Positions 1 through 64,000 of a DNA stretch of 64,000 nucleotides are shown piece by piece. The DNA lies in NCBI GenBank assembly GCA_016699615.1, contig CP064984.1, positions 2,488,721-2,552,720 of the forward strand, in the 5' to 3' direction. Position 1 is the first letter of the stretch. Every line of letters begins with the position of its first letter. The position numbers were made by a program, and so were the translations under genes. The notes under the pieces are model-generated. The model searched no databases. It was not told the origin of the DNA and was given only the letters and a program-made list of their open reading frames with translations. The stretch comes from Sphingobacteriales bacterium (GTDB lineage Bacteria; Bacteroidota; Bacteroidia; Chitinophagales; JADIYW01).

Positions 1-634
1 TTTAGATACAGAACCAGATATGTTGATGAAACTACAAAATGAATGGAGTGACTTTGAAAAATATATCCAAGCTATGTCATCAAAATATAGAGTGCGAACA
101 AAAAAAGTATTAAGTCAGTCTGCATGCATAGAAAAAAGAAAATTGAGTGTAAATGATGTGAAATTGTATAAAAATGAAATTGATGTTTTATTTAATAATG
201 TAATGAAAAAAGCTACATTCAATTTAGCTGAATTAGATACTGATTTTTTTATTGAGAATTTTGTACAATTACCACATATTTTTGAGATGTATGGCTATTT
301 TATAGATGGCAAAATGTGCGGCTTTTCATCATTGTATATATGTAAGAATTTAATTCATGTACATTATATTGGATTAGATTATGAAACTAATCATACCTAT
401 AAATTGTACAATAGAATGCTGTTAGATGTGGTGCAATTGGCAATACAACAAAACATACATCAAATACATTTTGGAAGAACAGCAACAGAAATAAAATCTA
501 CCATTGGAGCAAAACCAGTTTTGCTGAATGCGTATCTTAAAATAAATAATAGATTTTATAATAGAATTGCACCTTATATATTGAAAAGAATTAAAGCACC
601 AGCATTTACAATCAGAAATCCTTTTAAAGATTAA
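1..634 (+). CDS. FemAB/BioF2-like GNAT acyltransferase family protein, C-terminal part (5-prime end outside window)
   Basis: Frame is open from the window edge to the stop at 634. The C-terminal region (YIGLDYE...HFGRTATEIKSTIGAKP) resembles GNAT/FemAB-like acyltransferases. Family call by eye only. Confidence 0.45.
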   Translation, partial: LDTEPDMLMKLQNEWSDFEKYIQAMSSKYRVRTKKVLSQSACIEKRKLSVNDVKLYKNEIDVLFNNVMKKATFNLAELDTDFFIENFVQLPHIFEMYGYFIDGKMCGFSSLYICKNLIHVHYIGLDYETNHTYKLYNRMLLDVVQLAIQQNIHQIHFGRTATEIKSTIGAKPVLLNAYLKINNRFYNRIAPYILKRIKAPAFTIRNPFKD

Positions 635-1254
635 TGAATTTCTGTATCTAAAAAATCTCTAAATGTTTTTCTTTCAATTTCTTCTGTTGGCGTATTAGTT
701 ATTTCTTTCCTATCTGAGTTTCTAAATATATATGCTAATACAGCACCAACAATTCCACCAATTAAATGCGATTCCCAAGAAACACCAGCTTGTATTGGCA
801 ATACGCCCCAAACCAATCCACCATACATTATAGTAACAATAAGTGCAATTGCAATTGCTCTAGCATCAAGTCTAAACCAGCCACTAAAAAATAAAAATGA
901 TGCAACACCATATACAATGCCACTTGCACCAACATGGAATGATTCTCGTGCAAATAACCAAACAAAAAAACCAGTAAGAATATGTATTAAAACCCAGATA
1001 AAAATTCCAATTCTATTATAAGTAACAAAAAGTATAGTACCTAGAATAAAAATAGGCAAGGAGTTTGAAATTAAATGTTCCCAACTGCCATGAATAATTG
1101 GTGCTGTAAATATGCCAATTAGCGCATATTTTTCTCTTGGATAAATACCTAATTGTATTAATGACATTCCAAATACAAATTGAAAAATATTAACTACCCA
1201 CATAAATAGAACAAAGAGAAATGGAATGAGTACAGTATAATATCGAATTTTCAT
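631..1254 (-). CDS. rhomboid family intramembrane serine protease
   Basis: 207-aa polytopic membrane protein with the rhomboid signatures HGSWEHLISN, GASGIVYG (GxSG) and the distal ESHLIGGIVG His. Confidence 0.85.
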   Translation of the reverse strand: MKIRYYTVLIPFLFVLFMWVVNIFQFVFGMSLIQLGIYPREKYALIGIFTAPIIHGSWEHLISNSLPIFILGTILFVTYNRIGIFIWVLIHILTGFFVWLFARESFHVGASGIVYGVASFLFFSGWFRLDARAIAIALIVTIMYGGLVWGVLPIQAGVSWESHLIGGIVGAVLAYIFRNSDRKEITNTPTEEIERKTFRDFLDTEIH

Positions 1255-1263
1255 TGGTATAAA

Positions 1264-1294
1264 ATAAAAAAACCTTTCAATTTCTTGAAAGGTT
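1264..1294 (-). terminator. rho-independent terminator downstream of ahcY
   Basis: Perfect 10-bp stem aacctttcaa/ttgaaaggtt with a 4-nt loop. It is followed on the minus strand by a T-run (A-run 1265-1272 on plus). Confidence 0.7.
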
Positions 1295-1317
1295 TAAATA
1301 TAAAGATAAATTTTAGA

Positions 1318-2640
1318 TTAGTATCTATATTGCTCAGCTTTGTATGGTCCTTCTACAGGAACACCAATATATTTAGCTTGCTCATCATTCAATACTTCTA
1401 ATTCTACACCAATTTTTGCTAAGTGTAATCTTGCTACTTTTTCATCTAAATGTTTGGGCAACACATAAACTTTGTTTTCGTAGTTTTTGTGATTGTTCCA
1501 TAACTCAATTTGAGCCATAGTTTGGTTTGTAAATGAATTACTCATTACAAAAGATGGATGACCAGTAGCACAACCTAAGTTCACTAATCTACCTTCAGCT
1601 AAAATAATGATTTCATTGCCATTTACATTGTAGATATCCACTTGAGGTTTTACTTCAGATTTTGTTTGACCAAAATTTCTGTTTAACCAAGCCATATCAA
1701 TTTCATTATCGAAGTGACCAATATTACATACAATAGTTTTGTCTTTCATTTTTTCAAAATGACGACCAACTACGATGTCTTTATTTCCTGTTGTTGTAAT
1801 TACAATATCAGCATTCCCAACTACAGTGTCTAGTTTTTTTACTTCGTAGCCATCCATTGCTGCTTGCAATGCACAAATTGGATCTATTTCTGTAACAGTA
1901 ACGATAGAACCAGCACCTCTGAATGATGCAGCAGTACCTTTACCAACATCACCATAACCACATACTACAACTCTTTTTCCAGCCAACATTACGTCTGTTG
2001 CTCTTCTTACAGCATCAACAGCAGATTCTTTACAACCATATTTATTATCAAATTTAGATTTAGTAACTGAATCGTTCACATTGATTGCAGGAATATGTAA
2101 TGTACCATTAGTCATTCTTTCGTATAATCTATGTACACCAGTTGTTGTTTCTTCTGATAATCCTTTGATGTTAGAAATTAATTCAGGATATTTATCAAAT
2201 ACCATATTTGTTAAGTCTCCACCATCATCTAAAATCATGTTTAATGGTTTTTCAGCAGAACCAAAAAATAAAGTTTGCTCAATACACCAATCAAATTCTT
2301 GCTCGTTCATTCCTTTCCACGCAAATACTGGAATGCCTGCTGCTGCTATTGCTGCTGCTGCATGGTCTTGTGTAGAAAATATATTACATGAACTCCAAGT
2401 AACTTCAGCACCTAAATGTACCAATGTTTCAATCAATACTGCAGTTTGGATAGTCATGTGTAGACATCCTGCAATTCTTGCACCTTTTAATGGTTTGCTT
2501 TCTCCAAACTCTGCTCTTAATGACATTAGACCTGGCATTTCTGCTTCTGCTAATTGAATTTCTTTTCTTCCCCATTCAGCTAAAGAAATGTCTTTAACTT
2601 TGTATGGTAATTTAAAATCTATTGCTGTTTTTGTACTCAT
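1318..2640 (-). CDS. ahcY: adenosylhomocysteinase (S-adenosyl-L-homocysteine hydrolase)
   Basis: 440-aa full-length match by eye to the AhcY family. Conserved N-terminus ([16 protein letters not shown]), NAD site GYGDVGKG and C-terminal KAEQYRY. Confidence 0.97.
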
Positions 2641-2742
2641 AATTAATTTTTATTTTGACTCGACAAAAATATATATTTGAATTAAAATATAAATTGTCCT
2701 ATAGCAATAAAAACTATTTTATGAGTTTGTTGTTGTAATTAT

Positions 2743-2750
2743 TAACTTTG
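2743..2750 (+). promoter_or_regulatory. candidate Bacteroidetes -7 promoter box (TAACTTTG) for the ferritin gene
   Basis: Matches the TAnnTTTG consensus 17 nt upstream of the ATG at 2767. A TTTG lies upstream at 2726-2729, but the spacing is not canonical. Confidence 0.3.
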
Positions 2751-2766
2751 TACTTAAATAAATTTT

Positions 2767-3291
2767 ATGATTATTCCTAAAAAAGTAGAGAAAGCATTAA
2801 ACCAACATTTGGAAATGGAAGCTAATGCTGTATTTAATTATTTGGCTGTTTCGGCTTGGTGCGAAAGTGAAGGTTTAGAAGGTTGTGCTAAGTTTTTCAG
2901 ATCACAATCAGATGAAGAGCATATTCATTTTATGAAATTTTTTGATTATTTGAATGAAGTTGGTGAGCATGCCATTGTGCCTGCTGTAAAACAACCAAGA
3001 AATTCTTACAAAGATATTTTAGAAGTTTGTGAGCAATCACTTAAAAGTGAACAGAGTGTTACTAAATCTATTTATAATATTGTGAAGATTGCAGAACATG
3101 AAGGCGATATGGCAACAGTAGACTTTTTGCGTTTTTTTGTAGACGAACAACGTGAAGAAGAAGTTCAGTTTAAACGCATTATTGATAAAATAAAATTGAT
3201 AGGAAAAGGTGCTCAGAGCTTATACTATATTGACAAAGAATTTGAAACCATACTAAGTCAAAAAGTGAAGGCAGCAGCTAAACAAGCTTAA
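2767..3291 (+). CDS. ftnA: non-heme ferritin
   Basis: 174 aa with ferritin-like four-helix diiron residues (E..EANAVFNY, EEHIHFMKFFDYL, EQSVT, DEQREEE). Confidence 0.9.
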   Translation: MIIPKKVEKALNQHLEMEANAVFNYLAVSAWCESEGLEGCAKFFRSQSDEEHIHFMKFFDYLNEVGEHAIVPAVKQPRNSYKDILEVCEQSLKSEQSVTKSIYNIVKIAEHEGDMATVDFLRFFVDEQREEEVQFKRIIDKIKLIGKGAQSLYYIDKEFETILSQKVKAAAKQA

Positions 3292-3326
3292 AGTGACAAC
3301 TAAATATTATTGTATAAATTAATTAT

Positions 3327-4184
3327 ATGGCATCTGGTTTTTTTGCAATATTAGATGATATTGCTATGTTGATGGATGATGTTGCTACAATGGGAAAAAT
3401 AGCAACTAAAAAAACAGCAGGAATTCTTGGAGATGATTTGGCAGTAAATGCAGAAAAAGCAACTGGATTTGTAGCCTCAAGAGAGATTCCTGTACTTTGG
3501 GCAATTACAAAAGGTTCATTTTTGAATAAATTAATCATCTTACCAATAGTTTTTTTGTTGAATTTCTTTTTTCCATTTTTAATAAAAATTATTCTAATAT
3601 TTGGTGGATTGTTTTTAGCCTATGAAGGTGCAGAAAAAATTATTGAATTTTTCTTTCATAAAAAAACAGCTGTTGAAGTTGAAGAAAATACAGAAGAAAA
3701 AGATGTAGAAACCTTAGAAAAAGAAAAAATTAAATCTGCCATTACTACTGATTTTATTTTGTCTTTAGAAATTGTAATTATAGCATTGAGTACAGTAATT
3801 GGAAAACCATTGCTTACTCAAATTGCTGTGGTATCTTGTGTTGCAATTATTGCTACAATTGGAGTTTATGGTATAGTTGCATTAATTGTACGTATGGACG
3901 ATGCTGGAGTTTTTTTAGTGAATAAATCAAATGAAACAGGTATACGATCTAAACTACGCTTTGGGTTGATTAAATTAGTGCCATTAATTATTAGACTTTT
4001 GGCTATAATTGGTACATTTGCCTTGTTGCTAGTAGCTGGTGGCATATTTGCACACAATAGTCACTATATACATGATTTATTTCATGGTTTCCCAGAATTA
4101 TTAAGAGATTTAATTTTAGGCTTAGTATTTGGCACAGCAGTAGTTGGAGTAGTAACTTTAGTAAAAAAGATACTAAAAAAATAA
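3327..4184 (+). CDS. DUF808 family inner-membrane protein (YedI-like)
   Basis: N-terminus MASGFFAILDDIAMLMDDVA...KTAGILGDDLAVNAE is the DUF808 hallmark. Multiple transmembrane segments. Confidence 0.85.
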   Translation: MASGFFAILDDIAMLMDDVATMGKIATKKTAGILGDDLAVNAEKATGFVASREIPVLWAITKGSFLNKLIILPIVFLLNFFFPFLIKIILIFGGLFLAYEGAEKIIEFFFHKKTAVEVEENTEEKDVETLEKEKIKSAITTDFILSLEIVIIALSTVIGKPLLTQIAVVSCVAIIATIGVYGIVALIVRMDDAGVFLVNKSNETGIRSKLRFGLIKLVPLIIRLLAIIGTFALLLVAGGIFAHNSHYIHDLFHGFPELLRDLILGLVFGTAVVGVVTLVKKILKK

Positions 4185-4208
4185 TTTTTGTATAGAATAT
4201 AGATGTAT

Positions 4209-7079
4209 TTAGAAATACTCTAACTTATATTTTTGTGTAAAATCCCAAAGTGCAATATATAAAGAAGAGTTTAATAAATGTAATCGTTTTCTAAATGGTG
4301 CTGAGATAGTGAAAATTCCTCCAGAGGCATCTAAACAAAAATCTGCAAATTTATCACTATCTTGGAAATTATCGACAATTATTCCTGTTTCTTTGTCTCT
4401 TTGTATAATAGGAATTTTATTACTGTCTTGCCCATTGTATTTATGTATTATATATATATAATTTCTAATTATATCTAGTAATTTAAATTTGTAATCGGTT
4501 TCTAAAATATTGTTTCTTGAAGTTGTAATGTTTTTTACTAGAATATTAAAGTTTTCAATCTCTACTTCATTCATATTATCATAACTGATATTATTAATAT
4601 CAGTTAATTTATCTTTATACTCAGAAAATATGTCGTCATTTACTTCCTTAATAATTCCAAACATTTCATTTAGCTCATTATTTTTAAAAATAAGATCAAT
4701 TGCATCTCTGATATCACTAAGAAATCTGATAAAATGATTTTTTGATTCTTTGTTTTTAGAGTTTGTTTTAAAGTAAAACTCTGGTAACATACTATATAGT
4801 TTTTTAAATGTTTTGTTGCTTACATCATTCTCTGATAGTTTGTACACAATAAGTAATCTAAAAAATAACATAATAATATTTCTTTCAGCAATTTGATGAT
4901 TTGAATCATGTAGTTGATTTGCTTGAAGTAATAAATAGTTGATATGCCAGTAAGTGTACTGTTCTATATTCTTGTTAAATGAAATAGAATAAGTAAGAAA
5001 ATCAACATACAGATATGCATTGAAATCTTTGTGTTTTAATAAGATTTCATTTATGATTTCATTTTCTAAACTTGTAAAAATTTTATTAATATTAATTATA
5101 TTTTCGTTGTCATTGAGTGGTTTATACGTACATTTTTTAGGATAATTCTCAGAATTAAAAAATTTAATATACCTTTGATATTTTTTAATATCAAAATTTT
5201 TTAAATTATCTAAAATAGAATCCATCATAAAGTTTGATATTTCATGAAGAAAAACACTAAGAAAAATATAAGGTTCAAAAATATGTTGTTGATTTATTTT
5301 TAATGAGTTTTTTGTACTATTTATTCCAATTTTATCAGAAATATAAACTAATTGAGGACTTATGTTTTCATAAATTTTATGTCTAAATTTGGGGCTTACA
5401 TTTCTATATGCAGATGTGTTGTAGTGTAGATGGTATCCAAAATATTTATATAATGCATCATAAATACTTAATTGTTGATGAATAGCACCTTTATAATCTA
5501 AATTAATATCTGTTAAATCTGCTGTTCTATGAGTTTGAAAATATCTATCATGGAATGCGCTTTCAAAGATTCTACAAGATTCTGTTAATTCATTTATAAT
5601 CTCACTTTTAGGCTTGACTTCATAGATATTATATGAATTATTGATTTCATAATCATTAATTTTCTGTAAGATTTGTATTTTTAGAAATACCTCTAGTTCT
5701 ATAAATGAGCCAAAAAGTACCTCATCTTGTATTACATTATTAAAAATATTACATATAGAAATTACTTTTTCTATTAATATTTTAGGAGCACCAATTTTCT
5801 TTAGTTTTTCTTCATATCGAATAATTGTTGATGGTTTTACAGCACATCTGTCATCTAAAATATTATCAATTGAGTACCAATGCTCATTTTCATCGAATGT
5901 ATCAATGATATCATTAATATTCATTCTGAAGGATACAGAAGTAATACATTCTCTAATATTATTTATTATTGCTTCTGATTTAGTGTTTAAGAAGTTTAGA
6001 TATTTTATAAATAACTCAATATTGCTTTGTTCAAAATTTATTAAATCATTAATAACCATATCGCCTCTTCCAAGTGTAAGAGAAGCATTGTTGGTGCGTC
6101 CCAAATTACCGAAATCAGTTATCTCATCGAGCTTAGTAATAATTGCATCATAAGTTTTTCTAAAATGACCTGGCTTTACGAACCATTTGGTGACAATTTG
6201 TAAATTAGAAATATCAATATCCAATTGTTTGCTTGTATTCTTAAAGAAATCTGTATGGACTCCAAAATTTGAAATTGTATCTACAAATAAGTGGTTGTTG
6301 AATAAACTTAAAGTATCTTGAGGTTCTTCTTCTTTGCTGTCCTGCCAATTAAATAGTAGAGAATTTTCTAGAAATATTTTTTTTTCCTTACTATCTTGTT
6401 CACATAAATCATTAATAGATAGCTCTCTAATGTCTGATAATAGTTTAGATAATTTATTAGTTGAATTAGAAAATAACATCAAAATTAACTCATGACTTCC
6501 TAAATTCAATAATATTATATTTTCTATACCACTAATTTTATCATTTATACAGTTTATAACTTTATTTAGATAATAAGAGCCATTACCAATTAAAATACTT
6601 GGGTTTAGTTTTAATTGAGTAGAAACAATAAATGGATTTTTCTCTGTGAAATCAGTTGAGGTTATTTTTTTTATTTTTTCTAAAAAATAATTTTGTTCTA
6701 TCTTTGGTGTTTTTATCTTTGGTATTAATGTGCTAAAAACTTGGAAATCAAAATTTCTAGGTTTATATTCCAAATCAAGAATGGAGGAAGGAAAAGGACA
6801 GAAGTTTCTATTGGCAAATTCAGTATCATCAGTTAGAGTAAAAATCAGTAAATCAAATTTTCCAAATAGGAAATAGCCATTGGGAGAATAAAGCTGATGG
6901 TCATCATTAGGCTTATATTTATCAGAATCTTTAAAATGTTTATTTAATTCTTCTTTGTATTTTTTGAAGATAGGTGATTTATCATTTTTGAAATTTTCAT
7001 CGTAGAATTTGGTTGTTGGAGTATCGTTAGGTGTAGTAACAAAAGAAATGAACGCACTCAGATTTTCAAAATTTATCAT
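4209..7079 (-). CDS. hypothetical protein, 956 aa, no recognisable domain (last gene of the AT-rich 3-gene cassette)
   Basis: Long uninterrupted ORF in about 22% G+C DNA, so it is unlikely to be open by chance. No Walker A, nuclease, HTH or transmembrane motif seen. Extremely N/K/I-rich. Confidence 0.75.
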   Translation of the reverse strand: MINFENLSAFISFVTTPNDTPTTKFYDENFKNDKSPIFKKYKEELNKHFKDSDKYKPNDDHQLYSPNGYFLFGKFDLLIFTLTDDTEFANRNFCPFPSSILDLEYKPRNFDFQVFSTLIPKIKTPKIEQNYFLEKIKKITSTDFTEKNPFIVSTQLKLNPSILIGNGSYYLNKVINCINDKISGIENIILLNLGSHELILMLFSNSTNKLSKLLSDIRELSINDLCEQDSKEKKIFLENSLLFNWQDSKEEEPQDTLSLFNNHLFVDTISNFGVHTDFFKNTSKQLDIDISNLQIVTKWFVKPGHFRKTYDAIITKLDEITDFGNLGRTNNASLTLGRGDMVINDLINFEQSNIELFIKYLNFLNTKSEAIINNIRECITSVSFRMNINDIIDTFDENEHWYSIDNILDDRCAVKPSTIIRYEEKLKKIGAPKILIEKVISICNIFNNVIQDEVLFGSFIELEVFLKIQILQKINDYEINNSYNIYEVKPKSEIINELTESCRIFESAFHDRYFQTHRTADLTDINLDYKGAIHQQLSIYDALYKYFGYHLHYNTSAYRNVSPKFRHKIYENISPQLVYISDKIGINSTKNSLKINQQHIFEPYIFLSVFLHEISNFMMDSILDNLKNFDIKKYQRYIKFFNSENYPKKCTYKPLNDNENIININKIFTSLENEIINEILLKHKDFNAYLYVDFLTYSISFNKNIEQYTYWHINYLLLQANQLHDSNHQIAERNIIMLFFRLLIVYKLSENDVSNKTFKKLYSMLPEFYFKTNSKNKESKNHFIRFLSDIRDAIDLIFKNNELNEMFGIIKEVNDDIFSEYKDKLTDINNISYDNMNEVEIENFNILVKNITTSRNNILETDYKFKLLDIIRNYIYIIHKYNGQDSNKIPIIQRDKETGIIVDNFQDSDKFADFCLDASGGIFTISAPFRKRLHLLNSSLYIALWDFTQKYKLEYF

Positions 7080-7171
7080 GTAATACTAGCTTTCAAATTA
7101 CCAAAAATAAATAAACAAGCTTCAAATTCTAAATTAGAAGCAACTAATTTTCTAATGAAATAATTTTTGAA

Positions 7172-7588
7172 TTAAAAGTTATATTTATCTAACTTAATCT
7201 TAGAACCTTCATTGAAATCATCATTAGCTCCAAATGCCTTACTTGTAACATCTATAAATCTAAATCCGTTATGGGCATTATCTTTACCATAATAGAGTAA
7301 ATAATTTTTATTTCTGTTATAATGAGCAGGAAATAATACATTTATATAAAACTCTTCGAAAGTTTTAATATCATTTTCAGTTAGAATATTATTAGGTTTA
7401 GGCTTGTCAGACACTGGGGTTGAATATCCTTTGGCAATATTAATGTATGCCCAATCTAAAAGGTGAGAAATTCTATTTCTGTACATAAGCTTGTTGTCAT
7501 TTTTATACTCATGTATTACCATATATTCCACAAATTGGTACTCATACATAAAATCTTCAGCGATTGCTTCCTCAATTCTGTAATCCAT
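7172..7588 (-). CDS. hypothetical protein, 138 aa (middle gene of the cassette)
   Basis: Intact ORF on the same strand, 92 nt upstream of the 956-aa gene. No recognisable motif. Confidence 0.55.
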   Translation of the reverse strand: MDYRIEEAIAEDFMYEYQFVEYMVIHEYKNDNKLMYRNRISHLLDWAYINIAKGYSTPVSDKPKPNNILTENDIKTFEEFYINVLFPAHYNRNKNYLLYYGKDNAHNGFRFIDVTSKAFGANDDFNEGSKIKLDKYNF

Positions 7589-7812
7589 TATAAATTACTT
7601 TTTGTTGTATTGAAAATAATGATATTATATTGTAGACTTGATGTCTTCATTTTGTTTTGATTGTCCAAGATACGAATATATTTTTAAATGAATAATTTTT
7701 AACATAAAATTAATAAAGAAATTGTACATCTAATTATTATATAATTGTTTAAAAATAAAATCTTTATATCAAATTTAATGACATAATATTTTAACTAAAG
7801 TTTTTCTTTTAA

Positions 7813-9197
7813 TCATTTTGTGGATAACTTATTTTTTTGTAGAAATACTCTATTATTTATGATATCAACTTCTGTACCATTTTCATTATAATTAACCTTT
7901 GTAACAAAAAAACCTATATCGTTATGTTCTTCTCTTCCAATTTTAGTATTTGGAATTTTTATTAATTCCTCTATATCAAAAATATAATTTTCTAAATCTA
8001 AATCTTTTGGTGGTATTAAGCATCCTGGTATGTTAATTTGATAATCAGAAAGTGACTTATATGCTTGCGCATCTTCTGCTACATCGCTGTTTTTGTGAAT
8101 ATGTCCACAATATCCAATATTTATAATATTTTCACTTAGATATTTTTGGGTTTCCTTTGTTTTTTTAGGCGTATATTCTTTAAATATTCTACAGTTTGAG
8201 TGCAGTTATCAGAAATGTATTCAAGTGGATGATGCAGAATTAGTATGTTGAAATCATTTTTACTGTCCTTTCTATTAAAACCACAATTTTTTATTCTATT
8301 CTCATTAATGATATAAAGATTTTTGTAATTTAGATGATCTCCATTGGTAGATAACCATGAAGTATTTAAATTCAATATTCCTATATTTAGTCTATTTTTT
8401 ATTTCTATTTTTTTGAAACCATTCACAAAATTATCATCAACAAAAGAAACTATATTAATATTATTTTTATCCTTATAATTTTCTTTGAGTTTATCTATTA
8501 ATGATATGTAGTTTTTGTATGTTTCAGAATAATTATAGTACTTTAAAATATTATGTTTAATTTTAAAAATATTATTAGAAATATCTTGAGTAGCACTTTT
8601 TATATTATAGTAAGTTATTTCTTTTAGCATTTCTATGCCATTCGTCTTTCTTCCATTATATTTTTCTTTATCAAATATTTTACATGTTTTATGTTCAAAG
8701 ATTTCTTCTATAACTTTATCTTTAATTTTTTTACGATGTACATCATCAAATAATTTATGTTTATCTCTACTGTTAATTATTTTTGAACATGTACAGTCGT
8801 CCTCAATTTCACACAAGTTTTTTTCTATAAATTGATTTACATTTCTTTCAATACTATTTAAAAACGATTTTACCTCATCACATCTTGTACAAGTATAACA
8901 AATATCTGTGCATAAGTCGTGGTTTCCCCCAGCAAAAACAATATATATGTTTTTGTTAACATCATTATTTATCCCACAAATAATATTATTAACAAATTCT
9001 GAGAAACATTTGATTGATACTTCACAATTATTATTGCGGTCAATTATATCACCACCAAATATTATAATAAAAGAATTGCTTTCGTCCTTTATATCATTAA
9101 TGTAAGATACTATTTTTTTAAATAATAAATTATATTTTGTAATGTTCTCTTTTTTAATATGTAAGTCAGTAAAATGTAATACAATAAAATCACTCAT
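7813..9197 (-). CDS. calcineurin-like metallophosphoesterase with Cys-cluster insert (one frameshift in a homopolymer at 8160-8166)
   Basis: Motifs in order: HFTDLH (DxH), GGDIIDR (GDxxDR), GGNHD (GNHD/E), ILILHHP. The final GHIH motif is read in the next frame downstream of 8160 (..NIGYCGHIHKNSD..) to the stop at 7813-7815. Adding one A to the A7 run joins both frames. Confidence 0.8.
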
Positions 9198-9212
9198 AAC
9201 CTATAAATGCCA

Positions 9213-9220
9213 CAAATATA
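9213..9220 (-). promoter_or_regulatory. candidate -7 box (TATATTTG) upstream of the metallophosphoesterase gene
   Basis: Minus-strand TATATTTG matches TAnnTTTG and ends 15 nt before the ATG at 9197. No clear -33 element. Confidence 0.3.
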
Positions 9221-9245
9221 ATATTTTTAGAGATTATTTAATAGA

Positions 9246-11434
9246 TTACTTATAAAATTGCTTACCTGCATTTGCATAGTCTACTAAAATTTGTGCAGGT
9301 TTAAATCTAGCACCATATTTTTGTTCTAATTCTTCTAAAATACGAACAGCTTCTTTAGCACCAATACTGTCTACATATCTAAATGGACCACCTCTAAATG
9401 GAGGAAATCCTAATCCAAATACTGCTCCAATATCACCATCTAAAGGATTTTCAATAATATTTTCTTGTAGGCAAAGTGCAGCTTCGTTTACCATTGCCAT
9501 AGCACAACGCATATGAATTTCATTGGCATCAAATTTCTTTCTGCTATTGCCACCATAGTAATTATAAATTTCGCTATCTACTTGTCCATTAACTTTCTTG
9601 CCTTTTTCGTCGTATTTGTAAAATCCTTTTTTGTTCTTACGACCTTTGTAACCTGCTTTAGAAATCTCTAAAAGCGTTTTACTTACTTTGAAATCAGGAC
9701 GTAGTTTAAGCATTTCTGTCATTAACTCACCACTCATAATATGCGCACCAACATCAATACCTACTTCATCAGCTAATGTAATTGGACCAACTGGGAAACC
9801 AAATAAATTCATTTCTTTGTCTATTTGTAGTATATCACCACCTTCATCCAACAATAATTGTGCTTCATTCATTAATGGTGCTAAGATTCTTGTTGTGTAA
9901 AATCCTGGTCCATCATTTACAACAATACATGTTTTTCCTTGCCTTACGCCAACTTCATAGCATGTTGCCACAACCCAATCAGCCGTTTGCTCTGTCTTAA
10001 TGATTTCTAATAATGGCATTTTTGGAACAGGAGAGAAGTAATGCATACCAATTACCAACTCAGGATTTTTTGATTTTGCAGCTACATGTTTAATTGGCAA
10101 CGCAGATGTATTTGTTGCAAAAATTGTATCAGGCTTAGTGTTTGCTTCGCAATCAGCTAAGATACGTTGCTTTAAACTTAAGTCTTCAAATACTGCTTCA
10201 ATAATCATATCTTGATTATCTAAATCACTATAATTTAAAGAACCAGATAGCATAGCCATTTTCTCTTCTAATTCAATTTTTGTAATTGCTTTTTTAGATA
10301 CTTTCTTATTATAATCAGTATATACTTGTTGGAATGCAGAATTAATCATGTCTTGATTAATGTCTTTTAATAATACATGGATATCATCATCAATAGAAAC
10401 TTGAGCAATACCAGCGCCCATGAATCCAGCGCCAACCATTCCAATACGATGAATTTTACGAATTAATTTTTCATCATAAGGATTTTTCTTCTTATCAGTC
10501 ATTGCAAAGAAAATATTGATTAACTGACGCGATACTGGAGACAAAATAAGTGCTTCAAAGTTTTCTACTTCAGCTTGGTATCCTTTTTCTTCACCGTCAT
10601 TCCAGCCAACTTTTACACATTCAATAATTTTGTAAGGTGCAGGATAGTTGCCATGTGCTTGTTTGTCTACCATTTTTTTAGCTTGGTCAAACACAATATT
10701 ATTCACCAATGGTGCTTCTAAAATTAAGTTTGTAAGTTTTGCTTGCAATGAAGGAAATCCAGATTTTACAGTATCTAAATTTATTTCATTACGTTCTCTT
10801 TTTATTGGTTGTTCAAGAACTTCTAATGCTAATTTTTGAGCGCTTTTTGCAAGGCATTTACGTGTACAACTTTATCTACCAAACCCATTTTTAATGCAGG
10901 ATAAGGAAATATGTTTTTGCCAGTGAGCATCATATCTAATGCTGTTTGCAAGCCTACAAGACGTGGCAAACGTTGTGTACCACCACCACCAGGCAATAAA
11001 CCTAATTTTACTTCAGGTAGTGCCATTTTTGTAGATTTGTCATTGCTACAAATACGTGCATGGCATGCAAGTGCAATTTCTAATCCTGCTCCTAGTGCAT
11101 TTCCATGTATTGCTGCAACAATTGGTTTCTTTGATTGCTCAATTCTTTTTAAAATCGTATGGCCTTTTTCTGCGATAGGTTTCCAGTCTCCTGGTTTTTC
11201 AACTTTTTGAAATGCATCTATATCAGCGCCTGCAATAAAATCTTTTTTTCTACTAGCAAGTACATACGCTTTTATAGAATTGTCTTGTTCTAATTCATTA
11301 AACACATCATCAAATAATCCAATTAAATCTGGTCCTATTTTATTGATTTTTTCGTTTATTTGATTCATCCAAATTGTACAAACACCATTGGTATTTTTTT
11401 CAATTCGTATATACTCTTCTCTTTTAATTGACAT
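9246..11434 (-). CDS. fadB: multifunctional fatty-acid oxidation protein: enoyl-CoA hydratase plus 3-hydroxyacyl-CoA dehydrogenase (frameshift at 10833-10837)
   Basis: The N-terminal 201-aa ORF is crotonase-like (FIAGADI, GNALGAGLEIALAC). The 500-aa ORF carries the HAD Rossmann motif VGAGFMGAGIA. One extra A in the A5 run gives continuous ..ALQKALKKLALEVLEQP.. Confidence 0.9.
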
Positions 11435-11450
11435 CTTTTCTCGTTTTGAA

Positions 11451-12815
11451 TTACCCTATTTTTTCTTTTATTTCTTCCAAAGTTTCTTCTGCTTTATTAA
11501 TTGCTTTTTTTGCAGCAGTTTTTAATTTTTCTTCAGTTGTTTCGTATTTTTTAATTAGCATAGCTGTGCCATGTGCACCAGCAGCACAAGCTGCAAGCAC
11601 TGCATATTTTCCATTGCCTTTTTCTAGTCTATTTGCTGCCATTGTAAGTAGACGACCACCTGTTGCACCAAATGGATGTCCTATTGACAATGAACCACCC
11701 CATTGGTTGATTTTGTCTTTTGGAATACTACCTACAGCTTTATCATAACCAACATGTGCTTTGCACCATTCTTCGTTTTCTAATGCTTTTAAGTTTGCTA
11801 ATACTTGTCCTGCAAATGCTTCGTGTATTTCCCAAACATCAATATCTGCAATGGTTAAGTTATTTTTCTTTAATAACGCAGCTATAGAATATGCTGGACC
11901 AAGTAATAACTCATCGTATAAATCGCCAGCTGTGAAAACATAATCAACTAACTCAGCTTTAGGTTTTAAATTCAATTCTTTAGCTTTTTCTTCTGATGTT
12001 AAAAGTACTGCTGTTGCTCCATCAGTTAAGAAAGATGCATTTGCTGCTGTGATTGTACCAACATATTTATCAAATGCAGGTTTTAATTTTGAAATTTTAT
12101 CTACTGTAGTATCACCACGAACACCATTGTCTTTTGCAATTGGAGCAAATTTTGGAGGAAGTTGAACAGTTATTACATCATCAAGCAAGCCTTGCTCTTG
12201 TGCTTTTCCTGCATTTTGATGTGACGCTGCTGCAAATTCATCTTGTTCTTTTCTTGTAACACCAAATTTTTGTGCTAATATCTCACAATCTTGTCCCATT
12301 GTTCTTCCAGTAATAAATTCTGCAACAGCTGGTCTATCTGGCATGAAATCATTTGGTCTAAGTGTAGTTGCAAATTTTGCATACTCCATAGGAGTAGATA
12401 ATTTTTGAGCAGCAAATAATTTTTTACGCATTTCTTTTGAGTATCCAATTGGAGTGTCTGATGTACACTCTGTGCCACCAGAAATGATTACATCTTCTCT
12501 GCCTAATTGAATAGAATCCATAGCAATAGAAATTGCTTGGTTGGCAGAAATACACGCTTGCTTTATGGTACTTGCAGGCGCTTTAATTGGTACACCTGCT
12601 GTAACAGCAGATTCACGTGCTACGTTTTCTGTTTTAACATTTGAAATTACATTGCCATAAATTACTCTATCAACTTCATTTGCATCTAATCCTGTTTTAT
12701 CTAATAAACCTTTGATTGCAAATTGACCAAGTTGATAAGACATTAAATCCATATAGTCTGTTCCCGACTTTAAGAAAGGCGTACGTACACCATCAATAAA
12801 CACTACTTTTTTCAT
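11451..12815 (-). CDS. fadA: acetyl-CoA C-acyltransferase (3-ketoacyl-CoA thiolase)
   Basis: Thiolase active-site regions (QACISANQAI, NQWGGSLSIGHPFGATG, ACAAGAHG). Sits immediately upstream of fadB on the same strand. Has a Lys/Glu-rich C-terminal tail of about 30 aa. Confidence 0.9.
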   Translation of the reverse strand: MKKVVFIDGVRTPFLKSGTDYMDLMSYQLGQFAIKGLLDKTGLDANEVDRVIYGNVISNVKTENVARESAVTAGVPIKAPASTIKQACISANQAISIAMDSIQLGREDVIISGGTECTSDTPIGYSKEMRKKLFAAQKLSTPMEYAKFATTLRPNDFMPDRPAVAEFITGRTMGQDCEILAQKFGVTRKEQDEFAAASHQNAGKAQEQGLLDDVITVQLPPKFAPIAKDNGVRGDTTVDKISKLKPAFDKYVGTITAANASFLTDGATAVLLTSEEKAKELNLKPKAELVDYVFTAGDLYDELLLGPAYSIAALLKKNNLTIADIDVWEIHEAFAGQVLANLKALENEEWCKAHVGYDKAVGSIPKDKINQWGGSLSIGHPFGATGGRLLTMAANRLEKGNGKYAVLAACAAGAHGTAMLIKKYETTEEKLKTAAKKAINKAEETLEEIKEKIG

Positions 12816-12953
12816 TTTCTAATTTTTTTATTTCTCCAAATTTAATCAAATCCAATGCATGCATTGTAATTATAAGGTTAAGTTTGGGTTATAGAAAATA
12901 TTTTAACTTTTGTTAAATGAATTGTATAAATATGGAATTATTTTTTTAGATTT

Positions 12954-14237
12954 ATGCCTTATTACATTAATACTATTTATATTATGATGGATTCTATCAT
13001 TACTTTTTTTTCTCAGAATGATTACTACTATATTAAATTACTTTCAATTCCAATTGTTTCTGGTGGAATTGGTTGGTTTACAAATTGGCAAGCAATTAAA
13101 ATGACTTTCTATCCAATTAATTTTTGGGGTATTAAAATTGGTAAAATTCCAATTGGTTGGCAAGGTATTATTCCTGCAAATGGACCAAAAATGGCAGATA
13201 TTACTGTTGATTTGATGACGCAAAAACTTATTTCTGTAGAAGAAGTTTTTGAAAGATTGAATCCAGATGATGTGGCAAAAGAGATGGCACCACAAATGAA
13301 AGAATTATCTGAAAGAGTTGTATCTGATGCTATGATGAAGCATCAACCTAATCTTTGGAAAAATACACCACAGATTGTAAAAAATACAATTTTTAATAGA
13401 ACTGCTCAAGATATTCCTGAAGCTATTCGTGGTATGATGCAAGATGTGAAAGACAATATCAATGATTTAATGAATTTAAAGAAATTGTGTGTTGAAGCAA
13501 TTATCAAAGACAAGACATTAATTAATGAAATTTTTCTTACTTGCGGAAAAGAAGAATTTAAGTTTATAGAAGTTTCAGGCTGGTGGTTTGGTTTAATATT
13601 TGGTATTGGACAAATGTTGGTATGGCATTTCTTTCCATTAGATTGGACATTGCCTGTGGCAGGAATTATTGTTGGTTATGCAACAAACTGGTTAGCGTTG
13701 AAGTTGATATTTTCGCCAAAACGTCCTGTTAAGTTTTTATTTTGGACATTTATTGGTTTATTTATTAAAAGACAAAATGAGGTTTCTGCATTGTATGGAA
13801 AAATTATTGCAGATAGAGTTTTAAATTCTGAAAATTTGTGGGAACATATGTTGAATGAAAAAGGTGGTGAGCGAATGTATAAACTTATAGAAAAACATAT
13901 TAATGATGGTATTGAGAAGGCAACAGGTGCTGTGCCAGATCCAATTATGAATTTATTAGAAGGTACTAAGGCATATGCTGAAATAAAAGAATTGATAGTT
14001 AGAGATATGGTAAGACAAATGCCAAATCGACTAAGAAATTTATATGATTTTACAGATAAAGCATTTGATATTGAAGGAATCATGCGTGAGAAGCTACAAG
14101 CATTACCACCAGAAGATTTTGTTGGCGTATTGCGTCCTGCTTTTGAAGAAGAAGAAATGAAACTTATACTTGTTGGTGCTGCATTGGGTGGCTTAGCTGG
14201 TTTAGCACAATTGGTATTCGTCTTTGGTGGTGCGTAG
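12954..14237 (+). CDS. DUF445 family membrane protein
   Basis: GWFTNWQAIKMTFYP and YATNWLALKLIFSP repeats are typical of DUF445. The true start may be 12984. Confidence 0.6.
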   Translation: MPYYINTIYIMMDSIITFFSQNDYYYIKLLSIPIVSGGIGWFTNWQAIKMTFYPINFWGIKIGKIPIGWQGIIPANGPKMADITVDLMTQKLISVEEVFERLNPDDVAKEMAPQMKELSERVVSDAMMKHQPNLWKNTPQIVKNTIFNRTAQDIPEAIRGMMQDVKDNINDLMNLKKLCVEAIIKDKTLINEIFLTCGKEEFKFIEVSGWWFGLIFGIGQMLVWHFFPLDWTLPVAGIIVGYATNWLALKLIFSPKRPVKFLFWTFIGLFIKRQNEVSALYGKIIADRVLNSENLWEHMLNEKGGERMYKLIEKHINDGIEKATGAVPDPIMNLLEGTKAYAEIKELIVRDMVRQMPNRLRNLYDFTDKAFDIEGIMREKLQALPPEDFVGVLRPAFEEEEMKLILVGAALGGLAGLAQLVFVFGGA

Positions 14238-14248
14238 AAAATTTGAAA

Positions 14249-15463
14249 TTACTTAGCAATATGTTCTGCAACTAAATATGCTGTAGTCCATCTTGCTTGG
14301 AAGTTGAATCCACCAGTAATGCCATCTATATCTAATATTTCGCCAGTAAAAAACAGCTTATTGTATTGTTTGCTTTGCATTGTTTTTAAGTCTATATTGC
14401 TTAAACAAACACCACCAGCTGTTACAAACTCATCTTTATTGGTGCTCTTTCCATTTATTTTTAATTGAAATTGTGTAAGATTTTCAATCAATTGTTGAAT
14501 TTCTTTTTTGCTAATATCAGCCCAGTTTTTTTCTATATTAATATTTGATACATGAAGTAGATTTATCCAAAATCTATTGGGTAACTCAAATGCTTTGGTA
14601 TTACTTATCTTCTTTTTTGAAGAAATATTTTTCATATCAATTATATATTCGCTTGCTTCATTTGTTGTTTTGTTTATCCAATTAATTATGATATTGCAAT
14701 TGTAGTTTTTATTACCTAATTCTTTTGCTCCAAATGCTGATAGCTTAAGCACACATGGTCCAGTGATGCCTTGGTGTGTGATCAAAATATTGCCTTCTGT
14801 TTTTATTTTTGTTTGTTCTATTTGTGCTGTACAATCTTGTAAAGTAATACCTGATAATTCTTTGAATAATAAGTTTTTTGTATTGAAACTAAATAATGAT
14901 GGAATGCATGGTTCTATTTGTATATTTTTTTGTTCTAATTCTTTTAATATAATAGCATTGGTGCTGCATGCTAAAATTAATTGTTGGCAAGAATATTGTG
15001 TGTTTAATGTCTTTAACTCAAAGCTGTTGTCGTTTATTTTTATTCCAACTACTTTTTGTTCTGTAATTATTTCTATGTTGTGTTGTTTGGCAAGTGTAAG
15101 AAAACAATCAATAATAGTTTGTGATTGATTGCTCTTTGGAAAAACTCTACCATCAATTTCTGTTTTTAGCTCAATGTTGTGTTGCTCAAACCATTCAATA
15201 GTATGTGTTGTATTAAAAGTATAAAATGCATTTAATAAATTCTTTCCACCACGTGGGTAGTTTTTTATCAATTCTTTTGGGTCACTGCATGCATTCGTTA
15301 CATTGCATCTTCCACCACCAGATATCTTTACTTTTTCTAATACTTTTTTACTTTGCTCAAGAATAGCAATTTTTAGATTTGGTTTTTTCTTAGCAATATT
15401 TATAGCTGCAAAAAAACCACTTGCGCCAGCGCCAACAATAATTATATCATAGTGATTTTGCAT
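14249..15463 (-). CDS. NAD(P)/FAD-dependent oxidoreductase, HI0933/YhiN (BaiN-like) family
   Basis: DIIIVGAGASGFFAA dinucleotide fold and GGGRCNVTN motif. Start chosen at MQNHYD (15463) rather than the longest ORF (15538). Confidence 0.8.
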   Translation of the reverse strand: MQNHYDIIIVGAGASGFFAAINIAKKKPNLKIAILEQSKKVLEKVKISGGGRCNVTNACSDPKELIKNYPRGGKNLLNAFYTFNTTHTIEWFEQHNIELKTEIDGRVFPKSNQSQTIIDCFLTLAKQHNIEIITEQKVVGIKINDNSFELKTLNTQYSCQQLILACSTNAIILKELEQKNIQIEPCIPSLFSFNTKNLLFKELSGITLQDCTAQIEQTKIKTEGNILITHQGITGPCVLKLSAFGAKELGNKNYNCNIIINWINKTTNEASEYIIDMKNISSKKKISNTKAFELPNRFWINLLHVSNINIEKNWADISKKEIQQLIENLTQFQLKINGKSTNKDEFVTAGGVCLSNIDLKTMQSKQYNKLFFTGEILDIDGITGGFNFQARWTTAYLVAEHIAK

Positions 15464-15578
15464 TATTAGACTTAAAATATCAGCATGAAAATAGATAAAT
15501 TTAAAGACAAATAAATCATCCACTACAATAATTTTCATTATACTTGTCCTATCAACAACTAAAATGTATCACAATTAA

Positions 15579-16181
15579 ATGGAAGCAGCATTAAAAGGAT
15601 TATTACTTGGAACTACAATTAGTTTTATGATTGGTCCAATCTTTTTTGGATTAGTAGATATTACTATTTCAAAAGGATGGCGTTGTGGTTTAGGTTATAT
15701 ATTTGGTGTTATAGTAAGTGATGTTATTCTAATTATGTTGGTGAATAATATTTTTAGAACAACAAATTTTAGTGACTATCAATCAATAATTGGTGTTGTA
15801 GGTGGTATTGTATTATTAATTTTTGGGATGATAACATTTTTCTCTAAAGTAAGTGTCAAAGGTATTGATGTAAAAGACATTAAAACCATATTGCAAGCTT
15901 TTGCAAAAGGCATTACCATTAATGTATTAAATCCATTTGTGATACTATGGTGGATAGGTTTGTATTCTACAACTAGTAGTTCTAATTATACTTCAAAAGA
16001 TAAGTTTTTGTATTACTTTTCACTTTTGCTAATAGTTTTTTTGTTTGATTTGTTGAAAATGCGATTTGCCTATTTTATAAAATATAAATTAAGTATTGAG
16101 AAAATTGCTATCGTAAAAAAGTTTGCAGGCGTAGCCTTATTTATTTTTGGCATTGTATTGATTGTAAGAGTTTTAATTTAA
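15579..16181 (+). CDS. LysE/RhtB family amino-acid translocator
   Basis: 200-aa protein with about 6 transmembrane segments and a LysE-like N-terminal region (LLLGTTISFMIGPIFF). Confidence 0.65.
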   Translation: MEAALKGLLLGTTISFMIGPIFFGLVDITISKGWRCGLGYIFGVIVSDVILIMLVNNIFRTTNFSDYQSIIGVVGGIVLLIFGMITFFSKVSVKGIDVKDIKTILQAFAKGITINVLNPFVILWWIGLYSTTSSSNYTSKDKFLYYFSLLLIVFLFDLLKMRFAYFIKYKLSIEKIAIVKKFAGVALFIFGIVLIVRVLI

Positions 16182-16426
16182 ATAATATGATTGTGTTATT
16201 TGAAATTATACAATAATAATGAATATATATTTCAGATTTGAATGAGCTTATGATGAGTTATTGTTTTAAAGAAATGCTAATGAAAATAAAATTATATATT
16301 ATTAATCTCATTAGTCTTCAACATAAATACTTTTGCTCAAGATATTACTGAAAATGATATTTTGGCAAAAGATTTAGATTTCAAAATCAATGATTATGTT
16401 TGTCTAGATACAAAAAAATGCAATAA

Positions 16427-17169
16427 TTATTTATTAAAGCCAAGTACATCATCCATCGTGTACACACCTTTTTTGCCAATCAACCATTCTGCGGCAACTA
16501 ATGCACCACCAGCAAATCCTTTTCTGTTGTGCGCAATATGTTTTAGTTCTATGGTATCAATGTCAGAGTTGTAAAATACAGTATGTGTGCCTGGTACATT
16601 TGCTTCTCTTAATGAAATAATGTCTAATGTATTTTTATCATGGCTTACTTCATTTTTCCAATTACTTTTTGCATCATGCCATTTTAGTATATCTTCGGCT
16701 GCGTACAATGCTGTTCCACTTGGTGCATCTTTTTTTTCAGTGTGGTGTATTTCTTCCATAATGACATCATAGTCTTGATGTTGATTCATGATTTTAGCGA
16801 GTTGTCTATTTATTTCAAAAAATATATTCACACCAATGCTAAAATTTGGTGCATATAATAAACTTTTATTTTCTGCTAATGCAATGTTTTTAATACTATC
16901 TAATTGATGCAACCATCCAGTACTTCCAACCACAACAGGCACATTTGCTTCAAAGCACCATTGAATATTTTCTACTGCGGTGTGTGGCGATGTAAATTCA
17001 ATAGCTACATCACATGCTTGTAATTGCTCTATTGTTGTTGTTTGTCTATTGTCAATATCTACAATTAATGAAATATTGTATTTGTTATTTTGCAGTGCAG
17101 CATTTTTGTCGTTAGCTATTTCATGTATAGCTTTTCCCATTTTCCGTATCCAATCAGTGCAATGTTCAT
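16427..17169 (-). CDS. dapB: 4-hydroxy-tetrahydrodipicolinate reductase (frameshift at 17140-17143)
   Basis: DapB body (EFTSPHTAVENI, VVVGSTGW, EEIHHTEKKDAPSGTA). The true N-terminus MNIALIGYGK lies upstream in another frame. One extra A in the A4 run restores GYGKMGKAI. Confidence 0.9.
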
Positions 17170-17230
17170 GTTCGTTTTTTTATAGATATTAAAAATAATA
17201 GATTATTATTGATATATGCGTTGTGTCGTT

Positions 17231-17932
17231 TTATCTTAGGTTTAAGTTTACTTGCAGTGCCACATATTCTTGAAAATTGCTTTGTTTGATGCTAGGTTTT
17301 ATTTGCATAGATAAATTCTCAGAAATATCAAATGGTTTGATGTGCGCATCAACAGCTGCATCTAATATAGTAAATCCCCAAACCATCATTGTTACAAATG
17401 ATGCCAATTGCACACTTCTTCTATGTGTGTTTCTTATACTTTCTAATTGTGCTGTAGAGTATCGCTCAATGCCAGTTGGAAGTGTTATTCCATTTGTTCT
17501 TTTGTACCAAATATTGGTTGTATTGTTTAGTGCTTTTGCTTGCCTTGATACCCAAAAAATACAACCTGCTATGCCACCATAAACGATAGGCAATTTCCAA
17601 TATTTTTTGTTGTATACTTGTCCCAATCCAGGAAATGCTAAACCAAGCAATGCTGCATGTTTTGCAGAACTTCTGGTAGAATCATCAAATATTTTTTTTT
17701 TACTTTTTTCAATACTTGATTGAGGAATTTCTTGCGTTGGTATTGACTTTTTTTTAAGCTTATTAAAATTAGATTTATGTATTACATCTTCCAAGTTTGA
17801 AGCAATAGCTGTGTCTATAGTTTGATAGATTGAATCTTGAGCAACAATGGTATTAGTTTTTATTCCTACAATAGACCAAATAAATATGATTAAAATTGCT
17901 TTTAATGATGTATTGTAGCTTATAATACGCAT
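17231..17932 (-). CDS. DUF5683 domain-containing protein
   Basis: Signal peptide plus AALLGLAFPGLGQVYNKKYWKLPIVYGG, the DUF5683 signature. Typical position next to parB in Bacteroidota. Confidence 0.65.
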   Translation of the reverse strand: MRIISYNTSLKAILIIFIWSIVGIKTNTIVAQDSIYQTIDTAIASNLEDVIHKSNFNKLKKKSIPTQEIPQSSIEKSKKKIFDDSTRSSAKHAALLGLAFPGLGQVYNKKYWKLPIVYGGIAGCIFWVSRQAKALNNTTNIWYKRTNGITLPTGIERYSTAQLESIRNTHRRSVQLASFVTMMVWGFTILDAAVDAHIKPFDISENLSMQIKPSIKQSNFQEYVALQVNLNLR

Positions 17933-17938
17933 TGGTAA

Positions 17939-18853
17939 TTATTCTCCTTCTATAATTTCAAGTAATCTGTTTAAGTCTGATGTAGAATAAAATGGAATGG
18001 TAATTTCGCCTTTTTCACCTTTGCCTTTTTTTATTTTTATTTTAGTTTCAAGTTTGTCCATAAGTCTTTGTTCTACTTGTTTGTAGGCATTTGGCAAACT
18101 TTGTGTTGTAGGTGTTGCTGTAGTTTTTTTATCAGACTTTTGTCCAATTGTTCTTACTAATTCTTCAGTTTTTCTTACAGAAAGTTCATTCTTTAATACT
18201 TCTTTTAAAATATAAAGTTGTTTATCTATTTCTGGAATGCTAATGATAGAACGCGCATGTCCCATGGAAATAGATTTGTCACGTAAAGATTTTTGAATCT
18301 CTGGTGGTAATTTTAATAGTCTTAAATAATTTGTTACTGTAGATCTATCTTTACCTAATCTATCAGCAAGATTTTCATGTGTTAATTGTATTTCATCAAT
18401 TAATCTTTGATAGGTAAGTGCTATTTCCATCGCATTCAAATCTTCTCTTTGAATATTTTCGATTAATGCAATCTCTACTAATTCTTGGTCATTGGTAGTT
18501 CTTACATACGCAGGAATATCAGTAAGTCCAGCAATTTTAGATGCTCTAAATCTTCTTTCACCAGCGATTAATTGGTATTTTTTATCATCTATTTTTCTAA
18601 CAGTAATGGGTTGTATTACACCATGAACTTGTATAGAATTTGCTAATTCTTGAAGTGCTTCTTCATTAAAATCTTTTCTTGGTTGATATGGATTAACTTC
18701 AATATATTCTAAGTTGATTTTTGGAACTGTATTGATGATAGAATCTTGGTCTTTATCACTTATTTTCAGGATTTCTGTTTCCTCATCCATATCAGACAAT
18801 AATGCTCTAAGTCCTTTGCCCAAAGCTTCTTTCTTTTTATTTACTAATGCCAT
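17939..18853 (-). CDS. parB: ParB/Spo0J chromosome partitioning protein
   Basis: ParB box LIAGERRFRAS plus an HTH. Adjacent to parA. Confidence 0.93.
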   Translation of the reverse strand: MALVNKKKEALGKGLRALLSDMDEETEILKISDKDQDSIINTVPKINLEYIEVNPYQPRKDFNEEALQELANSIQVHGVIQPITVRKIDDKKYQLIAGERRFRASKIAGLTDIPAYVRTTNDQELVEIALIENIQREDLNAMEIALTYQRLIDEIQLTHENLADRLGKDRSTVTNYLRLLKLPPEIQKSLRDKSISMGHARSIISIPEIDKQLYILKEVLKNELSVRKTEELVRTIGQKSDKKTTATPTTQSLPNAYKQVEQRLMDKLETKIKIKKGKGEKGEITIPFYSTSDLNRLLEIIEGE

Positions 18854-18859
18854 GTTTTT

Positions 18860-19678
18860 TTAGTTTAGATTTTCGTCAAGTTGAATTGTTTTTTCGTCTT
18901 CAGTTAGTTCAGTAAGTCCATTGTTTTGCATAATTTCTCGAGCAAGATTTAAGTAATTAATTGCGCCTTTGCTTTCTGCATCATACATAATTATTGGTTG
19001 TCTTAAACTTTGTGCCTCGCCCAATCTTATATTTCTGTGGATGATGGTATCAAACACACTGTCATTAAATCTTCTTTTTACTTCTGATACTACTTGATTT
19101 GATAGGTTTAATCTTTGATCGTACATTGTCAATAGAATACCTTCAATTTCTAAATCAGTATTTAATTTTGATTGAACAATTTTTATTGTATTTAATAATT
19201 TTCCTAAACCTTCGAGTGCAAAATATTCACATTGTACAGGCACAATTACAGAATCTGATGCTGTAAGTGCATTTACTGTAATTAAACCAAGAGATGGTGA
19301 ACAATCTATCACAATAAAATCAAAATCATCTTTTAATGGTGTAATGATTTTCTTTAATATTTTTTCTCTGTCTGGATGGTTGATTAATTCTATTTCAGCA
19401 CCAACTAAATCTAAATGAGCTGGAAGCAAAAATAAATTTGGTGTTTCGGTTTCTAGAATAATGTCTTTAGGTTTTTTTTCTTCAATTAAGCATTCGTATA
19501 AGCTTATTTTTATGTGTTTTGGGTCAAAGCCACATCCACTAGTGCTGTTTGCTTGTGGATCTGCATCAATAATTAATGTTTTTTGCTCTAACACAGCTAA
19601 ACTTGAAGCTAAATTTATAGCTGTTGTTGTTTTTCCTACTCCACCTTTTTGATTGGCAATGCTTATTATTTTTCCCAT
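18860..19678 (-). CDS. parA: ParA/Soj chromosome partitioning ATPase
   Basis: Deviant Walker A NQKGGVGKTTTAINLA and DCSPSLG motif. Confidence 0.93.
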   Translation of the reverse strand: MGKIISIANQKGGVGKTTTAINLASSLAVLEQKTLIIDADPQANSTSGCGFDPKHIKISLYECLIEEKKPKDIILETETPNLFLLPAHLDLVGAEIELINHPDREKILKKIITPLKDDFDFIVIDCSPSLGLITVNALTASDSVIVPVQCEYFALEGLGKLLNTIKIVQSKLNTDLEIEGILLTMYDQRLNLSNQVVSEVKRRFNDSVFDTIIHRNIRLGEAQSLRQPIIMYDAESKGAINYLNLAREIMQNNGLTELTEDEKTIQLDENLN

Positions 19679-19686
19679 TATGTATA

Positions 19687-20376
19687 TTATATAGATTGTA
19701 AATTAATTGTGTCTCCGATGTTTAATAGTATCAGCTCTTTTCCGTTGTTCTTAAATTTCTCAATTGCTTCTTGCTCATCAATTACAATGTATGGAAATGT
19801 ATTGTAATGTACACCAATTACCTTTGATGTCATACAAAAGTCTGAAGCTGATAATGCATCTTCAATATCCATTGTGAAATTATCACCAATTGGTAATACT
19901 GCAAAATCTATTTTTGCCCAAGATGGTATTAATTGCATATCTCTGGTCAGTGCTGTATCTCCACTGTAGTAAAAATTTCCTTCGTTAGATGTTACAATAA
20001 AACCCATTGGATTTCCACCATATGTTCCATCAGGCAATGCACTTGAATGTTGTGCTACTACACATTTTATTGTAAATGTACCTGCATTCCATTTTCCACC
20101 TATATTCATTGGTCTAAAGTTGCTTAAACCTTGTTTGCTTAACCATTCGTAAATTTCATAAGCACAAATTATAGTTGCATTTGTGTTTTTGGCAATTGCT
20201 ACTGCATCTGCAATATGGTCAGCATGCCCATGAGATATAACAATGTAGTCACAAGTAATTGAATTAATATCAATATGTTTAGCCAAATCATTTGGTGTAA
20301 TAAATGGATCGAAAAGAATTTTTGTTTGATTTATTTCAACTAAAAAGCAGGAATGTCCGTAATAAGTATATTTCAT
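19687..20376 (-). CDS. metal-dependent hydrolase, MBL fold (UPF0173 family)
   Basis: HGHADH motif with the overall UPF0173 length and pattern (229 aa). Confidence 0.8.
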   Translation of the reverse strand: MKYTYYGHSCFLVEINQTKILFDPFITPNDLAKHIDINSITCDYIVISHGHADHIADAVAIAKNTNATIICAYEIYEWLSKQGLSNFRPMNIGGKWNAGTFTIKCVVAQHSSALPDGTYGGNPMGFIVTSNEGNFYYSGDTALTRDMQLIPSWAKIDFAVLPIGDNFTMDIEDALSASDFCMTSKVIGVHYNTFPYIVIDEQEAIEKFKNNGKELILLNIGDTINLQSI

Positions 20377-20525
20377 CTAAAAAACTATTTTAATGTTTCA
20401 CGCACCAAAAATAGCATTTATGGAAGTGATGTTTCACGCAAGTTATCCATTATTTACACACAAAGTGCTGTGGATAAACTACAATTACTTGTTTATTAAT
20501 ATGTTAATACTATTGTTAAGAACAT
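20377..20525. promoter_or_regulatory. intergenic region with a DnaA-box pair and two ATGTTTCACGCA 12-mers, upstream of the hydrolase-parA-parB operon
   Basis: Perfect TGTGGATAA at 20469-20477, TTATCCAT at 20443-20450, and an exact 12-mer repeat at 20393-20404 and 20429-20440. Confidence 0.4.
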
Positions 20526-22007
20526 TTATTGTTTGATAAACTTTTCAAATGATACAAAATCTGCATTGTACAACTTAATCACGTATGTTCCGTTTTTAAA
20601 ATCTTGAATATTGATTGATTTTAGACTTGAATTAGTGTCCATGTGATTTTGCTGAATAAGCTTTCCATCAATTGTATATATATCTATGTTCGTATTTTGA
20701 TTTTTTGTTGCTTCAATGTGTAATATATCTTGAGCTGGATTTGGATATACATTAAATTGATTGGCAGTGTTTTTTATATTTTTAGTAGAGCTAATTATTT
20801 CTGTCTCTCTTTTTGAAATAATGCCACTACGTCTTGTTGTTAATACAAATCGCAAAAAATCTGCTTGTTTTTTTGTGAACATGTTATAGCAAGCATCACC
20901 TGAGTAATCCATGTAGTTTTCAAATAAGTCTGGATAATCTATTCCTTGATAGGGTAAATTGCATGAGTTTGTTGCAGTATCGCATCTATATTCACCTAAT
21001 TGTGATGAGAATGGTGCTTTGCAAGGTGGTGTATCGTCCATACCATCAGAGAAAAATATGTCATGCGTAAAAGCATTGCAAGGTAAGTTAAAAACATTGC
21101 CATAATCGCCCCAAATATGTCTCAATCCAAGGTAATGCCCAACTTCATGTACTGTAGTTCTGCCTTTTCCAATAAATTCTGCAATACTTGGTCTGTTGCG
21201 TGCAAAGTAGTTGTTTTCTCCAAAAAATCTATAGTCTATCGAAACTCCATCAACAGCATCTGCTGGATAGCCAATACCAAATGGCCAATTTGAAAGTCCT
21301 GGTGGTGCAAATGCAAATCCTCCAAGTGTACCTTCAGTTGGTAAACTAAATAGATTTAAGTCTGTTACCCAAATATTTAGATATTTACTGTTGTCCCAAA
21401 TTGGCGAACCAATTGTAGTGTCTTTCACATTATTGGGTAAATTAACTATTGAAAAGCCTTTTTTAAACCAATCTCCAATTGTATTTGTTAATTCGAAAAG
21501 TATAGAATCTATTGGGTTTGTAAATGTTGGCTTTTTACTTGGTCCTCTTCCTGCCACTTTTACAACACCATTTGTCGGATTTCCATTTGGGTCATTAGTT
21601 GCTAATTCAAATTTTATTTTAGGATATCCTCTGAAATTCTTAAAAATTAACCTGAGATTTGCAGTGTCTTCGTTGAGTACACCAAAATCTTTATTCAATC
21701 TATCGATTTGTGATTGTATAATATCATCAGGAATGTTTTGTTCTAAATTATCTTCTAGATATACAATATGAATTACAGTTTGGATGGTGTAGGTGGTGTC
21801 TAGTGCATTTATTCTTGCATTGTTGTTGTCTTGTTGTTTTTGTTCCCATTCATCATATATTAATTTAGTTTCTGTATCATAGTTGGGTACAATTTTTCGT
21901 AATATTTCTGTTATTTTATCTTGATTACAAGATTTTAAAGGTATAGATTGCCCATATAATAATTGAGTAATTAGAAAAAATATAAAATAAGTAGCTATTT
22001 TTTGCAT
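20526..22007 (-). CDS. secreted M43 (pappalysin/cytophagalysin-like) zinc metalloprotease with T9SS C-terminal sorting domain
   Basis: HEVGHYLGLRHIWGD zinc site, signal peptide from MQKIATYF, and a C-terminal Por/T9SS tail (FNVYPNPAQDILHIE...GTYVIKL). The longest ORF extends to 22043. Confidence 0.85.
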   Translation of the reverse strand: MQKIATYFIFFLITQLLYGQSIPLKSCNQDKITEILRKIVPNYDTETKLIYDEWEQKQQDNNNARINALDTTYTIQTVIHIVYLEDNLEQNIPDDIIQSQIDRLNKDFGVLNEDTANLRLIFKNFRGYPKIKFELATNDPNGNPTNGVVKVAGRGPSKKPTFTNPIDSILFELTNTIGDWFKKGFSIVNLPNNVKDTTIGSPIWDNSKYLNIWVTDLNLFSLPTEGTLGGFAFAPPGLSNWPFGIGYPADAVDGVSIDYRFFGENNYFARNRPSIAEFIGKGRTTVHEVGHYLGLRHIWGDYGNVFNLPCNAFTHDIFFSDGMDDTPPCKAPFSSQLGEYRCDTATNSCNLPYQGIDYPDLFENYMDYSGDACYNMFTKKQADFLRFVLTTRRSGIISKRETEIISSTKNIKNTANQFNVYPNPAQDILHIEATKNQNTNIDIYTIDGKLIQQNHMDTNSSLKSINIQDFKNGTYVIKLYNADFVSFEKFIKQ

Positions 22008-22039
22008 AAATATGATTTTAAGATGAAAATACATATTTT

Positions 22040-22411
22040 TCAATAGAATGCATCAATAAAGTGTTGAATATTTTTACCTTCAATAGCAATAATATCAAAC
22101 CTTAATTCTCCATTCCATTTAAATTGTTCAATAAATTCTTCAGCTGCTTCATGCATTTTTTTTATCTTATTTTTTGTCAAAAACTCTTCTGGATAACCAA
22201 AATTTTTATTCTTTCTATATTTTACTTCTACAAATACAATGATGTTCTTGTCTTTGGCAATAATATCAATTTCAGCATGCTTAAAACGCCAATTTGTGTG
22301 TAAAATGATATAATTTTTGCTTGCCAAATATTCTTGAGCTAATATTTCACCATTATATCCAATATTTTTTGTGTCTTTGGTCAATTGCAGAATTATTTTA
22401 TGAAATAACAA
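22040..22411 (-). CDS. YraN family endonuclease-like protein (UPF0102)
   Basis: 123 aa with a GEILAQEYLASKNY...EIDIIA...VFVEVKYR pattern. Confidence 0.8.
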   Translation of the reverse strand: MLFHKIILQLTKDTKNIGYNGEILAQEYLASKNYIILHTNWRFKHAEIDIIAKDKNIIVFVEVKYRKNKNFGYPEEFLTKNKIKKMHEAAEEFIEQFKWNGELRFDIIAIEGKNIQHFIDAFY

Positions 22412-22487
22412 TAAAATTTATTTACTTTGTTGTGTAAAAATAACTATTTTAATAGACATAGATTAGCTACATAAAAATGTTTTATAT

Positions 22488-23480
22488 ATGAAAATGAATC
22501 AACTAGTAGAAGAGTTTCCAAATCAACTAAAAAGAGCCCTAGAAATTGGACAAGCAGCAAAAATTGGTAAAAATAAATTTCCTATTAGAAATGTATTAAT
22601 TACTGGTTTAGGTGGCTCAGGAATTGGTGGAACTATTCTTTCTAATATATTAAAAGATGATATTCAAGTACCAATACTAATCAATAAGGAATATCAAATT
22701 CCAGCATTTGTTAATGAAAATACATTAGTAATTGTATCTTCTTATTCAGGAAATACAGAAGAAACAATGAGCGCAATGCTACAAGCATTTAAAAAGAATG
22801 CGCAAATTGTATGTATTACTTCTGGTGGATTAATAAAAGAATATGCAGATACAAATGAAATAGATTATGTATTAATAGACAGTGGTTCGCCACCACGTGC
22901 AGCTTTTGGACAATCATTTGTGCAAATATTTTTTATTTTACATTATTTAGGTTTAATCGAAAATAAATTTGTTGAGTATACACAGAATGCAATCGCATTA
23001 TTAGAAGAAGACAAGGAAGAAATAATGTCATTGGCAAAATCTTATGCCGAACGCTTAAGTGGCAAAATGCCTGTGATATATTCAGATTCAAAATTTGAAG
23101 GTGTTTCTATAAGATTTAGACAGCAAATCAATGAAAACTCTAAAATGTTGTGTTGGCATCATGTTGTACCAGAAATGAACCACAATGAATTGGTTGGATG
23201 GCGTGATAAAAATGAAAATATTGTTGTTGTATTCTTAAGAAATTCACTAGATTTTGAAAGAAATCAAGAACGTATGGAGTTTGTAAAAGATGTAGTTTCC
23301 AATTATGCAGCAGATGTAATTGAAATTCATTCGAAAGGCAATACAGATATTGAAAGTGCATTGTACTTAATTCATCTTACTGATTGGATTTCTTGCTATT
23401 TAGCTGATTTTAAAGGCATTGATGCAATAGAAATAGATGTAATTAATAAACTAAAAATAGATTGGCTGAGAATCCAATGA
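22488..23480 (+). CDS. bifunctional phosphoglucose/phosphomannose isomerase (SIS domain)
   Basis: 330 aa with the SIS motif GLGGSGIGG...SYSGNTEET. Confidence 0.75.
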   Translation: MKMNQLVEEFPNQLKRALEIGQAAKIGKNKFPIRNVLITGLGGSGIGGTILSNILKDDIQVPILINKEYQIPAFVNENTLVIVSSYSGNTEETMSAMLQAFKKNAQIVCITSGGLIKEYADTNEIDYVLIDSGSPPRAAFGQSFVQIFFILHYLGLIENKFVEYTQNAIALLEEDKEEIMSLAKSYAERLSGKMPVIYSDSKFEGVSIRFRQQINENSKMLCWHHVVPEMNHNELVGWRDKNENIVVVFLRNSLDFERNQERMEFVKDVVSNYAADVIEIHSKGNTDIESALYLIHLTDWISCYLADFKGIDAIEIDVINKLKIDWLRIQ

Positions 23481-23484
23481 TGTA

Positions 23485-24168
23485 ATGCATGTTGTTCAGT
23501 TACATGATTTAGGCATACAATCGTATGCAGAAGTTTTAACATTACAAGAGTTATATTTCAATCAACTTTTAGATAACAAACACAATGGTGTTTCAAATAA
23601 TGATTTACATAAACTCATCATTTGTGAGCATTTTCCAGTAATTACATTAGGCAAATCTGCAAATAAAGAAAATGTATTACTTTCCAAAGAATTGTTAGCA
23701 CAACAAAATATAGACTTATTTGAAGTAAATAGAGGAGGAGATGTTACCTTGCATGCACCAAATCAACTTGTTGGTTACCCAATTTTAGACTTAGAATATT
23801 TTTCTACAGATTTAAAATGGTATATGCGACAATTAGAAGAAATTATGATACGTACTATTGCACATTTTGGAATAGAAGGTTATAGAATTGATGGTGCAAC
23901 TGGTGTTTGGGTAAATTCAATAGTAGATTATCAACCAAAAAAGATTGCAGCTTTTGGCGTAAAAACTTCAAGATGGATTACCATGCATGGCTTTTCATTA
24001 AATGTTTCCAATGATTTAGGTATGTATAGATTTATTCATCCATGTGGTTTTGTAGACAAAGGTGTAACTTCTATTCAACAAGAATTAGATTCTGATGTTG
24101 ACATCATAGCAGTTAAGCAGCATTTATTATTTCATTTCATAGAAATATTTAACATCAAATTTTCTTAA
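23485..24168 (+). CDS. lipB: lipoyl(octanoyl) transferase
   Basis: RGGDVTLHAPNQLVGYPI and AFGVKTSRWITMHGFSLN motifs. Confidence 0.9.
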   Translation: MHVVQLHDLGIQSYAEVLTLQELYFNQLLDNKHNGVSNNDLHKLIICEHFPVITLGKSANKENVLLSKELLAQQNIDLFEVNRGGDVTLHAPNQLVGYPILDLEYFSTDLKWYMRQLEEIMIRTIAHFGIEGYRIDGATGVWVNSIVDYQPKKIAAFGVKTSRWITMHGFSLNVSNDLGMYRFIHPCGFVDKGVTSIQQELDSDVDIIAVKQHLLFHFIEIFNIKFS

Positions 24169-24209
24169 ATTTATTTGGAATTATTCTAAATAAATGTAAT
24201 TTTGTATGG

Positions 24210-24377
24210 ATGAAGGCAAATTCTACAACAGCAAATCATGAACAACAACAAATGTATTGTATTGCTGACAGCAATGTATTATTGTCAAAATACATGATGC
24301 TTTCTTGTTCTAAAAAATCTAAATGTTGTGAAAAACATAAGAAAGGCAAGCGTTGCAAGAAATGTCCAAATCGTTGA
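24210..24377 (+). CDS. possible small Cys/Lys-rich protein (55 aa), not in the ORF track
   Basis: ATG-to-TGA ORF MKANSTTANHEQQQMYCIADSNVLLSKYMMLSCSKKSKCCEKHKKGKRCKKCPNR in the otherwise empty lipB/DUF2279 spacer. No homology evidence. Confidence 0.25.
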   Translation: MKANSTTANHEQQQMYCIADSNVLLSKYMMLSCSKKSKCCEKHKKGKRCKKCPNR

Positions 24378-24383
24378 TGTCAT

Positions 24384-25637
24384 TTAAAACATCAGCCATC
24401 TCCATTTTACTTTTTGCGTACTTGATGTATTGAATTCCACAGCTGGAAAAGGAAGTTTTATAATATTTAAAATACCTAAACAAGTTTTTGCCCATTTTCG
24501 TTTTACTGGAATTTTTGTCCAATCTATATCAGCTGAAAGATAAAATTGTCTGTATCTTTCAATATCTGTTCTATCTACAATATGACTTGGATCGCAATTA
24601 TGTATATCATCATCAGAAGTGGCATTGCTACACCAAATATTTGATGTGCCACCCAACATATTCTGAGCACCATATCCAAAAGATGCCATTATCCATTTCG
24701 GAAATTTAGAATTTTCTTTTTTAATGAAAGAACCAGGACTCACACTCAACCAAAATGTTGTTGCATTATAATCTTTTAAAATTAATTCTGTAAATGAAGT
24801 TCCAAATAAATCATCTGTTCTTGGTCTTAAATCTGAAGCATATTTTTGTGGAAAGGCAGATATTTTTAATCTAAATCTTTGGTCGTGCCACAAGTACTGT
24901 TGTATGCCAAATAATAATGAACCAGTCATGTTGAATGCAATGTCGCCCCAAGAAAATCCCCATTTTTTTTGTAGTCCATCATTTATTTCGATTGAGAGCA
25001 TCCACATTTGTGCGTTGAGCATACCTATCCAAATAGCATTTTTTTCTTTGATGCCTGTCCATTTAAACATATGATAGGACCAATCTGTGATAAAATATGA
25101 ATTAAATCCATGTGCGATTTTATCAACTTGATACCATCCTTTCCAATCGTTAAAAAAATGAAATTTTGATTTATTGTATTTTGAATACCAAGCACTATTC
25201 CACCAAATATTGGCAGCAGCATAAATTCCACCATTAAAACCAGCAATAAAACCAATTCTTGATTTGTTTAATACTGGCGAATTTTCAAAGAATTTATAAG
25301 GTTTTCTGAGTTTGTATTTTCCAGAATAAATAGGTGCACTATTAAAAATTGTATCAAAATGTATGTCGTAGTATTTTTTGTAATGCGTGGTAGAATGATT
25401 AATATATTCTATATTTCCATTGTTTATTACTGTATCTATATGATTGTCTAATTCTTTTTTAATATGAACTACTGTATCAGCATAGATAGTGTAGTCTTTT
25501 TCAAAAATGGTATCATAGTATAATGAATATACATTCTCATTTTGCCAAATAGTATCTCTTTTTAAGGTAAATTTGTTTTGTGCAAATGCAAAATTGCAAA
25601 GCATAATGAATAATATATTTATCCAGAATTTATTCAC
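24384..25637 (-). CDS. DUF2279 domain-containing protein (predicted secreted or lipoprotein)
   Basis: Signal peptide and a central WYQVDKIAHGFNSYF segment typical of DUF2279. Confidence 0.5.
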   Translation of the reverse strand: MNKFWINILFIMLCNFAFAQNKFTLKRDTIWQNENVYSLYYDTIFEKDYTIYADTVVHIKKELDNHIDTVINNGNIEYINHSTTHYKKYYDIHFDTIFNSAPIYSGKYKLRKPYKFFENSPVLNKSRIGFIAGFNGGIYAAANIWWNSAWYSKYNKSKFHFFNDWKGWYQVDKIAHGFNSYFITDWSYHMFKWTGIKEKNAIWIGMLNAQMWMLSIEINDGLQKKWGFSWGDIAFNMTGSLLFGIQQYLWHDQRFRLKISAFPQKYASDLRPRTDDLFGTSFTELILKDYNATTFWLSVSPGSFIKKENSKFPKWIMASFGYGAQNMLGGTSNIWCSNATSDDDIHNCDPSHIVDRTDIERYRQFYLSADIDWTKIPVKRKWAKTCLGILNIIKLPFPAVEFNTSSTQKVKWRWLMF

Positions 25638-27042
25638 CTAATAATGTTTTCTTAGTATCTTCTAAGATGTCAATTACGGCATCTCTACTGTTGCTTTGTG
25701 CGTACACACGAAGCACTGGCTCTGTTCCAGATGCACGTATCATCAACCAATCTTCATCATTCAAAAAGTATTTCCAACCGTCAATCGTTTCTCTTCTTAG
25801 TACATTGTATTTGCCAAAGTTTTTATAGTTGTCTTCGTTACAATTCTTAATTACATTTTGTTTGATTTCTTCAGAAATATGCAAATCATATCTATCATAA
25901 TCAAAAGCACCAACTACATCATATACTTCATTAATTAATTCAGTGATATTTTTACCAGTTTTTGCCATAAATTCCATCAATACCAATGCAATCCAAATAC
26001 CATCACGCTCAGGAATGTGTCCTTTTATTGCCAAACCACCACTTTCTTCGCCACCTACCAACACATCTTCATTTACCATAATTTCGCAAATATATTTAAA
26101 ACCTACTGGCGTTACTTCACATGGAATATTATAGGCATCACACAATTTTTTGATTTTGTTGGAAACTGTAAAAGATACTACTACTTTTCCCATTTCTTTT
26201 TTATAATGATGCATGTAATGTATCAGCAACAAAAGAATATGATGTGAGTCTATAAAATTGCCATTTCCATCATAACATCCAATTCTATCTGCGTCTCCAT
26301 CATTAGCAAAACCAAACTCAAGTTCTGGTGTTTTTTTCATTAATTCTGAAAACTCTAATAAGTTTTTATGAATTGGCTCAGGCGCTTGACCATAAAAACT
26401 TGGATTGTATTCGCAATGTAGATATACTAAATTATTTGGTAATAATTTTCTTGCAACATTTTGACCAGCACCATACATGGCATCATAGCCAAAGAGCATG
26501 CCTGAGTTTCGTATAGCATTCATATTAAAATTTGCTTCTACATGTTTGATGTAGTCAGTTTCTAAATCTACGTAGGTTAATTTTTGTTCTTTTACCAATT
26601 GCTCTAAAGGAATTTTAGGAATCTCAATAGTGTCAGGAATAAAAGATTCTACCAATGCAATATCTGATGGAATTGTTGGTCCACCAAAATTAGATTTTAG
26701 TTTAAAACCATTGTAGCTTGGTGGATTGTGTGATGCAGTAATTACAATGCCAGCCGTAGTATTGTAATTTTTACAAGCTAAAGAAAGCATAGGTGTTGAG
26801 CATATTCCTTTGTGTGCATATACTTTTATGCCTTCATTACACAATATATTTATTGTTGTTTCTACAAATAATGAACCACCAAATCTACAATCGTGTCCAA
26901 TTGCAATACTTGGTTCATTTGAGATAGATTTTACCCATTTTGCAGTAGCAAACGCTACTCTTGCTACATTTTCTGTTGTAAATTCCTCTGCAATAATTGC
27001 TCGCCAACCGTCGGTGCCAAATTTGATTTTCTTAATGCTCAT
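25630..27042 (-). CDS. phosphoglucomutase/phosphomannomutase family protein
   Basis: Active-site loop TASHNPPSYNGFK, metal loop ANDGDADR and sugar loop GGEESGG. Confidence 0.9.
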   Translation of the reverse strand: MSIKKIKFGTDGWRAIIAEEFTTENVARVAFATAKWVKSISNEPSIAIGHDCRFGGSLFVETTINILCNEGIKVYAHKGICSTPMLSLACKNYNTTAGIVITASHNPPSYNGFKLKSNFGGPTIPSDIALVESFIPDTIEIPKIPLEQLVKEQKLTYVDLETDYIKHVEANFNMNAIRNSGMLFGYDAMYGAGQNVARKLLPNNLVYLHCEYNPSFYGQAPEPIHKNLLEFSELMKKTPELEFGFANDGDADRIGCYDGNGNFIDSHHILLLLIHYMHHYKKEMGKVVVSFTVSNKIKKLCDAYNIPCEVTPVGFKYICEIMVNEDVLVGGEESGGLAIKGHIPERDGIWIALVLMEFMAKTGKNITELINEVYDVVGAFDYDRYDLHISEEIKQNVIKNCNEDNYKNFGKYNVLRRETIDGWKYFLNDEDWLMIRASGTEPVLRVYAQSNSRDAVIDILEDTKKTLLGE

Positions 27043-27109
27043 TCTGATACTATATTTGTTCTAAAAATTTAAGCAAATATACTATATTTGATATTCATAA
27101 CAAATATTT

Positions 27110-30100
27110 ATGAGACTAGTGTCAGCATGTAGAGTGTCATTTTTTGCAATACTTATATTGAATATAACTTTTTCTTGGAGTAATGATAATAAAATTGCGA
27201 ATCTAAGTTATATTGAAAATAAAGGACAGTGGAATGAAAAAGTAAAATTTAAAGTAGACATGTCTGGTGCAACTGCATTCTTAGAAAAAGATGGAATAAC
27301 TTACTTATTATCAGATAAAATTGAGCATAATCATCAACAACATGAAAAAAAAGCATTGCTAATTGAAGAAGAACACGAAATAGAACAAGTTATTCGCTAT
27401 CATGCATATAATTTTAGGTGGTTAAATACTAATTCTACAGTATTGCTTCAACCTTCAGTTAAAGAAAAAGCTTACAATAATTATTTTATAGGTAATGATA
27501 AAAGCAAATGGGCATCAAATGTTTCTATTTATAAAAATGTAACGTATAAAAATTTATACAATCAAATTGATGCTAAGGTTTATAGTACTGGTAATTCAAT
27601 GAAAATTGATTATGTTGTAAAGAAAGGTGCAAAGGTAAGTGATATTCAATTGCGATATAATGGAACTGATAATATCCGAATAAGTAATAATGGACAATTA
27701 AGAATTACTACTAGCTTGGGTGAATTGGTAGAAATTCAACCTTATGTATATCAAAATATTGGTGGAATTGTTACAATCATTTCATGTAAATATACACTTA
27801 CAGATAATGTTGTTTCTTTTAAATTATTAGAAGACTATGATAAAAATTATGATTTAATCATAGATCCAACTCTTATTTTTTCTACATACTCAGGTAGTCC
27901 AGTAGATAATTGGGGCTCATCTTCAACTTACGATTCAGAAGGAAATATGTTCTTAGGTGGTATTTCATTAGGAACTGATTATCCAACTACTATGGGTGCT
28001 TTTCAAACCACATTTGGTGGCCCATTAGATTCTTTTTCGAATAATACAGATATAGTTATAACAAAATTTAATAATATAGGAACAAATAGAATCTTTTCAA
28101 CGTATTTAGGTGGAAACAATAATGAACTATTGAGTAGTTTGTATTGCACACCTCAAAACGAATTAGTCGTTCTTTTGGTAACTGGGTCTCCTAATTTTCC
28201 AACAACAGTAAATGCATATGATACTTCATTTAATTATGGTTTTCCAGTTTATACATCAATGAATATCTATTTTGATACGGGTGTTGATGTTGCCTTAACA
28301 AAATTAAGTTCCAATGGCAGTGCACTTGTTGGCTCAACATTTTTTGGAGGATCAGGCAATGATGGATTTGGATTTGCATATAACTATGGTGATGAAACAA
28401 GAAGTGATATTGCATTAACAAGTGATGGAGATATTATTATTTGTTCATCTACAAATTCATATGATTTGCCCAATACTTCAGGTAGATTTCAACCAAATTT
28501 TGGTGGCGATTTTAGAGATGGATTTATTGCAAGATTTAATTCAAATTTAAGTAGTAATAAATGGGCTACTTACTTTGGTTCTACTGCAACAGAAAATGCA
28601 AATGGAATAGCTTTAGATAAAAATGAAAATATATCTATTTGTGGGCTAACAAATAGTGTTGATCTGCCAGGAAGTAATGTCGGATTAAATCAAACATTAA
28701 TGGGTTTTTTGATGGCTATGTTACTAAGGTAAATAATAATGCTACGCAAGTCTTAGCTACAACTTATTTAGGCACAGCAAATTACGATCAAGCGTTTTTA
28801 ATAGATACAGATAATGAAGATAATATTGTTGTGTTTGGTCAAACAACAGGACATTACCCAATTACAAATGGAGTTTATAGTAATGCAAATGCACCACAAT
28901 TTATACATAAATTGAATAATAATCTTAATACTACAATATTTTCAACAGTTTTTGGTCATACAGAAGATTCATCCTATAAGCAAATTAATATATCACCTAC
29001 AGCATTATTGGTTGATGTTTGTGGAAGTGTCTACGCTGTTGGCTGGGGCGGAAGAAATAATTATTCAGGAAGTACATTTTCTATGCCTATTACAAATGAT
29101 GCTTTTCAAGATTCAACTGATGGTAGTGATTTTTATTTTATTACTTTTAATAGAGATGCATCAGATATAATTTATGCTACCTATTTTGGCGAATATGGTG
29201 GTAGTGGAGACCATGTAGATGGTGGAACGAGCAGATTTGATAAAAATGGTGTAGTGTATCAGGCAGTATGTGCAAGCTGTTGGGGCACAAATTCTTTTCC
29301 AACAACTGATAGTGCATATAGCAAAAATAATAATTCAGATAATTGTAATATGGCAGGTATTAAATTCAAATTTGATTTTCTTCCTTTACAAATTATTAGT
29401 ATAATTCCAACTAAGTCTTGTGTCTTAGATTCTGCTATATTTTCATACACATCTACACAACCAGCAACTTCATTCTTTTGGGATTTTGGTGATGGACAAA
29501 CTTCAGATATAGAATTTCCAAAACATAAGTATAGTAATGCAGGAACATATAATGTAAAGTTAGTGCTTAGAAATCCTGATAATTGTAACGTAGTTGATTC
29601 TGCTGTAATATCAATTTTCATTGGTGACTCAATTTCGGTATCAAAAGATACTGTAATCTGCGAAGGAAATGAATTAATATTTGGAGAACAATTAATAACA
29701 CAAAGTGGAATATATAGAGATACATTTAAAACTATTGCAGGTTGCGATAGTTTTGTGAAATTAAATGTAATTGTAAGACCAACAGCTACTAATATAATAG
29801 ATACAACTTTTTGTAATGATGGTATGTTTGTATTTAATGGACAAATAATTACACAAACAGGAACTTATAGAGATACATTAAAAACAACATTTGGTTGCGA
29901 TAGTTTCATTATTCTTAATGCAATTATTAGACAGGCATCAATCACAATAATAGATACAAGTATATGCACAGGAACATCAATAGTATTTAACGAACAAGAA
30001 ATTACTCAAGCTGGCACATATAGAGATACACTAAAAACAACAACAGGTTGTGATAGTATAATTGTACTTAATGTTCGTATTATATCTATTTCTAATACTA

Positions 30101-31842
30101 TTATTGATTCTACATTTTGTGAAGGAGACACAGTAATAATAGCTAGTAAAAAATACTATAGCACAGGCAGATTTTTTGATACCTTAGTTTCAGTAAGAAA
30201 TTGTGATAGTATATTGATAATTAATATTCAAATTATAAAAACAAAAGACACTACACTTAATGTTCAAATTTGTAAAAGTGATAGTGTAGTTGTTGGTAAT
30301 ATGGTGTTTAAACAAACAGGAAATTACCAAATTAATTTAATTTCTAAAGAAACTAAATGTGATAGTATTGTTTATCTACATCTAAATGTAGTCGATACTT
30401 TGTTCACAAATATTGATACTACCATCTGTCTTGGTCAGCGTATTATTGTTAATGGTACAAATTATACTGAAACTGGAACTTATAGAGTAAGTATGAAATC
30501 ATCAAAAGGATGTGATAGTATTGTAAATCTAAAATTATTAGTCGTAGAACCAAAATATATTACAATAGATTCCACAGTTTGTGAAGGCGATTCCGTACAA
30601 ATTGGTAGTCAAATATTTAAAACTCAAGGTGAATATGTTGTTAGGCTATTAGGTGTTCAAAAATGTGATAGTACAGTCACGTTAAATTTAAAAGTTAATC
30701 CAATTAAATATACTACAATAGATAGTACAATTTGCGAAGGTAGTTCTGTTGTAATCAATAATCATACTTATACTATATCTGGACAAACATTCGATACGCT
30801 TGTATCGTCATTAAATTGTGATAGTATTATTACATTAAATCTTACAGTTCTGAAAAATTCAAGTACAACCATAAATCCAGAAGTTTGTGAAGGAGAAAGT
30901 TTTGTTGTTGGAGATTCTATATATACAAAAACTGGAACATATAAAATTATGTATGATGCTGCAAATGGTTGCGATAGTACCTTGAATATTAATCTAACAG
31001 TGCATCCAAATAAGATAAATAACTTAAGTAGAGAAATTTGCAATGGAGACTCTATTGTTGTTGGCACAATTATATATAAAGAACAAGGCACATATACACA
31101 AATATTAAAATCATCAAAAGGTTGTGATAGTACAGTAAATTTAGACTTAATTGTACATCAACACAAAACTACATCAATAGATACATCAATATGTTTTGGA
31201 GATTCAATATTAGTAGGAAATAATTATTACAAAACAAATGGTCAGTTTATAGAAAATCTTCAAACATCTAAAATGTGCGATAGTATTGTTACACTAAACT
31301 TAAATGTATATCCAGAAATAATAATTAATGCAACAACAGACAAAGCAATTATTGAAAAAGGAGAAGTTGCTCAATTAAATGTAGAAGCTAATCAAGAATT
31401 AGGATATCTTTGGTCACCATCAAATACATTAGATAATTCAATAATAAAAAATCCAATAGCATCACCAACTACGCCAACATGGTTTGTTGTGGAGGCAACT
31501 AACACAAGTACAAATTGCAAAGTATCAGATTCAGTATTTGTAGATATTTTAATTTTACCATGCAATGAAGAATATATATATATACCAAATGCATTTACGC
31601 CAAATGGAGATAATGTTAATGATGTATTTATAGTAAGATCTAAAAACTTAACTAGTGGCACTATGCTTATTTATGATAGATGGGGAAATAAAGTTTTTGA
31701 ATCTGATGATATTAATGTTGGTTGGAACGGAATGTACAAAGGCGAAATGCAACAACAAGAAGCTTATGGATTCTATTTTACTGGCATTTGTGATGGTGGT
31801 GCAACAATTACAATTAAAGGCAATGTTACACTATTAAAATAA
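27110..31842 (+). CDS. giant T9SS type-B (CHU_C / gliding-motility C-terminal domain) adhesin: SBBP-like beta-propeller repeats, PKD domain, 11 two-Cys modules (frameshift near 28699-28710)
   Basis: N-terminal signal peptide. The downstream frame continues as FFDGYVTKVNNNATQVL. PKD motif FWDFGDGQTS. Eleven modules of about 51 aa (C.G.....G......G.Y......CDS...L.L.V) at 29641-31325. C-terminal IPNAFTPNGDNVNDVF sorting domain. Confidence 0.85.
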
Positions 31843-31901
31843 TCAACAAATAGCGAATAACTAATGCGTAGCTATCTTAGCTAATAAAATATCTTTGCAT
31901 T

Positions 31902-32546
31902 ATGCAAGATACATTTAGACATCAAGGATTGAGAAAACAATTAGTAAGAGAACTTAAAGAATTAGGAATTAAAGATGAAAAAGTATTAGCAGCAATTCAA
32001 AATATTCCAAGACATTGGTTTATCGAGGCATCATTTGAAGATAGAGCGTATGAAAACTCTCCATTTCCAATAGGTTCAGGACAAACAATTTCAAATCCAT
32101 ACACTGTTGCATACCAAACAGAACTTTTAGATGTACAAAAAACAGATAAAGTACTAGAAATTGGAACAGGTTCTGCCTACCAAGCTTGTGTATTAGCATT
32201 ATTGTGCAATGAAGTACATACAATAGAAAGGCACAAGCCATTGGTGCAAGATGCGACAACAATTATTCAAGATTTAATTCTCAAAAATATATTTCAATAT
32301 TATGGTGATGGTTTTGAAGGCATAGAAAGTCAAGCACCATTCGATAAAATAATAATTACTGCAGCAGCACCAGAAATACCCAAAAAGCTACTAGAACAAC
32401 TAAAAATAGGTGGAGTTTTAGTCTTACCATTAGGAAAAGATGAAACACAGCAAATGCTTAGAATACAACGAAAAGATAAAATAACATTTGAAAAAGAATA
32501 TTTTGATTATTTTACATTTGTACCAATGTTGAAAGGCGTGAAATAA
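31902..32546 (+). CDS. pcm: protein-L-isoaspartate O-methyltransferase
   Basis: TISNPYTVAYQTELL and SAM motif LEIGTGSAYQA. Confidence 0.9.
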   Translation: MQDTFRHQGLRKQLVRELKELGIKDEKVLAAIQNIPRHWFIEASFEDRAYENSPFPIGSGQTISNPYTVAYQTELLDVQKTDKVLEIGTGSAYQACVLALLCNEVHTIERHKPLVQDATTIIQDLILKNIFQYYGDGFEGIESQAPFDKIIITAAAPEIPKKLLEQLKIGGVLVLPLGKDETQQMLRIQRKDKITFEKEYFDYFTFVPMLKGVK

Positions 32547-32593
32547 TTTCGTTTCTTAATTCATTGATTATAAATTATTAAAGTATATTTTAA

Positions 32594-33946
32594 ATGAAAA
32601 ATTATTCTAAGTTATTAGTATTTATATTTATTATTTTAATGTGCAATATCACATATGCACAAAAAGATTTCTCGAAAGATTTGAACAAACAAAGTTTAGA
32701 AGAATTTGGAATCAAAAAAGATAGCATCAAGAAAAATTTCAATTTACCAAAGGCAGAACAGCCAGTAATTGGAAATAATCAACAAGACTTGAATAAGCAA
32801 AGCTTAGAACAGTTTAAAAATATAAACACCAAACAAAAAAATACTACAAATGCCGATTCTTTACAAAAAATAAATGCAGAACAAATAAAGAAAAATTACG
32901 CAGATTCTATCTTAAAAATTAAACAAAGACACATTGAAGATTCTATTAAAAATATTAGAATAAAACAAGTAGCAGATTCAATCAAAAATTTAAAAACATC
33001 TATAAAAGAAGAAAAAATACCAGAACCACCAAAAAAACCAGAACCAGCAAAAATTATAAACACAGAGCCAATTGCAAAACAACCTGAAAAACAAAAAAAT
33101 GATGTCGTTATAGAAGCACCAAAAAAATCAGAGTTTAGCAATGAGCCAATTGTACAGCCAGTACAAAAACCAAGCAAACCAACTGCTGTAGTAGAAACAC
33201 AACCAACTATAAAACCAAAAATAAATTATGATTCTTTGAAAAACAAACCAATCAAAGAATTTTATATAGAAACACAACCATTGGTTACTCAAAACGGAAA
33301 AGTGGTTGCAGTAGAAGAAGCTAAACAAGCTGAAGTAAAGAAACCATCAGAAACTGTATATAAATACTCTGAAAAAGAAATTGCAGAAAAACAGAAAAAA
33401 GCAAGTTATAATCAATATCAAAGAGAAGCAGATTCTATTAGAAATAAAAATAAACTATTGTTAGATAGTCTTTTAGCCACATTAAATGTAGATGTTCCAG
33501 TGCAAGTTGGCGTAAATGATTATATAGAAATTTATGTAAGTGGTGGAGGATTATTTGGTGGCGTAAATCCAAAAGAATATGACAGAACCATGATTTTTAA
33601 TAATGGATTAATTCAAAGAGAATACAAATCAAAAATTGGTGGAATAGAAAAATATGAGAAAAAAGTATCAAGGGAAGATTTAATAAAACTAGCACAATTT
33701 ATTGTCGACTTAGGCTATTTTAATTTCTATGAAGAATACGAATGTGCATCAGATGATGTTGCTTGCAAACAAAGAATGAAGCAAGCACCAACACCAATTC
33801 CATTGAGCATTTCAGTTGCTATTGGTGTGAGAAGAGAAAAAATAGACATAGATTTTTATGCACCTTCCATTGAAAAAAATTGGGTAAAATATCCAGAAAA
33901 TATTGTTAAGATTCTAAATGCTATCTACGCAATTGCAGAAAAGTAG
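32594..33946 (+). CDS. hypothetical secreted protein with Lys/Pro-rich low-complexity region
   Basis: Signal peptide, repeated DLNKQSLE(E/Q)F and ADSIKN-type motifs, and a PEPPKKPEP linker. The C-terminal globular part is not recognised. Confidence 0.6.
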   Translation: MKNYSKLLVFIFIILMCNITYAQKDFSKDLNKQSLEEFGIKKDSIKKNFNLPKAEQPVIGNNQQDLNKQSLEQFKNINTKQKNTTNADSLQKINAEQIKKNYADSILKIKQRHIEDSIKNIRIKQVADSIKNLKTSIKEEKIPEPPKKPEPAKIINTEPIAKQPEKQKNDVVIEAPKKSEFSNEPIVQPVQKPSKPTAVVETQPTIKPKINYDSLKNKPIKEFYIETQPLVTQNGKVVAVEEAKQAEVKKPSETVYKYSEKEIAEKQKKASYNQYQREADSIRNKNKLLLDSLLATLNVDVPVQVGVNDYIEIYVSGGGLFGGVNPKEYDRTMIFNNGLIQREYKSKIGGIEKYEKKVSREDLIKLAQFIVDLGYFNFYEEYECASDDVACKQRMKQAPTPIPLSISVAIGVRREKIDIDFYAPSIEKNWVKYPENIVKILNAIYAIAEK

Positions 33947-34187
33947 CAGGTAGATTTTATATAAATAGTTGTAAAAAAAATACTAATTTTACGAAAATAC
34001 TTTAGCCATTAATACTCCAATTGAATTATTAAAAAAGTTTTCTGATATAGAACTTTGGATACACATTCATCCATTTGCTATTTCATATTTATTATTTGAT
34101 AATCAACAGAAGAAAGTTTATGAAGTAGAATATCAACATTTAAACCTACATTTTGAAGATACAATTACAATTGATTCAATTAGCTCA

Positions 34188-34829
34188 ATGTTTACTAATA
34201 CTAATGAGGTTTTTGATTTGAATTTTAAAAATGTAAAAGTGGCATTTGCAACAAATAAATTTACTATTCTACCAACTACAACCAATCAAATAAACACTGT
34301 CTTTCAAAATTTAGGAATTGATATAGAAGAAGATGACTGCATTGAAACTTTTGAAATTTCAGACAATAAGATATTGTATTTCAATATTGATAAACAAATA
34401 AAAAATTATTTCGAACATAGATTTAGAAATGTGTCTTGGTATTTTGGCGATTATGGTATTATACATTACAAGAACAGTAAATTAGCATTCCAAAATCATT
34501 TGGCTGTAAATATATATGGAAATGATTTGACTATCGCATTCAAAAAAGATGATGAATTATTATTTTTTAATAAATTTTATATCGAACAAAAAGAAGATTT
34601 ATTATATTATTTAAAATTAGCTTACGAGCAACTTAATTTAGATGCCAATCAGTTTGCAACCTATTTGTATGGATTTGTAGAAGAAAAATCACCCATGTAC
34701 ACTTATAGTTTTTCTTATATCAGAAATTACGAAATAGACAGAACACTAAAGCATGCATTAGCATATATGTTTACATACAACGAGCACCAATTACATTATT
34801 TTTATAATCTTTTAGCACTAGGAAAATGA
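34188..34829 (+). CDS. DUF3822 family protein (N-terminus probably extends upstream to about 33993)
   Basis: The frame stays open upstream of the first ATG (..ELWIHIHPFAISYLLFDNQQKKVY..), which suggests a missed or frameshifted start. Conserved position upstream of rsmD-coaD in Bacteroidota. Family call tentative. Confidence 0.5.
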   Translation: MFTNTNEVFDLNFKNVKVAFATNKFTILPTTTNQINTVFQNLGIDIEEDDCIETFEISDNKILYFNIDKQIKNYFEHRFRNVSWYFGDYGIIHYKNSKLAFQNHLAVNIYGNDLTIAFKKDDELLFFNKFYIEQKEDLLYYLKLAYEQLNLDANQFATYLYGFVEEKSPMYTYSFSYIRNYEIDRTLKHALAYMFTYNEHQLHYFYNLLALGK

Positions 34830-35359
34830 GAATTATAGCTGGAAAACTAAAAGGAAAACATTTTTATCCACCAAAAAATATTCCTGCAAGACCAACAACA
34901 GATATTGCAAAAGAAGGATTGTTTAATATATTAACAAATTACATAGAATTTGAAAATATTGATTTTTTAGATTTATTTGCAGGAACGGGAAATATAGGCA
35001 TGGAAATGTTTTCTAGAGGTTGCAACAAAGTTACCTCAGTAGATTTGTCTTCCATTAGCATCAAATTTATTCAAGAAATGAGCAAAATGGCAAACATACC
35101 ACAACACCAAATTATTAGAGCAGATGCCATTCATTTCATCAAACAATCAAAACATCAATACGATTTAATTTTCGCAGGACCACCTTATCCATTAGAATGT
35201 ATAGACGAAATTCCAAATTTGGTCATAGAACATAAACTATTAAAAGAAAATGCTTGGTTTATTTTAGAAACATCACCAAGACACAACTTTTCAGAACATC
35301 CAAATTGTTTTAATCTTAGAAAATACGGACAAACGCATTTTTGGTTTTTTAAAAATTAG
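34826..35359 (+). CDS. rsmD: 16S rRNA (guanine966-N2)-methyltransferase
   Basis: MRIIAGKLKGK...RPTTDIAKEGLFNIL and FAGPPYP motifs. Confidence 0.88.
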   Translation: MRIIAGKLKGKHFYPPKNIPARPTTDIAKEGLFNILTNYIEFENIDFLDLFAGTGNIGMEMFSRGCNKVTSVDLSSISIKFIQEMSKMANIPQHQIIRADAIHFIKQSKHQYDLIFAGPPYPLECIDEIPNLVIEHKLLKENAWFILETSPRHNFSEHPNCFNLRKYGQTHFWFFKN

Positions 35360-35364
35360 AATAA

Positions 35365-35848
<484 letters not shown>

Positions 35849-35920
35849 AATACATTTTCGTATAACAAACCAAGTGATGTAATCTAAATTTATGTTATTA
35901 TATATATAACTACAAACAAG

Positions 35921-36208
35921 TTATACATAAAACTCAGGATTAAGTTGTTGTTGTAGTTCCGGATGTTTTTTTATATATGCACCAACAAAAGGGCAGTACA
36001 CCATAACCATTTTCTTATGTTGTTTAGCATATTTAAAAGCAAATTCAGCTAATGCAGTTGCAATGCCTTTTCCTTTTAGTGCATCAGGCACAACAGTATG
36101 TACAAATGCAATATTTTTTTGCTTGTAATATTTATATTCTAAATAAGCAATGATGCCATTGCTGCGATATTCAAAACGCAAAAGTTCTTTATTATCTATT
36201 ATTTCCAA
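35921..36208 (-). CDS. small GNAT family N-acetyltransferase (YjdJ-like)
   Basis: 95 aa with KGKGIATALAEFAFKYAK and C-terminal CPFVGAYIKKHPE. Confidence 0.75.
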   Translation of the reverse strand: MEIIDNKELLRFEYRSNGIIAYLEYKYYKQKNIAFVHTVVPDALKGKGIATALAEFAFKYAKQHKKMVMVYCPFVGAYIKKHPELQQQLNPEFYV

Positions 36209-36217
36209 AATATTGTG

Positions 36218-36534
36218 TTAAAGTTCGTCGTATGCTTTAAAACGTTTATCTACTATGCGTTTCCATTCTGGGTGCTTCTGAATATATGCAAAAACATAAG
36301 GACAAAAGGGAGCAATAATTGATTGTTTGCCTCAATATATTCTAATGTTTTCTCTACCACAGCTTGTCTGCACCACTTCCTTTTAGTCGTTGCATCAATT
36401 TCTGTGTGTACAAGTGCAATTTGTTCGCCACGTTCTCCATAGTTTATAAATGCAAAATGACCATTTACTTCTATTTCAAATCGTTTCTTTTCCTCATTCT
36501 TTACCAACGGAATATTTAAAAATTCTGCCTTCAT
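36218..36534 (-). CDS. paralogous small GNAT N-acetyltransferase (frameshifted near 36320-36335)
   Basis: The N-terminal part parallels the neighbouring gene. The conserved C-terminus APFCPYVFAYIQKHPEW is readable only in another frame. Confidence 0.6.
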
Positions 36535-36700
36535 ATTTCAAATGTATTTGTTTAAATAATAAATTGAAAGTATGAATATTTTTGCAGAAATTAATTTTTT
36601 ATGCTTTTGTACATATTTTTATATTATGTTAATATAAGATAATTCCATTTTGCTGTATAAATAATTATCTTAGCCAACTCGTAATTTTATAATATACATA

Positions 36701-36934
36701 GTGAAAAGTTATAAGATAGAATTTATTTCATACAACCAAGCAGTACTTATTGGCAGATTTATGCTCATTTTCTCTCGTCGCAGAATTGATGTAACCAATT
36801 TTGGTTTCCAAAAAATAAACGAAGAAGATGGACTGTTCTCCATCGAATTTAATTCAGATGAATGGCAAGCACAGAATTTACTTAAACAAGTAAATAAACA
36901 AATTGATGTTTTTGGTGCAAAACTTATTAATTAA
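36701..36934 (+). CDS. ACT-domain protein resembling the acetolactate synthase small subunit
   Basis: 77 aa with a GTG start, the pattern ..LIGRFMLIFSRRRIDVTNF..., and a position directly upstream of ilvC. No large subunit is present in the window. Confidence 0.5.
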   Translation: MKSYKIEFISYNQAVLIGRFMLIFSRRRIDVTNFGFQKINEEDGLFSIEFNSDEWQAQNLLKQVNKQIDVFGAKLIN

Positions 36935-36967
36935 CATATATTATTCATTAAATAAAAACTAATAAAA

Positions 36968-38010
36968 ATGGCAGTATTGAACTTTGGTGGACACGACGAA
37001 AATGTAGTAACTCGTGAAGAATTTCCACTTGCTAAAGCAAAAGAAGTATTAAAAGATGAAACAATTGCTATAATTGGATATGGCGTGCAAGGTCCAGGTC
37101 AAGCATTAAATTTAAGAGATAATGGTTTTAATGTTATTATCGGACAAAGAAGACCATCAAAATCTTGGGATAAAGCAGTGGCTGACGGTTTTGTTGAAGG
37201 ACAAACTTTATTCGAACCAGAACAAGCTTTAGAAAAAGCTACTATCATCATGTATTTATTATCTGATGCTGCTCAAATAGAAATGTGGCCAACAGTAAAA
37301 AAACATTTAACAGCAGGAAAAGCATTATATTTCTCTCACGGATTTGGCGTTACATACAAAGACAGAACAGGAATCATTCCACCAGCTGATGTAGACGTAA
37401 TTCTTACAGCACCAAAAGGTTCTGGAACTTCACTTCGTAGATTATTCTTAGAAGGAAAAGGACTAAACTCATCTTATGCTATCTTCCAAGATGCTACAGG
37501 AAATGCATATAATAGAACAATTGCATTAGGCATTGGCATTGGCTCTGGTTATTTATTTGAAACTACTTTCCAAAAGAAGTTTATTCAGACCTTACAGGCG
37601 AGCGTGGCGTTTTGATGGGTGCATTAGCAGGAATCATGGAAGCACAATATAATGTATTAAGAGAAAATGGTCATTCACCATCAGAAGCTTTCAACGAAAC
37701 AGTAGAAGAATTAACAGAATCATTAATAAAATTAGTTTCTGAAAATGGAATGGATTGGATGTATGCCAACTGTTCTACAACAGCACAACGTGGTGCTTTA
37801 GATTGGAAAGGTCCATTTAGAGAAGCAACATTGCCAGTATTCAAAGAATTATATGCAAAAGTTGCAGCAGGAGAGGAAGCACAACGTTCTATCGATACAA
37901 ACTCTCAACCAGATTATAGAGAGAAATTAGAAGTAGAATTAAAAACACTAAGAGATAGCGAAATGTGGCAAGCAGGTAAAACTGTTCGTAGCCTAAGACC
38001 AGGAAAATAA
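36968..38010 (+). CDS. ilvC: ketol-acid reductoisomerase (frameshift at 37572-37575)
   Basis: IIGYGVQGPGQALNLRDNG Rossmann motif. One extra A in the A4 run gives ..FQKEVYSDLTGERGVLMGAL.., joining the 215-aa and 132-aa ORFs. Confidence 0.93.
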
Positions 38011-38026
38011 TCAAACTGGATAAATT

Positions 38027-38061
38027 TAAAAAATGCCTCAACAGATTGTTGAGGCATTTTT
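38027..38061. terminator. palindromic bidirectional terminator (copy 1)
   Basis: aaaaaaTGCCTCAACAgaTTGTTGAGGCAtttttt: an 11-bp G+C-containing stem flanked by an A-run and a T-run, directly after the ilvC stop. Confidence 0.8.
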
Positions 38062-38145
38062 TGTTATTAGTTATTAGTTATTAGTTATTAGTTATTAGTT
38101 ATTAGTTATTAGTTATTAGTTATTAGTTATTAGTTATTAGTTATT
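38062..38145. repeat. heptanucleotide microsatellite (GTTATTA) in about 12 copies
   Basis: Perfect tandem 7-mers read directly from the sequence between the convergent ilvC and SnoaL-like genes. Confidence 0.95.
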
Positions 38146-38184
38146 TGTTAAAAAACACATTAGAAATAGTTATAAATATACAAA

Positions 38185-38547
38185 TTAAAACATTCCATTT
38201 TCGTTTATCATATCTGGTGGTACTGCTTGACCAAAATCCCAAAGTTCAACAATCTTATTGTTCTCAAATCGGAAAATATGCATTACAGCAAAAGTATTAT
38301 CTATAATACTAACACGAGAATGAACAGCGACCAAGTTTCCATCTTCTAATATTCTTTGTATTGCAAAAATTTTATTTGGATTTTTTTGAGCATTTTCTTC
38401 CATTGCAAGCATTAATGTATTACCATCACCTTTAAAATATGCATTATGATGTTTGAAATTATCACCAACATAAAATTCAAATGCTATTCTAGATTCTCCT
38501 TTAGATGAAAGTTTTAAAAATTCTTGAGCAATATCTTTTTTAGTCAT
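38185..38547 (-). CDS. SnoaL-like / NTF2-fold family protein
   Basis: About 120 aa from MTKKDIAQEFLK, with an alternating beta pattern and C-terminal ..FENNKIVELWDF.. typical of SnoaL-like cyclase-fold proteins. Call by eye. Confidence 0.55.
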   Translation of the reverse strand: MTKKDIAQEFLKLSSKGESRIAFEFYVGDNFKHHNAYFKGDGNTLMLAMEENAQKNPNKIFAIQRILEDGNLVAVHSRVSIIDNTFAVMHIFRFENNKIVELWDFGQAVPPDMINENGMF

Positions 38548-38560
38548 ATTCAAATGTAAT

Positions 38561-38596
38561 AAAAAATGCCTCAACAATTTGTTGAGGCATTTTTTG
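38561..38596. terminator. palindromic bidirectional terminator (copy 2, near-identical to 38027-38061)
   Basis: aaaaaaTGCCTCAACAatTTGTTGAGGCAtttttt, downstream of the LolA-like gene. Confidence 0.8.
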
Positions 38597-38619
38597 TTAT
38601 TGCATATTTGTTACATTAT

Positions 38620-39270
38620 TTACATTCTCAAATCTTCCACATGCACACCAGGATGTTTTTTAGCATCAAAAATAAATGTAGCATCATCTAATTTCTGACT
38701 AGTATTCATTGTATTTACTTTATAGATATATCTTGTTCCATTTTTATCAAACATCTTTAGTTGTTTGATATTATTCTTAGCATCAACCCAAAGTCTAATC
38801 TTAAAATATGGTTTAGTTTTATCTTTTGGCATTAAATCCACAGTTTTGCAAGACACGTTGCCTATATTTTCGTTAGTGTTTTGTTGATAATAGAAATCAG
38901 AATGATAAATAGTAAACATATTTGCTGGTGTTATTTCAGTTTGGCTAGGTTCATAGTCATTAATTTGTACCTCATTTATATCTTTTAAAAACGTCCAAAT
39001 AGAGCTTTTATCACAATATACTTCCTGATTGCCTAATAATAATTTATATTTATCACCTTTGATTAAAACTTGTCCATTTTGTGTGCTGCTTTTTCCTTGC
39101 GGATATTCAGTCAATATAGTAAAAGTCACTTGGATAGATGGATAAGATTTATAAGTCTTAGTTACTGCATCTAAAATTAATTTTGCATTTGGATCATTTA
39201 AATTTTTAGAATTATTAGGTTGAGTACCAACCAGAGATAATAAAAAGGAGAAAAATACTACTAATACCAT
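38620..39270 (-). CDS. LolA-like outer-membrane lipoprotein carrier family protein
   Basis: Signal peptide from MVLVVFF and a LolA-like N-terminal region (AKLILDAVTKTYKSYPSIQVTFT). The longest ORF reaches 39339. Confidence 0.6.
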   Translation of the reverse strand: MVLVVFFSFLLSLVGTQPNNSKNLNDPNAKLILDAVTKTYKSYPSIQVTFTILTEYPQGKSSTQNGQVLIKGDKYKLLLGNQEVYCDKSSIWTFLKDINEVQINDYEPSQTEITPANMFTIYHSDFYYQQNTNENIGNVSCKTVDLMPKDKTKPYFKIRLWVDAKNNIKQLKMFDKNGTRYIYKVNTMNTSQKLDDATFIFDAKKHPGVHVEDLRM

Positions 39271-39649
39271 AGGTTTTATATATAAATATGAAATTATTTG
39301 TACAAATGTACAGATAATCTTTATCAATTTTCGTTCCACAATTCACAATGTATTTGTCTTTTCTATTGATATGTTTGAAATTTTTAGTGTTAAATATTTC
39401 ATAAAACTATTTTATTTTTTATTTTATATTGTAGTGCATAAAATGCTTATTATTAATTAGTTGAATCTTTTTATGTAAAGTATTTATTCTTTCAAATCAT
39501 ACATATTATTATTTTTTACTTTGATTTTTAATTTTATGTATCTATATTTGTTATTAAGAAATGTTAATAACTATCTTTTTATTGTTAATAAAACTGAATA
39601 TATGCAATATATGAATAATATGGAACACAAAACTAAAACTAGCTTGAGT

Positions 39650-42600
39650 ATGAATAAGAAGAGCCTACTTGTTTTTATTTTATCACTCTTTTCAGTTGCA
39701 TTTTTATTTGCAGTTGATAAAAGTGATTCGCAAACAATTTGTAGAGGAACTACAATTGCTGTAGATGGCATTAATTATACACCATACAATGATACAACTA
39801 TTGAATATACCATTCCTGATATATTAATGGTAGAAGATACAAATGTTATTCTCAGTGTAACAGTATTGCCATTACCAACCAAATCAATAGACACAGCAAT
39901 TTGCGTAGGTGCTACTATCAATATAGATGGCGTAGATTACACACCAGCAGCAGACACAGCAGTAGAATATACAATCTTAGGTGTTGATGACGAATGTGAT
40001 ACACTTGCAACAGTAAATATTACACACAAAGAAATACCAACCAAAACTATAGACACAGCAATTTGCGTAGGTGCTACCATCAATATAGATGGCGTAGATT
40101 ATACACCAGCAGCAGATACAGCAGTAGAATATACAATCTTAGGTGTTGATGACGAATGTGATACACTTGCAACAGTAAATATTACACACAAAGAAATACC
40201 AACCAAAACTATAGACACAGCAATTTGCGTAGGTGCTACCATCAATATAGATGGCGTAGATTATACACCAGCAGCAGACACAGCAGTAGAATATACAATT
40301 TTAGGTGTTGATGACGAATGTGATACACTTGCAACAGTAAATATTACACACAAAGAAATACCAACCAAATCAATAGACACAGCAATTTGCGTAGGTGCTA
40401 CCATCAATATAGATGGCGTAGATTATACACCAGCAGCAGATACAGCAGTTGAGTATACAATTTCAGGTGAAAATTTAGAATGTGATACACTTGCAACAGT
40501 AAATATTACACACAAAGAAATACCAACCAAAACTATAGACACAGCAATTTGAGTAGGAGCTACCATCAATATAGATGGCGTAGATTACACACCAGCAGCA
40601 GACACAGCAGTTGAGTACGTAATTCTAGGCGTAGATGACGAATGTGATACACTTGCAACAGTAAATATTACACACAAAGCAATACCAACCAAAACTATAG
40701 ACACAGCAATTTGCGTAGGAGCAACTATCAATATAGATGGCGTAGATTACACACCAGCAGCAGACACAGCAGTAGAATATACCATTTTAGGTGTTGATTA
40801 CGAATGTGATACACTTGCAACAGTAAATATTACACACAAAGAAATACCAACCAAATCAATAGACACAGCAATTTGTGCTGGAACAACTATTAATATTGAT
40901 GGCGTAGATTACACACCAGCAGCAGACACAGCAGTAGAATATGTAATTTTAGGTGTTGATGACGAATGTGATACAAATGCTACAATGAATATTACAATTA
41001 GACCGTTGCCAACACTTACAATTGACACAACAAATAATATTGGCGAAATTATTACAATAGATGGTGTAGATTATTCTCCAATAAGCGATACTTCAGTTGT
41101 ATATATCATTCCAGCAGCAGTTATCGAAGACTGTGATACCGTAGTTACTGTAAATATTGATGCAATTTTATTGCCACCTACTGTTACTCCAACTGATGAT
41201 ACAATTTGTATTGGTACTAAAACGTCTTTAGATGCATCAGGAATAGATAATGCAATAATTAAATGGTACAATAATCCAGCACTTACAAATCCAATTCAAT
41301 TAGGTAGTACATTAATTACACCTATTTTAAATTCTACAACAACATATTATGCTACACAAACAGTTTATGGTCTAACAAGTGAACCAACTGAAGTTATAGT
41401 TACAGTACAAAGTCAAAGTCCATTACCAACTTTAAGTATTCCAGCAGGACTTATATGTCAAGCTACAGATGTAGTTGTAAGTTCTTCATCAAGTGCTACA
41501 ATATTCTATTCTGATGCTGGCTATACAGTTATTGGAAATGGTTCAGAATTAACTTTAACAAATATCCAAGCAACACAAGTAATTTATGCAAAAGATACCA
41601 CTAATGCTGGTTGCCCAAGTAATATTACAAGTATTAAAATAACAGTTGAACCTAAACTAACAAAACCAAAAGTAAAAGGAACTACAATTTGTAGTGGCAA
41701 TACAGTAACACTTGTTGGTGCATCAGATTCAACTCGCTGGTATGATGATTCATTATTAACGAATGTAGTTAATATAGGAAAAACATTTATCACACCAGTT
41801 TTAGATACAACAACAATGTATTATCTACGTAACGAAGCTGAAGGCAAATGTTCAAGTGATTCTATAATTGTTACAGTAACAGTAAATGAAACACCAGACA
41901 AACCAATAGTTGGTGAAGCTTCAACTTGCTACGGACAGTTTGCAACAGTAGTTGTGGAAGGAGAGAATATAAAATGGTATTCAGACCAACAATTAACTAA
42001 TTTAGTATTCTTTGGTTCTACTTTAAATACACCAATTTTATATAGAGATACAATCTATTATGTTACACAAACCAAAAATAACTGTGTAAGTGATAGTGCA
42101 ACTGTAAATATAAAAGTATATACTAAACCAGATAGACCAATTATCAATTCAATACCAGTTATCTGTGAAGGAACTGAATTAGTTATTACAGTGAAAAATG
42201 AAGGAGAAGGTCAAACTTATAATTGGGTAGAGACCAAATAACTTTACATCTAGTGATATGAATCCAGTGATTGAAAATGTAACTTTAGCTAATGCTGGAA
42301 CATATACTGTTTATGCATCATTAGGCAATTGCAAATCTGAAGTGGCAACAACAATAGTATATGTTGATAAAAACCCAGTTGCTGATGCTGGTGCTGATGT
42401 TACAATATTCCAAAATCAACCAACTGTACTACAAGGTACTGGAGGTCAAATTTATTCTTGGACACCAGATGATAATTTAAGTACAAACAATATTAGCAAT
42501 CCTACCTTTGTTAGTGAAGATACAGGTGTATTTGCAATAGAATTAACAGTTTGGGACGGTGGTTTCGGTTGTTTAGACAAAGATACAGTTGTAATTACAG

Positions 42601-42878
42601 TTGTTCCAGTAGAAAAACTTATTATTCCAGATATTATTACACCAAATGGTGATGGCGTAAACGATGAATGGTATATTCAATATTTAGAAAATGTCAATTC
42701 ACCATACACATTAAGTGTATATGCTCGTGGTGGTGCTTTAGTAATGAGTACTTCTAGCTACAACCAACAGTGGAAAGGAACTTATAAAGATAAGGAACTA
42801 CATGATGGAGCATATTGGTATGTCTTAGAATTTGAAAATGGTGTGATTTATAAAGGTACATTAACCATTAAAAGATAA
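39650..42878 (+). pseudogene. T9SS type-B (CHU_C) adhesin with seven 162-bp tandem repeats, interrupted by an in-frame TGA (40550-40552) and a frameshift (about 42228-42233)
   Basis: Signal peptide MNKKSLLVFILSLFSVAFLFA. ORFs 39521-40552 and 40985-42241 share one frame. The third ORF (42258-42878) carries IIPDIITPNGDGVNDEWY. The classic junction ..YNWVGPNNFTSSD.. is restored by removing one base. Confidence 0.8.
39872..41005 (+). repeat. 7 tandem near-identical 162-bp (54-codon) coding repeats
   Basis: The ataccaaccaaa unit starts at 39872, 40034, 40196, 40358, 40520, 40682 and 40844, an exact 162-bp period. A degenerate eighth copy follows. Confidence 0.95.
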
Positions 42879-42920
42879 TCTGTAAATATTAAAATTATAT
42901 ATAAACATTAATTGCACAAT

Positions 42921-44489
42921 ATGAATACTCTAAAATATATTTCCGTTTTTATCATCATAACAATAAGTTCTATTTATTCTGCATATGCTCAACAATTGCC
43001 AGTGTATAATAACTATACAGTAAATCCTTTTTTTATACAATCCAGCAAGAGCAGGCGATAATCCAGATGGTGGTGTTATAAACTTAGGATTTAGAAAACA
43101 ATGGGATAAAATGCCTTATATCCAATTACTGGAGTCGCTTCTTGGGATTCAAGAATTAAAGAAAGTAATAGTGCATTGGGTGTTTCTGTAATACATGACA
43201 GAAATGGAAAACATATCATGAACACATTTGCAAATGTTGCTTATGCGTATAGAATACCATTTAACAAAGATAAAACTCATGGATTGTCTATTGGTGTTCA
43301 AGCTGGCATTATAGCAAATAAATTAAATATTTCTGAAGCCATAGCGACACATGATATTTCAATGGATCCAGCTTTGTTGGGTAATAATGCAAAATCTGTT
43401 GGTTTTGATTTGAATGTGGGAATTAATTATTTCTTCAAAGGATTGAATGTTGGTTTTTCTGTACCACAAGTAATTGGTGGAAAATTGAAATTTAGAGAAA
43501 ATGGAGACCAAACAGATAAAAATTCTATTTTTCAAACAAGAAGAGAATATATAGTATTAGTAAGCTACGAAGCAAGATTTGGAGGAAAAGATAAAAAAAC
43601 TTGGATGATTACACCATCAGTAATGATGAGAAAATATGAGGCTATCGACCCACAATTAGACTTCAATTTAATGTTAGGCTATAAAAAACTAATTTGGCTA
43701 GGTGGTGGATATAGAACTGGTGGCAGCATCAATGGTATTATTTCTCCAAATGCAGCAGGATTTCACGCAACAGCAGGTGCTGGTATCAAAGAAAGAGTAA
43801 ATCTGTTTTATACTATGGAATTGCCATTCAAAAATGTTAGAAATAATTTTGGCTACACACATGAGGTTACAATACAATGTAACCTAACACGTAAGGTAGA
43901 TAAAAAAGATTATGAGAAAGACAAAAAGAAAATGGAAGATGATATTGCAAATGTTGATAAAAAAGCTGATAGCGTTGCAAGTGTTGCAAATGATGCATTG
44001 GATAAATCAAATACAGCGATGGATAAAACTCAACAGAATGCTGAGAAATTAGACAAAGTTGAACAAAAAGCAAACGAAGCATTTGATAAAGCTAGCACAG
44101 CAACAAATACTGTTGATAAATTAGAACAAAGAGTAGATAATATCATGTTTAAAAAACTGACTTCAGTATACTTTGACCATGACCAAAATGCATTAACACA
44201 TGAAGCAAAAGACATCTTAGATGCTTTGAAAGTAAAACTTTCTGAAATGCAAGGTAACTACTTTATTTACTTAGCAGGAAATGCATCACAAGAAGGCGAT
44301 ATAAACTACAACCAAGCATTGTCTGCAAAAAGATGTGATGCAGTAAAACAATACTTAGAAGGAATTACATTGTCAGAAAGAATATTGTTATTGCCATATG
44401 GCGAAAATAGTACAGTTACAAATTCACAATCTACAGAAGCAGAAAGAGCAAAAAATAGGAGAGTTGATATCTTTATTTCTGGACAATAA
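42921..44489 (+). pseudogene. PorP/SprF family T9SS membrane protein fused to a coiled-coil and OmpA-like C-terminal domain (two frameshifts near 43028-43034 and about 43105-43125)
   Basis: Signal peptide MNTLKYISVF..AYAQQLPVYNNY, then NPFF(L)YNPARAG readable after adding a T to the T7 run. The body is ORF 43176-44489 ending NRRVDIFISGQ (OmpA family). Confidence 0.75.
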
Positions 44490-44515
44490 TAGAAATAAAC
44501 AAACAGCATATTTAA

Positions 44516-44547
44516 TAGCCAAGTATTTTATACTTGGCTATTTTTTT
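44516..44547 (+). terminator. rho-independent terminator after the PorP/OmpA gene
   Basis: 10-bp stem tagccaagta/tacttggcta, loop tttta, followed by T7. Confidence 0.8.
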
Positions 44548-44678
44548 GTGCATTTTGAACAAATTTGTAGCGTTTTTGTTCTAATGGTTGATATGAAATT
44601 AATTTCTATTTTTATATATAATGAATCGGAAAATATTTTTAAAAATTCTTGGTCTAACACCATTTTTGTATAATATGA

Positions 44679-44802
44679 AAATCTAAGATGTTGCACATAC
44701 CTAAGCCTAAGTTTTTGTGCTTGTAGTGCTATTTGTTTTTGATTTTCAAACCAGTAATAATATCTGCTTTGACGAAGTAAGTAGTTTGTTACTCAAGAAG
44801 AC
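44679..44802. repeat. about 124-bp intergenic repeat, copy A (pairs with 47256-47378)
   Basis: Hand alignment gives roughly 85% identity in direct orientation. The shared core is aaatctaagatgttgcacatac...gtttttgtgcttgtagtgcta...agtaataatatctg. Confidence 0.85.
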
Positions 44803-44842
44803 CAACAATGGTGAGGAGCTGTGGTGGTATTATTTTTTCAAT

Positions 44843-45511
44843 TTATCTATTAAATAATAGTTCAATACATTCGTTACATAGAAATCTTCTTTCATATGTT
44901 AGTTCTTTATTACGTTTTTCTGATTTAATTTTTTGTTTTCTTATGTTAACACTTCTATTCCAAAATAATAAACCTTTTTCTTCTTTTATTGCCTTATCTA
45001 TATCTTCTTTTGCAACAAATGAAGTACGATTATTCTCATTTCCAATTTGAAAATAATGGTCACAAAATTGACATTTTGCATAATTCATCATGTATATTAA
45101 TTGCATGTTGAATTTCTTTATAGGATTATAATATGGAGACGTTAGAATTTCGTGGCACTTATTTTTATTGTCAATTTGTATTAAACCGACACCGATATGA
45201 TTAGCAATCATAATTTCATCTTGAGTAAAACCATTGTTTCTTATGTCAGCAAGATAAACACGATTACCATAAATTGTATAACCAAATGCTTGTCCAGATG
45301 CAGTAGCAAATGCTTCTTTATCTCTTTTTACTTCTATAATAATAGTTTCAATTTCACCACTAAAGTCTCCACCAACATCTCTTAATCCAACTACGTCTGC
45401 TCTACTTTTAATTGTTCCAATATTCGTTTTTGTTTCAAAACACAAATATTGATTCTTTAACCATTTTTCCACATTTGGATAATATTCTTTTTCTAGTTTA
45501 ACATCATTCAT
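44843..45511 (-). CDS. PD-(D/E)xK nuclease-fold protein with C-terminal CxxC...CxxC zinc-ribbon-like region
   Basis: An E15...RADVVGL...IIIEVKR...GQAFGY layout fits the E-D-ExK-Q restriction-endonuclease-like core. C-terminal CQFCDH and CNEC pairs. Confidence 0.5.
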   Translation of the reverse strand: MNDVKLEKEYYPNVEKWLKNQYLCFETKTNIGTIKSRADVVGLRDVGGDFSGEIETIIIEVKRDKEAFATASGQAFGYTIYGNRVYLADIRNNGFTQDEIMIANHIGVGLIQIDNKNKCHEILTSPYYNPIKKFNMQLIYMMNYAKCQFCDHYFQIGNENNRTSFVAKEDIDKAIKEEKGLLFWNRSVNIRKQKIKSEKRNKELTYERRFLCNECIELLFNR

Positions 45512-45631
45512 ATTTTTAATCTTTTACCATTAAAACTAACTTTGTTATATGCGCTACTTTATAGCATCAATCAAATATAATTTTATTTTATAAAACATCA
45601 AACTTACTATTAAAAAAAATCACAAACTAAG

Positions 45632-46954
45632 CTATTGTTTTATATTTAGTTTTATTCCATTTTTTGGTTTTAGGGTAACTAATGGTTCGAGTATTACTTC
45701 GTGGTTGGTGTCTATTTCAAAATCGAAATGATAGAGTAGTTGTGCTAAGACTATCGTTATTTCCATGGTTGCAAAATTAAATCCTATGCACATTCTTGGT
45801 CCTGCTCCAAATGGATAATAGGCATTCGTATTTAATAATGGGTTTTGCTTTCCTATAAATCTTTCTGGAATAAAATCATCTGCTTGTTGCCAATACGCTT
45901 TGTGTCTATGTAAATGATAAAGACTTAAAAATAGCACTGTTTCTTTTGGTATTGTTGTATCATTTACTATTGCAGCTTCTTTACTTTCTCTACTTAAAAC
46001 ATATGCTGTTGGATACAATCTTAATGTTTCATCAATCACTGCTTTTATATAGGTTAGTTGCTTGTAGTTTTCAATAGAAAGTTCGCCATCTTTCATTATG
46101 CTTTGTACTTCTTCTTTTGCTTTCTTATATTTTTCAGGATGTTTGCACAAATTATACATTGCCCAAGATATTGCATAACCAGAAGTTTCATGTCCAGCAA
46201 CATATATCGTTAATAGCTCATCACGTAGTTGTGTATCGCTCATGCCTTCGTTGGTGTCTATATCACGAGCATCCATCAACATACTTAATAAATCATTTTT
46301 AGCAGCTTGTTTTTTTCTTTCGTTAATAACATGGTATAGAATTTTATCTAAGCTTGCTACTGCGTTCTCAAACTGATTGCGTTTGCCATTCAACTTAGAC
46401 CAAGTTTTATACATAGGATTGCGCATACAATTCATCATGTACAATTGCAAGTCATAAATATGTTTTTGAATTGGATTTAATTGACCTGCAACATCAGCAC
46501 CTAATAGTGTTTCTACTACAATTTTAGAAGTGAGTTGCATCATTTCTACATCAATAAAAACATTTTGTTTATTGTTTGTTTTCCATTCTTGTAGTTCATT
46601 TTTTGTCATGCTATTCATCACATCAAAAAAACCTTCTAATCTATTTTTATAAAATGCTGGTTGCGCTAAACGTCTTTGTTTAAACCAAGATTCACCATCA
46701 TTTGTAAGCAAACCATTGCCTAAAGTCATTTTTAATTTATTGGAATCATAATCTTTTCTATAGTTTTTGTGATTCGAAATTAAAATATGCTGAATGACTT
46801 CTGCATCGCAAGTAGTGAAAATCTTTCGCATAGGCAATTTAAAAATAAAAGAATTACTCGATTTAAAGTGTTCGCTAAAAAATGGAATAATTCCTTTAGA
46901 GATGTCTAGTGCATTGCCTAAAATGGGTAAAGATTTTATGGTAGGTGTACTCAT
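45632..46954 (-). CDS. cytochrome P450
   Basis: Heme loop FGAGPRMCIG, I-helix AGHETS and ETLR (ExxR) motif. 440 aa. Confidence 0.95.
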   Translation of the reverse strand: MSTPTIKSLPILGNALDISKGIIPFFSEHFKSSNSFIFKLPMRKIFTTCDAEVIQHILISNHKNYRKDYDSNKLKMTLGNGLLTNDGESWFKQRRLAQPAFYKNRLEGFFDVMNSMTKNELQEWKTNNKQNVFIDVEMMQLTSKIVVETLLGADVAGQLNPIQKHIYDLQLYMMNCMRNPMYKTWSKLNGKRNQFENAVASLDKILYHVINERKKQAAKNDLLSMLMDARDIDTNEGMSDTQLRDELLTIYVAGHETSGYAISWAMYNLCKHPEKYKKAKEEVQSIMKDGELSIENYKQLTYIKAVIDETLRLYPTAYVLSRESKEAAIVNDTTIPKETVLFLSLYHLHRHKAYWQQADDFIPERFIGKQNPLLNTNAYYPFGAGPRMCIGFNFATMEITIVLAQLLYHFDFEIDTNHEVILEPLVTLKPKNGIKLNIKQ

Positions 46955-47255
46955 AATTATATAAATATACGAAATATGAATAATGATATATTCGTGTTTG
47001 TTTTCATTTTTTAATGATTAGTGTTTTTATTTACTTTCTTTCCCTTGATGGAAGAGTGTAATATTACTTTTTTCTTGATAAAAAAGTAACAAAAAATCAA
47101 GGCTTACGAAAAATAACGCTAAAAATATTCGTCTTCGCTAATAGTTTTTAAACTTGTTCTGCTTCTTCTAAGGAGAAATTCAAATAGAAAAATTTCTTTT
47201 ACGCTCGACGCTTATTTTCTTAACACTATTTTTTTAATGTCGTTTTTTTAATAAG

Positions 47256-47378
47256 AAATCTAAGATGTTGCACATACTTATGTCTAAGTTTTTGTGCTTG
47301 TAGTGCTAATTGTTTTGTTTTTCAAACAAGTAATAATATCTGTCTTAGTAGATGTATGTAGTTGTTGGACAAGAAGAT
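47256..47378. repeat. about 124-bp intergenic repeat, copy B
   Basis: See copy A. Located between the helicase 3-prime end and the P450 5-prime end. Confidence 0.85.
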
Positions 47379-47546
47379 CTATTAGATTGAGTTTTTAAAT
47401 TGTTTTTTATTCTTGGTAACTCATGCTTCTTGTCTTTGCCTATACCATCAAAGGCGAGATTTTGGCGTGCTGCTTAGATAATTTTACACCAAACAATTGA
47501 ATTATCAACCATTTAATATGTAAGTTATATAAAACACCAACAAAAA

Positions 47547-47591
47547 TACCACTTTGTTCAACTGCCACAGATGTTATCGGTAGTGCTAATT
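47547..47591. repeat. about 45-bp repeat abutting the helicase stop codon (copy C1)
   Basis: ataccactttgttcaactgccacagatgttatcggtagtgctaa versus copy C2 ataccaagttgtgcaactgacacggctgttagcagtagtcg. About 79% identity over 42 aligned positions by hand. Confidence 0.7.
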
Positions 47592-49358
47592 TTATCCATA
47601 CAGTTCTTCAAGTTCTAATTTTTTAATTCTTGATGTAATTGCTCCTTTTGTACGTCCGAAATGTTTTGCTATATCTTTTGGATTTACTCCTTCGCAATAC
47701 ATTGTTGTAAGTTCATTGTCAAGTTCTGGTGTCCAAGGTTTATAAGCATCTTTATGCTTTGTTCTTATTTCGTCAACGGAATAAATCTTTTCAGTTTTGT
47801 TTTCTTTTTTGTCTATTTTTATTTGTTGTTTTTCTTCTTTGCTCACAACTTTCATAATGTGAATTTGTGTCGATTTTGGAAAGTCAATTGGCATTAAACT
47901 TTCGGGGATATGAATGCTGTTTCTAGCCCGAGTTACTGCGACATAAAGCAGATTAATTTCTTCATTCAGCTTGGTTGCGTTTATTTCTTCCGCTTTCTTG
48001 TCTTCCTTTAATTTCTCTAATTTTTCTTCTGAAATAAAGTCGTTCACAAGTTGAATAGCATCGTATTCCATTCCTTTACAACGATGAACTGTCGAGAAAA
48101 TCATTTCAGCTTTTTCTTTATCGTCATTGTCAACGTGTTTTTCTTTAATGGCTTTGATAATGTTAGGAATTTTGTTCCCATATTCTCTAACGATTTCAAC
48201 CATAATTGCAAGTTGAACATCTTCTGTCTTTTCAATGTAATCTTCTAACTCGTCAAGGTTCTTCATTGCCTTAATAAGTTTGTCTTTTATCAAATGTGTC
48301 TTGTTGTTGTAAAGATTGAGAACGTCATAAAGCGATGCTCCTTCGTCTGCGTATGTATATGAGTTGATGTTACCTTCAAAGTAAATGTGTTTTACCTTTT
48401 TCTTTTCGGTTATATATTCAATTGCTTTTAGCAAAAGTCCAAGATTTGTTCTTGCAAGCACTGCTTTGGTCTTTATTTCTTTATTGTTTCCTTTCCCTAT
48501 AATTGGAATTGCTTGGTGTTCGTTAATATGTTTTTTAAATTTCAAAACTTCCATTGCAAGATTTGCAATGTCTTGACTAAACCGAAAACTTGTCGAAAGA
48601 TTATATGTTCTGAAGTCCGCTTTTTCAAGAGAGTTTACGGCAAAACGCCAACCATAAATTTGTTGATGAGTGTCGCCAACGATTACTTTTATCGCTGGTT
48701 GTTTGAAGAAAACGTCAAGCATAGCTGGTGAAGCGTCTTGTCCTTCGTCAAAAAGTATGTAGTCGTATGGAAGTTTTGGATTTGAAAGCTGAAACTTTTT
48801 AAGATAAAATTCATGGGTTACTTCAATTTCTCCTTTGTCCATTTTACTCAATAAAAGTCGGGATTGAGAAACTATGTAGTCGTAAAATGATGATACGAAA
48901 ATTTTGGCTTTCGGGTCAGTAACTGTGTCAAGATAGTTTAAGTCCTGAACCTTTTGTTTGTCGCTGTTGCAGAAATAAGCAATGAATTTATTGATGTGGT
49001 TTGCAATTACATATTCTGTGTGTTTTTCTTCATTGCCTTGCAAGTTTAAAAGTTCTGCAATTTCATTTGTCTTGTAACCTTGTCCTCTTACTATGTAGTT
49101 GTTTTGAAATACTATATGTCTGTATGCAAGTGAATGGGCTGTTTCAACTTTCACGTTGTTCAGTCCTTTGTTGGCAAATTTTTTAGCGGCTTCAAGTTTT
49201 ACTGATTTGTTGAAAGCTAAATATAAAATTTTACTTGTCGCTGTTCGTGTCTTAGCGTATTCTATAACGGTTGTGGTTTTACCCGAACCAGCAACAGCAT
49301 TTATTTTGATGTTTCCAGATGAATTGATTATGTCATGTTGTTCGGGTGTCAATTCCAT
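47592..49358 (-). CDS. UvrD/PcrA-like superfamily-1 helicase with C-terminal helix-turn-helix domain
   Basis: Walker A AVAGSGKTTT, Walker B LFDEGQD, GDTHQQIYGWR, STVHRCKGMEYD and LLYVAVTRAR. The C-terminal 60 aa (WTPELDNELTTMY..GVNPKDIAKHFGRTKGAITSRIKKL) look like a sigma-r4/Myb-like HTH. Confidence 0.85.
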   Translation of the reverse strand: MELTPEQHDIINSSGNIKINAVAGSGKTTTVIEYAKTRTATSKILYLAFNKSVKLEAAKKFANKGLNNVKVETAHSLAYRHIVFQNNYIVRGQGYKTNEIAELLNLQGNEEKHTEYVIANHINKFIAYFCNSDKQKVQDLNYLDTVTDPKAKIFVSSFYDYIVSQSRLLLSKMDKGEIEVTHEFYLKKFQLSNPKLPYDYILFDEGQDASPAMLDVFFKQPAIKVIVGDTHQQIYGWRFAVNSLEKADFRTYNLSTSFRFSQDIANLAMEVLKFKKHINEHQAIPIIGKGNNKEIKTKAVLARTNLGLLLKAIEYITEKKKVKHIYFEGNINSYTYADEGASLYDVLNLYNNKTHLIKDKLIKAMKNLDELEDYIEKTEDVQLAIMVEIVREYGNKIPNIIKAIKEKHVDNDDKEKAEMIFSTVHRCKGMEYDAIQLVNDFISEEKLEKLKEDKKAEEINATKLNEEINLLYVAVTRARNSIHIPESLMPIDFPKSTQIHIMKVVSKEEKQQIKIDKKENKTEKIYSVDEIRTKHKDAYKPWTPELDNELTTMYCEGVNPKDIAKHFGRTKGAITSRIKKLELEELYG

Positions 49359-49551
49359 TTAACTCTATAAAGATTTCGTCAGAAAGTTATGTTTTTTTGT
49401 TTTTGTCTGTTCGTTAATTGCACAAAAGTTTCAAGTTAGCACTGTCGTCAAAGCATTACCTATAACATGCGGCGACTTTGCGAAGTTACGAATCTTAAAC
49501 CAAGTTTGCAAGTGAAGTAATTTATTATATATTATACAACGACCATCCTAA

Positions 49552-49594
49552 ATACCAAGTTGTGCAACTGACACGGCTGTTAGCAGTAGTCGTT
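49552..49594. repeat. about 45-bp repeat abutting the PIN-gene stop codon (copy C2)
   Basis: See C1. It overlaps the TAA stop of the PIN gene by two bases. Confidence 0.7.
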
Positions 49595-50009
49595 ATTTGA
49601 TTGTTTTTAAGTAAGTTTCAGGTGTCATAATAGACAATTTACTTGTTTTATAGTCTTTGATATTTCTCGTAATAATGACTTTAATTTTATTTTGATTTTG
49701 TACTGAAAAATTCTGCAATGCATCTTCAAAATCCTTGAAATCAGAATTTAGTGCATCAATTATTGCTTTTTTATCAGTAATTATGACATCAATAAAACGC
49801 ATTAATATTTTTAAATTTTCAATTACTTTTTCGTGTTTTGCAGTCTTTCGTAGTAAATAATAAATATTACTCAGCATAATAGAAGTGATAAATCCTTTTA
49901 TTTTGTCTTTTTCACAGAGATTTAAAATTAGAGAAGCTTCTTCAGAAAATGGTTTTCTATCAAAAAAGAAATCAAGAATTACGTCTGTATCGATAAGAAC
50001 TTTATCCAT
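49593..50009 (-). CDS. PIN-domain toxin (VapC-like)
   Basis: N-terminal LIDTDVILDFF, central DFEDALQ and C-terminal IITRNIKDY acidic/PIN signature. 138 aa. Confidence 0.8.
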   Translation of the reverse strand: MDKVLIDTDVILDFFFDRKPFSEEASLILNLCEKDKIKGFITSIMLSNIYYLLRKTAKHEKVIENLKILMRFIDVIITDKKAIIDALNSDFKDFEDALQNFSVQNQNKIKVIITRNIKDYKTSKLSIMTPETYLKTIK

Positions 50010-50037
50010 TACAAGTATTTTTCTGTCAAACGATTTG

Positions 50038-50262
50038 TTAATTCTTTTTTATAATCAAAATTTTTGGCATTTTGAAAGAGCCTCTTAATGATTTAATTGT
50101 CGATGTTAATTCAGTTTCTTCTTTTTCAATAATTTCGTTGTTTGTCAAGGCTTTAAGATAATTTTCAATTAAATCAGAAAGACTTCTTTCTTTATTTCTT
50201 GCATATTTTTTTGCCTTTTCAATAACTGATTGTTCAATTGTCAAAGTCAATTTTGTATTCAT
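50038..50262 (-). CDS. putative antitoxin (DUF6364-like, RHH-type)
   Basis: MNTKLTLTIEQSVIEKAKKYARNKERSLSDLIENYLKAL. Small gene 28 nt upstream of the PIN gene on the same strand. Confidence 0.55.
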   Translation of the reverse strand: MNTKLTLTIEQSVIEKAKKYARNKERSLSDLIENYLKALTNNEIIEKEETELTSTIKSLRGSFKMPKILIIKKN

Positions 50263-50350
50263 AATTTCATATTTAAAACAAAGATACAAAATTTTAAATT
50301 ACACGTGTAAATTGTGATTTTTTTATACGTATTTTTTCACGATTACCGTA

Positions 50351-50369
50351 AACGATTCACTACTACAGC
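50351..50369. repeat. inverted partial copy of the C-type repeat
   Basis: aacgattcactactacagc is the imperfect reverse complement of gctgttagcagtagtcgtt (49576-49594). About 15 of 20 positions match. Confidence 0.45.
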
Positions 50370-50553
50370 TGGTTTGGGACTAAATTTTGCCCATTCCTTG
50401 TATTTGCCGAATCATTCAAATACAAAAAAGTCGGTTATATTTGTGTACAAACTATAGGGAGACTTACACGTTATTTTCTTTATGTTATTTTTCAAATGCA
50501 GTTTTTATTTCTTATTAGAATGTGAGAGTTGCTATCTAAAAGTGTAATTCTAA

Positions 50554-51579
50554 TTATTCTATATTAAAACTCTTTGTATAGGTTTCCCATTTTTGGAGCA
50601 ATTGCTCAAAGTTGTCTGGCAGCTTTTGTTCAAAATACATGTATTCTTTTGTAACTGGATGTATAAAGCCTATGCTCTGTGCATGTAATGCCTGAAATGG
50701 CATTAATTCAAGGCAATTTTGAATAAATTGTTTGTATTTGGTATAGACAGTGCCTGCTAGTATTTCGTGTCCACCATAGTCTTTATCGCCAAAGAGTGTA
50801 TGCCCAATATATTTTAAGTGTACTCTTATTTGGTGTGTTCTACCTGTTTCTAATTTGCATTTTATTAAGCTTACATAGCCATATCTTTTTATTACTTCAT
50901 AGTTGGTAGCTGCATATTTTCCTGTTCTTCCATCAGGTACTGTTATAAATAGTTTTCTATGATATGGATTTCTTGATATATTGCATTCTATCCTGCCTTT
51001 GTCTTGCTCAACATCACCCCAAACTAATGCTATATAATGTCTATTGATGGTTCTGTCGTAAAATTGTTTAGAAAGATGATTGATAGCATATTCAGTTTTT
51101 CCAATAACCATCAATCCTGTTGTATTTTTATCAATACGATGTACTAATCCAGGTCTTGTATCGCCAGTTGTTTGTGGTAAATCTTTGCAATGCCACAATA
51201 ATGCATGTGCTAATGTACCAGAGAAGTTTCCATGTCCTGGATGCACTACCATACCTACTGGCTTGTTGATAATCATGACATCGTCATCCTCATAAATAAT
51301 GTATAATGGAATTTCTTCTGCTTGTACTGTATATTCATAACTTGGATTTGGCAATACAATTTCTATTCTTTCGCCACCTTTTATCTTGTAATTTGCTTTT
51401 ATAATTTTATTATCTACAGAAATATTTCCAGCTTCTATAGCTTGTTGTACTTTGTTTCTTGATGCAAAACTTAGCTTTTCAGTAATGAATTTATCTATGC
51501 GTATTGGCTCTTGACCTTTGTCTATGTCAAATATAAAGTTCTTATATAGTTCGTCTTCTTCTTCGTCTGTGGTATGCAT
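50554..51579 (-). CDS. rluD: RluA/RluD family 23S rRNA pseudouridine synthase
   Basis: S4 domain N-terminus, catalytic HRIDKNTTGLMV, and GRTHQIRVHL. Confidence 0.88.
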   Translation of the reverse strand: MHTTDEEEDELYKNFIFDIDKGQEPIRIDKFITEKLSFASRNKVQQAIEAGNISVDNKIIKANYKIKGGERIEIVLPNPSYEYTVQAEEIPLYIIYEDDDVMIINKPVGMVVHPGHGNFSGTLAHALLWHCKDLPQTTGDTRPGLVHRIDKNTTGLMVIGKTEYAINHLSKQFYDRTINRHYIALVWGDVEQDKGRIECNISRNPYHRKLFITVPDGRTGKYAATNYEVIKRYGYVSLIKCKLETGRTHQIRVHLKYIGHTLFGDKDYGGHEILAGTVYTKYKQFIQNCLELMPFQALHAQSIGFIHPVTKEYMYFEQKLPDNFEQLLQKWETYTKSFNIE

Positions 51580-51584
51580 ATTTT

Positions 51585-52919
51585 TTAATATAATGGATGG
51601 AATAATAGGCGAGTACCTTTATGTGTTTCATTAAATACATCGTTGTGGAATATCAAATTTCCATTGACAAAAGTATGTGTCACTTTTCCTTTAAATGTTT
51701 TATTTTCTAATGGACTCCAATTGCATTTATATAGTATATTGTTTTTTGTGATTGTTTGTTCTTGATGTATGTCTACAATTGCAATGTCTGCAAAATAACC
51801 TTCTCTAATAAAACCTCGGTTTTGTATTCTAAAACAAATAGCAGGAGCGTGGCACATTTTTTCTATTATTTTTTCTAATGTTATTTTTTGTTGATGATAG
51901 AAATCTAGTAATAAACTTAAGCTATGTTGTACTAATGGTAACCCAGATGGTGCTTTTAAGTATGTGTTGTTTTTTTCTTCTAAGATATGTGGTGCATGGT
52001 CTGTTGCAACTACATCTAATTTGTCATCTAATAATGCATTAAATAGCGCATCTTTATCTGATTTGTATTTTATTGCTGGATTGCATTTAATTTTACTGCC
52101 TAATGTTGCATAGTCAGTCTCGTCAAAGTATAAATGATGTACACAAACTTCTGCTGTGATTTTTTGTCTTTTAATGGAATGTTGTTTTGAAATAAGGATA
52201 ATTCTTTTGCAGTGGAAATATGAAAAACGTGCAAACGTGTATTGTGTTTTTTTGCTAAGTCTGTTGCTAGTTTTGATGATATGTAGCACGCCTCATCATT
52301 CCTGATTATTGGATGATAATTCATTGGAATATTATCGCCAAATATACTATGGTAGTTTTGTGTGTTTTGTTTTATTGTTTGTTCGTCTTCGCAATGTGTT
52401 ACAACAACAGTTGGTGCATTGGCAAATATTTTAGATAATGTTGCTTCGTTGTCTACCAACATATTTCCTGTTGATGAACCCATAAAAGTTTTATAGCACC
52501 AATTTTTGTAGCATCAGTCTTCATGAGTTCATCGTAGTTATCATTAGTGCCACCCATAAAAAAGTATAGTTTGCCAATGATGTGTTGGCTGCAATTTGAT
52601 ATTTGTTTTCTAATAATTCTTGAGTTACAGCATTAGGTACAGTATTTGGCTGTTCCATAAATGATGTAACACCACCAGCAATTGCTGCTTTACTTTCTGT
52701 ATATATATTAGCTTTGTGTGTTAAGCCTGGTTCTCTAAAATGTACTTGGTCATCGATAATTCCAGGAATGATGTAGTTCTGTTGTGCATCAATTATTGTT
52801 GCATTAGGTTCATTGATGGTGGTATCAATTTTTTGTATGATTTGATTATTAATAAGGATTTCTTTTGCTTCTATTTTTCCTTCATTGACAATAAATCCGT
52901 TTTTAATAATATACTTCAT
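51585..52919 (-). pseudogene. pyrC: dihydroorotase split into three ORFs by three homopolymer frameshifts (52558-52563, 52484-52487, 52160-52165)
   Basis: PGIIDDQVHFREPG metal motif. Adding one base at each run restores ..NYTFFMGATNDNYDELMKTDATKIGAIKLFMGSSTGNML.. and ..PLKDKKITAEVCVHHLYF.. Confidence 0.8.
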
Positions 52920-52961
52920 TTGTTATAGATGATTGATTGCAAAAGTAAATGTATTTGTTGT

Positions 52962-52991
52962 AAAAAAAAAGTTAGTGCATATGCACTAACT
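52962..52991 (-). terminator. rho-independent terminator downstream of the OmpA-family gene
   Basis: 10-bp stem agttagtgca/tgcactaact with a 2-nt loop. On the minus strand a T9 run follows. Confidence 0.8.
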
Positions 52992-53020
52992 TTTAGAAAT
53001 ATTCAATTGATTGAAAGAAA

Positions 53021-54628
53021 TTATTCTCCTTCTTTCATATTTACTGGTTTAAAATCAACTCTTCTGTTTACTTGGTGCTCACTTTCGTTCTCAGCATTTT
53101 TTACAGTTGGGTCTATCATACCTAATGGTAGTTTTTTGAATCTACTTGCAGAGATACCAAAGTTTTTAACTAAGTAATTGATTGCAGAATTTACTCTGTT
53201 TTCCGATAGTTTTTTGTTGTATTCTAATGAACCTCTTGTGTCAGTATGTCCTTGAACTTCTACAATTAAGTCTGGTTTTTTCTTCATTACTAAAGCAACT
53301 TTTTTCAACTCAGTTGCACCAGCAGGTGTAATGGCGTATTTATTTAAGTCGAAGTAAATAGAAGTTAATTTCCATGTATCATCAGTTACTGTTTCTTTTA
53401 CAGTTTCTTTAATTGTTTCTATTGTATTAGTTTCAATTACTTTTTCTATTTTTTCTACAATTCTTGGTGTTGTGTCTATGATGTTTACACAATTCTCTAT
53501 TTTAATTCTAGGATTAGAATAAGGTTCTGGATCTTTGTGGTCTGGACAGCCATCGCCATCGCTATCTAAAGTTCTACCTTTTGTATCTACTTTTGCACCA
53601 AGTTCTGTGTTTGGCTCTTCATCAACAATATCCAATACTCCATCTTGGTCTGTATCTAACAATGGTGGTGGTGGTGCTGGTTTGTTTGCTTCTTGGTATA
53701 CCATTATCATTTCCATAGGATTTACCCATTCTACGTGTTCTTTTTGAGAACCAATTCTACCAAATTTGTAGGTTAGATTTACATTCATGTATAAGTAAGC
53801 ATCTCTGTTTATTTTCGATAATGAGTTTACTGTTTGACCTGTAAATGAATTGTGTGTAGATTGGAAATTAAAGGCATCTAATTTGTCTGAATTCATAAAT
53901 ACAAATGTTCCTTCTAAGCCTAAATCAAATGCTTTAGAAACTTTGAACTTCATTCCTGTTGTAATTGGAAATACTACTTCAGTAAATTTGTTGGTATAAC
54001 CTCTTGTATATGCACTACCATCAATCGTTTTGTCGTCGCTGGCATTGTATATGTTTGATTCGCCTCTCCAAAATCCTACACCTATTTTATTGTACAGTGC
54101 AAAGATTCTTGGTTTTACTGGTTTATTTTTTATTTGAGACTTGATGAATTTATTATATCCAAATGAAAGTCCTAACCAATCTATGTAAAAGTTTATTGTT
54201 CCTTGATGAAAAACATTTGTTCTAAAATATACTGGTTCATTGAAGCCTAATTGTTTCCAATATTGTCTGTCCTCAGCAAATCCTCCTTCTTCAATTGTTC
54301 TTCCTGAAACTCTACCTAAGGTATAATCTAAGTTGATACCAAAGGCTGAACCAAACATTTTGGTAATTCCTATTCCTGCGCCCCATTGCAGTTCACTTGG
54401 TTTTTTTGTTTGTCTTACCCAGTCATAACTTCTAATGTCTGTGAATGGCGAAGTGGCACCACCATGTATGATTAATGCCCAATCTTTTAGATATTTTTTT
54501 GTTTCTAGTTTGTATAATGACTTTGTCTTTTTTACATCGTTTTTATCTTTTAAGGCTACTTGCACGTTCTCATTTGCAAAAGTAAAACCTGAAAAAAGAA
54601 TTAGCATTAAATAAATTATTTGTTTCAT
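53021..54628 (-). CDS. OmpA family outer-membrane protein with thrombospondin type-3 (calcium-binding) repeats
   Basis: Signal peptide and beta-barrel-like N-terminal half, DTDQDGVLD and DSDGDGCPDHKD repeats, and a C-terminal OmpA domain (GHTDTRGS..YNKKLSENR...NRRVDF). Confidence 0.88.
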   Translation of the reverse strand: MKQIIYLMLILFSGFTFANENVQVALKDKNDVKKTKSLYKLETKKYLKDWALIIHGGATSPFTDIRSYDWVRQTKKPSELQWGAGIGITKMFGSAFGINLDYTLGRVSGRTIEEGGFAEDRQYWKQLGFNEPVYFRTNVFHQGTINFYIDWLGLSFGYNKFIKSQIKNKPVKPRIFALYNKIGVGFWRGESNIYNASDDKTIDGSAYTRGYTNKFTEVVFPITTGMKFKVSKAFDLGLEGTFVFMNSDKLDAFNFQSTHNSFTGQTVNSLSKINRDAYLYMNVNLTYKFGRIGSQKEHVEWVNPMEMIMVYQEANKPAPPPPLLDTDQDGVLDIVDEEPNTELGAKVDTKGRTLDSDGDGCPDHKDPEPYSNPRIKIENCVNIIDTTPRIVEKIEKVIETNTIETIKETVKETVTDDTWKLTSIYFDLNKYAITPAGATELKKVALVMKKKPDLIVEVQGHTDTRGSLEYNKKLSENRVNSAINYLVKNFGISASRFKKLPLGMIDPTVKNAENESEHQVNRRVDFKPVNMKEGE

Positions 54629-54689
54629 AAGGAATAATTTTATACGAAGATATTAAAAAATTAGTATTAATTAACTAATGTTCTGATTA

Positions 54690-55931
54690 TTATTTTTCTA
54701 TATAGTCTAAATTTTTCCCGAATGTTTCGTCAATTCTTGTCCATGCTAATAATGCCAATCCAATACATATGATTCCAACAAGTATATTTGCGTACATTGT
54801 TGAGCCTGTAGAACTTTTGAAAGTTACGTACAGGAAGTTGATAATAATTACAAATCCGCGTACGAAGTTTGGTGCTGTATTGGTTACTGTAGAACGTATA
54901 TTGATACCAAATGATTCTGATGCTGTACTCATAAATACTGCCCAATAGCCAATTCCAAATCCTAAAAGGAAAATCATACTATAAAAAATAGTAAAACTCA
55001 GATGTGCAATTTGCCAAAATATGATGATAAATATTATTAGCATACATAAATATGTAATTATGGCTTTTTTTCTACTTTTTACAATATTTGAAAATATGCC
55101 ACAACTTACATCACCTAAGGTTAGTCCTGAATATACTGCCATGATTGCGTAGACAGCGACGTCTTTCTTGTTGGTAACTACTAACCCAATTGCTTCTGCT
55201 AATTCTGGTGCATATTTTGAATATAATTGCACGATATACCAAATTGGAACTGCAATTAGTATGATTGAAATGTATTTTATAAATGTTTCTCTGTCTTTTA
55301 CTAAAATCTTTAAATCGCCTAGTTGGTTTGATTTTTCTTTTGCTGCTTGGTACATGCCTGATTCGTAGACAGAAACTCTTAATAATAATAGTGCTACACC
55401 CATAATGCCTCCAATTAGGTAACACATTCTCCAATCTTTTATCCATAGCACTAATAAACAGCCTAATACTGCGCCTAAAACACCAAAACCTGCTACAAAT
55501 GCAGTGGCAATACCTCTTTTTTCTTTATTCAAAGATTCGTTGACTAAGGTAATACCTGCACCTAATTCACCAGCTAACCCAAAGCCTGCTATTAATCTTA
55601 GAATTGCATATTGCGTAGTGTTTTCGATGTATGCATTAAGAATATTTGCAATAGAATATACTAATATAGAACCAAACAATACAGAAAGCCTACCTTTTTT
55701 ATCTCCAATAATGCCCCAAGTTAGTCCACCAAGTAGCATGCCAATCATCTGTAAATTGTCTAATCTTATTCCTACACTTTCTAGGTTGGTATCTGTAATG
55801 CCTAAATCTTGTAAGCTAGAAATTCTAACCATACCAAATAGTAGTAAATCAAATACATCTACGAAGTATCCAAGTGCAGCAACAATAATTAATAGCGTTA
55901 CATTTTTTTGTTTATTCTGTTGGTCTTCCAT
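54690..55931 (-). CDS. MFS transporter
   Basis: About 12 transmembrane segments with the loop 2-3 motif GIIGDKKGR. Confidence 0.75.
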   Translation of the reverse strand: MEDQQNKQKNVTLLIIVAALGYFVDVFDLLLFGMVRISSLQDLGITDTNLESVGIRLDNLQMIGMLLGGLTWGIIGDKKGRLSVLFGSILVYSIANILNAYIENTTQYAILRLIAGFGLAGELGAGITLVNESLNKEKRGIATAFVAGFGVLGAVLGCLLVLWIKDWRMCYLIGGIMGVALLLLRVSVYESGMYQAAKEKSNQLGDLKILVKDRETFIKYISIILIAVPIWYIVQLYSKYAPELAEAIGLVVTNKKDVAVYAIMAVYSGLTLGDVSCGIFSNIVKSRKKAIITYLCMLIIFIIIFWQIAHLSFTIFYSMIFLLGFGIGYWAVFMSTASESFGINIRSTVTNTAPNFVRGFVIIINFLYVTFKSSTGSTMYANILVGIICIGLALLAWTRIDETFGKNLDYIEK

Positions 55932-56946
55932 CTTTCTTAATTGCCATTTTAATGATTTCTATATAGTTTGGTTTTAGTAATGCATGTTTGTAGAATCCTC
56001 TTTCTTTAATCATTTTATGCATTGTTGGTGTATTGTAGCTTGGTATGTTTTGCAAAAAATGATGTTCTAAATGGTAATTTACATTTAGTGGTGCGAATAA
56101 TATTTTTTCGATAAAGTTTGCATAAGTGGTTCTGGTGTTTTTGTATGGGTCGCTGGTGTCTTCGACTACACTATGCTCAGCAATAGAACGTACTCTTAAA
56201 CAAAAATTGTATGTTGTAAGCATGGCTGCAATCCATAGTAAATATAAATATGGTTTTCCAATAAAAAATAGAATTAAAAACATTGTAAGATTTACAATGA
56301 TTGGTCCTCTTAAATTATAATAGGCATTGCTAAATATTTGCTTCCATGTTCTTTCTTCTTTAGGTATTTTTTCAATTAAGTTTCCAAGGTTGTATTTTAG
56401 AAATCCTAAATGCATTGCCATTAATCCAAACTCAGTTTTAATACCAGTTAGTCCGATTAAATCTCTTACAAATTTTCTAAGTAGGCTTAACATTTTGGTA
56501 GGGTAGGCTTTTACTAAGTTTAAGTCTGGATCTTCGTAGGTGCCAGTTGCTAAATGATGTTGGAAATGGTATGGTCTGTATTGTTCTACATTATGAAAGA
56601 TTGGATAGGCACCAAATATGTTTCCAATCCAATTGTTTAGTTTTTTTGTTGTGAATAATGAATAATGTGATGCATCGTGCATGATGATGGCGCAACCTAA
56701 CTGTTTGCCACCAAGTATGAATAATGCAATTATAATAGTGAATATATTTGGAAATATTGCCACTAAAGCAAAAGCGAAAATTATCCAAAGCCAAACAGAG
56801 AGTATTGATAGTGTGGCTCTGAAATTTGATTTTGCATGAAGTTTTTTTATTTCTTCTTTGGATAGATATTCATTTATAATCTGTTTGTATTTAAGTGCCT
56901 GATTGTTTTCTGGTAACACACTTATATTCCAATAGTTTCTTTCCAT
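55912..56946 (-). CDS. membrane fatty acid desaturase
   Basis: Three His boxes: HDASH, HFQHH and HLEHH. Confidence 0.88.
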   Translation of the reverse strand: MERNYWNISVLPENNQALKYKQIINEYLSKEEIKKLHAKSNFRATLSILSVWLWIIFAFALVAIFPNIFTIIIALFILGGKQLGCAIIMHDASHYSLFTTKKLNNWIGNIFGAYPIFHNVEQYRPYHFQHHLATGTYEDPDLNLVKAYPTKMLSLLRKFVRDLIGLTGIKTEFGLMAMHLGFLKYNLGNLIEKIPKEERTWKQIFSNAYYNLRGPIIVNLTMFLILFFIGKPYLYLLWIAAMLTTYNFCLRVRSIAEHSVVEDTSDPYKNTRTTYANFIEKILFAPLNVNYHLEHHFLQNIPSYNTPTMHKMIKERGFYKHALLKPNYIEIIKMAIKKDGRPTE

Positions 56947-56996
56947 TTGTTACCAAATATAAGAAATCTATGTGATTGACAAAAGTATCTTAAGTA

Positions 56997-57861
56997 TTAA
57001 TTCAAAGATTTATAAATGGTATAAGCACTTGTGATTATTATTAATATACCTACTGATCTTAGAATTGTTTTTGGTTGTAAGAATTTTAAGATAAATGCTC
57101 CAATTGGTGCAGCAATTACGCCACCTAAAATTAATGCTAAAACTGGTTTCCAAGAATCAATGCCTAAGAAATAAATAAATATTCCTGTGCTTGTAAATGT
57201 TACAAAAAATTCTGCTGTATTTACTGTACCTATTACTTCACGTGGTGAGTTTCCTTTGTCTATTAAATTTGAAGATACAATTGGTCCCCAACCACCACCA
57301 CCAATGGTATCGAAGAAAGCACCAATAAAACCTAAGATAGGTGCAAATCGCCAATTGCTCTGTTTTGCTGTAAAGTTTCTAAAACTTTTGATTAGGATAA
57401 ATATTCCAAGTATAAGTAAATATGCTGCAACATATGGTTTTACAGTTTTACCATCAAATACTTTTGAAATAAGATAGGTTCCAATAATTGCACCTAAAAC
57501 GCCTGTGAATACTAATTTAAAAAATAATTTTTTATCTATGTTTTTCATAAATATATGTGATAAGCCAGAAACACCTGTTGTAAATACTTCTGCTGTATGT
57601 ACACTTGCTGAGACAATTGCTGGCGACACCTATTGTAAGTAATAGCGTAGAACAACTTACACCATATGCCATACCTAATGCACCATCTATTATTTGTGCT
57701 GTAAATCCTGCTAAAACTAATAATACAAATTCTCTATCTATAGAAAATGTGAGTAATGGATTTGGTGATGTATGAAATATTTTATACAACAAATATCCAA
57801 TTAAGCTGAATTTTAGTAGAAGTATAATGCCTGCTACGTATTTAAAATTTGTTTTTTCCAT
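56997..57861 (-). CDS. sulfite exporter TauE/SafE family permease (frame break near 57622-57632)
   Basis: Two overlapping ORFs together give a TauE-like protein of about 8 transmembrane segments. ..LLLTIGV then SPAIVSASVHTAEVF is read in the next frame. This break is not in a homopolymer. Confidence 0.7.
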
Positions 57862-57868
57862 GTTGTTA

Positions 57869-58633
57869 TTATTTAGATTTATCTTTTTTATTAATAGTAA
57901 AATTATTATAGAATGTACACCTTAGAATTTGTCTGTTATAAAAATCTGTACCGTTTGCTCTTTGTTGTAACCAATTGAAATAACTCATTTCTAATCCAAA
58001 CATTTTATTGAAATTGTAACGTACTGCAACTCCAACTCTATTTTGATCGAAAATATTGTTTTGTATATTTTTTCCTGCATTGATAAGAATTTCATCAAAC
58101 ACACTTAGTCGTAATTCTTTTTCTTCTTTTTTGAATGGAATATAGGTTAATGCAATTTGATATCTAAATCTAAATGTGTGCTTGTAACCGGATTCTAATG
58201 CTGTATATTCTTTGTTTGTGTTATGAATAAATCTACTTTCTGCTCTGTATCTATGTTGTATTGAAAATTTATCACTTATTTTTTGTTGATTTGATATTTC
58301 TAATTGTGTTCGCCATTCTGGAGCTACTAAATTTGTGTTTGATAATTCATTATTACTGCTTGCCCAGAAATTTACGAACCCAAGTCCAATGTTCCAATTT
58401 TTCGGAAATTGTTTGTCTACAGAAATTCTATAAATAAATTGATGTTGCTTGATGTTTTTAGTCATAAAAAACCTTTCTTCTGTTTCTGCTTTCAATAAGA
58501 ACTTTTTTGGTAGTTGTATTTGTGCATTGTATCTAAGCCAGACCAAACTCTGGTTGGTTTTATTTTTTGCAAACATATTCGTATTTAATTGTAAGAATAT
58601 GATTGTAACTAAAATTATTTTGCTCTTTGCCAT
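57869..58633 (-). CDS. DUF2490-like outer-membrane beta-barrel protein
   Basis: Signal peptide, alternating beta pattern, aromatic C-terminus. Family call tentative. Confidence 0.45.
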   Translation of the reverse strand: MAKSKIILVTIIFLQLNTNMFAKNKTNQSLVWLRYNAQIQLPKKFLLKAETEERFFMTKNIKQHQFIYRISVDKQFPKNWNIGLGFVNFWASSNNELSNTNLVAPEWRTQLEISNQQKISDKFSIQHRYRAESRFIHNTNKEYTALESGYKHTFRFRYQIALTYIPFKKEEKELRLSVFDEILINAGKNIQNNIFDQNRVGVAVRYNFNKMFGLEMSYFNWLQQRANGTDFYNRQILRCTFYNNFTINKKDKSK

Positions 58634-58736
58634 GTTACAAAACTACATAATCTATTGTGTATATAGACTATGTAGTAATATTATTAATATTAATTTAAAA
58701 TTGAAATTATTTATTATTAAATAAAATAGTATTTGT

Positions 58737-60019
58737 TTATTCTTTTTTGAATTTTAGAATGTCTTCTTTTATTTGGTAGTTCCAAATTGTATTGCCATTA
58801 TTATCTTTAATTTCTAATGTACACGTTCTATAGTTGTGTATGCCAGCAATTGATATTTTAGCATAATTATAATCTGAATAATATGAGTTTGCATAGTTTG
58901 GATTTATTGCTTCTTCTGCTTTGCTTTTCTTGACTGGATACATACTTAATGGTGATATTGTAAAATCATATAATGGATACAAATCAGCATATGATTTTTT
59001 ATTTAATTCTGAAAAATGTCTATCGCCACTTAGAAATAAAATGCCTTCAATTTTATTGTCTTTAATAAATTGCAATAGTTCTTCGTATTCTTTTTTAGCT
59101 TGATAAAAACTTTCCTTTTCTTGGTATGGATTGATAGCTTGCATGCCAAGCCCAATAATTTTGAATGTTGCATCTGATTGTTGAAGCATTGTTTTTAACC
59201 ATTGGAGTTGTTGTTTGCCTAAGATGCTAGAGTTATCTTCTGTTTTGTAAAATCTATTATCTAACATAAAAATTGCACATCACTTTTTTTAAATGTGTAA
59301 TAGTTAAAAGAATCATTTTCAGGATTGCACCAAAATTGTTTAAACACATTTAATGATGAATTTTTGTTTTTAAAATCTGATCCACTGTTGTTTGAACCAT
59401 AATCATGATCGTCCCAAATAGAATATTGTTGTTTGGAACTTATGAAATGATTTAGCTGTTCGTTATGTCTTACATTTATATTTCTTTTTAATTGCTTTTT
59501 GTATGATTTATATTCAAAGATATAATATACATTATCACCTAACCAAAGCATCAGATTTGCTGTGTCTTTCGCCATGGCATCAAAAATCTTTAGATTATTG
59601 AATGGTTTTACTAATTTATTTATTCCTGTTCCAATAAATGCACATGAGCCAGCTAGAAATGAAATATCTTCAAGTGTATTGTCATCTGTCTTACCTTGAA
59701 GTAAATATGTGTAATTTATTTTATCTAATGAATAATAAAAGTTGTAATTTGTATTTTTGGATAAGTTCTCAAAAATTATATTGACAGGAAAGAAATTTTT
59801 GTAGCTAGTACTCTTATCAAAGTACATAGTTTTTGATTGAATGAATTGGTTGTTGCTATCAGTTATTTTTATAGATACACTGTCTATGTTTTTAAACATA
59901 CACCACATATGTATTGTGTTTGTATCTGTATGTGCAATAAATCCATTAGAAATTAATTTTTGTGCTTCAACATAATTTGATGCCAATAAAAGCAACAGAA
60001 AAATTAATCTACAATGCAT
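58737..60019 (-). CDS. PhoD-like alkaline phosphatase D family metallophosphatase (frameshift at 59268-59272)
   Basis: IWDDHDYGSNN and LSGDRHFSE motifs. One extra T in the minus-strand T5 run gives ..DVQFFMLDNRFY.. Confidence 0.75.
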
Positions 60020-61216
60020 CTATATTTTTATTTCTCTGATGTATGTATCAAGGTCTTTGTCGCCTCTTCCAGAAAGATTTAATACAACAGTATCGTTTTG
60101 TGTTGCACCAATTCTATCTAAAACGGCAATGGCATGTGCACTTTCTAAAGCTGGAATAATGCCTTCTAATCTTGTTAATAATAAAACTGCATCTAATGCT
60201 TCTTGGTCTGTAGCTGATAGAAATTTTGCTCTACCAATATCAAATAAATGTGCATGTATTGGTCCAATTCCTGGATAGTCTAAGCCAGCAGAAATTGAAT
60301 GTGGTTCTACAACTTGTCCATCTTCTGTTTGCATAAATAATGTTTTGCTACTGTGTAAAACACCAGGTTTCCCAAGCACTGTAGTTGCTGCGCTTTTTCC
60401 AGAATTTATTCCTTCGCCAGCTGCTTCAACAGCAATAAGTTGTACCTCTTTATGATCTAAAAAATGATAGAAAGCACCAGCTGCATTGCTACCACCACCA
60501 ACACAAGCAACCACAAAATCTGGATTTTCTTTTCCTGTTTTTTCTATTAGTTGTGCTTTCATTTCTTCAGAAATAACACTTTGAAATCTTGCTACCATAT
60601 CAGGAAATGGATGTGGACCAACAACACTACCAATGATATAATGCGTATCTGTTGGATTTGCAATCCAATCGCGCATAGCTTCGTTTGTAGCATCTTTCAA
60701 TGTTTTACTTCCACTAGTTGCTGGTCTTACCTCTGCACCAAGCATTTGCATACGTTTTACATTTGGCGCTTGTCTTGCAATATCTACTTCGCCCATGTAT
60801 ACTACGCAAGGTAAATTCATTAACGCACATACTGTTGCTGTTGCAACGCCATGTTGTCCTGCACCAGTTTCTGCAATAATTCTCTTTTTGCCCAATTTTT
60901 TAGCTAATAGAATCTGACCTATGGTATTATTTATTTTATGTGCACCTGTGTGACATAAATCTTCTCTTTTTAAATATATATTAGTATTGAATTTTTCACT
61001 TAGTCTTTTTGCAAAATAAAGTGGTGTAGGTCTTCCAACATAATCTTTGAGTAATGATTTGAATTCTTTCTGAAATTCATCAGCATAAATAATTTTCAAA
61101 TAATTGTTTTGCAATTCTTCAATGTTTTTGTGTAACATTTCTGGTATATACGCACCACCAAATTTTCCGTAGTATCCAAATTTATCTGGTTGGTATACTG
61201 TTGTTATTGTATTCAT
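60020..61216 (-). CDS. trpB: tryptophan synthase beta chain
   Basis: PLP-lysine motif HTGAHKINN plus GGGSNAAG. 398 aa. Confidence 0.95.
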
Positions 61217-61327
61217 ATTTATTATATATTTGATAAATTTTTTGTATATTGTTTTGTCTACGTAACAAATTAATTACTTTTTTGAAAAAAAGCATTATCA
61301 TATTCATCAAATAATGATTAAATAAAA

Positions 61328-62259
61328 TTAATAGATTTCTAGAGAATCTTTGTGGTCTTGTGATGTATATAAGTAAAAAGCTTTTACAAAGTCTCCAATT
61401 TTATGTATTGATTCATTTGCTTCAGGCATTAATCCACCTAAATATTGAAAAACATGCATTTGATTTTTAAAGATTTCGAACTCAACTTTTACACCTGCAT
61501 TATTCATTTTTTTGCTAATCGAGTAGAATCATCTAATAGTACTTCGTTTCCACCAACATGTATGAGTGTTGTTGGGAAATTTTGGAAATCGCAAAGCAGT
61601 GGAGAAATTAATGGATCTGATGGATTTGAATCTTGTACATATTTTTTAGCAAAGAAATTTAATAGGTGTGGAGCAATCAATGGGTCTTTGTCTGCTTTTT
61701 TTTGAATACTATCACCACTCATTGTTAAGTCTGTCCATGGAGAAAGTAGAACTAATGCAGCAGGCATTGGTAGATTAAGCATTTTTATTTTTTGTGTTAA
61801 TGCTAATGCTAGTCCACCACCAGCAGAATCGCCACTTAGAATAATATTTTCATATCCATCTTTTAGCATTTGTTGGTACACATCTAGCACATCATTAAGT
61901 GCAGCTGGGTAAGGATGTTCTGGTGCTTTTCTATAATTTGGTGCTAAAACTTTATAGCCAGTTGCTCTTGCAATTCTTCCAATTAATGCTTTGTGTGTAT
62001 TGTATGAACCTGCACAATAGCCACCACCATGTATGTATAATAATACTCTTGATTTTCCGTAACCATTGGGTGTGAACCACGCAGCTGGTAGATTTGCATA
62101 TTCGGTGTGCTCAATTTTTACAAATCTCGGAAATTTGATGATGTTTGCTAATCTTTCGAAGTTTTTTCTATGTGTTGTTGTTTCTGTTTTTTGAATAAAC
62201 AAACCATTCCTAGCTATATTTACGATAGATTGTACTGTTAAACTTTGCAGACTTTGCAT
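61328..62259 (-). CDS. alpha/beta hydrolase, HSL-type esterase/lipase (frameshift at 61506-61512)
   Basis: HGGGY oxyanion motif and GDSAGG nucleophile elbow. The C-terminal catalytic His segment (..FKNQMHVFQ..) is readable in the next frame after the homopolymer. Confidence 0.8.
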
Positions 62260-62303
62260 CAGTAGATAAATTGATTAACATTAAATTGATAATTATAAGT
62301 TTA

Positions 62304-63749
62304 TTATAAACTTATTTCTATTCTTTTCTTTAGTTCTTCAACTGCTTCTTTAAATTCCTCATCAGTATCGATTTGGTTTCTTACTGCTTGGCAAGAGTGA
62401 ATAACAGTGCTATGGTCTCTACCACCAAATTGTTGTCCTATACTTTTTAATGATGCTTTTGTAAATTCTTTAGCAAAAAACATAGATAATTGTCTTGCTT
62501 GTACATATTGACGTTTTCTAGTAGGTTCTTTAAGTTTTTCTACTGGTACTTCAAAATAATCGCAAACAGTTTTTTGTATCATGTCTAATGAAATTTCTTT
62601 AGTTGCATGTTTTACAAAATTCATTACTGTGCGTTTAGCTAAGTCTATATTTATTTCTTGTTTGTTTAATGTTGCTTGTGCTAGTATGGTAGTTAATGCA
62701 CCTTCCAGTTCTCTGATATTTGATTTGATATTTGTTGCAATAAATCTAATTACATCATCATTCATTTCAATACCATCTGCATGGATTTTTTTCTTTAAGA
62801 TTGAAATTCTTGTTTCAAAATCTGGTGTTTGTAAGTCTGTTGTTAAACCCCATTTGAATCTTGAAAGCAACCTTTCTTCCATGCCTTCTAAATCTTTTGG
62901 AGCTTTGTCTGATGTAAGTATAAGTTGTTTGCCACTTTGGTGTAAGTGATTGAAAATATGGAAAAAGATATCTTGAGTTTTTGCCTTATTTCCAAAGAAT
63001 TGAATGTCATCAATAATTAATACATCTATTTGTTGATAGAAATGTATAAAATCATTTGTGCTGTTGTCTTTTAAAGCACTTAAAAATTGGCTAGTAAATT
63101 TTTCTGAACCTACATACAATACGGTTTTGCCTGGTGTATGTGTTTTTATATAATTTCCTATTGCTTGAGCTAAGTGAGTTTTTCCAAGACCAACTCCACC
63201 ATGAATTACTAATGGATTAAATGCTGTGCCACCTGGAGATTTTGCAACTGCTTTTCCTGCGTTTCTTGCAAATTTATTACAGTCACCTTCAATATAAGTT
63301 TCAAAAGAATAGTTTGTATTTAATTGTGAGTCTACGTGTATTTTTTTAAGACCTGGAATTACAAATGGATTTTTTACCATTGGAGTAGAAAGCATAGTTG
63401 GTAATGAAACTTCATTTACACCATAGATTCCTTCTCTGTTATTTGGTAAGTCTATTGTTTTAGGATTGTCGTTGTTAGCATTTTTAGATTCCATTAAAAC
63501 TCTATACTCTAACTGTGCGTTTTCACCTAATTCTCTTTTTATTGTTTTTCTGAGTAATGATACATAATGCTCTTCAATCCATTCATAAAAAAATTGACTT
63601 GGTACTTGAATTGTTAAAACATCATTTTCAATCTTAATTGGTTTAATAGGCTCAAACCAAGTTTTAAAACTTTGTTGATTTATGTTGTCTTTAATAATCT
63701 TGAGGCAATTCTCCCACACAAGTTCATGCTTGCTATTCATATTTTGCAA
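62304..63749 (-). CDS. dnaA: chromosomal replication initiator protein DnaA
   Basis: AAA+ Walker A GGVGLGKTHL, DDIQF, and C-terminal DNA-binding domain ..GGRDHSTVIHS.. Confidence 0.97.
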   Translation of the reverse strand: MQNMNSKHELVWENCLKIIKDNINQQSFKTWFEPIKPIKIENDVLTIQVPSQFFYEWIEEHYVSLLRKTIKRELGENAQLEYRVLMESKNANNDNPKTIDLPNNREGIYGVNEVSLPTMLSTPMVKNPFVIPGLKKIHVDSQLNTNYSFETYIEGDCNKFARNAGKAVAKSPGGTAFNPLVIHGGVGLGKTHLAQAIGNYIKTHTPGKTVLYVGSEKFTSQFLSALKDNSTNDFIHFYQQIDVLIIDDIQFFGNKAKTQDIFFHIFNHLHQSGKQLILTSDKAPKDLEGMEERLLSRFKWGLTTDLQTPDFETRISILKKKIHADGIEMNDDVIRFIATNIKSNIRELEGALTTILAQATLNKQEINIDLAKRTVMNFVKHATKEISLDMIQKTVCDYFEVPVEKLKEPTRKRQYVQARQLSMFFAKEFTKASLKSIGQQFGGRDHSTVIHSCQAVRNQIDTDEEFKEAVEELKKRIEISL

Positions 63750-64000
63750 AAGTTTTTAAGATTTGTTGATAATTATTTTGCTAATATGGAAAACTTTTTT
63801 GTAAAAAAAAAATTATTTCTAGCTTGCATTTCTGCCAATAATTACAATATGACTTTTAGAACTTATTTTTTTTGTTTTTTTCTCAAATTTAATATCAATT
63901 TTTCCTAAGTATAGTCCAGCCCAACCAACTTGATTGATTAAAACATCTTTTTGCGTTTTGTTTTTTATTGTTTTTGCTTCATCCAAAAAAGTGTGTGAGT

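Follow-up and report, generated by a model that had tools for sequence, protein, structure and literature searches.

Phages can escape a host suicide or defence module by carrying its neutralising component, or a copy or mimic, obtained from the host, as described for ToxIN and phage PhiTE (type III toxin–antitoxin abortive infection) and for DarTG and phage antitoxin mimics or orphan antitoxins (PMC3475682; PMC10760071; PMC11825919). In DSR2/DSAD1, a single-chain defence of the large-sensor-plus-NADase kind, a sensor of about 1,000 amino acids that has no NTPase motif is combined with an NAD-type/hydrolytic effector and is switched off by a small phage protein (PMC10981675). STAND/NLR-like antiviral ATPases (Avs, bNACHT) use modular TIR, calcineurin-type phosphoesterase and REase effectors, and TIR and calcineurin-type domains act as interchangeable effectors in conflict systems (PMC8195603). 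Here, we describe a three-gene cassette in a 64,000-nt stretch of a Sphingobacteriales genome (contig CP064984.1, positions 2,488,721–2,552,720; hereafter, the window), which encodes a calcineurin-like metallophosphoesterase (MPE; gene A), a small protein (gene B) and a large protein (gene C). Judged from sequence, it is most likely a horizontally mobile, three-component conflict system of the abortive-infection anti-phage type.

As in ToxIN/PhiTE and DarTG, a phage-like element carries the candidate neutralising component, here a 100%-identical gene B together with its upstream spacer. ToxIN is, however, neutralised by an RNA, and the DarG-like proteins are enzymes whose fold is known, whereas gene B encodes a putative neutraliser that has neither a known fold nor a known family; and the cassette differs from both systems in comprising three genes, including one for a 956-aa protein. 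We know of no toxin–antitoxin system with a large protein of the gene C kind. The overall logic of DSR2 is shared by TIR-fused members of the gene C family (P0015, P0023 and P0111), but there is no similarity to DSR2 in sequence or fold (Foldseek against the PDB, DSR2 structures included, returned nothing at E < 1e-3), the cassette effector is usually a separate MPE gene, and the candidate inhibitor, unlike DSAD1, is host-encoded within the operon and phage-borne only secondarily. The gene C family also resembles the STAND/NLR-like ATPases in pairing with modular effectors, and in four loci its gene lies tail-to-tail with a gene for such a protein (Mrr-like-NACHT-WD40 in L018, P-loop-WD40 in L016, a WD40 fragment in L017 and MPE-WD40 in L011). 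In contrast to these ATPases, the gene C sequence contains no Walker A motif or NTPase module, and its predicted structure combines a double ferredoxin-like barrel with a helical domain. Among PADLOC candidates, the MPEs of class-2 loci match PDC-S60 (1.8e-12) and the CBASS-type ‘Effector endonuclease’ (1.7e-8); unlike PDC-S60, PDC-S10 and CBASS-type systems, however, the cassette has no cyclase, SMC or ATPase partner, and its large and small proteins match no PADLOC model.

ORF coordinates bear out the layout given in an earlier note on this DNA, with three minus-strand genes between a DUF808 gene (3327–4184) and fadB/fadA. The features are as follows.

7813–9197, minus strand: gene A, calcineurin-like MPE (Pfam Metallophos), 461 aa when intact
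9197–8136, minus strand: gene A as read in the window, 353 aa, with the remainder out of frame (about 8170–7813)
8170–8172, minus strand: gene A lesion, a 1-nt deletion and adjacent substitution (alignment with L002/L003)
7589–7812, minus strand: spacer A/B, 224 bp, AT-rich
7172–7588, minus strand: gene B, 138 aa, without family assignment
7080–7171, minus strand: spacer B/C, 92 bp (from ORF coordinates)
4209–7079, minus strand: gene C, 956 aa, uncharacterised family
6660–7835, no strand assigned: union of the host segments found in phage-like contigs, 99.7–100% identity (blastn and junction sequences)

The GC content of the cassette is 0.240, the minimum among 237 sliding 5-kb windows (mean 0.299, s.d. 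0.016 over the whole window), and that of ahcY and fadBA is 0.34. The sharp drop reported in the earlier note is thus real, and its hand counts of 13/60 G+C at 4681–4740 and 24/60 at 1861–1920 are exact. It also rightly described the products as rich in Asn, Lys and Ile (combined fraction 0.28–0.41, versus 0.20–0.24 in neighbouring proteins). No P-loop is present, and Pfam matches only the Metallophos domain of gene A and nothing in the other two proteins. Spacer A/B may contain an internal promoter. TAnnTTTG motifs occur at 7770–7777 in this spacer and at 7102–7109 in spacer B/C, in both cases at no more than chance expectation in the motif scan.

Gene A matches Pfam Metallophos at 1.5e-8, above the gathering cut-off, and its intact 461-aa form contains the motifs D11xH13, G49D50, G91N92H93D94, H322H323 and G365HxH368; after the GNHD motif comes an insert of some 200 aa, rich in Cys and for the most part helical. 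The complete phosphoesterase motif set previously ascribed to this gene is present in that form but not in the window copy, which is frameshifted and lacks GHIH. The lesion (ATATGCTGCCT to ATATAC-GCCT, about 8170–8172) combines a 1-nt deletion with a neighbouring substitution and sits a few bases upstream of the A7 run at 8160–8166, which had been taken for the frameshift site; this run is the same in the window and in the intact metagenome copies. The deletion at about 8170 costs gene A its GHxH motif, and the public record of the 2.99-Mb contig encodes the truncated 353-aa product, as expected if the cassette were a dead remnant in this genome, its effector gene truly frameshifted and the locus no longer working. 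We consider this doubtful, although possible. Seven independent host-type metagenome assemblies of this species extend into gene A, and all of them support the intact 461-aa gene (five complete over gene A, two cut by a contig end; 99.8–99.9% identical where compared). Intact copies are present in L002, L003, L039 and L046–L051. Elsewhere in the cassette, a single position in 5 kb separates the window from the metagenome copies. The window record also carries a frame-breaking single-base lesion in fadB (10841) and apparently another in ilvC (about 37612), a pattern typical of assembly error. Given the agreement of the seven assemblies and these further lesions, a sequencing or assembly error seems at least as likely as a true pseudogene.

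The window-type MPE matches PADLOC PDC-S10 weakly (9.3e-5, marginal). Its best PDB relatives in profile searches are the nucleotide phosphodiesterase SMPDL3A (1.7e-6) and SbcD/Mre11 (2e-4), and its N-terminus has a weak likeness to SbcD (NCBIfam TIGR00619, 8.8e-5). These likenesses would suit a housekeeping or niche module of nucleic-acid or nucleotide metabolism, AT-rich and patchy by chance, such as a regulated phosphodiesterase, or a repair nuclease of the SbcCD/Mre11 type whose partner is not an ATPase. SbcCD/Mre11–Rad50 likewise joins an MPE nuclease with similar N-terminal motifs to a large partner. The SbcD score of 22 bits is, however, far under the family cut-off of 77.65, the cassette has neither an SbcC/Rad50-type ABC-ATPase or P-loop nor a coiled-coil partner, and its distribution is mobile and patchy.

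Gene C had been labelled an orphan, but phmmer retrieves 378 representative homologue clusters at E ≤ 1e-3 (279 at E ≤ 1e-10), mostly of 900–1000 aa and with full-length alignments. Six residues (K157, E197, E613, R741, D917 and G921) are invariant in a 42-sequence alignment. In the AF2 model (pLDDT 83, pTM 0.88), an alpha/beta N-terminal part of about 380 aa, similar to a double ferredoxin-like barrel, is predicted to precede a helical C-terminal part of about 550 aa. Foldseek searches of this model against PDB and BFVD gave nothing at E < 1e-3, the best local resemblance being to the chlorite-dismutase/coproheme-decarboxylase fold, and the sequence has no match in Pfam, NCBIfam, PADLOC or PDB. 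Family members were not found in IMG/VR, PLSDB or INPHARED, and with the patterns used a single relative was found among 185,579 GTDB species representatives. Three homologues, P0015, P0023 (1.4e-15) and P0111, bear a C-terminal TIR domain, and the P0023 locus consists of a 159-aa gene and the large::TIR fusion, with no MPE; TIR is thus relevant here, contrary to what the earlier note had implied.

The same-strand order MPE, small, large found in the window recurs in five further loci (L001; L008, which is from a Chitinophagales MAG; L009; L010; and L027), whose large proteins are 26–66% identical. The closest, L001, has a 470-aa MPE orthologue that is 46% identical to repaired gene A from end to end, a small protein at 71% and a large protein at 64–66% identity. 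In an alternative order, the large gene and the MPE gene precede a 75–80-aa gene (L026, L030, L036 and L029), and L011 encodes an MPE-WD40 giant protein and a second MPE. With all three gene orders counted, an MPE accompanies the large family at 11 of about 24 distinct loci; if MPE genes make up less than about 1% of genes, as we assume, chance adjacency on this scale would be negligible. Insertion sites vary (fadB/DUF808, fmt/SLT, recombinase/type I hsdM and others) and are not shared between related species, and in 22 of 24 loci the GC content of the system lies below that of its flanks, by up to 16 points, across hosts of 29–61% GC. Low GC relative to the flanks is a sign of horizontal transfer. 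The trio is conserved and horizontally mobile, with its effector swapped between an MPE and a fused TIR.

Most flanking genes across these loci are housekeeping genes, and across the sampled population of this species the cassette seems to be fixed, no empty-site strain having been found among its sampled assemblies; both observations would fit the housekeeping alternative. Its GC deficit, the change of insertion site between related species, the TIR fusions, the rarity of the family and the capture of one subunit by phages (see below) argue against such a module, which we regard as very improbable. Some loci also neighbour type I MTases (two loci), a type IV REase, integrases, IS110 elements, prophage genes or NACHT-like P-loop-WD40 giants with an Mrr-like or MPE N-terminus. 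The proposal of the earlier note, a foreign and undescribed defence-like cassette, survives every test that was run: its genes co-localise elsewhere, and no named system matches, PADLOC v2 having no model for the large or the small protein. What proved wrong were the orphan labels, the frameshift site and the dismissal of TIR.

Gene B is not an orphan either, as a single cassette homologue can be detected, a 147-aa protein encoded at the corresponding place in L001, besides identical copies in phage-like contigs. L001, at 70% nucleotide identity, shows that gene B has belonged to the trio since the two species diverged. We found no match to gene B in Pfam, PHROGs, PADLOC, PDB or INPHARED, and its single-sequence AF2 model (pLDDT 43) is unusable. 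The middle genes of different sub-branches have no detectable homology (hhalign probability 0.1%), so the term ‘small regulator’ may cover unrelated proteins. The exact gene B protein is indexed in 72 blocks, and the 10 distinct places listed comprise five of host type and five of phage type.

In the phage-like metagenome contigs, a 100%-identical gene B is the sole complete cassette gene. It is carried by five phage-type contigs and by L014/L015, from at least six samples and different assemblers. These contigs encode an integrase (phrog_1, 3.6e-30), phrog_2650/DUF7448 (8.4e-47; present in 159 GenBank phages), phrog_16275, phrog_29585, YopX, an Acb2/Tad1-hairpin protein, GIY-YIG and DNA MTases. 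The captured segments (605–1114 bp, blastn) correspond to the following parts of the window.

7139–7796: L005 and L006
7139–7743: L007
6722–7835: L004
6660–7737: L014
6660–7345: L015 (ended by the contig end)

Boundaries on the gene A side thus fall at 7737, 7743, 7796 and 7835, and at least 149 bp of the upstream spacer accompanies gene B in every phage copy. The longest copies include the final 23 nt of gene A and the first 118–138 codons of gene C, both truncated, the gene C remnants forming ORFs of 125 aa (L004) and 153 aa (P0009 and L014/L015). These remnants indicate that the captured DNA came from the cassette. The transfer ran from host to phage and was recent.

Could the captured DNA be a passive passenger, about 1.2 kb of chromosome taken up by illegitimate recombination and now eroding? 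Gene B might then be any subunit (an adaptor, a chaperone or a transcription factor), and its capture would say nothing about function. The identity of 99.7–100% marks a very recent event and at 100% leaves no time for decay, so neutral hitch-hiking remains compatible with it; the segments meet non-host sequence on either side at sharp junctions without special features; and relatives of the small gene were found in neither GenBank phages nor IMG/VR. Furthermore, with the exception of L014/L015, the phage contigs were found as exact matches to the complete gene B protein, so that ascertainment accounts in part for gene B being intact in them. Against this, L014 was found through its truncated large-gene fragment and also retains gene B intact. 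At least four junction configurations across at least six samples, all with gene B intact, indicate that the carrying lineage spread and diversified after capture. Trimming reaches to within 33 bp of the gene B stop and 149 bp of its start and never enters the ORF, and substitutions occur only at the eroding edges. On balance, we find a passive passenger unlikely. Carriage of gene B alone by phages is what would be expected if gene B neutralises a defence.

A selfish addiction or toxin–antitoxin-like, inter-bacterial or anti-plasmid module would show the same mobility and low GC. In such a module, the MPE, alone or together with the large protein, would be toxic and gene B the antidote, and a phage-borne gene B would shield the phage from collateral activation upon shut-off of host expression. 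A small gene beside enzymatic genes fits this arrangement, and the phage copy could represent a captured antitoxin, with precedents in ToxI capture or mimicry (PMC3475682) and orphan antitoxin-like phage genes (PMC11825919). However, a conserved protein of about 950 aa, five of whose six invariant residues are charged, is untypical of simple toxin–antitoxin pairs, and the TIR fusions, like the NACHT-WD40 neighbours, are signs of immune-type sensing; we rate such a module as distinctly unlikely. In practice, it overlaps with abortive-infection defence.

We infer a defence function, a role for each protein and neutralisation by the phage copy, and to the combined reading, an undescribed sensor–effector defence system whose small subunit has been captured by phages as a neutraliser, we give about an even chance on the basis of these comparative data. 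Counting against this reading, no component matches a validated defence protein, most flanking genes are housekeeping genes, no empty-site strain was found, the large family did not turn up in IMG/VR, PLSDB or INPHARED, the middle genes of different sub-branches show no homology, and the effector copy in the window is frameshifted. In such a system, gene C would be the conserved core, a sensor or regulatory platform, and may itself be an enzyme or ligand binder, given its mostly charged invariant residues and ligand-binding type of fold. The MPE would be the exchangeable effector, a nuclease or (cyclic) nucleotide phosphodiesterase; other branches of the family have, in its place, a large protein with a C-terminal TIR fusion. 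Gene B would be a lineage-specific regulatory subunit that holds the system off or titrates its trigger, and phage-like elements infecting this host would, by copying it with its upstream spacer, have obtained a ready-made counter-defence. The capture of the small gene alone points to gene B as the probable off-switch of the cassette.

The cassette comprises three genes that lie on the minus strand between a DUF808 gene and fadB/fadA, as the earlier note had described:

3327-4184, DUF808 gene, flanking the trio on the side opposite fadB/fadA
7079..4209, minus strand, gene C, large protein of 956 aa
7588..7172, minus strand, gene B, small protein of 138 aa
9197..8136, minus strand, gene A, metallophosphoesterase (MPE), 353 aa as read in the window
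9246-10748, fadB fragment of 500 aa
10829-11434, fadB fragment of 201 aa, junction with the other near 10841

The drop in composition reported for this interval is borne out. The two hand counts of G+C (13/60 and 24/60) were exact on recount, and the cassette, at 24.0% GC, is the lowest among 237 sliding 5-kb windows (mean 29.9%, sd 1.6); ahcY and fadBA have 34%. The products are likewise rich in Asn, Lys and Ile (28–41% together, versus 20–24% in neighbours). Around the cassette, searches for att sites and flanking repeats returned AT-rich chance matches only, and promoter and terminator scans of the cassette gave no excess over chance. No rRNA or tRNA lies within the window. The cassette is present in all fadA contexts, and no empty-site strains were found.

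Gene A belongs to the PF00149 calcineurin-like superfamily (Pfam Metallophos, E 1.5e-8, 35.7 bits against a cut-off of 21.5), with no other domain detected by Pfam. The complete phosphoesterase motif set ascribed to it is found in intact 461-aa orthologues (DxH, GD, GNH[D/E], H, GHxH), but in the window the last motif, GHIH, is out of frame. Adding one base near 8166 yields a 461-aa ORF that extends to 7813, now includes GHIH and can be aligned with a 470-aa orthologue over the whole length of both. The lesion had been placed in a homopolymer; that A7 run, however, is present alike in the window and in two metagenome copies of the locus, and the difference lies at about 8170, where the window reads ATATAC-GCCT and the two copies read ATATGCTGCCT. 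Seven host-type metagenome assemblies extend into the gene, and all support the intact 461-aa form, which is complete in five and cut by the contig end in L043 and L051. The same window record breaks fadB by a 1-nt deletion at 10841, giving 201 + 500 aa instead of the 729-aa protein that is intact in every metagenome copy of the locus, and an ilvC-like ketol-acid reductoisomerase gene (36968-38010) is apparently split near 37612 into overlapping 215-aa and 132-aa ORFs, likely by another frameshift. Judged from these sequences, the record seems to contain single-base assembly errors. Strain-specific inactivation of gene A is possible; because of the intact metagenome copies and the broken fadB and, apparently, ilvC, we take the frameshift to have probably arisen in assembly.

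Other irregular tracts occur in the window. A heptanucleotide microsatellite, (GTTATTA) × 12.6 with 98% matches, lies at 38063-38150 in the spacer that separates the ilvC-like gene from a convergent 130-aa ORF, and could be a slippage-prone tract. At 39873-40996 lies a tandem repeat of 162 bp (6.9 copies, 92% matches), each unit coding for 54 aa (…IDTAICVGATINIDGVDYTPAADTAVEYTI…). The gene that contains it is broken into several ORFs (39521-40552, 40985-42241 and 42258-42878), and its product appears to be a single large protein of the surface or adhesin type. An indel at 17139, close to the start of dapB, makes the product 237 aa long, versus 247 aa in some metagenome copies; both forms are present in the population, the metagenome contig L041 having the 237-aa form.

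In profile searches, the closest relatives of the window-type MPE are SMPDL3A, a nucleotide phosphodiesterase (1.7e-6), and SbcD/Mre11 (2e-4), so that both a nuclease and a nucleotide phosphodiesterase are possible. Its sole match in PADLOC is PDC-S10 (9.3e-5).

The earlier note had treated the 956-aa protein as an orphan. An exhaustive phmmer search instead revealed a large family: at E ≤ 1e-3 it retrieves 378 representative clusters, a number that falls to 279 at 1e-10 and to 77 at 1e-30. Most members have 900–1000 aa and align over their full length at 25–36% identity. A word-indexed protein search had returned a single homologue, P0001 (64–66% identity), its pre-filter seemingly saturated by the low-complexity, AT-rich gene C. 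First scans of GTDB and metagenomes with two peptide patterns gave no match. The 42-sequence family alignment was too diverse to yield search patterns. The family definition (alignment A2) comprises the window protein, as query and reference, and 41 homologues that align with it over 900–1000 aa at 20–65% identity. Six positions are invariant across the 42 sequences (K157, E197, E613, R741, D917 and G921) and about twenty more are nearly so. Of the claim that genes B and C show no placeable motif, it is borne out that Pfam is empty for both and a P-loop is absent; gene C does, however, have a family.

An AlphaFold2 model of gene C built from this alignment (pLDDT 83, pTM 0.88) predicts that the first 380 or so residues are α/β and that the C-terminal half is helical. 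Foldseek searches with the model, which had been proposed as a check, gave nothing at E < 1e-3 in the PDB or BFVD, and no characterised family emerges. Consistent local likeness is confined to the N-terminal part, which resembles the double ferredoxin-like barrel of chlorite dismutase/coproheme decarboxylase (E about 1e-2 and, over the target, TM about 0.5). Sequence-profile searches of the PDB, Pfam, NCBIfam and PADLOC were all empty, and neither the large nor the small protein matched anything in PHROGs, in INPHARED and PLSDB (tblastn) or in IMG/VR scans. The Walker A motif (G-x4-GK[ST]) is absent from the 956-aa protein, no P-loop appears among the conserved columns and no ATPase family matches. 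Two other readings of gene C were set aside: a Cas10/palm/cyclase assignment, raised by the tandem ferredoxin-like folds, a D-x2-GG hairpin at 917-921 and a weak Csm2 match, was supported by no search, and a radical-SAM reading of C96-x3-C-x2-C was rejected as the spacing differs among orthologues.

The trio recurs elsewhere. The order MPE, small, large is found in five loci from other assemblies (L001, L008, L009, L010 and L027). In L001, the contig encoding P0001, proteins of 470, 147 and 962 aa (46%, 71% and 64–66% identical to their window counterparts) are encoded between fmt and an SLT/SBP gene; in L008, a Chitinophagales metagenome-assembled genome, the trio lies between a serine recombinase gene and type I hsdM. 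Directly upstream of the L010 trio, on the same strand, are genes for a VWA (CoxE-like) protein and a MoxR-type AAA_5 ATPase (3556-5823). A second order, large, MPE, then a 75–80-aa gene, is found in L026, L030, L036 and L029; the MPEs of this class match PDC-S60 (1.8e-12) and an ‘Effector endonuclease’ model (1.7e-8) in PADLOC. In a third, a 65–76-aa gene is followed by the large gene, which lies tail-to-tail with the gene for a giant WD40 protein:

L011, 6532-10059, MPE N-terminus and WD40 repeats
L018, 3295-7524, Mrr-like N-terminus, NACHT-like P-loop (GDYGTGKT … LLIFDAFDE) and WD40 repeats
L016, 3020-6247, same NACHT-like P-loop, N-terminus cut by the contig end

L017 holds a WD40 fragment only. 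A reading of L016–L018 as MPE–WD40 loci was rejected, the MPE N-terminus being present only in L011. These giant proteins may be partners of the large protein or merely adjacent NLR-like defences. Three homologues of the large protein have a TIR domain as a C-terminal fusion: P0015, P0111 and the one encoded beside a 159-aa gene in L012/L013. Several further loci have other or unassigned partners of the large gene.

The proposed co-localisation of the phosphoesterase with 956-aa homologues is thus seen, an MPE being linked in 11 of about 24 distinct loci, which represent about 24 of the 378 family neighbourhoods. The system has a lower GC content than its flanks in 22/24 loci, by up to 16 points, across hosts of 29–61% GC. 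As for the expected enrichment near defence genes, the flanks contain some restriction–modification genes, but most of the 98 flanking ORFs are housekeeping. Among these ORFs are two type I methyltransferases, one type IV restriction enzyme, one GajB-like helicase, two integrases, two IS110 transposases, and phage portal and capsid genes. Just beyond the left end of the window, at 19679-20005 of L002 (a host-type copy from the same species) and about 6 kb from the cassette, a 108-aa ORF has a weak Toxin-JAB1 match, which hints at further conflict genes nearby.

Gene B resembles nothing by sequence profile in Pfam, NCBIfam, PADLOC, PHROGs or the PDB, and a single-sequence structure model was unusable (pLDDT 43). 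Between window-type small proteins and those of the L008/L009/L010 type, BLASTP and hhalign detected no homology. Among the middle genes of different sub-branches no similarity could be detected; even so, the large gene is as a rule immediately preceded by a short ORF.

Public assemblies contain the identical 138-aa protein in 72 indexed blocks. Among the ten distinct places listed, five are the host locus and five are non-host DNA (L004–L007 and L050–L055, five distinct contigs as L052–L055 are shorter excerpts of the L004–L007 records); one non-host record is 50.8 kb long. These phage-like contigs encode a tyrosine integrase (phrog_1, 3.6e-30), phrog_16275, phrog_29585, YopX, an Acb2/Tad1-hairpin protein, a GIY-YIG/NUMOD3 endonuclease and two or three DNA methyltransferases, together with a phrog_2650/DUF7448 protein (8.4e-47; L004 6578-6976, 132 aa) for which tblastn finds relatives in 159 GenBank phages at 55–59% identity. 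The relatives of this last protein span unrelated hosts (Bacillus SPO1-like, Pseudomonas, Escherichia and others), an unusually wide range for a small phage protein. The phage-like stretches examined, of ≤11 kb, contain no capsid, portal or terminase genes, and INPHARED and IMG/VR hold no close relatives of the element, including insert-free ones.

Segments of the window found in phage-like contigs by blastn:
6722-7835, L004, 1114 bp, one mismatch
7139-7796, L005 and L006, 658 bp, 100%
7139-7743, L007, 605 bp, 100%
6660-7737, L014, 1079 bp, 99.7%
6660-7345, L015, 687 bp, overlapping L014 and running to the contig end

At the insert edges, homology ends abruptly, with non-host DNA on either side. 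As the contigs derive from different samples and assemblers, they are unlikely to be assembly chimeras. At their margins, the longest phage copies retain truncated pieces of the neighbouring genes as dead ends: 23 nt from the end of the MPE gene and 118–138 codons from the start of the large gene. Across genes B and C, the window and the L001 species share about 70% nucleotide identity, and gene B was already in the trio when these species diverged. The truncated ends of genes A and C and the presence of gene B in the ancestral trio show that transfer went from the host cassette to the phage. The insert exists in at least four configurations, L004 being inverted relative to the backbone when compared with L005–L007 and L014 abutting a 337-aa gene. 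In every configuration, gene B is whole, as are at least 149 bp in front of it, and substitutions are confined to the eroding ends, a constancy that is partly built in, most contigs having been retrieved by an exact match to the intact protein; L014, retrieved like L015 through the truncated protein P0009, provides the one independent check. Beside gene B, open N-terminal fragments of the 956-aa protein occur in L004 (1261-1638, 125 aa) and L014 (724-1185, P0009, 153 aa), and could be inert debris or a dominant-negative decoy.

The Acb2/Tad1-hairpin family comprises known anti-CBASS/anti-Thoeris sponges. Its members on the gene B-carrying elements, together with the methyltransferases, likely constitute a counter-defence cluster:

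L005, 3539-3766, Acb2/Tad1-hairpin protein
L006, 2354-2641, Acb2/Tad1-hairpin protein
L005, 1693-2475 and 5479-6159, orphan N6/N4 DNA methyltransferases
L007, 131-1647, orphan N6/N4 DNA methyltransferase

As the earlier note had held, the trio matches no named system. In PADLOC-DB v2.0.0, which covers Lamassu, CBASS, Gabija, Septu, Zorya, Thoeris, Avs, PDC candidates and others, the trio as a system has no match beyond Csm2 noise (0.0074), and 0/42 large-family members match anything; we found no described system with this trio architecture in the literature. Compared with SbcCD/Mre11–Rad50, gene A scores 22.4 bits against TIGR00619 (cut-off 77.65) over its N-terminal 90 residues only, and the SMC/ABC-type ATPase partner is absent, gene C having no Walker A motif. 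In contrast to Thoeris and other TIR systems, the window trio contains no TIR; the family nonetheless uses TIR as an alternative effector at other loci, where it is fused to the large protein. A PUA-Calcineurin-CE-HAD defence module has been described (bioRxiv 10.64898/2026.01.15.699771), but Pfam detects no PUA or HAD domain in gene A. TIR and calcineurin-type domains are documented alternative effectors in conflict systems (PMC8195603). Phage carriage of a host-module component is best known from toxin–antitoxin and abortive-infection systems, in which the captured or mimicked part is the neutraliser, as with ToxI and PhiTE (PMC3475682) and with DarG-like orphan antitoxins or mimics in phages (PMC11825919, PMC10760071); by analogy, the phage-borne copy of gene B lends indirect support to a module of this kind, in which a toxic product would be neutralised by its co-encoded partner.

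The traits seen here, namely a mobile low-GC unit, a conserved large core, interchangeable hydrolytic or NADase effectors and occasional restriction–modification or NLR-like neighbours, are those of conflict systems, and the trio is probably a conflict or defence system. Because of this pattern and the phage-capture precedents, we adopt a model in which gene C would act as sensor or regulator, gene A as executor, either nuclease or nucleotide phosphodiesterase, and gene B would keep the system off or titrate its trigger, the phage copy of gene B then serving as counter-defence. We put this model as a whole at about an even chance; the specific off-switch role of gene B is a more tentative proposal. 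In a variant of the model, gene B would be a transcriptional repressor travelling with an operator-containing spacer. More broadly, and speculatively, the 956-aa protein might found a group of NTPase-free immune sensors that work with an MPE in trans or a TIR in cis, and whose 138-aa off-switch has been taken up by phages with its promoter region included. The logic of sensor, effector, small regulator and antitoxin-style phage capture is familiar; the parts are new.

If true, ToxI capture would have a natural counterpart at the level of protein, seen at 100% nucleotide identity, and the movement of a defence component from host to phage would be documented in natural communities. The reading would also define a defence family whose core lacks Pfam, PADLOC and PDB relatives and is hence missed by current finders, and in which effector swapping (separate MPE, reordered MPE, fused TIR) would suit the study of control by a non-NTPase sensor. 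The phage-borne gene B would point to both a likely inhibitor and the phage lineage employing it, offering a direct and cheap experiment, and ‘stolen’ operon fragments in phage contigs would become a general route to new defence systems and their regulators.

Follow-up and report, generated by a model that had tools for sequence, protein, structure and literature searches.

A foreign 6-kb islet in an activated-sludge Bacteroidota species is probably a fossil of integron-type gene capture

A 6-kb islet in the genome of a Sphingobacteriales bacterium is probably a horizontally acquired and now fixed fossil of integron-type gene capture, in which a toxin-antitoxin (TA) pair and a helicase gene would have arrived as cassettes and a two-gene module encoding a cytochrome P450 and a 222-aa protein (P450-222) would have been added separately. 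The islet is interpreted as what remains of an already known type of gene capture, rather than as a new type, because its cassette recombination sites appear to have since decayed. It is considered fossilized rather than active because no integrase was found in the 64 kb analyzed, the relic sites showed no sign of folding, and one layout was common to eight conspecific contigs.

In the window (the whole 64,000-nt stretch of DNA analyzed, CP064984.1:2488721-2552720), the islet lies on the minus strand at positions 44546 to 50553, between the terminator of a PorP/OmpA gene and the stop codon of rluD. The terminator, a plus-strand hairpin of 13 pairs (44514 to 44542) located 3' of the convergent PorP/OmpA gene, is probably the host-side edge. 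All islet genes are on the minus strand and encode a PD-(D/E)XK/zinc-ribbon protein, a P450, an FBH1-like helicase-HTH protein, a PIN_3 toxin, and a DUF6364 antitoxin. A sequence-only reading had placed five minus-strand open reading frames (ORFs) between PorP/OmpA and rluD, separated by unusually long spacers of 353, 120, 637, 234, and 264 nt, and both the coordinates and the lengths proved correct; the window has 57 spacers with a median of 61 nt, and four of these five fall within its top 12 by length.

Composition sets this block apart from its surroundings. The ratio of observed to expected CpG across the islet, spacers included, was 0.71 to 1.14 (1-kb windows, 44.5 to 50.5 kb), compared to 0.2 to 0.6 in the flanks and a window mean of 0.49. 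Calculated per gene, the five islet genes had ratios of 0.61 to 1.0, versus about 0.2 to 0.6 for nearly all other genes in the window. The excess of CG-containing codons that had been noticed in the helicase and TA segment is therefore stronger than claimed, as CpG is raised in all five genes and in the spacers too. Because the entire block, including spacers, has a CpG ratio of 0.7 to 1.1 versus 0.3 to 0.5 in the host genome, the islet is foreign in composition, and the suggestion of foreign origin is further supported by its distribution. In the closest other lineage (contigs L016 to L018; PorP/OmpA 86% identical at the amino acid level, CpG ratio 0.5), the LolA-adhesin-PorP/OmpA order is kept and then followed by other genes, with the islet absent. 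It was also absent from the nearest GTDB genome.

Within the species, eight contigs from several studies were 99.4 to 99.9% identical to the window and carried the same five genes and spacers in the same layout, with no variation in cassette content among them. This layout is thus fixed within one activated-sludge Bacteroidota species, which goes against an active, variable cassette array. Such invariant gene order is what a vertically inherited core region of odd-looking genes would produce, with the spacer repeats belonging to a genome-wide REP/MITE family. However, that explanation is very improbable and already largely refuted by the sharp CpG discontinuity, by the lineages lacking the islet, by a helicase gene 83 to 87% identical in nucleotide sequence to those of organisms from other orders, and by a P450-222 module 97 to 99.6% identical to copies in a CpG-normal background. 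The repeats themselves also argue against it, as the 64 kb contained two copies of family A and two of family C, all within the islet.

The claim that the spacers carry several repeat families held for these two, which were far above chance. Family A (minus-strand copies at 44677 to 44812 and 47254 to 47390) was about 93% identical over 88 nt (z = 48); the first copy begins in the final 37 nt of the P450-222 module and extends past it, and the second lies 272 nt upstream of the module. Family C (47528 to 47591 and 49533 to 49592) was 77% identical (z = 10). A third family, shared by spacers sp3 and sp5, was marginal (z = 3.8), and no other listed repeat exceeded what AT-rich sequence gives by chance. 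Family A had a weak match to the attC model described below (9.7 bits, E = 0.019 in 646 nt), and neither family A nor the P450-222 module was significantly similar to the attC family of the helicase arrays.

Evidence for cassette capture came from relatives of the helicase, which is 70 to 92% identical at the amino acid level across many Bacteroidota (metagenome contigs, 70 to 92% amino acid and 70 to 87% nucleotide identity; named genomes of different orders, 80 to 88% amino acid identity). At least 24 metagenomic loci carry this helicase as one cassette within co-oriented arrays of dozens of small cassettes, among them TA pairs, glyoxalase/Ble-like proteins, and HTH regulators. The element spacing these arrays is a structured repeat of 136 to 205 nt with strong covariation and a G|TT...AAC boundary signature. 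In the 24 loci, 72 sites were found at E ≤ 1e-3, and 72/72 were on the helicase strand. An alignment of 28 sites contained 21 pairs with 91.5% of cells paired, and 14 of these pairs had compensatory changes; 0/500 shuffles reached these values, and slid controls reached 31 to 42%. The arrays also follow a boundary rule, in which the heptamer following GTT at the 5' end of each cassette is the reverse complement of the heptamer preceding AAC in that cassette's own site. Complementarity averaged 5.95/7, with 7/7 in 14 of 22 cases, compared to 2.85/7 in a within-one-site control. Based on these sequence signatures, the helicase is elsewhere a genuine cassette within arrays of attC sites. The array fragments fetched yielded no integron integrase, and the label "integron" is therefore applied to them solely from the structure of their attC sites and the boundary rule.

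The window's homology to these cassettes starts and stops at the same motifs. On the minus strand, the helicase cassette opens with the G of G|TTATAGGTA at 49466 and closes with the C of ...CCGATAAC at 47572, and blastn alignments against three array loci (L027, L029, and L030) covered q545-2439 with a 3' end of ...GATAAC. The helicase cassettes of L029 and L031 have exactly this cassette's boundary heptamer, and the edge GTT|ATAGGTA is complementary at 6/7 positions to the cassette's own R'' box, TACCGAT|AAC, as the boundary rule predicts. At the level of sequence, the window therefore contains an exact cassette-boundary match.

Two putative relic sites remain, and attC-like sequence begins 2 to 7 nt past the stop codons of both the PIN and helicase genes, which are co-oriented and each directly followed by a site. 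A putative, degenerate attC lies after the PIN stop codon and ahead of the helicase cassette (49454 to 49590, minus strand; ACTACTGCTAACAG ... CTTCGCAAAGTCGCCGCATGTTATAGGTAATG); it is the second-best match in 64 kb to covariance model R1, spanning the full model at 13.1 bits (E = 0.28). The R'', L', and R' elements are kept and the stem is not, and the model match is limited to the two ends plus L'. The best Smith-Waterman match of this site was the attC upstream of the L031 helicase cassette, aligned end to end (z = 4.9; 0/60 shuffles). The helicase's own attC is reduced to a 5' remnant (47572 to 47591, minus strand; R'' box ACTACCGATAAC) with a degenerate interior, recognizable over only about 14 to 25 nt (z = 1.3). 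Relic scores in the window reach 13 bits at best, far under the 30 to 148 bits of attC sites in real arrays.

Clusters of attC sites that have no integron integrase are known as CALINs; these, together with decayed arrays of sedentary chromosomal integrons, are the nearest known parallels, and IntegronFinder 2 by default calls a CALIN from at least two attC sites (PMC9024848). The window holds one putative full-length, degenerate site and one 5' stub. An active CALIN, exchanging cassettes by means of an integrase whose gene lies in another part of the 2.99-Mb genome, would account for co-oriented ORFs with noncoding modules right after their stop codons and for R''/R' boxes retained at 49590/49466 and 47585. 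That prospect is nonetheless slim, as the eight conspecific contigs with one layout come from different samples, the relic sites (at most 13 bits) showed no significant folding signal relative to shuffled sequence (z = −0.9 to +0.2), and a simple scan of the window found no canonical R''/R' core-site pairs. As had been claimed from the sequence, searches of the window found no integrase, transposase, or tRNA. There were no tRNA or Rfam matches in 64 kb, the five islet ORFs and 20 mid-sized ORFs tested in the same 64 kb included no recombinase, integrase, or transposase, and hence no candidate for the IntI that, with attI beside an array, defines a complete integron.

The second candidate cassette of the proposed fossil is the TA pair. 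The PIN_3 toxin gene (49593 to 50009, minus strand; PF13470, 1e-17) encodes a protein found in identical form in 21 contigs, and all eight places listed show the layout of the same species. Upstream is a DUF6364 (Arc/RHH-like) antitoxin gene (about 50009 to 50262, minus strand; DUF6364, 2.7e-22), which encodes 84 aa in conspecifics and overlaps the PIN start by 1 nt in those contigs. Compared with independent assemblies of the same species, the window copy lacks 1 nt near 50060, which shifts its reading frame. This arrangement is that of a type II TA system, and the proteins are a predicted toxin and antitoxin similar to PIN (VapC-like) systems with RHH/Arc antitoxins, in which a small antitoxin gene overlaps the PIN start. 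The islet pair differs in that its antitoxin belongs to DUF6364, an uncharacterized family with no mention in the literature searched. Chromosomal integrons typically carry TA cassettes, and the pair very probably entered as an integron cassette. The 5' boundary expected for this cassette (GTTAGCAGTA) was not found; within the spacer between rluD and the antitoxin gene, the closest candidate matched at 4/7 positions (6.1 bits). The idea of an integron-type cassette array thus survives for the helicase and, very probably, the TA pair, based on the cassette edges and one putative degenerate attC, and is not supported for the P450-nuclease module, where no significant attC-family match was obtained.

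This P450-222 pair (44776 to 46982, minus strand) is a separate, independent module that also occurs in a second genomic background. It is 96.9 to 99.6% identical in nucleotide sequence to contigs L002 to L007, with homology stopping at 44776 in 6/6 contigs. There, the module is flanked by an O-methyltransferase gene upstream and by a tandem 126-nt repeat and a GMC oxidoreductase gene downstream, in CpG-normal sequence. Single-nucleotide differences form a mosaic, and most fall at third codon positions. In the window, the module is flanked by direct repeats of ~90 to 130 nt, and its edges did not show the G|TT boundary complementarity. The P450 (45632 to 46954, minus strand; PF00067, 8.7e-82) scores under all NCBIfam equivalog cutoffs. 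The 222-aa protein (44843 to 45511, minus strand) had no match in Pfam, NCBIfam, PADLOC, or PHROGs and is a member of an uncharacterized family, with 127 homologs in several phyla, none named other than "hypothetical protein." An N-terminal PD-(D/E)XK nuclease fold (MmcB/SfsA-like) is predicted (AF2 model, pLDDT 91), followed by a C-terminal CxxC...CxxC zinc ribbon; Foldseek matched 3dnx (5e-6), followed by SfsA, Can2, NucS, and MspJI, along with viral MmcB-like proteins (3e-8). All 42 homologs compared keep E60-V61-K62 and four cysteines, and D39 is conserved in nearly all of them. The modeled fold and the D...(D/E)xK motif place the protein in the PD-(D/E)XK superfamily as a putative nuclease.

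The helicase gene (47592 to 49358, minus strand) encodes a 588-aa FBH1-like SF1 (UvrD-type) protein with matches to PF00580, PF13361, and PF13538 (UvrD-helicase, UvrD_C) and a C-terminal HTH-like tail with weak MarR/Myb HTH matches. Residues 3 to 488 align with the F-box DNA helicase 1 core (7e-50), the sole PDB sequence match, and PHROGs matches were phrog_1967 (2.7e-83) and, on residues 446 to 584, phrog_323. UvrD-type motifs and N- and C-terminal core domains predict an SF1A UvrD-like/FBH1-like helicase, which resembles FBH1 and UvrD/Rep/PcrA and differs from FBH1 in lacking an F-box, in carrying the ~50-aa HTH-like tail, and in being bacterial, cassette-borne, and solitary. No conserved neighbor gene was found across 83 helicase loci. 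PADLOC named no defense system in the islet and reported a GajB-like similarity (best profile, 7.4e-20), which is generic to the UvrD family. Gabija was rejected, as no GajA (ATPase-Toprim nuclease) adjoins the helicase here or in the 83 related loci.

The decayed defense island suggested by the sequence-only reading is left with guilt by association only. A broader form of that idea, in which the islet is a generic assembly or decayed defense island of plasmid, ICE, or phage fragments and the attC-like sequence is a passenger with no integron recombination having occurred here, is unlikely. In its favor, proteins related to the helicase family are common on plasmids (2,680 records, 1,890 of them conjugative) and in phages (294 records), the match to phrog_1967 is strong, homologs of the helicase and the 222-aa protein are found elsewhere amid TIR, SNF2-PLD, HNH, PIN, GmrSD, and IS genes, the window has no integrase, and the P450-222 module moves without a recognizable attC. 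However, the plasmid and phage relatives are all less than 60% identical, while the 70 to 92% relatives are on chromosomal-type contigs, at least 24 of them cassette arrays, and homology of the helicase unit starts and stops precisely at integron crossover motifs.

Compared to known systems, the islet resembles a CALIN in its co-oriented ORFs each directly followed by a recombination-site-like module, its probable TA cassette, its G|TT/...AAC edges, and its lack of an adjacent integrase. It differs in having a single full-length, degenerate site plus a 5' stub that no longer fold, in constant content among the sampled strains, and in a P450-222 module without an attC of the helicase-array family. 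The related metagenomic arrays resemble large chromosomal integrons with species-specific attC repeat families, such as the Vibrio VCR/VXR repeats (PMC13638679), in that one family of sites with conserved ends and a covarying stem separates their dozens of small co-oriented cassettes, including TA pairs. They differ in their Bacteroidota hosts, their long sites, and their cores, which are YTAAC...GTTAK and not strict RYYYAAC...GTTRRRY. A survey with IntegronFinder 2.0 found almost no integrons in complete Bacteroidota genomes (PMC9024848).

According to the integron-fossil model, the TA pair and the helicase would be former cassettes, each a circularizable gene or gene pair with a long structured attC, moved by an integron integrase cutting at G|TT. 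The edges of the helicase cassette would still be exact to the base, and the attC between PIN and helicase would persist in degenerate form. The attC sites would then have lost their palindromic interior, and we infer that this decay, rather than a never-functional origin, explains the present sites; with no integrase nearby, shuffling would have ended and left an ordinary accessory locus, which the TA pair may now stabilize. The P450 and PD-(D/E)XK/zinc-ribbon genes would be a third module joined to the array, with alleles still exchanged with the other background by homologous recombination. Functions of the helicase and nuclease-like protein are presumed ones.

More tentatively, at somewhat short of even chances, diverse Bacteroidota may share an integron cassette pool with a distinct family of long (136- to 205-nt) attC sites, in which the solitary FBH1-like helicase-HTH would be among the most widely spread cassettes. 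If so, the helicase would be a candidate for a single-gene antiphage or recombination control function, and the window would show how cassettes become permanent, with attC sites decaying while an accompanying TA cassette holds them in place.

The islet at 44546..50553 (minus strand) holds a gene for a 222-aa protein followed by four genes with Pfam assignments: a cytochrome P450 (8.7e-82), an SF1 helicase of the UvrD type whose C terminus has weak HTH matches, a toxin of family PIN_3 (1e-17), and an antitoxin of family DUF6364 (2.7e-22). It is flanked by genes for a PorP/SprF-OmpA protein and an RluD-type pseudouridine synthase. The five minus-strand ORFs and their spacer lengths were as described in the sequence-only reading, and the spacers are indeed unusually long: of the 57 spacers in the window (median, 61 nt), the twelve longest include four of these five. 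A tRNA search of the 64 kb agreed that none is present, no Rfam family reached its gathering threshold in the window, and sigma-70 promoter and terminator scans remained at chance level except for the PorP/OmpA terminator. The extra CG-containing codons, also pointed out from sequence, were confirmed and had been understated, as all five genes have CpG observed/expected ratios of 0.61 to 1.0. Host genes are strongly depleted, mostly at ~0.2 to 0.6, and the window mean in 1-kb windows is 0.49. On the same 1-kb scale, the ratio is 0.71 to 1.14 across 44.5 to 50.5 kb, spacers included, with sharp edges, and only one of the tabulated window ORFs has a higher GC3 than the helicase. This contrast with a CpG-depleted host marks the entire islet as foreign in origin.

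Host DNA has ~30% GC, with CpG strongly depleted and GpC over-represented (observed/expected, ~1.0 to 1.9), so that CpG content sharply distinguishes recently acquired DNA in this host. A second CpG-normal patch (34500-37500; 0.74 to 0.98) overlaps a 1.6-kb stretch lacking a long ORF, with coaD fragments (35374-35517), two tandem GNAT-like ORFs (35921-36534), and a split ilvC (36968-38010), and may be another foreign or error-rich segment. Since dnaA (62304-63749) and parA/parB (17939-19678) are in the window, the islet lies within ~15 to 30 kb of the likely replication origin region.

Comparison of the locus across genomes had been proposed as a way to find strain-variable cassettes. Exact-protein look-ups yielded same-species contigs (L019 to L026) from several activated-sludge and other metagenomes, which are 99.4 to 99.9% identical to window positions 41592-58003. 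The layout is constant among them, with no strain-level cassette variation, and because they share all five genes and spacers unchanged, the islet is fixed in the species. Conservation as a core region, the case that would have undone the accessory reading, is rejected by the closest other lineage (L016 to L018; PorP/OmpA amino acid identity, 86%; CpG observed/expected, 0.5; GC, 28.5%). These contigs retain LolA, the adhesin, and PorP/OmpA, followed by SSB and a TonB-dependent receptor cluster, and both the islet genes and rluD are missing at the corresponding position. A PorP/OmpA scan of genome contigs returned one distant genome only, the nearest in GTDB, a Chitinophagales metagenome-assembled genome (PorP/OmpA identity, 60%) that likewise lacks downstream synteny.

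Relative to independent conspecific short-read assemblies, the window carries single-base indels at 42231, 43028, 43119, 50060, 52159, 52483, 52557, and 57625. These break its adhesin (39521-42878), PorP/OmpA (42912-44489), antitoxin, and dihydroorotase (51585-52919, three ORFs) genes, all of which are intact in L019 and L020. The eight indels are probably errors of the source assembly, not pseudogenes.

The helicase protein is 80 to 91% identical among its 120 best database matches, named sources of which include Algoriphagus, Pedobacter, Flavobacterium, Saprospiraceae, and Chitinophagaceae, and its DNA is 70 to 87% identical to that of relatives. Neighbor analysis revealed no conserved partner gene, the largest neighbor cluster comprising 5 of 83 loci. 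The protein also matches phage family phrog_1967 (2.7e-83), and more distant relatives (<60%) often occur on conjugative plasmids and in phages; a viral contig scan found no relative. A defense island had been offered as the alternative explanation of this gene content. PADLOC detected a GajB-like similarity in the helicase, but this is generic and, unlike in Gabija, there is no GajA partner, so the islet is not a recognized defense system. In a PDB sequence search (E<=0.001), the sole helicase match was eukaryotic F-box DNA helicase 1 (FBH1; 7e-50), with UvrD, Rep, and PcrA falling short of this threshold, and the evolutionary link from FBH1 to this cassette, plasmid, and phage helicase family may merit attention.

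Directly 3' of the helicase stop codon, related loci carry a conserved sequence that is present in several copies per locus, every copy in helicase orientation. Alignment of 28 copies gave a consensus stem of 21 pairs, with 91.5% of cells paired and 14 pairs showing compensatory changes; none of 500 column shuffles matched any of these measures, and slid controls were 31 to 42% paired. With an attC covariance model (R1), 24 loci gave 72 sites at E<=1e-3, every one of them on the helicase strand; locus L008 has 15 and L028 has 14. Interpretation of the conserved stretch as a small ORF was rejected in favor of attC, because both nonhelicase frames can be open, depending on the locus, the frame is displaced by indels, and no start codon recurs consistently. 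In a strict scan, neither strand yielded canonical attC cores (RYYYAAC ... GTTRRRY, spaced by 55 to 150 nt and complementary at 6/7 positions or more), and this zero was withdrawn as counterevidence to integrons since the cores of this family are noncanonical (TGCTAAC/GTTATAG), making the scan too strict.

The integron rule for cassette boundaries provided the decisive test. In established integron biology, recombination of circular cassettes at G/TT produces complementarity between a cassette's 5' edge and its own site. In the related arrays, the 7 nt that follow GTT at a cassette's 5' edge correspond, in reverse complement, to the 7 nt that precede AAC in that cassette's own downstream site, matching at a mean of 5.95 of 7 positions and at all 7 in 14 of 22 cassettes. 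The control pairing of R'' and R', the core boxes, within one and the same site gave only 2.85 of 7. Array contents (toxin-antitoxin pairs, glyoxalase/Ble-like proteins, HTH regulators, an HNH protein, and an EVE-domain protein) also fit integron cassettes. No IntI was seen in the array fragments fetched, including 2 kb more of Ga0500093_000046, and the assignment of these arrays to integrons rests on site structure and boundary logic. In the cultured genome of Algoriphagus ornithinivorans (contig L010), a single high-scoring attC follows the helicase (9823-9965; 104.6 bits) and ordinary genes flank the two on both sides, as if an isolated cassette had been inserted away from an array.

Relics of the same organization were found in the window. 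Homology to the nearest helicase cassettes (L027, L029, and L030) starts at 49466, the G of GCATG/TTATAGGTAATGC, and stops at 47572, the C of ACTACCGATAAC, 20 nt past the stop codon. The 5' heptamer of the window cassette, ATAGGTA, is identical in the L029 and L031 helicase cassettes and is complementary at 6 of 7 positions to the cassette's own R'' (TACCGAT/AAC). The 137-nt site between PIN and helicase (49590-49454), whose location was predicted ahead of the R1 search, is the second-best R1 match in 64 kb and spans the full model (13.1 bits; E=0.28), and it aligns end to end with the attC preceding the L031 helicase cassette (z=4.9; 0 of 60 shuffles). The repeat reported earlier, family C, which directly follows the stop codons of PIN and the helicase, is real (z=10), and in light of these relics it represents the 5' part of two attC sites. 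Several features point to decay: relic scores are far below those of real sites (30 to 148 bits), the helicase's own attC is recognizable at its start only (z=1.3), and neither relic site folds better than shuffled sequence. The toxin-antitoxin unit has no recognizable boundary at its 5' edge, and the window was missed by an nhmmer profile of the attC family built on sequence only.

The other half of the islet has a separate history. A module that runs from the P450 gene across the 120-nt spacer and the 222-aa gene to 67 nt past the latter (44776-46982) is 96.9 to 99.6% identical to six contigs (L002 to L007), in all six of which homology ends at 44776. Their flanks are unlike the window, with an O-methyltransferase upstream and tandem 126-nt units, then a GMC oxidoreductase, downstream, and because these flanks are CpG-normal (0.82 to 0.88), the contigs represent another genomic background. 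Between the window and L019, 27 of 47 SNPs fall in the P450 gene, spaced almost always by multiples of three and forming a mosaic with the L002-type allele, a pattern that indicates ongoing homologous exchange under purifying selection. The 222-aa gene has a single variable site across L002 to L007 and the same-species contigs compared. Outside the islet, a second cluster of 12 SNPs relative to L019 (56701-57231, in or near ORFs at 55912-57629) suggests another recombination tract. The tandem array after the P450-222 pair (L002, 3530-4050, 4 copies; L003, 1347-1911, 4.6 copies; 88% matches) forms a hairpin with a stem of ~13 bp at each ~126-nt unit junction, some changes appearing compensatory, and R1 found no match in it.

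Direct repeats of family A (44677-44812 and 47254-47390; ~93% identity across 88 nt) bracket this module and are the only two copies in 64 kb. The downstream copy starts within the last 37 nt of the stretch that the module has in common with its other context. A weak local match (9.7 bits) is the only similarity of family A to the attC family. No clear fold was found for it, and neither family A nor family C took on a convincing structure when folded as RNA (z, -2.3 to +0.2), with no common register. An exact-pattern scan of a metagenome contig collection returned zero, which is uninformative as the collection omits some JGI samples and the pattern is present in JGI contigs L019, L021, L022, and L024. 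Family A may serve as a boundary sequence in recombination, derive from a diverged site of a different family, or represent a small repeat element.

The 222-aa protein has no match in Pfam, NCBIfam, PADLOC, or PHROGs, and its family of at least 127 proteins is annotated throughout as "hypothetical protein," with named sources including Cytophagaceae, Turneriella, Phycisphaera, and an acidobacterial Candidatus Angelobacter metagenome-assembled genome. Its AF2 model (pLDDT, 91) resembles PD-(D/E)XK proteins, best matching 3dnx (5e-6), followed by SfsA, Can2, NucS, MspJI, and viral MmcB-like proteins, and E60-V61-K62 and four cysteines are invariant among homologues. Elsewhere, homologues lie among IS elements or among TIR and SNF2-PLD genes, with no linkage to a P450.

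The islet is thus a fixed, foreign mosaic. The cassette-array reading holds for the toxin-antitoxin-helicase half, which we regard with moderately high confidence as the fossil of an integron cassette array; it does not extend to an active integron or to the P450-nuclease half, a separately circulating module that was joined on. For the window itself the message is modest: a fixed accessory islet and no active element. Complete-genome surveys report almost no integrons in Bacteroidota (PMC9024848). This window from an activated-sludge member of the phylum led to at least 24 metagenomic loci with true cassette arrays and their own attC family, for which R1 provides a concrete model for mining Bacteroidota cassette pools. 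Two candidate conflict genes also emerge, the helicase-HTH and a PD-(D/E)XK/zinc-ribbon family with no Pfam entry. The islet is a worked example of how cassette arrays fossilize and end up as ordinary genomic islets, which standard tools would overlook. Of greater interest is what emerged outside the window: a Bacteroidota cassette pool and an FBH1-like helicase cassette of very wide distribution. This helicase owes its extraordinary conservation across orders to its travel as a cassette.
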